Positions 1 through 64,000 of a stretch of 64,000 nt of DNA are shown piece by piece. The stretch comes from Aplysia californica (taxonomy: Eukaryota): positions 126,826 to 190,825 of the forward strand of contig NW_004797279.1 in assembly GCF_000002075.1 (NCBI RefSeq), read 5' to 3'. The position numbers and the translations under genes were made by a program. The notes below the pieces were generated by a model. That model did no database searches, was not told where the DNA came from, and saw only the letters and a program-made list of their open reading frames with translations. Numbering within the stretch: the first letter of the stretch is position 1; each line of letters starts with the position of its first letter.

Positions 1-1174
1 TTATTATTATTATTATTAATATTATCAACATAATGAATTGTGCGCTGGTCTATGGAATCGAAAGTTGTCCTACTCTAGGCTAGGCTCTACACAGTAACAC
101 AACTTTTTTGCAAACTATCGAGATGACACAGGCGTGCATTTGGACGAATAAGTCTTTTTTTTGTTGTTGCACAGTTCATAATATTATTATGCAGGCACTT
201 CAGGTACCACGTGTTACTTCTCTTTATACATTACTTGCTCAGTGCCTGTAATCATTCATATACACAAAACCTCATGTTTGCTATAACGAACACTCTGATT
301 CAACGAAATTTTAGGTCAGGCCCGCCGGCCTCGTTGAATTCGAGTTCCACTGTAGTGCCTTATCAATTTAATCAATGTAATAAAAATGATCCTATTTGAT
401 AATCATTTTTTATTAGTTACAGGATATGTAAACGTAGTCCCCGCTTATAACAGGGTTTGGGTATAACAGGGACATCACGTCGGTCCCAGCAGTTCTTTTA
501 TAGCCAGAGCCCACGATCTGTGGAAGGCATGGGCTTGTCAGGAACTTGTGGGCTGGGTATGGGCTAGACTGCACATTTTGGGATCTCCTAGAGGAGGCGG
601 ATGTTGGTAGTAATGGTAGCCTACATGTTTGGCATGGTATTGTCAGGGACGTACGGGCAGGACACGAGATAGTCCATCATACCACTGTCCCCGTGGTTTT
701 ATGCACCCTGCATAATTTAGCAAAATTTGATCATTTTTGAATAATTTCTTCTTTTTTTCTCTTTATCATTCTTTGTTAAAATTGACAGAATCGCATAATT
801 TCACATTTTTGGGGGCTCAGTTTGCATAATTTCTGAATTTTTCTTGCATAAAACGACGAGGACAGATACCAGATATTTCTGATTGGTACGGGTATATATT
901 CCACGCAATACGTCTCTTGAGTATAAAAATTGGGTGGAGTGGATATGGGGACCACGCGGGTACATCAGAAACGTGCGGTCTGCATTCGGGATGGGCATGG
1001 GCGGAATCATAAGGTCCCCTTCCTTCGCCCATGAACAAAACCACTTGATGCAGACTGAAAATATCAGATGGAGCCCATTTGCCAGCTAGCGTCAGATCTT
1101 TGTGGAGACTGGGTTGTATTTTACCGCTTCTCTATACATGTATTGGGAAACTGGGACTTTTAGTTCGTCTTATT

Positions 1175-1560
1175 ATGACTTCTTCATCACCTTCACTTAT
1201 CCCGAAGTCTGACTGATCCTTGGGCACACTGTAGATTTAACACCAGCACTCCTCGGGGTTTTCAGCTTGCAGTAGTACATGTATGATGTTCCAGTCCTGG
1301 CCAGTCCACTCTTTTTTATGTTGTCTTCCCATCGTTTCCTTTATCTGTCTTTTTGTCCCCCAAGTTGTGCTGTTCCCTGTAGGATAGTACATGCATTGGC
1401 CAGTTCAGATGATCGTGTGACATGCGCCGATACTACATCAGTTTGCGTCTTTTCACTGGGAGTTAGGTCTTCGTTGGTTCATTCTCATACGGCCCATTGA
1501 CAAACTTGTCTGTTATCAGCAGTCATCTGTATGTATCATTTTTTTTGTTATTCAAACACG
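1175..1560 (-). mobile_element. Degenerate 3' fragment of an RTE-clade non-LTR retrotransposon
   Basis: Minus-strand translation across frameshifts gives VKRRKL..HVTRSSELAN..ILQGT...KRWEDNIK..WTG, the typical RTE ORF C-terminus. Boundaries approximate. Confidence 0.7.
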
Positions 1561-2812
1561 ATTTGTTCTGCCACTCGAGGAGACCATGTGGCAGAGCAGG
1601 TTAGGTCAATCTGTGTCAAAAAAGTCAATGAAAACCTGAAAGCATGCATGTTTGCTTTTAGACCTTTCTTGTATGGTATCTCTACAGATGTTCCTCCCAC
1701 TCAGCGACTCTGACTACTTTGTCCACTTGATTCTTAAAAATTCGACATGGGGGGGGACAGGGGACTTGTGGATATGGAGGGGGGGTAACTGGAAGAATAA
1801 CGTTATGATTTAGTAAAGCACCTTTTATTGGTGATTACTTCCCTTAATTTTCAAGATGACAAAACCATTAAAAAGAAAAAAAATTACTTATGTCTTCTAT
1901 TTTAACAAAATATTTGTTTTTCTCCACAAATCAAAATTGTAATTCTCCTTCGCTTGAAAAAATAAGAGAAACTCCTCAATCTGCAACCCGGTGTTTTGTG
2001 TTGACAAATTAATGTCAAAAGACAGAAAAAAAAGTATCTGATCAGAAGTGCTATTAATGCACATGGAGGCTAGTACCCAAGGTGAAACCTTCACAATCCT
2101 GGACGTTCTGCCTTCTCGACATCAATGGTATTCTGTCCCTACTAAAAAACCACCTTAAAAGATGAAGACCTAGTTTTCTCTCTCTTCACAAAGAGATCTT
2201 GCTCACTCATCACGAATAGAGTTGCAGCTCACAAAGCATCCAGATGAATTTTAACATCCCCATCAACACAATTAAGATCAATTATGAGTATGGTCTGAGG
2301 TGGATGTCTCTACTCCTGCCTCAGGACCAATCTGACTCAGGTTAAGTAAGATTCTGCACCCCAGAAGTATGAAGAAATTAAATAGCTTCCCTGCTTGAGT
2401 TAAACTCATGTCCTCTACATGCAACAGTGAAGAGCCTAACCTGTACACCACAGTTGTTGGTGCCCCCAGGATAACAGCTGTATTTTAACAAAAACAGGTC
2501 TATGGATAAAAGCAGGGTGACCTTATCTAGGCAACATGTAGCCCAAATAAGCACTAACATTACATAAATGTATACGGTATAAGTGATTTGTGTCTAGTTG
2601 CATGATGAATTTATTATGATAGTAATATAATACAGCAGAACAGCATAACAAGTCCCATTACACTTAGAAGAGATAAAAACATTTAGTAATATTGAAAATA
2701 AATAGAAAAAGTGAGCCAGACAACACTGACCAAGGGCTTTCCAATTCAAAAAAGCATTTAAAACTAAACAGTAGATGACAGTAAACAAACAGGAATGGAA
2801 ACATAAGACTTG

Positions 2813-2974
2813 TTTGTTTGTTTAGTATGGGGTTTTACGGCGCTCGCAACTGCATAAGGTCATATGAGCGCGCAAAACACAAGTTAGTTTTGTTCACAAC
2901 AGTTCACTGTACGGCTGGCTTGGGTCAGTAGTTAGATTTGTTAAAATCTTTTTTTAAATCAGTGTATATATATA

Positions 2975-3013
<39 letters not shown>

Positions 3014-4803
3014 CTAAAACAATTTTACTAGATAACATAAAAATTTTAAATAGTACAATTTCACTTTATAATTTGCCATAAAGGCCAATGGCCTTCATAA
3101 AATTCAAAATTCTGTTGGGACCAACGACGGAAAAAATGTCTTGCAATTTCATGCATTTATAATATTTCCTTCGGATCTCTCCAAAGTCCAGACATTCGGT
3201 TAAGATGTGGCTAATGGTAAAATCTGTGTTGCATTCGACACAGAACAGCTTCTCATCTCCTTGTAGGAGGTATTTGTGGGTCAGGGCCGTGTGTCCGATG
3301 CGCAATCGAGTAAAAATGACTTCGTCTCTTCTGGAGAGGTCCGAAGGATTTTGCTGTTCCAGTTTGGGTTTTATATTATACAATTTGTTATTTTCCTGTT
3401 TTTTTCCAATGGCTCCCCCAAAGATTGGAGGTGTACTTTTTTACTTTATTTTTAAAGTCAGTCTGTGGGAGAGTGTTTGTCGTTGATCCCAACAGAATGG
3501 ATGAGGCTTTCTTCGCCAGATCGTCTACCTGCTCGTTTCCTCGGATGCCCACATGGCTAGGTATCCATGCGAACATGATGTTTTTTCCTGTTCCAGATAG
3601 TGTATGAATTTTCTGTTGTAGCCTAACTATTTTTGGGTGTAGGAGTGTGTAGTTTGTGAGTGAGGTGATGCAAGACAGAGAGTCAGAAAGGATAAGGAAA
3701 GATTTGTTAGGAGAATTTTCTACGGAGTCCAGTGCCATGTCAATGGCAGTGGCCTCCGCAGAGAAAATGGAGGCTTCAGGATGGAGTCTCCTCTGGTGTG
3801 TACTGTTGGGAGATAGGGCTGCGGCGCCCACTTCATTGTCTTTTTTGGAGCCATCCGTGAAGATGAGCTCCGCACCGTGGAGTCTTTTGTATTCTGCTTT
3901 AAAAGTTTTGGTGCTTTCTTTGTTGTGTGTGGTCAGCTGTAAGTCTACTTTTGCCTTGGTGAGGTGCCACGGAGGGAGGTCGGGGAAAAGAACTTGTTGG
4001 AAGTCTTGTTTGGAAAAGTGTAAGTTTTTGAGGTCCTCAAGGATTCTGAGGCCGAAGGGTTTGATGAGCTTTTCGTTGTTTTAGAATTTGTTTATGGTTT
4101 CTGGGTTTGTTTTAAAAATGCAGTTGTGCGCTGGATTTTCTGGTGTTGAGCTCTGTTTAAATGCGTATTGTAGTAAGAGTTGTGTGCGTCTGAGTGAGAG
4201 CGGTGGTATGCTTGCCTCGGCCTGGAGTCTCTCCACCGGGGAAGTGCGGAAAGCCCCCAGAGCGAGGCAGAGTCCTTGGTTTTGTACTGGGTCTAGCATT
4301 TTCAGGATGTGTGGTTTTGCCGATCCATAGACTTGACAGCCGTAGTCAAGCCTGGACCGGACAAGGGAGATGTACAAGAGGAGAAGTCATTATTGGGACC
4401 TCTACGCAGTGCTGCAGACCCCGGAACAGGTACAGCTCCGGGCCGAACGCCAATCAACCCCTGGATTCAGACTCGCACTGTATGAGTGCCCGCGGGGGGA
4501 AGCACATCGAGGCCCACTTATGGAGAACAATGCGAGACCGGGCCCAGATGTACTCTGGACGAGGCCACTAGAGGTTGCCGCTTACCTAGACTGCCGCCCT
4601 CCTGACGGAGGCCAGCCAGAAAAAAAAGAAGAAGAAGGTGTTTTGAGTCCCCGCCCCACTCAGGATGCGATAGAATTTTCAAAGCGTTTAATGCTTTCTG
4701 GCACCTCACTCGAAGGTCTTTGATGTGTGGTATGAATGTGAGTTTTTTGTTGAATGTAACGCCGAGGAAACAAGCTTGGTCCTGGATGGGAATCCTTTCC
4801 CCG
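2813..4803 (-). mobile_element. 5'-truncated I-group (Nimb-like) LINE: RT C-terminus, RNase H, zinc-knuckle C-terminus; disrupted
   Basis: ORF pieces FLGVTFNKKLTFIPHI, LVRSRLDYG..VYGSA, RNase H (IFTDGS..SIFSAEATAI..LSDSLS..WIPSHVGIRGNEQVDDLAK) and RLRIGHT..C..C..HILTEC. Stops/frameshifts near 4081 and 3388. (AAAC)n 3' tail. Flanking 9-bp direct repeat TAAGACTTG at 2804-2812 and 4804-4812 (TSD). Confidence 0.9.
4387..4636 (+). mobile_element. Nested ~250-bp 5'-truncated retroposon inserted antisense into the LINE
   Basis: Interrupts the LINE reading ...GGDSKHLL|LLYISLVRSRLDY. GC-rich, ends in A8(GAA)3. Translates to ...LYECPRGEAHR...DVLWTRPLEVAAYL, resembling a non-LTR ORF C-terminus. Confidence 0.65.
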
Positions 4804-5653
4804 TAAGACTTGGACATTCAAAAACAAACTAAAATTAAAACAGAAAGAGCAAACACTTGCATTCAATCTGGTAAAAATGATTAGGTTTAATAGTACCAAA
4901 GACACTCTCTGTAGAAGTCTGCAAGCCAAAAAATAAAACCCAAACAAACAAAAAACAAATCAGGGAAAAAACAGATGACCCTAATCTCTGCTATCACAAC
5001 AGCACATGGTCCAAACTCTTCTAGTGACAAAGCATTTCTGCCATTTGTCTCATAGCATCACTTATCAAGCTCTCTGCCTCAACTGACAGGAAAGCAAATC
5101 ATAACGCCCATGACTGCCCCAGCAACAGGGTAAACTATCAGGATTGTGACAAACATCAGGTAAAAACAAAAGACACAAGAGTAACTATAACTATAACTAT
5201 TCCAAACATATCAGATGTATAGGTAAGTAATACAGCGAGACTGTATCAAATGTTTACAAACAAGGTCCAGTCCAGGGCACTGTAAAATAACAAGAAGTGG
5301 GGCTCATATCAAATCACAGTAAATTGCTCATGTCTGTCTATGGTAATTCATACAATATTCATTCACCCTTAATCTTAATAATATCCAAAGGAAAAATAAG
5401 CACCAGAGAGACCGAGCTACTTTAAAAGACAAAACACTTGAGTAAAACAATTGCTAAGGAAGTCACAGTCAGAACTTTAAAAAACATTCTTCTAAACATG
5501 TCCACAAAGAATAAACAATGCATATATCCCATTGCAACATTCATCATGCATCCAAACCCAATCAAAGAGAAGTTTAAAACAAGAGTATGTCATTTTCTGT
5601 CCCCATACGGCTTGCCTTTCAGATTCAGATCACTGTAGAAAGGTCAAGAGCAT

Positions 5654-5787
5654 TTAAGAAGCAGGTGGTTGAACCTTTCCTTGATTAGCCACTTTCGCTA
5701 CAGCAGCATTAACTTCCTCGTCTGTGGCCAAGTAGTAGTGCTTCACAGGTCTCAAATCTTCTTGCAGTTCATAACAAAGCGGGATGG
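5654..5787 (-). CDS. PGAM: Alternative (distal) duplicated last coding exon of PGAM
   Basis: Acceptor tctttttgtccag|CC in the same phase as exon 6236-6115. Open frame (A)[43 protein letters not shown]. Confidence 0.8.
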
Positions 5788-6114
5788 CTGGACAAAAAGA
5801 GGCAGCCAGATGAAGGTGAAAGAAGTATATTAGATAAATGCCATAGCAGGCACATCAACTAACATCAATTTGGTATCTTTTGTGAATGTGTCACAAATAC
5901 TAAAAATGCAGAGTAAAGAGATTCATAACATTTCCTTCATCCAATAAGGTTCACCAATTCCTAAAAAACATTAATTGTGACAACTTGTAAAAGACAGCAA
6001 AACTATCATTTTAGTTACAGACTTATAACTTAGAACATTAATTATTTTACAGCATGCAATAAGCTCATAGAAAGTTACTGCATTATTTTCTTAAACAAGC
6101 CTAGTTGAGAAAGC

Positions 6115-9100
6115 TTATTTTGCTTTTCCTTGGTTGGCCACTTTGGCCTGAGCCGCTGCAACCTCCTCCTCAGAGGCAAGGTAAAAATGCTTCACTGGAC
6201 GTAGGTTCTCATCCAGTTCATACACCAGAGGGATGGCTAGAAGAGAACGAAGAAAAACAAACTTGGAACAAAAAAACAACGATTTCAAATTTAACTCAAA
6301 ACAAAAAAGGCTATTTTAACACATATTGCCATAAAACCATAATCCCAAACATGAATTCAACAGGGATAATCAAACTTCAATCCCGAAAGAACCTTGAACA
6401 TTCTAACTTAACTTTAAAAGTCACTGGCAGGCCCATTTAATGAACACTTATAAAAAAAACCTTTAAAAAAAATTGTATTTAACTTTCCTTGACAAATGGT
6501 ATAGTCAGACGTGAGTGAATGACCCTCAATATTTTTCATAAAATGTATTTTTCAAAATAACTTTGAAATTAAACTTGGATATCTGGAAAAACTGCACTTA
6601 TAAACACTTCCATCTTGTAAGTCAGTCAAAGATCAATTTCGGCACATAAACATACCCTGCAGTTCCTAAAAACAGACAGGACAGCATCCCACAAAATGAG
6701 GTCATTGAAGAACTGTCAAACATAAGACTGTATTTTTTTTTTAAAACAGTAACATATTTATCCCAACATCCTTATCATTCCCACCAGCTAAAAACTAATA
6801 CAGAGAATCAAAACGAACAAGAAAACTTAAACATAAAAAATAACAAGAGAAAAATGTGAAGAGAAGCACTCACCGGTGGGGATGTTGAGTCCCACGATGT
6901 CTGTGTCAGACACGTTGTCCAGGTACTTGATGAGGCCCCTCAAGCTGTTGCCATGGGCAGAAATCAACACTCTCTTGCCAGACTGCCAGGAAAGAGTTAT
7001 TTTCAAATTTATGCAACTTCAGTGAAACGGCTGTTATTCTCAGAGTTATGTGGTTTCAATGAATGGAGAGTTTATTCTCAAAATTATGTGTTTTCAATGT
7101 TTACGCTCAAAAGTTTTTTTGTTTGAAGAAATATCCATTGACCAGGGTCTATACAGTTATGGGTGGGTTCTTTGCCTTGTATGCAAAAGAGTGAGTTAAA
7201 TTTTCATGTGAAGAATTTTCTTTTAACACTTAGAGTACCAAAGGCTCAAAATAGTGAAAACCCTTCAAGTACCGCATCAGTTCAGAACGCTGAAGCCATG
7301 GTAGAATTTTTTTTTATTAAAAAAACCTTGGAAGCCCAAGAAACACGCTTTAAAAATTAATAGAGGTTTATCAACCATTCAGCTATCATATAAAGTGAGT
7401 TCCTTTGGTATTTACTTCAGTGCAGTGCATCCATTCGTTATTTAATTACGTTTAGTGAACCTGGTTGTGTCGGTGACTAAAGTCGCCAGCGGTAGTGAGC
7501 ACATACTACGGCCTGGCAACTAAAGTCATCTTTATGCTTGGATGTAGTCCACTCAGCCCAAGATAGCCCAAGGTCAAAGCAGTTTACTCCCCATGTAAAA
7601 CATTTACAATCATGCAACTACCAAACTATTTCCCAGTGCTTACAGCTGGTCTTAAAAAAACTTCTGTCTCAACACAGTTCTTGACCTAAATTCATTGGAG
7701 GCCCATCTTCCTACTCCTCTGACTCACCCAAGGACAGTGTAGTTGCTGTACTTATGGCAAATAATAACTCTCTATCACACAAAAACATGGAAGCATTGAA
7801 AGTTGCTCACCCTTGATTATTCTGAATTCCCAGTCCGTTTCTTTTTTTTAAATCTCAAGAGGTACAAAAGAGCCATCTTGTTATTAAACCAAATGTATTC
7901 AAATGCAATACTCATGGCAGGCAAGGCATTGTCAGTTCCACAAAATATTTTTGTCCTTGTCCTCTAGATTATTCCTCCTTGGAAATAATATTATTTTCTT
8001 ACATAAAAGCATACTACAATTCTTCCTTCAATTTCCTTCTTTAGTATAATAAACACTGCAAGAAGAATCAGACAATTCATTATTAATTAAAACAAATTTA
8101 ATATTATTCACATAAGCCTGCTTTGAATCAAATCCCATCTACAATGTAAAAAGTAATTTGAGGAGGTTAATCACAATTGGGATACCCTAAAGAACATTTA
8201 AAACGCTAAAGCCTTCAAAGTAAATAATAAATAATAAATAGCATTTGTATTGCGCACGTCCGTACTCGAAACAAGCTCTATGCGTTTTACACTATATTAT
8301 TACCCCTGCAGACCATAGAACACTCAGAAACATTCTAAGCTTCCCAGGAAGCATACAATGCAAGCAGCAGGTTAAGCGCTCAAACACTAACAAACTAACA
8401 AGATCTTTCACTGTCTATAGCTGGGTACCCATTCCCACCTGGGTGAAGTGGGGAAAATTCGTGTAAAAAAAGTGCCATTCCCAAGGACACAACGTCGGGC
8501 CCGTGGCTCGAACCCCTGAACCAGCAACTTCACGAGTACGAGTCCGGTAGCCTATATCATTATGTTGTGGAGTTGTACATGCAGTTCACAGTGACTCAGC
8601 TTAATGATGACTCGATCTCACTACAAACGAATTAGGACACCAGTGGTAATACTGAAAAAAAAAGAAAAACTCCAAGGTGGTCCACTGCTCACTAGGAGGA
8701 AGATTCCAGGCCACAAACAGTGAGACACTAACCTTGATGGCAGGAACAATTTCATCATACCAGAAGGGCAGCACACGTGCCACAGTGTCCTTCAGACATT
8801 CACAGGCTGGGATCATGCCCTGATCCATATTCTGCGGGAATAGGTAACAGTTGGTACAGTGAATATGCTTACTAGACAATAGGGCAGGTGATGTAGAAAG
8901 ACTAAAAAATCTGTAACACGTAACACAGTGACATGACATAATACAATGCAATACTAGCAGTCTAAATTGTAATCAATATATCTGCTCATGCACTAAAGTA
9001 AAGGTTACCTTGCCACATGAGCACAGACCCGTCATTCCACCATACAATTTCCTAATATGATTTTTATCTTTCAGACTTGATATGCCTCTCCTCACTTTAG

Positions 9101-11593
9101 TAATCAACTACACAGCTTTACACATTTGCTACTTAACTGGAACTTGCAACTTTTTACAATGACCCATCTAGCTCAGTCCAATGGTCTTGGTCCATACATC
9201 TCAACAATATTTTTTTATCAGTCAAATTCAAAACAACCAGTTAAAAATTGATACCACACACTAAACATGTACCGATATATTATAATTTATCTCAACATCT
9301 AAAACGATGCCTTCAAACCTATCAATATATAATCCTAAAGCAGACCTGCCACTCTGAAATCTGAAATTTGGGATATAATGAGAGTAAAAAAACAGAATCT
9401 GGTGGAAAAAAATCGGGATCAACGGCAAATCAGTCCAGAGAAGGGAGTGGGTCCCCTTTTGTGGGGCAAGCATGCCAGACGAAACTTTTGCAGAAATAAG
9501 TCCATATTTGGGCCTTAAAGTAGAAGAAAAAACTGAAAGAAAGCATGTATGCGAGTAAAGAGTTGGAAAGACTAGGGGATAGCAGGTTGCAGTGATGCTG
9601 ACATTCTCATAGTCTTACACATAACCCGAATCATCCATGCAATAGGCGCATGTCTTCATTCAGTAACAAAGTTTGACTTCAATCGCGAATATACTCAAGG
9701 CACTCCCCTCCCCCCCCCCCGCCAAAAAAAATCGTGCCATCCTGCACAGCACAGACCCTAGCTCCAATCAAATCTAAAATTTGGTTCCAAGGTTGTGTAA
9801 AATATTTATTTATTACTTGCTCCTTTAGCCTCAATAAGTAGGTGTATCACGTCAAGCACTTCAAGCCCAAGTGTCTGAAAATACCCTCCCCCGGGTCGTT
9901 CCACACTTAAGTCCCAAAAGACACCTCTACCAAGGCCACCATTGTGAAAGAATTTTGCTGACCGTGACAACCAACGGTCCACAGAACAAGCGCTACTCAC
10001 ATGAGGTCATGTCACGTGATGCGAATGAGCGTTTGAAAGTTTCACTGATGGTCTCGACTAACAAGAACTTGGACGAAGCCTGTTTTTAAAGCAACGGCAG
10101 AACAACGGATAACATTGATTATTTTTTAGACCTACATATTATATATAATTGTTACAGTAATCAAGTCATCATCGAAGAATCCTGGGTAACAAAAGCGAAA
10201 GTAGATCTTGAAAGTATCCAAGCTGGAATTCAAAATCAATAATACTTCGGTTCAAATTGAAATAACATGCGTGAGTCAACTACTGGATCCGGTATTGATG
10301 TTTTAGAATATAGCGTTCTAAGTTCCTACTGATAAAAAGTCAAATCAATTCTCTCAAGCAAAAGAGAAAGCAGAAAAAAATGTTGGATTCTTTTTTTCTA
10401 AGAATCGGACACAACAGACGCAACAACAAAAAAATCAGGATACACACTTTCGAAATCGGGGAAAATCAGGATGCTTGAGATTTGGAGCAAAAAATTGGGA
10501 AATCCCGATTAAATCGGGATGAGTGGCAGACTGTTAATTATATAAAACACACTCAAAAGAAAATAATCATAAACTTACTTGAAACTGCTTCATTTTTCCA
10601 GACCAGCGTTCGTCTGTGGGTTCCAGAGCAGGGGGTGGAATATCATAAGAACGTCTCCAGATCTGTCATTGACAGACAAGACAAATTAGAGCTTAAAATT
10701 TTTTTAGTCATTTGTTCAGGTTAGATTTGTTTCTTCACAATAGGTAGGTAAAAAAGGGTGATATGGGCAAAATCATGTCTTTAGAGAATCTTCATTCCTG
10801 AAATCAGGCACTAAAAAGATTGCACAAAACTACAATTACTTGAGCAAACAAGTGATTTTTGCCCTGCCTACTACTAGTACTTAAGTATTCAAGTGCAAAG
10901 ACTTCAACGTTCACACACTCTTGTCACAGGAACAGCACTACATACCTTTACTTGATCTTCTCCATACTTTGCAGCAGTCTCAGATTTATTCAGTCCCTGA
11001 AGACCTCCATAGTGACGCTCATTGAGACGCCAGGATCGGATCACAGGGAGGTAGTGAGCATCCAGCTCCTCCTGAATCAGGTACAGAGTCTTGATGGCCC
11101 TCTTCAGAACACTTGTGAAGGCAAGGTCGAACTCAAAGCCTTGTTTCTTCAAGAGCTAAGGGACACAAAAAGAGAAATCATGAGTATCTAATACTAATAG
11201 TGCAGTAGTATAATGGAAAGAGGTGTATGCATACCAGTGTGATGATGGACAGAACCCTCTATGTTATAACAATATATTTTTTAAAATCACAGGCGGGGTT
11301 AAAGACGGTCTATCTTTCATTTTCTCCTTCTAGATCAACTCTATTGGGGCACCATTGTTAATCACTGCAGCTTCATTCTGGTATCAATTATTACAGAAAC
11401 TTTTGACATAACAGCAAGGCCGTCGTTATTCGGACTCGAGTCCGAATAACATTTTTTCATATTCGGACTCGAGTCCGAATAAAAAAAATTCTTATTCGGA
11501 CTCATGATATTCGGACTCGGGTCCGGAAAAAAGGAAGTGTCTTCGTTCTATAGTTCTAACGTTCAATGCTTCCAATTTTCCGCCATTTTTTAG

Positions 11594-11625
<32 letters not shown>

Positions 11626-33600: not shown

Positions 33601-35974
33601 CTCTTGTCTGAAATCTTTAGAGCGCTGTGGCACCTCTGGCAACATAATTTTTATACTTCATTTTTACATCTAGATCTATCTGGAAAAAAATGTTAATATA
33701 GTTTGGCTTCCAAGCCATGTCGTCATTGATGGCAACCAGATCGTTGACCACGTTGCCAAAGAAAGAATCTCTAAAACTACCTGGGCAAAACAACTAGTAA
33801 AATCTCATTCTCTGACATGAAACCGGAAATAACCCCTCGCATCCTCGTGGTTCCAAAATTTTGGAACCAACACACAACATACCCGAAGGAGAGGAGGCCC
33901 CTTTTTTTGCTTGGCGTGCAACATTTCACTGTTCAACTCATTCTGACGGAATGTGTCTACTTTGACTATAATATACGTGTAAAATACGTCAAAAGTAGAA
34001 AATATCAACCGTTTTTTACTTCCGTTAATCCAAGGAAGATTTTGTTTTATTAAAGAAATTGGGATTATTTTATAAGATATAAAAATATACAGTTCTCGGT
34101 GTGCATATATACACGGATACTTAAATGCATAAATAAGTCTTTACCGTATTTACAAAGATTCCTATAAATGTCTGTCCCGTCTTTTTTAAAATATATTTGC
34201 AGCTATAATACTTGTTGGCATTTACATGAGCGAAATTGAGTCTATAGTACCGTAAAATACCTTAATTTTCTGACCACTTACAACCTATACCAAGATTTAA
34301 ACTGCATTTATAAAATGGAACATTTTGGGCGTACATTGTTAGAGCCCGGAGCCGATCTGTAGAACGGACTAGACTTTGGTTCATTACATTTATTTTGATC
34401 CGGACGTGTTATCGCATTCTGCAGGCATTTACAGATAGAAAACTACGGAGACGCATGGCAGCCTTTTGATGTGCTGCTGGCATCAACGGGACACGTGTCA
34501 GCCTTCTGATGTGCTGCTGGTCATGATTTTTTTTTTCCTCCATACACACTATCGTGACCTTGGAGAACCAAAAGCGTCTGATTTTTTTTAGAATGGACTG
34601 TGCCTAAAATATGATAGCTTTTTCCCCTACTTGAAAGAAAATCTAACCGCATGCACAAGGATCCAATTAAACAGAACCTGCTCTAACGGTCACCTGTCCA
34701 AAATAATCGCATGAATAAACTTGTTTCCGCCCCCGCCCCCCCCCCCTTTCTACGTTTTCCCGATTCTGACACTAAGTCTTCCACTTGTCTTTTGTTCTCG
34801 ACCATGTGTAGCCATCTTGGACGTTTTCGACTGTACTGTCAAATTGGGTTTCGACGTACATATTATATGTGCAGTGGATCTGTGGGTAAACGGTCTCCAA
34901 AATGTCCCCAGAGACGAGCGTCCGCCGACGTGGACTTCTACCTTAACTGGGCGGACTATAAGTACGGCTTTGGGGATGTCTACGGCAACTTTTGGCTCGG
35001 CCTGGAGAAAGTCCACCAATTGACGTTCAAGGAAAGTATTGTTGTCGTTGTCGTTAACATGTTTAGGGTTCCATTCAGTTTGAAGGATGAGAATGGAGAA
35101 TGAAGAATGAGAATGGATTCCTTTTGTTGTGTCTTTAGGCCATTCCCAAAGGGGGGACATTAACTTTTTTCACAGTAGAATTGTAAATGGGCAGATTCAA
35201 CAATGTCGTGCTCATAACTGTGCCTGAACTGGAACCGGGAACTGCTGCTTTTTTCTTAATCCTTACTATCGTCAATTTTCCTCTTACTTCTTTTTATGTA
35301 TGTTACATGCGTGTGACCCACTATTGTTACATTTTTGTGACCCATTATCTCCGGGGTGCCTCGATAGTCGAAGCAGACTTTGAGCTGTTAAAGGTAGATA
35401 GGTGAGCAGGCTAGAGAGGTGAGCAGAGTATGTCTGATTCCCTGTAAAGACTTCTCTGGTGACATCCACCACCCCTTGGCGCTCATGTGATTTTTTTTTT
35501 TTTAATGCAGTTGCAAGCACCTCTTCTTAAACAAACAGATTTGTTTTAGGTTAAAACAGTAATTGACATTCATTTTTGTCGTTTTTTTTAATTTAACAGA
35601 GACGGTACGAACTGAGGATTGATATCACTTTCAACGGACAGGACTATTATGCTAACTACGATAACTTCACTCTCTTTGGAGAGGCGGAGAACTACAGAAT
35701 CCGGGTATCTGGATATTCGGGAAATTCATCTGATGGACTCACCTACCACAATGACCAGCCTTTCACAACCAAAGACCGCGACAACGATGCGAAAAGTTCC
35801 AACAACTGCGCCGTGGAGTACCACGGTGCTTGGTGGTACAAGGCCTGCCACGACTCCAACCTCAACGGCAAATGGGGAAGTCAGGAATACGGCGAGGGCT
35901 TGGTATGGGGCACCACCACCGGCGATTACGATTCGGCGACTTTTTCTGAAATGAAGATTCGACCCCTTGATTGA
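30686..35974 (+). CDS. Secreted fibrinogen C-terminal domain protein (FReD; ficolin/tachylectin-5/MFAP4-like), ~242 aa
   Basis: Exons 30686-30752 (signal peptide MAPSYNILTLIGPLCLMLISGT), 32428-32477, 33145-33261 (..VVCDTVTDNGGWVVMQ), 34912-35031 (RRASADVDFYLNWADYKYGFG..FWLGLEKVHQLT), 35600-35974 (YELRIDI..FTTKDRDND..NCAVEYHGAWWYKACHDSNLNG..EMKIRPLD*). Phases consistent; the last donor reads GA. Confidence 0.92.
31804..32165 (+). mobile_element. Non-autonomous retroposon (family D) with Nimb-type tail; second copy at ~35150-35520
   Basis: Two ~360-bp homologous copies in introns 1 and 4 of the FReD gene. This copy ends GCGCTCATATGACCTTATGCAGTTGTGAGCGCCGTAAAAC + (CTAAAA)n. Confidence 0.75.
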
Positions 35975-36864
35975 GACGGAACTCGTCAGACACGCCGTGA
36001 TGACCATGTTTCTTTTCTGGACGCTCAAAAGAATATCTTAGAAAAATACGGATAAAAAGGGTTCATTAATTAAAATTAAAATGTATTCCCCTGCTTTCTT
36101 TGTTACTTTTGTCTTATTCCCATTCTCGGTAATAACTCTGTTCCCACTGTCTGCAAAACATGCTTTCTTGACGCAGGAACATAGATCTTGATGTTTGAAG
36201 AGAAATTTCCTCTTGGTGGTACCTGTTCTATTCTAGGAGCACACACTTGGACAAACTGAAGAAGTTGACGGTTTCCATGGGTCAAGCAGTGCGAAAGAGG
36301 GGATGGGGTGAGTTGGATAGATGAGGAGCGAGGGCAGGGGTGTGAGATGAGGACATTCTACTGCTACCTCCACAAGTTCAGTCTGAGTGACTATTCTCGT
36401 CTTTCAAGAAATGTTCACTCCTTGTCCAGTGTCTTTTTTTTTTTACGGCGCTCTTACTGTTCAGTGTTTGAAAGTAACCATTTGAAAATTACACGATGTA
36501 GCCTATAGTTATTATTTACATCATCTTAAAAATTTCCATAGCGATTTTGGAGGCAGACTTCTTGGACTTTGCCAGTCATGGCCAACCCAGGATGAGTGCG
36601 GTACAAACTCTTGTGTATTGTATATAAAATACGGCATGTACATGTATATAGCGCAATTCCATAATTTACAATGCCTAATACGCTTTACAAGACATTAATG
36701 GCCTAATAGCCGATAATTGCTTAAAATTCATACATTCACGAACACGAGAATGTAAATGACAAATGAATAAAATAATACTTTAGAAATCTGGACCATGCAT
36801 TTGGTAAACGATCCCAAGAAAGATACTATTACAACATAAATTGAGTGGATTGCACCTTGCGTAA

Positions 36865-37535
36865 GGCGGACCCTCCATAGGCGGCACATGACTTGTCGGC
36901 ACGTGCCGTGCCACAGGCTAATACCCCCTCCTTCCATAGACCATACCACAACACAACACAACACATCACAACACAACACATCACAACCATGGATTCGTCT
37001 GATGAAGATACTCTGATCATGTTAGCAATTCTAAATGATCGGGAAAAAGAGGGAAAAGCGGATCATGTGTTGCAGAGAATATTTTCTATTGAGGAGTAGT
37101 AGAGGAGAGTTTCATCGAACTTTCAGCTCCTTGATGAGACTTAAAGATGAGATATTGTTTTCAGAAACGTTACACTACACATTGAAATTTTAAAAAAGTG
37201 AAACTCACCTGCTGGTAGACATTTACTGTCAATATATTCCCAGACTTGTTTTCTTTGATCTTTGTTGTAATACTCCGGGTTTTGGGGGTCCCAAAGAAGC
37301 GGTCGGTCTCTCACAAGTTCAATAATTTCTTTCTTGTAGCCATCCATTTTGGCAGCACACTACACAAAAAACGAGCAATGCTGCAAAGCAAGGCACGCAA
37401 TGTTTCGTCGTGGCTGTCGTGCCGTCAATGGAGTGTGCAACTCTAAATGGTTGTGTTTAATTTAATTTCGCACGCGTGCCATGTGCTGTGTGCTATATGT
37501 GCCGCGTGCCGTGTGCCGTCTATGGAGGTTCTGCC
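36865..37535. mobile_element. Internally deleted PIF/Harbinger DNA transposon
   Basis: TAA TSD (36862-36864 / 37536-37538). TIRs GGCGGACCCTCCATAG / CTATGGAGGTTCTGCC. Minus-strand first exon of a MADF/Myb-like protein (37347-37209, MDGYKKEIIELVRDRPLLWDPQNPEYYNKDQRKQVW). Plus-strand decayed transposase N-terminus (MDSSDEDTLIMLAIL..RGEFH). Confidence 0.88.
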
Positions 37536-38368
37536 TAAAACAAATGCATCACATTTTCTAAAATAATACTAACAATACCATTATGTACACAGTGGGAACG
37601 AAGGAGGCGAATGAAATTTTAAGGGCAGACCGTTGCTATCCGGTTTGAACCCCAGGCCTTTGAATGAGAAGCGAACTTTAACCTCTTGGTCACGAGAGGT
37701 GTGTTGTTGTTGTTGTTGTTGTTTTTTTTTTTTTTAACATACCTTCCTCAAAGAAAGAATACAGCATTGATGGGTGAATTCGATTGATGAAGGTACTAAC
37801 TGAATTTTGAACTAAATTATTTGTCCATGGTCCAAATTCTTCTCATCTCATTTAAATAAGTTTTACGGCTATATGTTCCAGAAACAATGAAAAACCGTTC
37901 AAATCGTTTTCGTAACTGTGACCATTTAATTTATGGTGGTATTGTAAAGAAATAATAGACACAATGGGTAGAGAGCTTGGACACTGCAAGGCCACGAAAT
38001 GTATAGGTTTTGATTCCCCTTGGAGTATGAATGCTTTTTTTAATTTTCAGTAGAATGTGTCCAGTGTCGGAAATGGCATGGCTGCTCTTGGGCAACTTTC
38101 TTCCTGGTGTGTCTATAATAATAGAGTGACAAAATTAATCGAACGATACAATGCACAACAAAAGACGCAAACATCTGTTTCTGTTTAATTTATTTAATTT
38201 CATTTTTTTATTTACTTGATGTAAAAGAACAACAACGATGAGAAAATACTAGCTGACAATAACGATGTTTTTTAAAATACGGTACAAATTTCAAAAGGCA
38301 AAAAATGTGAGGTGTTATCGTGTGCTTCCCAAAGATGACCAGCTGCAACTCATCTCAAGTAGCAAGAG

Positions 38369-41300
38369 TCAGTCAATCAGCAGGCCTAGGACATGAGAAA
38401 AAATAAGCTGTGTGGAGCAAATTAAACATTAATACAACGCTATAAATAAACATGTATTTGGACAGTGGAAATCAGAACATGACAACGAGGAATACAGACA
38501 CAGGAAGTGACAATGAGTACAAAGAGGCATTAGGAAATTTCGAGTTGCGTATCTTGTAAACTTCTAAACACAAAAGAGTTATTACTTGCCACGAAGCACT
38601 ATACAAACCATCAACATATTCATAACAAAAAACAATAACATGATCGACGAAGTGTTGCAAAATAATAAATAAAACCCACTTCTCAACCACTTGAGTTTAA
38701 AAGGTAGATTTATCAGTAATAACATCCGGATAATAAAAACCCAGTATGGCTACAAGTTACATTAAAATAACCATTTCAATGATGAACTTACTGTTATTGC
38801 TTCCGTTCTTTTTCTTCTCTTCTGCTGGCGCACGGCCTTCACTTACAAGGAAAGTAAAATAGTACTGCAGTACAAATACATGTCCGTTTCGCCTTTGACA
38901 ATTAATCTCCTCTTCAAGTCAAGAAAAACGTAGACTTCAAAATTATCATCTTCAGCCTCATCAAGCCATGCATTCCCTTTACGATTTCTTTTTGATGACC
39001 TCTCTACTGTACCCCAAAAGAGAATTCCATTGGCATAAGTCCTGCCTTCCCGGCCGTATTGTTTTCAAAGCTCCTCTTGGAGCAGAAAGGTTTGAAAGCC
39101 AAAGGTTTGAAAGCCAATGTCATTTATAACATAACCACTGGTGAAGTGACATTTACCTGACATGGCCGCAGTGAGAAAACACGCCATGACCCCAGAGAAG
39201 AGCGCCCGAGGAGCCACATCAATGACGTCACGTTTCCTATGTGACGTCACAGCAGTCAGGGCACCAACCATCATGCCCAGGGCGAGGAGGTCAGAGAACC
39301 CACACAAGGCGTACGTGGCGATGGTCGCTGACCGCTCCTGGGGGACAAAATACATTAAACAATGTATTTTAAAAAAAAAAAAAATAATAATAATAATAAT
39401 AGATAGCATTTGTATAGCGCATATCCCCGCTCAGCAGCAGGCTCTATGCGCTTTACACTATATTATTACCCCAGCAGACCATAGAACACTCAGAAACATT
39501 CTCAGCTTCCCGGGAAGCATACAGTGCAAGCAGCCGATTAAGCGCTCAAACACTAACAAACTGACAAGATCTTTCGCTGTCTATAGCCGGGTACCCATTC
39601 CCACCTGGGTGAAGTGAGGAAAATTCGTGTTAAGTGCCTTTCCCAAGGACACAACGTCGGGCCCTTGACAGGATTCGAACCCACGACCTTACGGTTGCGA
39701 GTCCGAGAGCCTAACCACTAGGCCACCGACGCCACAATTCTCATTGGAAAATAACAGCATCGCACACAGAACAACGGTGTTACTTGTGGGTCTTGGGATA
39801 GGGAGGGGAATGGGAGGCGGGCGGGAGGGGTGTATGAGGGTTCCCTGTTTTCAGGAGGGATATCAAATCATAGAAGGCAAGAGAAAGAGAGTGGGGGGGG
39901 GGGTAGGTTGCTAATTGGCAAATAAACAAAGAAAGAAAGCCAGACTAAGACAGAAAAGCAGGTAGTCGAATCAGTAGAAGAGAAAAATCAGAGAAGCATA
40001 CGATAGGACAGAGAAAAAAGCCAACAGAGATGAGTGAAACGTTGAAAAAAGAGACGGGCATAAAGACAAATAGGGGTAGATAGACACATAGAGACAGACA
40101 GGTGAAAGGAGACGGAAAGTAGAAAATATACAAGGGGGTAGAAAGAGGGGGGGGGTAGAAGGGGGGATAGAAAGGGGGGGTGAGAGAGAAGCGGGAAGAG
40201 AATTGGGGGCGGGGGGGGGGGGTTAGTGTAAATAACTGTAAAACTGTAAAGACCAGGGCAATGGGGTGTGACGGCAGAAGATATTCGGAGACGTCTCGTG
40301 GGAGCACCCAGGAACTATTCGGAGACACACTCCCGCACACAGCTGCACTGCTTTGGGAGGTCAAACTGCGTATCGTTTGCTGCAGATCACACATATAGCC
40401 ACTAAAACTGTCACAAATCAATTATTTTCTAGAAAATTTCAAACCCAAGTGCAAATTATCAAATAATGGGTTAAATCAGGGGGGTATGCCCCATTGTAAC
40501 CCCCAGATTTGTTTTACTTGGTCTAGAGGCACAAAGCATTTTGATTGGTCTATCTCCATCGGAGACATCTCCGAATATCTTCTGCCGTCACACCCCATTG
40601 ATACCTAGATACTAGGTTTATATATGGTAACGCACCGGATACATTAGGGTACTATTTCGTTAACCTTTTGTGGACACACACTCTGACTATTCGACAACAC
40701 TTGAAGACTCACTGTTTTGGGGTACTTAAATCTAAATAACTTCATTATTCATACATAATGATGATGCTTTTTTTATATGAAACTTTCTGACTTTTGTATC
40801 ATCTTTCAAGTGAGCCACAACATGGCCTTTGATTTTCTGTCGCATGTATGTGACCGTCAAGTCTTTAAAGAGTTGTTTTTTTAAAGGGTTATTTTTACCA
40901 TTGTGTTGTTGTATTGCCAGTGGGTAATTTGACTTCTGAAATAGTTCGACTACGGCCAACAACTGCTGGGTTTTTTAAAATTATATTATTGTAATAACTA
41001 AGCAGTTAAAACATACTTACAGACATTACACCACCTTTCAGGACGAGACCAGACATGTCCAGGATGACGTCATCAGTTTGTGTCCACGACCAAGTTGCAT
41101 TTGGCAAAACTGTTGTGTAGTTCAAGAGAGCTACGTTGTTAGAGCGTACCTGGAAGGAGCAAGTTGTTGAATACATGAGAACCTCCATACAGAAGTACCA
41201 CACAAGGCCAATATGGTCGTTCATTCCGAGACTTGCAAACGAGAACGTACAACGGGAACTAATTTCTTAACTTTTCTGCTGACTAATGAGGAAATAGGGG

Positions 41301-44300
41301 GTGCCAACTGGCACGACCGGTTTGGTTCGGTTCGGTTTGGTAGGCGGGGCTAGCCAGATGCAGGGCGCAAAGCGACCATTGTGGCACAATCCGATCGCAC
41401 GACTCGCAGCCTCAAAAACATACGCGTTTATTTTCAGGCCGCGAATTGGGCGCTCGGTTTGTCGATCCCTCAAGGGACACTGGGTATACCAGACAGATGA
41501 AGTGCGGGGACTCAAAGGTCTCAACCAGCAAGATCATAGAGAATCTGGTACTGCCTTCAGAAAAGGTTTGTGCTTTATACATGTATGTGAGAGAGAAAGT
41601 GAGATTGAGAGAAAGAGAAACAGAAAAACTGTACTCGATTTTTTTTTAAAGACACTCAGACAAAAGGAAGAGGGGATACTAGTTATTAAACTGACTATTA
41701 AATTCAGTACCATTAATTTTTATGCGATAACTCTTTGAATTCTTTTACCAAAGACACTGCTGTACAGAGAGAACAGATCTAACGGCATGTGGTTCTGGCT
41801 TCTCAAAACCTCAAACAAGCAAACGTAAAGTAAAAAACTAGGACGTCTAAGCACAAAGACGGGCAACCAAAGTCTTGCTTGGAGCTGCTCTTACCTTGCC
41901 AAGGTCCTCAAAGGCAAGGAACTCATTCACAAACACCTTGACACCCAACATCCGGGCCACTACGCGACAGTCGTCCGGTACCACGCCCATCAGGAAGGCC
42001 ACTGGCCACAATAAGTAAGAGCTGATGAACTGTGGGTACGTAAGGTTACAACATTTAAAACTTAGAACACATAGGTTCTTTCGAAATGCCCACATAGGTA
42101 TCCCCCTTCCCATGGTGCGATTAAATAGTGTTGACTTCAGGGGCAACTCCGAAAATTGGTTATCACACATTCAAACATATCCCTACCTTCATTCCTCTTC
42201 CCTTTCTATGCATCCCGATACACAAGTTGTACTGTAATAGTAACGTAGTCAGAATCAATCTCTTCATTTTGTGGCCCTGAGGGCAATTTCCAGCCACGTG
42301 TCAAGCAGATTTTATTTTTATATCTTTAAAGCTCTGTTATCAATTAAAGTTATTTGGCTCGCCGTACTCTTTGTTAAAGGTGTATGTTCCCCGCAAGGAA
42401 TTAGACAAGTCCTATTTACCTGGTTTGTAAACAGCCCGTAGATTGCCTGAAACTTTCGCAGCCTCCAAATCATTATATATGCGTGGGTCACTTGACACAA
42501 TCTCTGACAAAAGCACTTTGTAAAAGGAAATGGGTGGACTGTAACATGAAATGCCTCACAACAGCTGCACTGATAACGGGGAGAGACGAAATCTGACGAG
42601 AAACCGTGATCAAGAGAGATGTCACTTTACATTAGAGGGCAGTATTCTGCGTAACATCCCGTTCAAACGCAAACAGCAGAGAGATCTGGCATGATAAAAT
42701 AAGACACAAATGACATGTTTAGAAACTCAATGCAGAAGAAATAGATCTAGTCCTTTTACATAAATATGTTATCCTCCCCATCCCTTATTTTTAAAAGTTT
42801 TAAATCGTTTGATCTTCCAAAAGAAATCATACGATCCTCCAAATGAAATCGCATGAAATTCCAAATGGAAGACTCACATATGACTTCACAATAACTTATT
42901 TGAAAACTCCACGATATTCAGTCACTCAACAGCAATCCCTTGTAATCGAGCTGATGTACCTGAAATGAGAGCACCGGGTAGTTTGGCGGTGCGATGCCGA
43001 CCCGCGCTCCGAGCCAGGCCAGGGTATCGTTGATGAAGTCCAAGATGGAGAGGAAGGCTATGGCATGGACCAGGATGTAGGCGATGAGAGGTATGGCACT
43101 CACGGCCCCGGCAGAGGCCGCCTCGATCACACCACTTGTTGATCTGAGATATGAGTGAAAGTTGTGGGTACGGTTTCTTTTGTCAAATTTGGTATTTTCG
43201 GGTGCGTGTGTGTTTTAAAGGATTGCTGTACAATGAATGGGCAGGAATGCATAGAACGTGCCAATGTGTATGCAGTCGAAATTTTACTGTACATGTATTG
43301 TGAAGCGCCCACAGGCATCAGGAACAGGGCCAATAGAATGTTTTTTTAGAACGGAAACCCCGGGATGGGGAACCACATCTTCAATAATCATTATGTTCCT
43401 CGCTAATAGCATCTATTCTAAAGACGTTCTTGACCATTAAAGCGTCGTGAGGAAAATATTTAGCTGTCTGCCCAGGATTTCGATAGAGTTAATTAATTAA
43501 AGGCAATAAAGTCGAAATCATCCAAGACGGCCACCCATTGTCGAGGAAAAGAGTGGTTTGCATAGACAGGTGGACGTGAATTATAATTCATAAAAAAGCA
43601 GGGACGTGAGAAATGGTCGTCTGTGCAGGTGATATTATCTTGGACAGATGGCCGTTTAAGCAGGTTCGACAGTAGATCTTTATATTATAATCGGAGTGTG
43701 CAGATTTTAATGTTTCCCTTTATACCAAATCCGTTACTCTTCAACGAGTCATCATTCAGTTTTGACCCATCTAACATGGACCAAACCCACCAGGACCCAC
43801 CTGGGTATAACCGGCGCCTTCTGTTTTCGTCGACCTGGAACATTCTCTGGGTAGAACAGTTTTCCCATCGCCAGAGCAGCAGGGGCAGACATAAAAGAGG
43901 CAGAGATCAGGTGGTTGGCTGGCGCCTGTAAGGTGGTGCAAAGTGCAAGGGGGCAAAGGCGGGAGGGGATGTCACTAATGTCAGGGTTTGATAATATGTT
44001 GATTGGACGTGTTACTATCGCCATGAGACTAATCATGGCGTTTTTTGTTCTGTTTGTGACCCCCACCACTCAGCGGTGGCAAAGAATAAAGCACAATTGC
44101 ATAGTGTTTATAGGTCTTTTATGAATATCACCCATTTACTGTGATGATATAGGTAGATATAACTTATTATTTCTGAATAAACTTCGAAAATGCATCACTT
44201 TTTCAAAATTACCTGTAGATCTATTCATCTTCTGAGAACATGTTTACCTCAAGCATCATTCTAAAATAGCCCTTCAAGTAAACAGATTGGCAGACAAATC

Positions 44301-47300
44301 GACTGGACGCGCCATTAATTCCTGTGCTTTAGAAACCTGTCATCTTTTTGCATGGGGGGGGGGGCGCTTACCCCATAGAGTATATAGGCGGCCATCGCGC
44401 CACCGGAGACTGTGGAGAATCCATTGGTCATGATGGCGTGTAGCTCTGACTTGGTCATCTGGTCCAGCAGTGGTTTTACAACAGGGATTGTCTCCGCCTG
44501 AAAGAGGTCATAACGTAAAGTAGCCTAGTCAGTAATTGGGAGTTTCTATGCTCGTGCTCCGTCTTTTTATAATGCAATATAATATCAACTATTACAGAGA
44601 ACAAAAACTACAATTGTAGTATGCCTTAATGATTATGTGGTCACAAAAATGCCTTCATTCTTGATTTTATTGACTGTGTGTTGTTGTCATTTCAATACTT
44701 ATGTGACTGCAAGTGACGTAATGTTGTTGATGATGTTTTTGCTTTGGGAATGGCCTTATTACCTATGCTTATGTGCTTCTTCTTCCTTCACCCCCTTCTT
44801 TTTCTCCTCCACCCACCCCCCTTCCCACAACAAACAAAATGCTTTCTTTCTCCTTGTTCTCCTCGGAGTCTTTCTCCTCCTGCCCAATGAACAACGAACT
44901 ACACAAGTGCGTGGTGGTGGGGGGGGGGGGGGGGTTGGCGGGTGCACTGATGTGGTTTGCTCCTTTTTTCCTATCAAACATCTATTGTCCTTATCTCTCC
45001 TCCCTCTTTGTGTTTGTTACTCTCTTTTTTTTTCTTTTTTTTTGGGGGGGGCGCTGCTCCTGCGGCGACAAGGTCGTGTTTGCATGGGTCCTGGAATTTT
45101 TGACAGGTAGACCACAATATGTGAAGCGAAACAACACAAAATCTGACACAATTCTTTGTAACACCGGCGGTCCTCAGGGGTGTGTTTTGTCACCAGTTTT
45201 GTATACTATATATACCAACGATCATAGAAGTATATATAAAACAACACGCTTAATTAAGTTTGCAGATGACTCCGCTATTATTGGATTAATAAACCATGAT
45301 GAAAAAGAGTATTTCGAAGAAATATGTAGGTTTTTTAAATGGTGCAACTCAAATTTTCCAAAAGTGAACCTCTCAAAAACAAATGAAATGATTTTTGATT
45401 TTAGAAGAGAAAAATCAACAATCCCACCACTCGTAATTGAACAAGAAACTATTGAAATCACGGATTCATGCAAATATCTTGGCCTTACAATAGACAACAA
45501 ATTTACATGGCAAAACCACGTAAACAATATCGTTAAAAAAGTAAATCAGAGGCTGTACTTTCTGAGGAAACTTAAGTCTTTCAATCTGAATCCATCCATC
45601 CTTCATTTTCTACACCACCACAATAGAAACTTTGATAAATTTTGGAATCACTTGCTATGGTAGCAATCTGGGAAGGCAACACATTATAAAACTAAATAAG
45701 TTGATAAAAAAGGCATCAAGAACAATTGGTAGAGACCTAAGTAACTTTGAATATCTGCACAAGACAAACGTTCTAAAAAAAGACGGAAATAATGCTTAGT
45801 GACCATAGCCACCCACTGACATCGGAATTTCAACTATCGACCCGCAGTAAACGATACATTTCCAAAAAAGCAAGAACAGACAGATATAGAAATTCATTCG
45901 TACCAACTGCAGTGAGGTTACTGANNNNNNNNNNNNNNNNNNNNNNNNNNNNNNNNNNNNNNNNNNNNNNNNNNNNNNNNNNNNNNNNNNNNNNNNNNNN
46001 NNNNNNNNNNNNNNNNNNNNNNNNNNNNNNNNNNNNNNNNNNNNNNNNNNNNNNNNNNNNNNNNNNNNNNNNNGTCCCAGCCCGTGAGACATGTTTTTAC
46101 TTGGCATAATGTCCTGTCTTGTTGTGCGTTTGCGTGAGTGCACCTTTAAGTCTAACTTTTGTAAGCCATTGTTAACGACCAAGACAAATTTCTCCCTGCG
46201 AGATGAATAAAGATTGTCATTGTCATTGTCATTGTCATTGTCTAATCTTCGTCACTTATATTACCTAACTGCACTGCAAGTGCCGTAAAACGCTTACTAA
46301 GAAAATAAAACGACCCACATGACACTTACCCATCCGACAAAGATGTTGAAAGCGGCGTGCAGCGTCTCCATAGGTCCTGTACCCAGACTGACCCTGATTA
46401 TGTGTGTGATGGCGTCAATGGCGATCTGCATGGCGCCCAGGTGGTAGAGCACGCTGATGGTAGAGCTGAACACAATGATGGTGGACATCACCTGGGTAGA
46501 CACACGTGTACAGGAACTCACGATAGTTGTTGATGGTGCTGGTTTTGGTGATGTCATTGTTGCTATTTGCTGTTGTTCTTATTGTTGTTGGTGGTNNNNN
46601 NNNNNNNNNNNNNNNNNNNNNNNNNNNNNNNNNNNNNNNNNNNNNNNNNNNNNNNNNNNNNNNNNNNNNNNNNNNNNNNNNNNNNNNNNNNNNNNNNNNN
46701 NNNNNNNNNNNNNNNNNNNNNNNNNNNNNNNNNCTGTCGTTAATGCGTCGTTATTTGGTTTTTGTGGAGGTCGAAGTGGCTTTAATTGTTATGGTTGATG
46801 ATGTAGCTATGAACATCCTGAAATGTAATGTCGTGTAAAACTTAGGCAAACATCTTCACCCAAAAAAGGGTGGGGCTACAGCTGTTTGTGGTGGATGTTT
46901 TTAATTGGCCATAGTGGTTTCGCTTCTTTTGTTTCAGCTGTTGTTTGTGTTGTGCATTGAGCCGGGGACGGTGGAACAAGTGATAGGTGGATAAATCGGA
47001 CAGTCAGTAGGCTTAGGAAAGTTGTTGTGATTATGTGTAAGAAGTGCTCGTCTTGCTTGAATTGGGTTTTGGGTTGTTGTTGCTTGTTGTTTTTGTGGAG
47101 GGTTTGGTTTGGGTTTTTTTGGGGGGGGGTGTGTTGGGTTTTTGTTTTTGTTTTTTGCCAGTTCATTTCTCAGTAACAATAATACAAAAGAAACACGAAG
47201 AAATATATATGAAAGGTGGATATAACGAATGAAGCGTCAACTGATTTACGCACCGGATACCACCCCCACCCCCAAAAAAAATAAATATTAAAATAAAATA

Positions 47301-48544
47301 ACCCTACAAAAAAAAAAGGCTTTGAACCCTAGTTCTCATTCAAAATAAATACAATAAATGAATAAAAACAATTCAAGTACGAGTAAAAGACTTGAAAGGT
47401 ATTTTGCTAGCATTTTACTCACCCTGAAAGCAAAGAAATGGTCTCCATAGCTCTTGCCGAAGACGAAGCTTGTCCCCTTGTCTGTATGGTCCAAGTACTC
47501 AGTGACGCGGTCAGCGAGCCACTGTGGGAACGTCCGGGGATTCCCCGTGTTATAATTTGTACTGGCTGTTGTTGTCGTAAGTGTAGTTATTGTTGGCTCC
47601 AGCGNNNNNNNNNNNNNNNNNNNNNNNNNNNNNNNNNNNNNNNNNNNNNNNNNNNNNNNNNNNNNNNNNNNNNNNNNNNNNNNNNNNNNNNNNNNNNNNN
47701 NNNNNNNNNNNNNNNNNNNNNNNNNNNNNNNNNNNNNNNNNNNNNNNNNNNNNNNNNNNNNNNNNNNNNNNNNNNNNNNNNNNNNNNNNNNNNNNNNNAG
47801 TCCAGTACATGTATTTTGTCGATTTCGAAATCTAAGGAAATGGAGCTCGGGGGAAGTTTTTTGAATGGACCAATCCACCTCGGAAGCTGGCAGCTTAGAT
47901 CCTGCCTATCAGGGTTATCCCTGGCTGAGTGGGATACAACACTCTTGCACAGAGACGGAGATGCACGTACTAAAAAAGTATACTTCCCCATTCGGGAATC
48001 GAATATTCACATTTTCTTATGTAACAGCGAAGAGCCTAACCACTACACAGCTGACGTCAGTGTAAACTCTTCGGAACATTGCCACAGGTTGAACTCAATA
48101 CTTTCAAGAACAGTGAAACCAGCTCTGACAATCACTTGTAAAGGATATATCCATTCGTACAAATGGCCACTTCCCATTTTCTCCCTTGCGTTTTTAGTTA
48201 CAGGTACATTATATAATGACACTGTGTAAGACGGCCACTTTTCTCCTCGACAATGGGTGGCCGTCTTAGACAATTTCGAGTGTACCTACTTGAAAACTGG
48301 CGTAACCCCAGCGTGTCCGAAGAACGAGCAGGCCGAAGACAAACTGCAGAAGCAAGCCCCATACTACGGGCCGCCAGCGCACCTGTACAGAAAAAAATGT
48401 AAGGGGTAGGTGTGGAATGACTTCTTGAATTCACTAACTGTGTTATTGAAAAACATTATGTTGAAGGATTTATAGTTCGCAGAATATCATACAATGTATC
48501 ATCATATTCATTTCAAAGTAAACCTCTTATATAATATGTCTTCT

Positions 48545-48623
<79 letters not shown>

Positions 48624-51492
48624 CCCCTCTCCCTCTTCCCCTTTCTCTCTTCTTCTCTGTCTTTGCCCCCCCCCCTCCTTTTCCCTCTCCTTCTCCTTTT
48701 TATTTTTTCAAGATCTTAATAACCCCTCCTCTCCCTTCCCGGTTCGCAACATAAATCTGCAATCCCCCCCCCCCCCCAAACCCACTCCTTTCCGCACCCC
48801 CCCCCCCCCTCACCTTTCCCGGGTCCTTAGAAAGACAGAACATGAGGGCCACAAAGACCAGCACTCCCAGCGCCGAGATCAGGTTCCGGGGTCGACTCAG
48901 GGCTGTGTCCACCAGGACGTACAGCACCAGTGACGTCATCATCAAGGAAAGAGCTATCCTGAGGAAGGAAGACATAGAGACGATAGAAACACATGTACTG
49001 TACACTCAGGTGTTATATAAATATTCCCTGGTTGACAAAAACTCACTTTAATGTTGATGTTTCAATACAAATAGGTCCCATAAGTGCTGAAGATTGAAGA
49101 GCAAAATACAAAGGAAAAAGGAGGGGAGATAAAGTCAATAGATGTTTGACAGAGAAAAAGGGAGCATTGATCCACACCAGAATACCCACCAACCACCCAC
49201 TAATAGTACTGATCTAAGAAGCCTTAATTTAATAAAGCAAAGCCCCGAGGACACATACTTACCAAACTTTAGTTGTTGTACAATGTTCAGAGCAGATGAA
49301 ACCATCGTATGGATCAATAGCAGCAGAGTAAAAAAATCTACTTTGTAAGTTGTTTACGAGACAACTCAGTTGATGCGCCAGTTTTATAAGAAAAATTCCA
49401 TGAGGCCAGCCAAGGGAATGTTCATATACGACATATAGATCTATAAATAATATAAATAATGTGCACCTCGCCTGCCAGTTGCTGACTTCAACTAATGAGA
49501 GGTATAAATCAATCAACATGTTTTTCCTTCTTTTCCTTTTCTAATAGACGCTCACGTGACCAGTAGGCATTGGGAAGGAAGTCTTGGTTTTCGATAGTTT
49601 TGATTACAAAAGCCGCGACGCGCCTACAGCCTTCCTCTTCCTCATTAATAACGTCCTCCTCTTCCTCTTCCTCTTTAACAATGCCCTCCTCTTCCTCCTC
49701 CTCCGTCTCTCGCCTCTCGCCCTCCTCCTCCTCCTCCTCCTCCTCCTCCTCCTCCTCCTCCTCCTCCTTGTTGCCCCCCTCCTCCTCAACGTCTATACTA
49801 CGCAGGTAGACCAAAGGGGTTTATTTTCTTCTTCTCATCGTGCAGCTTATCTTTACATTCAAGACATTGTTTTTTCTCTTCCAGGGTGAAGACATAACAT
49901 TCTGTTTTAGAAAGTTTGTGTACTCTCTACAGTTTCGCCACTCTTTCGGCAGGCGATTATAAATTCCATGTCCAGACACATACGTACTTAAATTTGTTCA
50001 CAAACGATTAGTTCTCAAAGGTAATAATAATTATATGAGAGGCAAAACATTCAGAACAATATAATTTGCTCAATGCATCACGATCTCGAGCTTCCACCTA
50101 CTGCTGTTAGTTCTAGCGCCCACGAAACAGCTCTAGACGCTTAACGTCTTCGAGTTGGCCACTCACAACTAACTCTTGACGTGATGCTCAGTAAAAGTAT
50201 CGTCTTGTTGTTCTTCTTTTTTCTTCAAGAGAATATAAGTAAGCAGAAACATTTTAAGGGGAAAGGGTAGTATGTATTATACAATAAAAATGAGATTATA
50301 AGTTTCATAGCGTTCACCCAGAAATATTTCGTCCAGAGTGCCCTTATCAAAATGTATAGAAGCGGAAAAGGGTAGCATAAATGCGAACAAAGGAAAGGAA
50401 GCAGAAATACTTTTCTTTGGTCCAAACAAATGAAAGTTTGGCACAAAAAGATTCCCAAATACCTTTAGAAAGGCGGGGCCTCACTTACATTTTGTTCCAG
50501 AAAAACAGAGGTTCAAATCAAAGGAAAAAGTTGAAGTCTAAGCAAAAAAAGCTTAACGTAGGTAACTCACGCGTAACTGCTAGCATAATATGTTGACCTT
50601 TTAGCAAGCTGCCCCAAGACGACCACCATTACTTTTTACGTTAACAAGTTAATTAGGCCACAAGTGCACTATAAGACTCATGTATTCAAACATGGACAGA
50701 CCTCTAAACTGTGTTCGTGGGTCGAAAAGGGTGAGTGGTACATCGTTATCAATTCAAATGTTTATACATTTATACTAATTTGTCCAAAGTCGTGCAGACG
50801 AAATTTATAGTCTGAAACCAGCATGTTACTTATGAGTCCGCAGCACAAAGACCTACCCACTAAGAGTACCAAAGAATAATTTCAATCAAAAAATCAGCAG
50901 ACTTCCTCAGAAGTCAGAGAGTACCTAATATTGCTCACAACAAACCGGCTACATTTTATTAGTTGCGAGGTTCCTGCACTGTCTCAAGGCTGTACTCACT
51001 GTGTGTCTAAGACCATTAATTGCTTCCATGTGTAACGAAGCAAGTCTTGCGGAAATTGGGGAAGTTTGTGGGGGGCGGGGGGGGGGACATAGTTCATTAA
51101 CCGTTTCCTAGCACTTCGTGAAGACGAAAAAGTCAACGCGAAGAGACAGGGTAACCCGGTCCTGCACTGTTTGCGTGCACAATAGCTGGTAAAGCACCTG
51201 GTTTCGCTTTGCCCCAGCAACTCAAGATTTTCAAACGCTGAAGCAAAGCAAGATCTGAATGAGAGAACAGACAGTGCATCACCTTGATGTGGAAGTATCT
51301 GGCTATAAACAGCGAAAGATCTTGTCAGAATGTTCGTGTTTTAGCGCCTGTAGAATAGCAGCTTGCACTGCATGCTTTTAACAAAAAGCTGACATTGTTT
51401 CAAATGCTACTAGGTCCGCTACTTGGGGGGGGGGGAGCAGTAATATGTAGATAGTAAAGCCCTTACAGCCTACTGTAGAGCGGGAACTATAA

Positions 51493-51556
<64 letters not shown>

Positions 51557-52572
51557 GTAGTAGTAATGAATAATAATGATAATAATATTATTAACATTAA
51601 TATTATACAAAAATATACATATCAATGTACAATGTACACGTAGATATGTAATGGTTGTGTTTTCCGTTTTCCTCTTCGACAAGTCAAGAACAAAAGAACT
51701 TTCTGCCACAATTGGTTTGATTCGACGCTTTTAACCCCTTCCTCCTCCCTCGTCCCCCATCGTTTCCCCTTTTGTAGACAGGCCGCATTTCTCGTCTTTA
51801 ATTATTGAATAGAGATAATAATAAGACTAGTCTCACATCCCTNNNNNNNNNNNNNNNNNNNNNNNNNNNNNNNNNNNNNNNNNNNNNNNNNNNNNNNNNN
51901 NNNNNNNNNNNNNNNNNNNNNNNNNNNNNNNNNNNNNNNNNNNNNNNNNNNNNNNNNNNNNNNNNNNNNNNNNNNNNNNNNNNNNNNNNNNNNNNNNNNN
52001 NNNNNNNNNTTCAAGGTTGTTGAGTTCGGACGTTAAATTAAATAACGCTTATGCAACAGGCATTTAGACTTCGATTTTCTAAAATATGAAATCGTGCTGA
52101 CTCAATCTGGCAGAGGCGTCCAAGTATGTACTTACCAATATATCCTTGATTTTGTTTTGGGCGAGAATGGACTTGAGATGGAGGAGCAAGCCTTCCTAGC
52201 CGCCATCCCCACGTTAGGAGATAACTTGGAGTACAGACAGGCCACAGTAAGCACACATGACACTGCCAATAGCGTCACAGACTGTTCATCACCGAAAGAA
52301 TGATGGAAGGCAAACCCGAGATATACACAAAGTCCAATGAAAAACAGGAGTTGCAGAACGTTTGACACGGCTCGTTTGTGTGTGGAACAACAGGAGATTA
52401 CATTTTGACGACATCCCAGTAGAACTGACGTCACTTTGGTCGGTTGCATGTCCTCGGTGTGGGAACGTTCCGCGCCGTCCTCAAGGCCGACCATGTCCAC
52501 CATTTCCTCAGCGTGAACACTTTTGTCTCCTCCTGCCTCCACATCATAACTATTACGCGTATTTCCTTTCAT
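38369..52572 (-). CDS. SLC28 family concentrative nucleoside transporter-like protein, ~610 aa
   Basis: Twelve GT-AG exons in consistent phase: 52572-52136, 48958-48814, 48382-48290 (VRWRPVVWGLLLQFVFGLLVLRT), 47521-47423, 46491-46330, 44497-44372 (MTKSELHAIMTNGFSTVSG), 43925-43801 (HLISASFMSAPAALAMGKLFYPE), 43143-42960, 42029-41895 (GVKVFVNEFLAF), 41149-41021, 39337-39157 (ERSATIATYALCGF), 38385-38369 (GLLID*). Minus-strand AATAAA near 38190. Confidence 0.94.
39384..39735 (-). mobile_element. tRNA-derived CORE-type SINE (family B), near-identical to 26061-26398
   Basis: Very high identity to the copy at 26061-26398, so a young family. (TTA)n tail. Confidence 0.9.
40259..40600. mobile_element. 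MITE with ~39-bp terminal inverted repeats
   Basis: CAATGGGGTGTGACGGCAGAAGATATTCGGAGACGTCTC ... GAGACATCTCCGAATATCTTCTGCCGTCACACCCCATTG. No obvious TSD. Confidence 0.85.
45083..46242 (+). mobile_element. 5'-truncated Rex1/Babar-like LINE (RT domain) in an SLC28 intron
   Basis: FLTGRPQYV..NTGGPQGCVLSPVLYTIYTND..KFADDS..KYLG..QRLYFLRKL..RYRNSFVPTAVRLL. Frameshift near 45600. AATAAA followed by (ATTGTC)n tail. Confidence 0.88.
49630..49790. repeat. (CCT)n-rich simple repeat
   Basis: Direct inspection. It accounts for the poly-E/S/L/R ORFs in the track. Confidence 0.85.
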
Positions 52573-53349
52573 ATTTTGGTATCTCAGTAGACTTTCAAAC
52601 GAAGCAACACAAATAGCAATGAAACTTGTTGTTATTATTATTTGGGATTTTTTTTTCAGAAGAAAAAGTGTTCCAATATTTCTTTGCATGGAAAAAAAAC
52701 GTTCTCAACAGAAAGAAATGGACATTGTTATAACAGTGGTTGTACCGCACAATAGCTGCGATGATAGGAGAAGGCTGCGCACGCTTGTTCTAATGAATGA
52801 GGTAAGAAACTGTTTGGAAATATCATCAATTGTCAGAACACGTATGCCATTCTGCAAAGCTGCAACATATAATGTCTTGCTATAAGAACAATGAATTGGC
52901 GGTTGTTGCACCGGAGATGACAACGTTACTTGGCTTCACAAATTCATCTTTTGACAAATTTGCAGTAGTTAGTGATGCTATCGCCAGTGTAAGGTTAAGG
53001 CATTCACTTTCTACAGTCTTGCTAAAGTAACAACAAAATGAAAATGATTTTGAAAACACACACAACAAATAACAACTGTCTTTTAACACTCATGGAAAAT
53101 AATTGCCGATATCAAGAACAGAAAGTATGATGATAAGAGAGAAGTCATGATTTGCAATGCCAAACGAGGGATACTGCCTGCAATGTTGATCATAATATCT
53201 GTATTGAAATGAGAACCTCCTTTTCATAAATAAAGCGAAAATAATCTCGTGTTTAGGTTATATTTTTAATATACACTATCTATTCGTCACCATGTAAACC
53301 ATATTATGTAAAGTAATTTATTTTTGACTATGCATACTATGACATGGCA

Positions 53350-53860
53350 ACATATCTTAGCGTCGATTCCATTAAACTCCTCATCTTCTGTTTTGTCATT
53401 TCACGCTTAGACTACTGTAGTTTTTGTTTTGGAAATCTTCCCAAAGAAACGATAAACAAATTACAGCAACTCCAACTTCAAGCTGCCCGTATTATTTGAA
53501 AGAAAGAAACTCCCATATTATAGACTGTAACACCAGTGTTAATCCAATTGCATTGACTCCCTGTGAAAGCAAGTACTGTATTCAGTACAAGATAGCTGTC
53601 TTTTGTTTCAGTGCATCGCTGAAAATACCAAATCATATCTTAGCGACGTGTCATCGAATACATACATCTCGGCTTTCAAGATCGTCCACAAAAAAAGACT
53701 TTAAAAACCTGTCTTAAGTTAAAGTCAGAGACTTGAAGGGAGAGCTATTTAACACCAAGCTGCCTTCTTGAGGGTCACATTACCAATGCATCGGGAGCCG
53801 ACCGCTTTATCAACTGTTGCTGGATCGATAACAACAACATCAGCATTCAAATCAGCGTTA
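53350..53860 (+). mobile_element. Degenerate L2-clade LINE 3' fragment
   Basis: Translates to IKLLIFCFVISRLDYC..LPKETINKLQQLQ..AARII..LH*LPV..IQYKI..FKSALK. Confidence 0.75.
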
Positions 53861-56800
53861 AAAGTAAGTCTTATTGTTTTCGGCCAGCTTGAATGTGTAA
53901 CGACCGTTATTCCCAATACAACTTATAATGTTCTTTCAGTATCGATTTTTAATTATGCTGTATTAGGTGACTGTGTGATGTCACCGATGTGTACGTTGGA
54001 TGTATGCAAATTTTTGTGGGACTGTCTAGAGAGNNNNNNNNNNNNNNNNNNNNNNNNNNNNNNNNNNNNNNNNNNNNNNNNNNNNNNNNNNNNNNNNNNN
54101 NNNNNNNNNNNNNNNNNNNNNNNNNNNNNNNNNNNNNNNNNNNNNNNNNNNNNNNNNNNNNNNNNNNNNNNNNNNNNNNNNNNNNNNNNNNNNNNNNNNN
54201 NNNNNNNNNNNNNNNNNNNNNNNNNNNNNNNNNNNNNNNNNNNNNNNNNNNNNNNNNNNNNNNNNNNNNNNNGGCATGAACATTTCTAAGGCCACTACAT
54301 GTTCGCAATTGTGTTGATGTTTTAAGAACATTTTTAAACAAAATATTAAAATTTTTGTATTTCGTTTGCTGGGTCCTCCGGGAGTTGGATTTGATTAAAA
54401 AAGCAGCGAATGTTCGTCAAGTTTTGTTTCCGACTTGAAAAAAACAGCCACTGAGTCATCTGAAATGTTGTCGGTTGCTTTTGACAGCTATTAGTGATCA
54501 AGAACATAATATTTTTCGTGGTTTGCCAAATTCCAAGCTGGGCAAACATTCATCGACGACATACCAACCGTGCGCTGGACGGCCGAACACGAAACCATCC
54601 GAAATGACCGTCTCAACTGCTAAATAAAATGAAGTTGCAAGCATTGTGGGGATTTCTCATGATTAAAGTTCATGTCAAAACATCTTGACTGGCATCTCAG
54701 GCATGATAAAAGTTGCCACAAAATTATTTTGCACCCCGTGTGCTGACTGAGGAGCAAAATTCGTTTAACAAGGGTGCCAGAAAGGTGACCCATTCATTAA
54801 TTAAAAGGACAATTACACGGTCATCTTTGGACCAATTTCAGCAAAACTTTGAACAAATAAAAGTAGTTTGAACCAGTGTTGTGTATGCAGTCTTTCTCTG
54901 TATCCCTCATTCTCAAGTCGCTGACATATTGACGGCGCACTTGCCTTGCCGCACGTGCCGGGTAATATTTCATAGTTATCAGTGTCAGAAGTAGACGGAA
55001 AGTTGTTCAAGAAGCTATACTTCTAAAAAGCGAAAAGAACGGTCAAACCTAGACTAATTGACCCTCTCTTATCTTGTGTAAACAAAAAGGTCATGCCAAG
55101 TGTGTGATACCATCTCTTACTCGTCCTTTATTTACACATATTTCTGTGCATAACTCTACCAAATCATTAGACTGTCGAATTTTTCAAAGGTTATGGTCAT
55201 TCCGGTTCATTTCTTAGAAATAAATCTCACAAAAATCTGTGACAACAACAATTTCAATAACATCATCTGCCCATTGAGCGCAAACGGATTATTGTCGACG
55301 GATTTGTTTTTTTGCCCCAGCAGAAGACCTGGCAGTGACTTGCAGTGAAACACAAGCGTAGAGATCTTAGTGCTAGGGTGTAGGCCCAATATTTTGTCTC
55401 GAGAAAAGAAATGAAAACGGTGAACGAGGTACAACACTTACATTCAAAGCAATGTATATCATTAGTCAGTTTCAAAAGTTTTAATATGTTCAAAGTAAGG
55501 TGTATTATGGGCTTCACTTTCAAAAAAACAAAAAACAACCAAAACAACGATAAAAACTCGATCTAGTAGTTGGAGGGCTTCTTTATGTCACACGCTCGAG
55601 CAGCGATCATTTATAACGTTAGAGTGTTTTCTCTGCTTACTACATAGATCTAGTATCATTAAGGGGAAATGGCGTTGTGGAAAACGTTTACTATTATAGA
55701 AACATCAGGCGGGGGCGACATGATTACGGGAAAACATGACCTGATCAAAACTAATTGCAAAAAGATATCAACTTTGTTAGTACCACAAGAGACGAGAAGA
55801 GCTTTCGATAAGAAAATAAAACACAAACGATTGTAAGCAGAGTGTACACGCATCGTACTCTTTAAAAAGGGGGGGGGGGATTTATTGTATTCACAGGCGG
55901 AACCAGTCCAGAAAACGTACACTGCACACAACTGCTATTGCTCCTGCTACTTCAGAACAGAATAAACGCACAAGATAATTTTTCACAGTTCGGTACAGTT
56001 TTTACTTCTCCCTCCATAATTCATCACGTTAGCATCTGCGGAATCTTCTGTAGTACAATGCCGTAGGCAAATAGTACGGCAATGTATTCATTACACACAG
56101 TAGCAAATGAGATGAGACAACCACCATCGTATTTTCTGCTGTGCGACATAGATCTAGAAGGCTGCACTAATACACGCAGTTACAGTTATGAGCCCTCTTA
56201 TCACGACAGCGGCGAATGGCACAACCATCAATGTTAAAGGTTACACGCGACTAATCTCTTAACTTTCTGCTCATATTTTCATTAAATCCTATCTACGCAT
56301 TTATATGGACATTCCGTCAAGCAGACACACAAACAAACAAACAGACAGAAAAACAAGCAGATAAATGGAACAGTAGAGACACTTATAAATTTGTTGTAAT
56401 ATTTATTTCAACTCCCCTCTCCGTACCACAAGGATGAAAAGTTGTAAGCACAGATGCGAACCTCGTACTCCTCCTGTCTTTCACGGGAGCAATCAAAGAC
56501 CCCGGCAGGTGTGGCACTCTGGTTCTACGTCACATTACCGGTGTTACTAGCCGAGATCTACATGCTACTTGTTCTATCAACGTGATCGCCCGTGCCGTTC
56601 GTGAACATTTTTATCTTACAGAAACGTGTAGTGTGCTGCAAGTATTGGCTTGACCTATTGGGCTGGAAGAGTGTTAGCCATGAGTTCTGGAATGAAATTT
56701 AGGAGTTTCGGTAGCTCGCAAGAGGTGAACGTGAACCATAGAATTACTGCCCCCAAATGTCAATGCATCACTTGTTTACTAAACCAGTCTCACGTTTATG

Positions 56801-58233
56801 TTGGCTGGTGGTAAGTGGGTGCCCTGGTGTGGTTGCCCCTTCGTTACTTTGGGACATCTATCTTCCGTATTCTATCTTCCGTCTTTTCTGTGTACGTTGC
56901 TATCTAGTTAAATCAAGTAACAACCCTAGTCTTTGGCACTTATTATATGACCTAAATGCGTTGCAAGTGCCGGGAAAAGGCTAAAATGAGTTCATCTTCG
57001 GATGAGAAGTTCAAGGGTGGGGGAGGGGGTAGTGATAACTTTGAGGTAAGGCTTTTCATTCAGATGATCCGGTCAGATTTGTCCTATATGCCAGCCTTGT
57101 CGGAAGCTAAATACAGTTGAATGTTTCAAGTAAGTTTTTTTTCTTTTTTAACAAAATCAATTTCTAGACCAAATGTATGTAAGTAGGATCGAGCACTATC
57201 CCAAATAAATACGATAAACAGAGAGATTCCGTAACCAATGTGTTGATTGTGCAGGCTGGTGGAAAACCAAGAAGGGCAGGCCTGCTGTGGACAAGTCTGC
57301 GGAAATCTAATGTAATAATGAGTATGAGTACATGTCTATAATTGGTTGTCTAAAATTAAAAGGTGAATTATACTTCGTTCTAGAAAAGTTATCCAGCTGT
57401 ACACGGGAGTTATTAAATAACCGATGAGCAGTAATACTTGAGATCTAGAAAGGGGGGTGGTGGTAGGAGGAGGAGGCGAAGGAGGTCTAAATCCGCACAA
57501 TGTTTGAATGAATCTTCCAGTCCGAACTAATGTTGGTTTTTTTAGTTTCGTGATTCCTTGCAGTGTACAGACAGTAGACAGTGAATTTGAAATCCGAGCT
57601 TTCCCCCTATACTAGAAACAGTTGAGTGAGAGGTATCTATGGTGAGAGGTTACCTGACAGGCATGCGTGTTTCTTTTGAGATCTTGAAGTCAGTCCGCGT
57701 GTATGAGCAAATGGCTGTGCTTGCTGTTCGTGTGTTTTAGCGAGAGCTTTTTTCTGTTCTTTTTCTTTTCCAGTTTCCAGCTGGTGCGCAGTAAGAGCAA
57801 AGCAAAGACCCGGGAAGGAAAACAAGATTTTTTTTGTTTGTTATAGGGACATTTTTGGGGTTGGGCGGGCAAACGGCTAGCATAGGTTGATTTGTTGGTG
57901 TCCATAGAATAGTGACTTGTCTTCCTACAGATAGTCGTTTTACGAATAGTTTTGTTCGTGTGGGGTTTTGGGTTAGTTTGTTTGTTTGTTTGTTATTGTT
58001 ATTGTTGTTCTTTTTTTGGTGGGGGGGGGGAGTCTTTTGAGTTTTTGCTTGTTTGTTCGATTTTTTTTGTTTTGTTTTGGGGTTGGGTTTCTTCTAGATC
58101 TATCTATGGGCCGTGGCATCTTTTTCTTCTCTGACTCATTCGCTCATGATCGAGTCAAGTCTCAGCAGTGCATATACAGGAAGGTGCAACAGTAGGTATA
58201 CAGCAAGTACTACTTCATTGTCATGATACTTAA

Positions 58234-58475
58234 CCCTACCCGTGCGTCGTGTTTTACTATCGTATCCATGCGACGTGGGGAAACTCTGTGCCATCGCTTT
58301 CCAAAGAGGAAATTTACTCGTTAATCAGATCCGTACACTTTGCATAGCAGTCTGTCAAAATGATTTTTTTAGAAATACTGAAAGTTTCAAAGAGATCATC
58401 GTACTAGAAGTATTCTAAAATGTGAAGAATACAACCCCGGGGGTACAAAAATGGCCCCAGGGCGTACGGATAGGG
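58234..58475. mobile_element. piggyBac-type MITE
   Basis: TTAA on both sides (58230-58233, 58476-58479). TIRs CCCTACCCGTGCG / CGTACGGATAGGG. Confidence 0.8.
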
Positions 58476-58739
58476 TTAAGTAATTTAAACTAAGAGCACA
58501 TTAAATTAGTTGGGCTTTTTTTTTTTTTTTTTTTTTGGGGGGGGGGTATTTTTTATTGTAATTTATCATATCTTATTCATAACTAACTCAGCATGTTAAT
58601 ATCTACGTAATGAATTATTGTAAATAATGATGTGATACTTTCTACATGTACTTATTTATTTTGCTGCTTATGTATTTATATTATCAAGGATAAGCAGGAA
58701 TACCAAACCGAAACCAAATAGTTTGCCCGGTCTTCTTGT

Positions 58740-58804
<65 letters not shown>

Positions 58805-59698
58805 NNNNNNNNNNNNNNNNNNNNNNNNNNNNNNNNNNNNNNNNNNNNNNNNNNNNNNNNNNNNNNNNNNNNNNNNNNNNNNNNNNNNNNNNNNNNNNNN
58901 NNNNNNNNNNNNNNNNNNNNNNNNNNNNNNNNNNNNNNNNNNNNNNNNNNNNNNNNNNNNNNNNNNNNNNNNNNNNNNNNNNNNNNNNNNNNNNNNNNNN
59001 NNNNNNNNNNNNNNNNNNNNNNNNNNNNNNNNNNNNNNNNNNNNNNNNNNNNNNNNNNNNNNNNNNNNNNNNNNNNNNNNNNNNNNNNNNNNNNNNNNNN
59101 NNNNNNNNNNNNNNNNNNNNNNNNNNNNNNNNNNNNNNNNNNNNNNNNNNNNNNNNNNNNNNNNNNNNNNNNNNNNNNNNNNNNNNNNNNNNNNNNNNNN
59201 NNNNNNNNNNNNNNNNNNNNNNNNNNNNNNNNNNNNNNNNNNNNNNNNNNNNNNNNNNNNNNNNNNNNNNNNNNNNNNNNNNNNNNNNNNNNNNNNNNNN
59301 NNNNNNNNNNNNNNNNNNNNNNNNNNNNNNNNNNNNNNNNNNNNNNNNNNNNNNNNNNNNNNNNNNNNNNNNNNNNNNNNNNNNNNNNNNNNNNNNNNNN
59401 NNNNNNNNNNNNNNNNNNNNNNNNNNNNNNNNNNNNNNNNNNNNNNNNNNNNNNNNNNNNNNNNNNNNNNNNNNNNNNNNNNNNNNNNNNNNNNNNNNNN
59501 NNNNNNNNNNNNNNNNNNNNNNNNNNNNNNNNNNNNNNNNNNNNNNNNNNNNNNNNNNNNNNNNNNNNNNNNNNNNNNNNNNNNNNNNNNNNNNNNNNNN
59601 NNNNNNNNNNNNNNNNNNNNNNNNNNNNNNNNNNNNNNNNNNNNNNNNNNNNNNNNNNNNNNNNNNNNNNNNNNNNNNNNNNNNNNNNNNNNNNNNNT

Positions 59699-59764
<66 letters not shown>

Positions 59765-60149
59765 GGGGGTGGGAGCTACTGTATGAATGAGCTGCGGGTT
59801 GAAATGGGTTAAAGAGGATTAAAAGACAGAAAGGAAACAAAAATAATAGGGGCGCACTCTAAAAAAGAGGGGCGGGATTGAGAGCACTAAATGNNNNNNN
59901 NNNNNNNNNNNNNNNNNNNNNNNNNNNNNNNNNNNNNNNNNNNNNNNNNNNNNNNNNNNNNNNNNNNNNNNNNNNNNNNNNNNNNNNNNNNNNNNNNNNN
60001 NNNNNNNNNNNNNNNNNNNNNNNNNNNNNNNNNNNATCTCAGGGATAACCGATTGCTTGTTCTTTAACCTGAAATGCAACTAAATTTTACGTTCGTGACC
60101 GATTGTCCTAATTCGCAGGGTCCTTTGCCTTCAGGCAGCCACTTTCCGA

Positions 60150-60292
60150 TTTCGAAGGTACCGAAGAAAAGTAGCAATGAAAGCTAGTCGGGAAATGAAG
60201 ACAAAGGTGAAGATTTTAGAGAAGAAAATTTTTCTAGTCGCTGTCAGGTTTCGATCCCGGGAAGAACATCGTGCCTCAAGACCACGAGAGTT
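60150..60292 (-). mobile_element. Decayed head of SINE family A (another at ~37610-37700)
   Basis: ATTTTAGAGAAGAAAA..GTCGCT..TTCGA..CCACGAGAG matches the family A 5' part. Confidence 0.6.
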
Positions 60293-60899
60293 CTCAGATG
60301 GGTTGTGGTTCGTTAACATGGAATCGATGATGACTAAAGCAGTATGCATGATACAGCTTGGACTGTGCGGTAAACGTAAGTGAACGTAGATTGTCTTAGC
60401 AATATATTGCTTCTTTCTTCCCTTCAGATCTTGATTTCCTTGATAGACAGATATATTATATATGTATACACAATAGGAAAGACATTGAATTTTGTTCTAC
60501 ATTTATTTATAAACAAGAGGTAGCGAAACAAATGTACAAGTATAAAATTGGTTGTGGTGTTACTCTCTCAGTTTCAAAAAAGTCGCATTAAGTACATCTT
60601 TGAGCTTGGCTATTTCGTTCACCGGGCATACATCTTCCTTCCATTGCAATTAAAGAAATGTTATGTGAGCAAATGTGTCTCCTGATTACATTATATTTAT
60701 AGAATTAAATTTTGTCTTCTGCGGAGACGTTGTAATTGTAAGGCCTTGCGCACACTAAGAAGATTTCCACTCGCCGCTCGACTACGAGTTTGAAAACAAA
60801 GCAATGTTCACCCGTTCTCGTCTCTTCACAGCCAAGTGCCGTTATACTTGGCAGCCGTGCGACAAATATGTAAATTTAATTTGCATAGGGTATGCGAGG

Positions 60900-61435
60900 C
60901 AAAACTTTAACAGTTTTTCAGAACCTAAACCCCAATATTCTTACCACACGGATTCTAAAGTAATATAAAAGTCACACGTTTCGGTCATATTATTATTGTA
61001 GGAACTATCAATGATCTGCTCTTCACACAAATGTTTTGGGGACAATAATTTCGGCAGACTTTCGTGACTTCTGTTTTTGAAGTGTTTATTCTCCCACAGG
61101 TGTTGTTGACTTCGGCGGTGTGACTTGGGAGGTTTTATAATATAATAAAGTTCTTTGGTGTGTTGAATGAGATACAGGTCGTCTGCAAAGAGAAATTCAT
61201 TTTAGCTTTTTTGAGTTTTAGTTTAGGTCTTGTGTTATTTTGTCCCCATAGATAAAACACGTCCATGTTGTAATCCCAAAGTACTGTGAACCAGTTTGTG
61301 TTGCCTTTTTTCGTTCTTATTAAGCTTCCGCTTTTGGTGTACAGAGCTCACGCGTCGTCCAGTGATTATCCTTTGCTCTAGTGTTTTCCATAGTTTGCCA
61401 CAGCGGACTCTGCCAAAAGCCTTCTCCTGACCATC
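60900..61435 (-). mobile_element. Highly degenerate non-LTR reverse transcriptase relic
   Basis: Fragments EKAFGRV..KLWKTL, GLQHGRVLS, NEFLFADDL and INTSKTEV in the expected order, with frameshifts. Confidence 0.6.
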
Positions 61436-61707
61436 ACTTTTCCAAATAAAAGTACCGTGTTATGTACAGCTTTTAAAAATGTGCTAAATAACAGTGTCAT
61501 TCACATGTCATGTACAGCTTATAAAAATACCTTGAGTTCCGAGGTTCCAAGACTTACTGGAAGCAACGTACTGCAAGCTATACCTATATTTGTTTGAGCA
61601 AAAGACGTTATGGAAATGGAGTTGTTGAATAAAAGATTTACAGCCAAGAATGCTAACTTATAAAAATGCATATCGTGCTAATCTCATCACATATCGTTAT
61701 AAAGGAA

Positions 61708-63780
61708 TCACATGGTATTTTGCATTTCATTGGCTGGCCAATTGGTTCGCGCTGTCTCCATCTCTTCTGGTGTTGCCAGGAAGTAATGTCTTATCGGGTG
61801 GAGATCCTCGTCCAGTTCACACACTAAAGGTATCGCTGAGGACAGAAGAGACAGTCGGGGCACTCAGATTTGGAACAGAACAATGACTGGACAACAGCAA
61901 AGTTGAGGGATTTACGCTACACGGTGTATCTTGCACAAGTTGACAAAACCCAAAGTTTAGCTATATGACAAGAAAAGACTTTTTTCAGTACATGTACAAA
62001 GTAAAACGAGCCATATTAATTGAATAAATCGTTATCGGTCAGTGTTACTTCTTGGTATTACCTTTGAGGGCCTATATCTGGGGTTAACGAAGAAGAGCAG
62101 TTCTGGACAACTTAGTGCGCGAAGTGGAATCTAAAAATAAGGACTTCTATAAACAAAAAAGCATTGTTAAGTTGCCTTTGAGTTCTACTGAGACGTGAGC
62201 GAGCAAAATAAAGGCAAATTTTCGAGAGATACGAATGAATCAATAGTAACACTTAAAAGACAAAAAAGGAGCAGACCATACCAGATGGCCTGCCAGATAC
62301 CCACGTAAGAAAGACACCCCCCCCCCCCCCCCCCCAAACAACAGTGGCAATCAGGCGCGGTTCGTCCATAGAGCACGGTCGTGCAGTGCCGCCCAAAATG
62401 TTTTAATGTTCTATGACGTAAAGCACCCACAATAATAAAATAAAAGACGCCAGAAACAAACACTAGCCAAATATTATATCAAAACAAGGCCTTCGCTGGC
62501 GCCGTAACTGTTATTTCTATTCTATAGCGCCGTAAAACATATTCTACTATGCCATACCTAAGTTCATGCGCTGCATCTAAACATAACAGGATAGTCAACA
62601 GTGGAAACCTGACCTATAAATCGCTCTTTGGGATAACCCAAGCGATGACGACACGTGTAGAGAGTTAGGCGGTACATTAATATTAATAAGACGGCACATC
62701 TCAAATGTGCTCCTGCCTAAAGCGCCGAAACATAGCCCACAGTAGGCAATCTAAAAATAAACACCATAGACTGTGCACTATTCCATGCCAAAATTATGTG
62801 GGTCTCGGAGCAATCCAGCGGAGTGCTCAAGTGAATTGTGATTGGTTCATTGTCTTGTCGCTATTTTAAGTGACTCTGTGACCGTGAACCTGAGGGAGGT
62901 GAACGTGACATACTTAAGTCGCCGTCCTATGAGTTGTGCTTTTGAACGGTTTGGTAGTGGAGTGGTGAAAGGTATTAGTATTACTTGAGTGTTCAGTTTT
63001 AATGCAGGATGAATTAAATTACGTTTAGCTAACAAACAGATTTAGTTCTAGAAGTCAAAGCCACAAATAAAAAGAATGAAAATAAAATCACAAGGTCTTC
63101 CTTCACCAACCCAAAGATCCTAAAATTATACACCTTCCCATTTATTCTGCCTTTGATTATCTTCAGCCTAAGATAGCTTAATTGTGCACGTCCACTTTTT
63201 AGACCCACGAGCCGCCCCTAGTGGCAATATCTGCATCAATAGCAGAAACAATATGCAAGTACAATCGACAAGCGATGTAGACTACTATTGAACTAACACA
63301 ATCAACAGTAACGGTAGCAGCAGCAGCAACAGCAACAACAAAGAAAACAACAACAGCAACAACAGCAACAACAGCAACAACAGCAACAACAGCAACAACA
63401 GCAACAACAACATAACCGGTTCGCATTCAACACCAACCCGGTACAGAGAACACGCACAATGGTGTGCGCCTAAAAAATACAGTCAACATTTGTCTAAGAC
63501 AGTCATCCACTGTCCAGGGGAAAAGTAGTTACCTTGGACTGGTGGGTGAATTATGTAGTGTCACTATATAATTCTTTAAAATACGCAAAGGTGCAAATGG
63601 GACGTGGCTTTCTACTAGTGGCCGTTAGAGCAGATTCGACTGTAGACAGAAGATTCATATTAAAGACTAACCGTTGGGCATGCGGAAGTCTGAGCAGTCT
63701 GTGTTGGACAAGGCACCAAGGTGAGTGATCAGTCCCCTCAGTGTGTTCTCGTGAGACGCTATGAGCACCCGCTTGCCGCT
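61708..63780 (-). CDS. Second, divergent phosphoglycerate mutase-family paralog (last two coding exons; 5' part beyond window)
   Basis: Exon 63780-63672 (109 nt, same length and phases as PGAM exon 6982-6874; cag|..|gttagt): SGKRVLIASHENTLRGLITHLGALSNTDCSDFRMPN. Exon 61835-61708 (ctcag|): AIPLVCELDEDLHPIRHYFLATPEEMETARTNWPANEMQNTM*. Confidence 0.88.
63316..63410. repeat. (CAA/CAG)n simple repeat, representative of many microsatellites in the window
   Basis: Direct inspection. Other runs include (CT)n 14711-14756, (ACAT)n 15207-15262, (GTT)n 16320-16373, (TCTG)n 18115-18235, (TAA)n 51493-51555. Confidence 0.85.
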
Positions 63781-64000
63781 CTGGTGACAGAATGGTCCTC
63801 ATAACTCAAAACTGCATTGAATTTTTACCTTCAGAAATTGATACATAGATTCATCAAAATTGAACAAACGGTACACAGACGAAAAACTGCCCATTTTCCG
63901 TGAACCTCAATGTGAACAAATTGTACCTTTTTTTTTAGGAAAACATCTGCATATATGCACTATCTCTGTATTATTTTAATTCACTCCGTCAAGAACAAGA

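What the first reader, a model, noticed from the sequence alone, without database searches (positions are those of the whole stretch)
39157..46491. SLC28/CNT transporter with a remodelled substrate-binding site
Seen: the HP1 motif reads NIFVGWAE (family consensus NIFVG[Q/M]TE), TM4 reads STVSGGAMAAY (consensus TIAG[S/T/G]VL.AY) and TM7 reads CGFSDLLA (consensus CGFAN..S). The HP2 NEF glutamate and the sodium-site Asn are retained. Known from the Vibrio cholerae CNT structure: Gln154/Thr155/Glu156 and Val188 contact the base; Glu332, Asn368 and Ser371 bind ribose. By manual motif alignment this protein has Q->W, T->A, V->A, N->D and S->A in an otherwise intact 12-exon gene. Inference: it may carry a non-nucleoside or modified-nucleoside substrate.
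Basis: partly seen in the sequence, partly recalled or inferred. Interest (0 to 1): 0.7.

Follow-up and report, generated by a model that had tools for sequence, protein, structure and literature searches.

The report
Ancient mollusc transporter with rebuilt pocket
This intact sea-hare gene belongs to a snail-and-bivalve subfamily of nucleoside-type transporters that share a rebuilt cargo pocket while keeping the sodium-site residues, so it likely still pumps cargo in with sodium but likely favours a purine-type or modified nucleoside over ordinary uridine, which is untested.

Summary
Observation confirmed. Twelve minus-strand exons (52689-38369, 11 GT-AG introns) splice to a 649-aa protein identical to Aplysia californica XP_005089805.1. 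Alignment to vcCNT and human CNT3 confirms Q154→W351, T155→A352, V188→A385, N368→D600 and S371→A603, with E156, E332, F366 and the Na1 and proposed Na2 residues kept.

New here: the gene belongs to one orthologous clade across 18 named gastropod and bivalve species (support 100/99 with most pocket columns removed). Trp is in 19 of 19 clade rows and 0 of 277 outside.

Corrections: V→A is nearly private (clade has Thr, 18 of 21); N→D is gastropod-only (11 of 12 versus 0 of 10 bivalves); human N565A still binds uridine. Remodelling is also common: 29 of 116 diverse representatives depart at 4 or more of the nine contacts, and another molluscan clade has lost the ribose glutamate.

Best reading (0.45): a Na+-coupled elevator symporter for a purine-type or modified nucleoside. 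Non-nucleoside cargo 0.25, ordinary cargo 0.2. No docking or transport data; no paper found on the clade. New variant of a known family.

The parts
52136..52689 (-). Exon 1 (aa 1-185 of the RefSeq model; a second in-frame ATG at 52572 fits orthologue lengths better); N-terminus and first helices
48814..48958 (-). Exon 2 (aa 185-233)
48290..48382 (-). Exon 3 (aa 234-264), Pfam Nucleos_tra2_N
47423..47521 (-). Exon 4 (aa 265-297), Pfam Nucleos_tra2_N
46330..46491 (-). Exon 5 (aa 298-351): TM3, IH2, HP1a; F345 (Gly/Ala in others), Na1 Asn346 (codon 46347-46345), Trp351 = vcCNT Gln154 (codon 46332-46330)
44372..44497 (-). Exon 6 (aa 352-393): HP1b and TM4; Ala352 = Thr155, Glu353 = Glu156, Ile355 = Pro158, Asn376 = Gly179, Thr380 = Ser183 (Na1), Ala385 = Val188 (codon 44398-44396)
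43801..43925 (-). Exon 7 (aa 394-435): TM5; Ser406 = human CNT3 Ser396 (proposed Na2)
42960..43143 (-). Exon 8 (aa 435-496): scaffold TM6 with Tyr457 (Asn in canonical paralogues) and His461 (Asn in canonical molluscan paralogues)
41895..42029 (-). Exon 9 (aa 497-541): HP2 with NEF; Glu532 = vcCNT Glu332 (codon 41924-41922), retained
41021..41149 (-). Exon 10 (aa 542-584): HP2-TM7 loop, longer than in bovine CNT3, with beta-strands in the model
39157..39337 (-). Exon 11 (aa 585-645): TM7 and TM8; Phe598 = Phe366 retained, Asp600 = Asn368 (codon 39292-39290), Ala603 = Ser371 (codon 39283-39281); Cys596, Cys637, Thr640 = proposed Na2 residues
38369..38385 (-). Exon 12 (aa 645-649 and stop)

Best explanation
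The gene encodes an intact SLC28/CNT-family protein of an ancient gastropod-plus-bivalve subfamily whose base-binding side is rebuilt, and it likely works as a sodium-driven, elevator-type symporter that likely prefers a purine-type or chemically modified nucleoside over uridine or cytidine. Shown: gene integrity, residue equivalences, clade membership and constancy of the new residues. Inferred from family structures: Na+ binds the kept Na1 site (N346, V349, T380, V381) and probably the kept Na2 site (S379, S406, C596, C637, T640), and a sugar is held by E532 and F598 as in other CNTs. Inferred and unmodelled: Ala/Gly at 352 removes the hydroxyl that positions the water used for pyrimidine N3, a water that purines displace anyway. 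Trp351 sits at the position that helps set purine versus pyrimidine choice in human CNTs and could stack on a larger ring opposite Phe598. Thr/Ala385, a smaller residue at 454 in most members, loss of the HP1b proline and the TM6 changes would reshape the side pocket and gate. Ala603 would weaken the 3'-hydroxyl contact. In gastropods Asp600 adds a third acidic group, which would suit a cationic base.
For: Gene intact and identical to P0001. CNT fold: AlphaFold model mean pLDDT 84.5, top Foldseek hits bovine and human CNT3, vcCNT and CNTnw with target TM-scores 0.78-0.90. Clade of 21 rows monophyletic at 100/99 with the HP1, TM4, TM6 and TM7 motif columns dropped, and branching as bivalves versus gastropods; again one clade among 172 rows. 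W 19 of 19 inside, 0 of 277 outside; S371→A 20 of 22; T155→A/G 19 of 19; E332 23 of 23; F366 22 of 22. Matched-species identities 57-83% for clade pairs versus 65-89% for canonical pairs: constrained, a little faster. Literature: E519A/Q abolish and N565A keeps uridine binding (PMC7440666); F366 is strictly required and purines displace the T155/E156 water (PMC4139061); S319G/Q320M broadens hCNT1 selectivity (PMC7440666); Q341C, T342C and V375C still transport with altered selectivity, and G335C, Q341C, P345C and V375C raise the Na+:H+ ratio (PMC5465479), four positions changed in this clade. S→A also occurs in an otherwise canonical pocket (Owenia P0069).
Against: No transport, binding, docking or Aplysia expression data. 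The Ser371 contact with the 3'-hydroxyl is described as important and 3'-deoxyuridine barely binds vcCNT (PMC4139061); the only Ser mutants I read of are prolines, so the effect of Ala is unknown. Tolerance data are for single substitutions, not four or five together. P0001 and a bivalve member score below the TIGR00804 cut-off (386.8 and 432.3 versus 442) while the canonical Aplysia paralogue passes (502.3). In 5 of 7 matched species pairs the clade is less conserved than the canonical paralogue.
Confidence: 0.45

Rival explanations
1. It is a sodium-coupled carrier of a non-nucleoside small molecule, for example an aromatic or cationic osmolyte or vitamin (homarine, trigonelline or thiamine-like; candidates from my own knowledge, not from a call), held between Trp351 and Phe598 with Glu353, Glu532 and, in gastropods, Asp600.
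For: Four to five of nine contact residues depart from every characterised CNT state, on both the base and the sugar side. Scaffold TM6 residues changed with them. A remote CNT relative, Bacillus SpoVV, transports dipicolinic acid (PMC5629000, passages). The protein falls below the TIGR00804 cut-off. Aplysia keeps a canonical paralogue (P0103), so the copy was free to change cargo.
Against: E332, F366, E156 and G153 are invariant in the clade and bivalves keep N368, whereas other molluscan SLC28 paralogues have dropped E332 altogether, which shows what a fuller departure from the sugar site looks like. SpoVV is only a remote homologue.
Confidence: 0.25
2. It is an ordinary broad-specificity Na+/nucleoside symporter; the substitutions are mutually compensating or tune kinetics, and the paralogue differs mainly in tissue or regulation.
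For: Single substitutions at Q341, T342, V375 and N565 of human CNT3 keep nucleoside transport or binding. Ala at the S371 position occurs in 18 of 275 rows outside the clade. Core anchors and both cation sites are kept.
Against: Trp at the Q154 position is seen in 0 of 277 outside rows and fixed in 19 of 19 inside. Clade-wide switches concentrate in the contact residues (4 of 9 versus 36 of 435). All nine contacts are identical or near-identical across vcCNT, CNTnw, NupC and human CNTs (bioRxiv 10.1101/2023.02.03.527023, passages).
Confidence: 0.2
3. It no longer moves solute: it acts as a ligand sensor or as an ancillary protomer in mixed trimers.
For: Bulky Trp at the HP1 tip, loss of the HP1b proline and larger TM6 residues could hinder the elevator movement (inference).
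Against: Both cation sites and all transport-domain elements are conserved; there is no added signalling domain; no precedent was found in the papers read.
Confidence: 0.07
4. It is a decaying or relaxed duplicate, or a gene-model artefact.
For: The clade evolves somewhat faster than the canonical paralogue in 5 of 7 species pairs; the assembly has N gaps in several introns.
Against: Open ORF with canonical splice sites; orthologues in 18 named species with fixed new residues; two orthologues from transcript-length contigs; alignments are ungapped across the junctions that flank the N gaps.
Confidence: 0.03

Closest known systems
Human and bovine CNT3 (SLC28A3; PDB 6ksw, 8tz1)
   Same: Best sequence and fold matches among solved structures (E about 1e-110, 37-38% identity, target TM 0.87). 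Same N-terminal helices plus core, Na1 and proposed Na2 residues, E343/E519/F563/G340 equivalents.
   Different: Q341→W, T342→A, V375→A (Thr in most of the clade), N565→D (gastropods), S568→A, plus G335→F, P345→I, G366→N and TM9 Asn changes. Not an orthologue of vertebrate SLC28A3 despite the database name: the named horse CNT3 lies outside the clade.
Vibrio cholerae vcCNT (PDB 3tij, 4pd6) and Neisseria CNTnw
   Same: Same core fold (target TM 0.87-0.90); N149, G153, E156, E332 and F366 kept; G187 and L259 kept in the Aplysia protein.
   Different: Five of nine nucleoside contacts differ; has the eukaryotic N-terminal helices.
Human CNT2 (purine-preferring SLC28A2)
   Same: Carries a non-polar residue (Met) at the Q154 position, part of the substitution set that shifts hCNT1 towards purines (PMC7440666).
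   Different: hCNT2 keeps T155, V188, N368 and S371 (bioRxiv 10.1101/2023.02.03.527023). Trp is far larger than Met. hCNT2 itself was not aligned here.
Canonical molluscan SLC28 paralogues (e.g. Aplysia P0103)
   Same: Same family and species; 49.5% identical over the core.
   Different: They keep canonical contacts (91 of 107 fully aligned non-clade rows have no departure) and form separate clades.
Bacillus subtilis SpoVV (dipicolinic acid transporter)
   Same: Precedent for a CNT-like fold carrying a non-nucleoside (PMC5629000).
   Different: Only a remote homologue of CNTs; not compared by sequence here; the window protein is a close family member with most anchors intact.

Membership tests
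SLC28/CNT family | Pfam Nucleos_tra2_N + Gate + Nucleos_tra2_C above curated cut-offs, in order | tested here: met
   92.5/27, 46.9/29.6 and 194.5/32.3 bits
SLC28/CNT family | CNT fold with two helical hairpins and two unwound helices | tested here: met
   AlphaFold model pLDDT 84.5; all listed Foldseek hits with E below 0.001 are CNT structures
SLC28/CNT family | Phylogenetic placement among animal SLC28 proteins | tested here: met
   Nested among lophotrochozoan SLC28s
SLC28/CNT family | Na1 site residues (N149, V152, S/T183, I184) | tested here: met
   N346, V349, T380, V381; Ile→Val at a position where 23 of 140 outside rows also have Val
SLC28/CNT family | Homotrimer | not tested
   No complex job was sent; a pass would mainly reflect likeness to solved trimers
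Canonical nucleoside-transporting CNT (vcCNT, hCNT1-3, NupC type) | Nine nucleoside-contact residues in states seen in characterised members | tested here: not met
   5 of 9 depart in P0001, 4 of 9 in complete bivalve members
Canonical nucleoside-transporting CNT (vcCNT, hCNT1-3, NupC type) | TIGR00804 score at or above 442 bits | tested here: not met
   386.8 (P0001) and 432.3 (P0058); canonical Aplysia P0103 scores 502.3. The model is built for prokaryotes, so this is a soft criterion.
Canonical nucleoside-transporting CNT (vcCNT, hCNT1-3, NupC type) | Cation-coupled uptake of natural nucleosides | not testable with these tools
   Needs a transport assay
CNT3-type (2 Na+ : 1 substrate) | Proposed Na2 residues S369, S396, C561, C602, T605 | tested here: met
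   S379, S406, C596, C637, T640 in P0001; the first is Ala in most orthologues. Stoichiometry itself is untested.
Vertebrate SLC28A3 orthologue (database name) | Groups with vertebrate CNT3 | tested here: not met
   Horse CNT3 P0006 lies outside the mollusc clade

The most novel reading that the evidence does not exclude
A single SLC28 lineage fixed before gastropods and bivalves split has turned the CNT scaffold into a sodium-coupled carrier for a non-nucleoside or cationic solute, using a Trp/Phe aromatic clamp and two to three acidic residues. It would be the first animal SLC28 with such a cargo that I know of, and the conserved entry point into a wider, apparently undescribed radiation of molluscan SLC28 proteins with rebuilt pockets.
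Probability: 0.25. Interest if true: 0.7.

Novelty: new variant of a known kind. Interest (0 to 1): 0.45.

Why it matters
The characterised CNTs I read about all share a nearly fixed nine-residue pocket and carry nucleosides. A subfamily that has held a different pocket constant since the gastropod-bivalve split (Cambrian by my recall, not from a call) is a natural experiment on how this pocket sets selectivity, which bears on nucleoside-drug transport by human CNTs. It may also reveal a solute that molluscs have long needed to concentrate. It is mostly single-copy, annotated only as 'SLC28A3-like', and directly testable in oocytes next to its canonical paralogue. It is not unique: molluscs hold other SLC28 paralogues with more radical changes, which lowers the surprise of this one gene but makes the family as a whole a target for deorphanisation.

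Tried and rejected
Gene-model artefact at the W|A junction: rejected. My first splice had exon 6 one base too long and gave stops; corrected.

Aplysia-specific drift: rejected by the clade, except V188→A, which is only in Aplysia and Babylonia.

'Marine-only clade', suggested by the first hit lists: rejected when a fragment from the freshwater mussel Potamilus fell in the clade. It was not seen in the pulmonate, cephalopod, chiton or non-mollusc hits, but both 90% searches scored only 8000 candidates and listed 120 and 50% clusters hide members, so absence is not shown.

Dimorphilus P0173, top hit, is a tandem fusion of two canonical CNTs and was left out.

Kinship with the other remodelled paralogues: not supported; they form separate clades (quick tree).

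Nicotinamide riboside as cargo: human CNT1-3 do not import it (PMC7866510, passages); this neither supports nor excludes it here.

SCAM data for the TM6/TM9 Asn positions: no mention found in the main text.

Docking and dN/dS could not be run (no coordinates or orthologous coding DNA on the script machine). No complex prediction was sent.

Literature searches that found nothing on this clade: (search listings only, except one passage of PMC7703775, which merely lists SLC28 names in a clam mantle module). Subscription journals and all supplements were unseen.
Full report
Observation. Six-frame translation finds all quoted motifs on the minus strand. Exon mapping gives 12 exons from 52689 to 38369. 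[quoted passage not shown] The finding's span covers exons 5-11 only. Trp351 is the last codon of exon 5 and Ala352 the first of exon 6. Two orthologues on 2.2-2.6 kb Logan contigs with full ORFs, inferred to be transcripts, read the same GWAE. The RefSeq start adds 39 residues that orthologues lack, and residues 1-78 are unstructured in the model, so the ATG at 52572 may be the real start.

Residue equivalence. Alignments to PDB chains (3tij chain numbering is offset by 6, 6ksw by 69) are ungapped through the pocket elements. They give N346=N149, G350=G153, W351=Q154, A352=T155, E353=E156, T380=S183, A385=V188, E532=E332, F598=F366, D600=N368 and A603=S371. The nine contact residues are those listed in PMC4139061 (passages and sections 7 and 11), PMC7440666 (passages and section 8) and bioRxiv 10.1101/2023.02.03.527023 (passages). 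The protein passes all three CNT Pfam cut-offs, folds as a CNT (pLDDT 84.5, pTM 0.83; best Foldseek hits bovine and human CNT3), and scores below the TIGR00804 cut-off (386.8 versus 442) where the canonical Aplysia paralogue passes (502.3).

A conserved clade. Three homologue searches and one exhaustive search of 50% representatives were made. A 67-row IQ-TREE tree (rows chosen by me: 21 clade rows and 46 others) with the HP1, TM4, TM6 and TM7 motif columns removed groups the 21 rows at 100/99, with a bivalve branch (91/92) and a gastropod branch (97/93). A quick tree of 172 rows, with HP2 columns also removed, again gives one clade. Named species are Aplysia, two Elysia, Babylonia, Nucella, Batillaria, Littorina, Lottia, Gigantopelta, Mercenaria, Mactra, Mya, Potamilus, Pecten, Ylistrum, Mizuhopecten, Saccostrea and Pinctada (18), plus two unnamed contigs; several are partial models. 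One origin before the gastropod-bivalve split is the simplest reading.

Site counts over 23 clade rows, two of them redundant models, counting only rows where the site is present: W at Q154 19 of 19 (0 of 277 outside); A/G at T155 19 of 19; V188 is T in 18, A in 2, N in 1 of 21; A at S371 20 of 22 (18 of 275 outside); D at N368 in 11 of 12 gastropod rows and 0 of 10 bivalve rows (1 of 276 outside); E332 23 of 23; F366 22 of 22; E156 20 of 20. Further clade-wide changes in 17 near-complete rows against 100 canonical paralogues: G→F/I/V at 345, loss of Pro at 355, G→N at 376, N→Y/H at 457, N→S/H/T at 461, small→V/T at 602. Some switched columns (342, 630, 634) vary outside molluscs too, so their direction is unclear. 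Four of nine contact residues are switched against 36 of 435 core columns (p about 0.004); by pocket element 13 of 64 against 23 of 371 (p about 0.0007; elements were drawn after I had seen the motifs, and columns are not independent). Matched species pairs are 57-83% identical in the clade and 65-89% in canonical paralogues, the clade being lower in 5 of 7 pairs: constrained but somewhat faster.

What the changes mean. For a kept sugar site: E519A and E519Q abolish uridine binding in human CNT3 and F366 is strictly required in vcCNT, and both residues are invariant here; N565A leaves binding intact (Kd about 280 uM), so N→D carries little weight. Against: Ser371 contacts the 3'-hydroxyl and 3'-deoxyuridine barely binds. 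The only Ser mutants I read of are prolines, and Ala occurs in an otherwise canonical Owenia pocket. On the base side, T155 and E156 hold a water that pyrimidine N3 uses and purines displace, and the Q154 position is one of the four human selectivity residues. Q341C, T342C and V375C still transport nucleosides with changed profiles, and G335C, Q341C, P345C and V375C raise the Na+:H+ uptake ratio to 3.5, 4.6, 9.2 and 8.0 (PMC5465479, passages and section 6); all four positions are changed in this clade, which weakly points to Na+-only coupling. Na1 and proposed Na2 residues are kept. From this I infer a Na+-driven elevator symporter that still grips a sugar but likely prefers a purine-sized or modified base (0.45). 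A non-nucleoside cargo (0.25) has a precedent in the remote relative SpoVV (PMC5629000, passages). Ordinary nucleoside transport is 0.2, a non-transporting role 0.07, decay 0.03. Trp-Phe stacking and cationic preference are unmodelled inferences.

How unusual. Among 134 non-clade representatives kept (possible mammalian records removed first), 116 had all nine sites aligned; 50 had no departure from characterised states and 29 had four or more; 29 of 130 lack the E332 glutamate. This set is enriched for divergent proteins by its 50% clustering: among 107 fully aligned non-clade rows of the 90% searches, 91 had no departure. Of 17 divergent representatives looked up, 16 are from named animals (12 molluscs, two Dimorphilus, one Glandiceps, one Meloidogyne cluster) and one is unnamed. 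A 20-row, largely molluscan clade (SH-aLRT 97) lacks E332 throughout. So pocket remodelling has happened repeatedly in invertebrate SLC28s. What marks this clade is the unique Trp, slow evolution, near single copy and retention of the main anchors.

Novelty. Nine searches of the open library returned nothing describing this clade or the function of a molluscan SLC28; one clam paper lists SLC28 names in a mantle module without sequence detail (PMC7703775, one passage). PMC11241209 and PMC7866510 were read as passages only. Subscription papers and supplements were not seen. The protein is already in RefSeq under a generic name. Verdict: observation confirmed, interpretation partly supported, new variant of a known family, interest 0.45.

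Noticed in passing
Database proteins P0191, P0195, P0198, P0201, P0209, P0226, P0228, P0236, P0237, P0272 and 10 further rows: A separate, fast-evolving molluscan SLC28 clade (20 representatives, SH-aLRT 97; named members from Nucella, Lymnaea, Elysia, Haliotis, Plakobranchus, Solemya, Mya, Mercenaria, Mizuhopecten) lacks the HP2 ribose glutamate in every row and often N368 and S371 too; a stronger candidate for non-nucleoside cargo than the window gene.
   Followed up: partly
Database proteins P0070 and P0066 (Batillaria BaRGS_00024186 and _00024185): An apparent tandem duplicate keeps Trp but has Asn and Ser at the two TM7 sites, on a long branch nested among Asp/Ala gastropod rows: a natural partial revertant useful as a control.
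   Followed up: partly
Database protein P0271 (Meloidogyne cluster) and Dimorphilus P0230, P0302: A root-knot nematode SLC28 has Asp at N368 and Ala at S371 independently, with Asp at E332; an annelid clade is also remodelled.
   Followed up: partly
Database protein P0173 (Dimorphilus, 1225 aa): Two canonical CNT units in one predicted protein; tandem fusion or merged gene model.
   Followed up: no
window 34687-35971 (+), probably starting near 30580: Fibrinogen-related domain gene (Pfam Fibrinogen_C) ending 2.4 kb from the transporter's stop, tail to tail.
   Followed up: partly
window 17427-22652 (-): Serpin gene exons (Pfam Serpin at 20032-20304 and 17427-17834); repeated copies of a short stretch follow at 17110-17400.
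   Followed up: partly
window 6830-7018 (-): An exon resembling phosphoglycerate mutase (motif recalled; no Pfam match for this short piece).
   Followed up: no
window 44734-45920 (+), inside intron 5, and 3066-4386 (-): Broken retroelement remnants: reverse transcriptase (RVT_1) in the intron that splits the Trp and Ala codons, and an RNase H region near the window start.
   Followed up: partly
window 37210-37341 (-): Short MADF DNA-binding domain match just downstream of the transporter; likely a transposon-associated fragment.
   Followed up: no
window 52572-52689 (-): The RefSeq model starts 39 codons upstream of an ATG that better matches orthologue starts.
   Followed up: partly

Follow-up and report, generated by a model that had tools for sequence, protein, structure and literature searches.

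An intact second dPGM paralog in Aplysia californica with glutamate after its second catalytic histidine and a replaced C-terminal tail

The window analysed here is a stretch of 64,000 nucleotides of the Aplysia californica genome (G000:C9:126826-190825). It contains a canonical 2,3-BPG-dependent phosphoglycerate mutase gene (dPGM; gene A) and the last two exons of a second gene of the same family (gene B). Between the two lie a nucleoside transporter, a gene with a fibrinogen domain and a serpin. Exons 1-4 of gene B were read from the neighbouring contig stretch and are also given in continued window numbering. The features are as follows.

3066-4386 (minus strand) and 44734-45663 (plus strand): non-LTR retroelement-type fragment(s), RNase H PF00075 / RVT_1 PF00078
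5654..5787, minus strand: a further candidate for the last exon of gene A, ...KVANQGKVQPPAS, with an ag acceptor and the same phase as the 6236-6115 exon
6115..13219, minus strand: gene A, canonical dPGM of 251 aa, identical to XP_005089803.1 (P0268)
13219-13088, 11155-10946, 10662-10579, 8831-8733, 6982-6874 and 6236-6115, minus strand: exons of gene A
17424-17834, minus strand: serpin exon (PF00079)
34687-35974, plus strand: fibrinogen C-terminal domain exons (PF00147), apparently adjacent to or within the transporter gene's 3′ end, on the opposite strand
39065-52704, minus strand: concentrative nucleoside transporter exons (PF07662, TIGR00804), between genes A and B
61043..61707, minus strand: gene B 3′ UTR, minimum extent, from one spliced X8 contig
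61708..61835, minus strand: gene B exon 6, coding part and stop, starting after ag, with the tail ...TNWPANEMQNTM and without the QGK motif
63672..63780, minus strand: gene B exon 5, 109 nt, residues 177-213, carrying His186-Glu187-Asn188 and Arg209 (six-frame scan, exon reconstruction and spliced contigs)
63748..63750, minus strand: Glu187 codon GAG; Gly in 286 of 287 close homologues
63781..64000, minus strand: part within the window of gene B intron 4 (715 nt), from the CT..AC joint of 715 nt
G000:C9 191419-191321 (64594-64496), minus strand: gene B exon 4, beyond the window end
G000:C9 192340-192257 (65515-65432), minus strand: gene B exon 3, beyond the window end
G000:C9 193232-193023 (66407-66198), minus strand: gene B exon 2, beyond the window end
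G000:C9 193945-193811 (67120-66986), minus strand: gene B exon 1, beyond the window end

The reconstruction confirmed gene B as a dPGM paralog with six intact exons, of which the last two are those of the window. Its exons (135, 210, 84, 99, 109 and 128 nt; 132, 210, 84, 99, 109 and 122 nt in gene A) joined into a 254-codon frame, and the five introns were all gt-ag with phases as in gene A. Exon 5, flanked by ag...gt and running from phase 0 to phase 1, translates as SGKRVLIASHENTLRG, and exon 5 of gene A (6982-6874) has the same length and phases. This agrees with an earlier note on this DNA, which had matched the two exons to PGAM by intron phase and the 109-nt exon also by length. On the minus strand, the six-frame scan placed SHENTLRG at 63756 and TNWPANEMQNTM at 61746, and for gene A the canonical AHGNSLRG near 6955 and KVANQGKAK near 6144. 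The two changes that the note had described were thereby found to be real: AHGNSLR has become SHENTLR, with the second catalytic His kept and the following Gly turned into Glu (GAG codon 63750-63748), and the Lys-rich tail KVANQGKAK has been replaced by TNWPANEMQNTM. The start, the stop and all ten splice sites are intact, as had been claimed for the frames and splice sites, and the upstream exons, whose recovery had been proposed as a check, were found beyond the window, intact and with the RHG and NERHYG motifs. RHG corresponds to R12-H13-G14 in exon 1, with His13 as the phospho-accepting histidine.

When the gene A protein was used as a tblastn query within 183 kb, exons 5 and 6 of gene B were matched with E values of 1e-7 and 1e-6. 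Together with the four upstream exons in order and the shared gt-ag introns and phases, these values indicate that the matches were not due to chance. Loose contig ends at the exon 5 edge matched the coding part of exon 6, and AATAAA signals were present near the 3′ end of the gene at 61085-61090 and 60502-60507. The 254-aa product is identical to P0002 (XP_005089807.1, XP_012938015.1, XP_012938024.1 and XP_012938028.1 of Aplysia californica), so gene B is real and already annotated, as a plain 2,3-BPG-dependent mutase. The gene had been called hidden, which is true of the ORF track, from which it is absent, and not of RefSeq, which already holds it as XP_005089807.1. The proteins of genes A and B share about 60% identity (154/256 columns), and the automatic name 'phosphoglycerate mutase' thus covers two very different Aplysia genes, which serves as an annotation warning.

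A third PGAM C-terminus had also been proposed for the locus. At the level of sequence it exists, gene A having two candidate last exons. The IPLCYEL...ATDEEV pattern of the 5654-5787 exon resembles the C-terminus of the environmental protein P0136, a likeness which suggests that alternative last exons may be old in the lineage. In addition, RefSeq isoform X2 of gene A (XP_035825665.1, P0135, 229 aa) has a different first exon upstream of 13219 on the minus strand and no RHG motif, and so, if made, it would be catalytically dead. The genome search with the gene A protein gave 12 matches, all of them exons of gene A or gene B, and a separate genome search for iPGM gave no match. Exons of other branch-1 histidine phosphatases were seen elsewhere in the genome (L014, L019, L020 and L021), which may be those of TIGAR, PFKFB, UBASH3 and PGAM5.

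Evidence of splicing came from assembled contigs. In those of X8 and X10, from one study, and X6, from another, the 715-nt intron 4 was skipped at its CT..AC ends; these are presumed RNA runs, and the three of them are all of the RNA-like runs that were compared with exon 5. These contigs presented 0 differences in exon 5, with SHENT unchanged, and continued into exon 6; those of X8 and X6 also extended into exon 3, and the X8 contig joined exons 1 and 2. The intron-skipping joints show that gene B is spliced, and the confirmation of expression that had been asked for was thus obtained in three RNA-like runs from two studies. Since spliced contigs from two studies carry SHENT unchanged, a sequencing error and a plain pseudogene are both excluded as accounts of the gene, and with 0 differences in exon 5 in X8, X10 and X6 an error was ruled out as the source of Glu187. 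In X1, an unspliced run, the four listed differences of the five on the contig were all intronic and none was listed in exon 5. Two results speak against broad expression: X9 covered exon 1 and not exon 5, and X21, the one raw poly(A) run compared (1,499 million letters), showed next to no depth on the exons, as read for gene B alone. The run search returned no RNA run on record as carrying gene B, and much of the word share consisted of intronic repeat. High-copy repeats lie in introns 5 and 3 of gene B (L022:1946-3150 and 4838-5319) and dominate the read and contig matches.

We then compared the two genes over 240 codons. Synonymous sites were saturated (pS 0.80) and dN was about 0.30. Gene B differed from gene A at 19/99 conserved columns vs 77/149 others (p 1.8e-7). 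Columns counted as conserved when they reached 90% conservation or more in a set of 287 homologues 200-300 aa long, which is redundant and was picked by similarity to B. In simulations of a neutral copy, the frame stayed open in 84, 1, 2 and 0 of 2000 trials at 0.1, 0.3, 0.6 and 1.0 substitutions per site, respectively. Among the differences listed between individuals, at least six were coding, of which four were synonymous and two were replacements at variable sites. The intact frame and splice sites, the constraint on conserved columns, the spliced contigs and the open-frame simulation rule out a plain pseudogene.

The residues that define the family were retained. PMC3169400 names the side chains around the transferred phosphate, of which B has R12, N19, R64, E91 and H186, as well as six residues that hold the phosphoglycerate, all present in B as T25, G26, Y94, K102, R118 and R119. 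Counting residues named there or invariant beside them, the 13 key positions (these eleven, H13 and N188) are all kept. B scored 327.6 bits against the PRK14115 dPGM equivalog profile (cut-off 305; gene A 397.1) and 311.9 against TIGR01258 (cut-off 81.7), and in Pfam it was matched by PF00300 (branch 1) only, with no match to a branch-2 profile. The model of B (pLDDT 89.9) has a predicted standard dPGM fold, with a best structural match of Z 37.9 and an rmsd of 0.9 over 229 residues; a helix begins at residue 187, and tail residues 245-254 fall below a pLDDT of 50. The ESM Atlas gave nothing for B beyond dPGM. At the sequence level, gene B belongs to the dPGM family, and two of its features are non-canonical.

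Around this core, B departs from the consensus at 17/99 conserved columns, against no more than 15 in any of the 287 others, whose median is 2. The departures comprised 11/27 conserved columns after residue 176 vs 6/72 before it (p 4e-4, with the boundary set after looking); judged by these columns, the active-site rim of B is remodelled, with the changes clustered in the C-terminal third. At columns more than 97% conserved, the residues changed are G187, K195, D198, I205, Y218 and Q249. Neither Glu at 187 nor Arg at 209 occurred in any of the 287 close homologues (0/287 each). N209, which in simulated PGAM1 forms a bond with 2,3-BPG (PMC5355328), is Arg in B. According to PMC3169400, the Gly that follows the second His touches the phosphate through its backbone N, so Glu187 would keep this contact, and its charge may be engaged in a salt bridge with Arg209. 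The QGK tail motif, present in 208/270 rows of at least 240 aa, is absent from B, and 12/287 homologues, some of which may be partial, end before the tail. PMC3410420 reports, second-hand from Walter 1999, that mutase activity is lost in connection with deletion of the C-terminal region, and also gives, for human PGAM1, a kcat raised by almost 50% after substitution of three tail lysines. Given that rise and the 12/287 homologues that end early, loss of basic tail residues proves little by itself.

To place the His-Glu pair, we counted the residues at the second His in 157 domain rows, those with a residue at that position among 208 domain rows of 150 diverse representatives plus B. His-Gly was found in 87, His-Ala in 20, Ser-Glu in 13, His-Glu in 9 (B included) and other pairs in 28. 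Six of the nine His-Glu rows read GHEN(N/A)LR, four of them tied by their source names to stramenopile algae. This stramenopile dPGM-like clade (P0391, P0392, P0424, P0399, P0439 and P0448) has fixed GHEN(N/A)LR, (E/N/D)(I/L)PRA and Ile for Thr25, and its multi-domain relatives carry His-Ala in one domain and Ser-Ser-Glu-Asn, without a second His, in another. The His-Glu-Asn of this clade refutes the idea that Glu after His is unique to B. In the tree, whose bootstrap had not fully settled, the six algal rows formed their own clade (100/98) and B fell with gastropods (100/99), which together with the intron phases common to B and gene A rules out an origin of B from the algal clade. The backbone contact, the His-Glu rows and the separate clades indicate that His-Glu is tolerated structurally and arose at least twice. 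Arg at 209 or 212 accompanied 7/9 His-Glu rows vs 3/77 His-Gly rows, these rows representing only two independent origins.

Within gastropods, B nested among the dPGMs (100/99, in a tree that included no BPGM row) on an end branch of 0.75-1.23 changes per column vs 0.004-0.05 for gene A (four trees). A sister position to gene A (p-AU 0.13 and 0.050) and one to the second copy found in freshwater snails (Lymnaea and Physella; p-AU 0.215 and 0.212) were both compatible with the data, neither being rejected. With residues 95-254 of B as query, the next best match had about 55% identity among the best 120 of 1683 matches, and a 40-residue exon-5 query gave no matches, missing even B itself, and is uninformative. 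Scored against both genes, the 150 representatives showed no marked preference for B over A (best ratio 1.07), and the homologue searches turned up no His-Glu orthologue from another animal; because sea hares are thinly sampled, this absence is weak evidence.

Taken together, we give about even chances to gene B still acting on phosphoglycerates as a fast-evolving isozyme, likely a weak mutase with a raised bisphosphoglycerate-phosphatase leak. The 13 residues kept, the equivalog score, the model, the constraint on conserved columns and the splicing suggest that it is still a phosphoglycerate enzyme, although the retention of residues is in part due to constraint early after the duplication. 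The 17 departures, 11 of them after residue 176, the Arg at the 2,3-BPG-bonding N209 and the loss of mutase activity tied to C-terminal removal suggest that it is weakened. Loss of the cap or tail favours phosphatase leak, as known from work in yeast. In such an enzyme, His13 would be phosphorylated by bisphosphoglycerate in the pocket of Arg12, Asn19, Arg64 and His186, with Glu91 as the putative acid-base. Glu187, at the start of its helix, would retain the backbone contact, its charge maybe neutralised by Arg209, and loss of the QGK cap would leave the phosphohistidine and the intermediate more exposed to water. Glycolytic flux would be carried by gene A, so that B could drift or adjust cofactor levels in certain tissues.

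An ordinary, full-strength mutase isozyme restricted to a tissue or stage, in which Glu187 and the new tail are simply tolerated, is unlikely, though several observations suit it. The catalytic set is complete and the equivalog score lies above the cut-off; the Gly acts through its backbone N and only 87/157 diverse rows have His-Gly; and full strength may persist because the tail is replaced rather than removed, lysine substitution raised kcat and tail-less homologues exist (12/287). The end branch of B, at least 15 times longer than that of gene A, and the changes at columns more than 97% conserved argue against it. So does a co-expression result from the supplement of PMC8195618, in which XM_005089746.2 belongs to the glycolytic module of Aplysia sensory neurons with a membership of 0.81, and XM_013082574.1, also labelled PGAM2, falls in another module with 0.04 (p 0.72); from accession offsets, these would be the transcripts of gene A and gene B, respectively.

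The earlier note had suggested a pseudo-enzyme or a change of substrate, and neither is favoured by the 13 residues kept, the backbone contact, the algal His-Glu-Asn and the kcat rise on lysine substitution. A dead or nearly dead subunit or scaffold, pairing with the gene A product or other proteins, seems to us quite improbable. The Glu side chain beside the pocket could repel the anionic substrate and kill activity, and with the loss of the cap turnover could be blocked. According to PMC13527375, mammalian PGAM subunits heterodimerise, and residues 201-210 give PGAM1 roles that do not depend on its activity; no other stretch of B is as much changed as this one. Catalytic residues are usually lost in pseudo-enzymes, however, and B has lost 0/13 despite saturated synonymous sites.

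We judge it very doubtful that gene B encodes a phosphatase, or a synthase of bisphosphoglycerate, in which Glu187 serves as an additional acid-base. In branch-2 histidine phosphatases, the Asp of the His-Asp motif stands at the position equivalent to Glu187. His-Glu-Asn is fixed in the separately arisen six-member stramenopile clade (100/98), Arg at 209 or 212 is enriched in the His-Glu rows, and the genome, with no other dPGM-family gene and no iPGM found, would have no separate BPGM. Against this, the 7/9 rows amount to two origins with Arg at different positions, the presence of Glu91 makes a second acid unneeded, the phosphoglycerate-specific residues are all kept, and B is nearer to PGAM1 (50%) than to BPGM (41%) and matched in Pfam by branch 1 only. 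Neofunctionalisation is further weakened by the backbone contact of the Gly, the independent stramenopile His-Glu-Asn and the 12/287 homologues without the tail. Finally, the very long branch, the low and patchy coverage with next to no reads on exons in X21, and the lack of an orthologue found in another species would suit a gene long constrained that has recently lost its function and begun to decay, which is highly improbable given the intact frame, start, stop and ten splice sites, the splicing in two studies and the four synonymous differences among the six listed.

As a mere weak isozyme, B would add another divergent paralog to glycolysis and be of little significance. If His-Glu-Asn and the Arg shift the balance of mutase, synthase and phosphatase activities, A and B, alike in exon layout and pocket, would be a natural pair for testing the role of the residue after the second His and of the cap, and the result would extend to the algal subfamily. 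No title or abstract about gene B was found in the literature on Aplysia and phosphoglycerate mutase that was searched, most subscription papers lying outside it.

Among known systems, B is most like the dPGMs themselves (EC 5.4.2.11; TIGR01258, PRK14115; human PGAM1/2 and Aplysia XP_005089803.1), with which it shares the fold, the 13 key residues and a score above the cut-off and, with gene A, the six-exon layout. It differs from the canonical enzyme by Gly187Glu, Asn209Arg, Lys195Thr, Asp198Gly, Tyr218Cys and a tail without Gln-Gly-Lys. Freshwater snails likewise have a diverged second dPGM (Lymnaea CAL1546134.1, whose accession comes after that of the canonical gene, on a contig of equal length, and Physella XP_059141984.1), but this copy keeps His-Gly-Asn and the QGK tail on a branch of about 0.35. 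These snail copies (P0088 and P0127) carry one extra residue close to the substrate loop (GFAHD), and that of Physella has Thr for Asn19. The stramenopile GHENNLR proteins (Ectocarpus CAB1119401.1, Mayamaea GKY98613.1, Fibrocapsa and Vaucheria) resemble B in His-Glu-Asn, a nearby new Arg and a non-QGK tail, and carry 12/13 key residues vs 13/13 in B. In contrast to B, they form a separate clade, with Arg at 212 and not 209, Ile for Thr25 and N-terminal extensions. The literature provided no assay tied to the GHENNLR motif, on which the assayed diatom cpPGAM1A (PMC11371179) may bear.

Vertebrate BPGM offers a parallel: it arose by duplication of a dPGM, its fold and phosphohistidine chemistry were preserved, and the balance among the three reactions is shifted. 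These are the three reactions of dPGM-family enzymes (PMC13527375). B is less similar to BPGM (41% identity, E 1.4e-59) than to PGAM1 (50%, E 3.9e-74), and any likeness would be convergent. It is doubtful that the combination of a Glu behind the second His with a newly gained Arg in loop 209-212 and an exchanged tail represents a recurrent switch from mutase to bisphosphoglycerate phosphatase or synthase, arisen once in the sea hare and once in stramenopile algae; if it does, gene B would be an invertebrate convergent counterpart of vertebrate BPGM.
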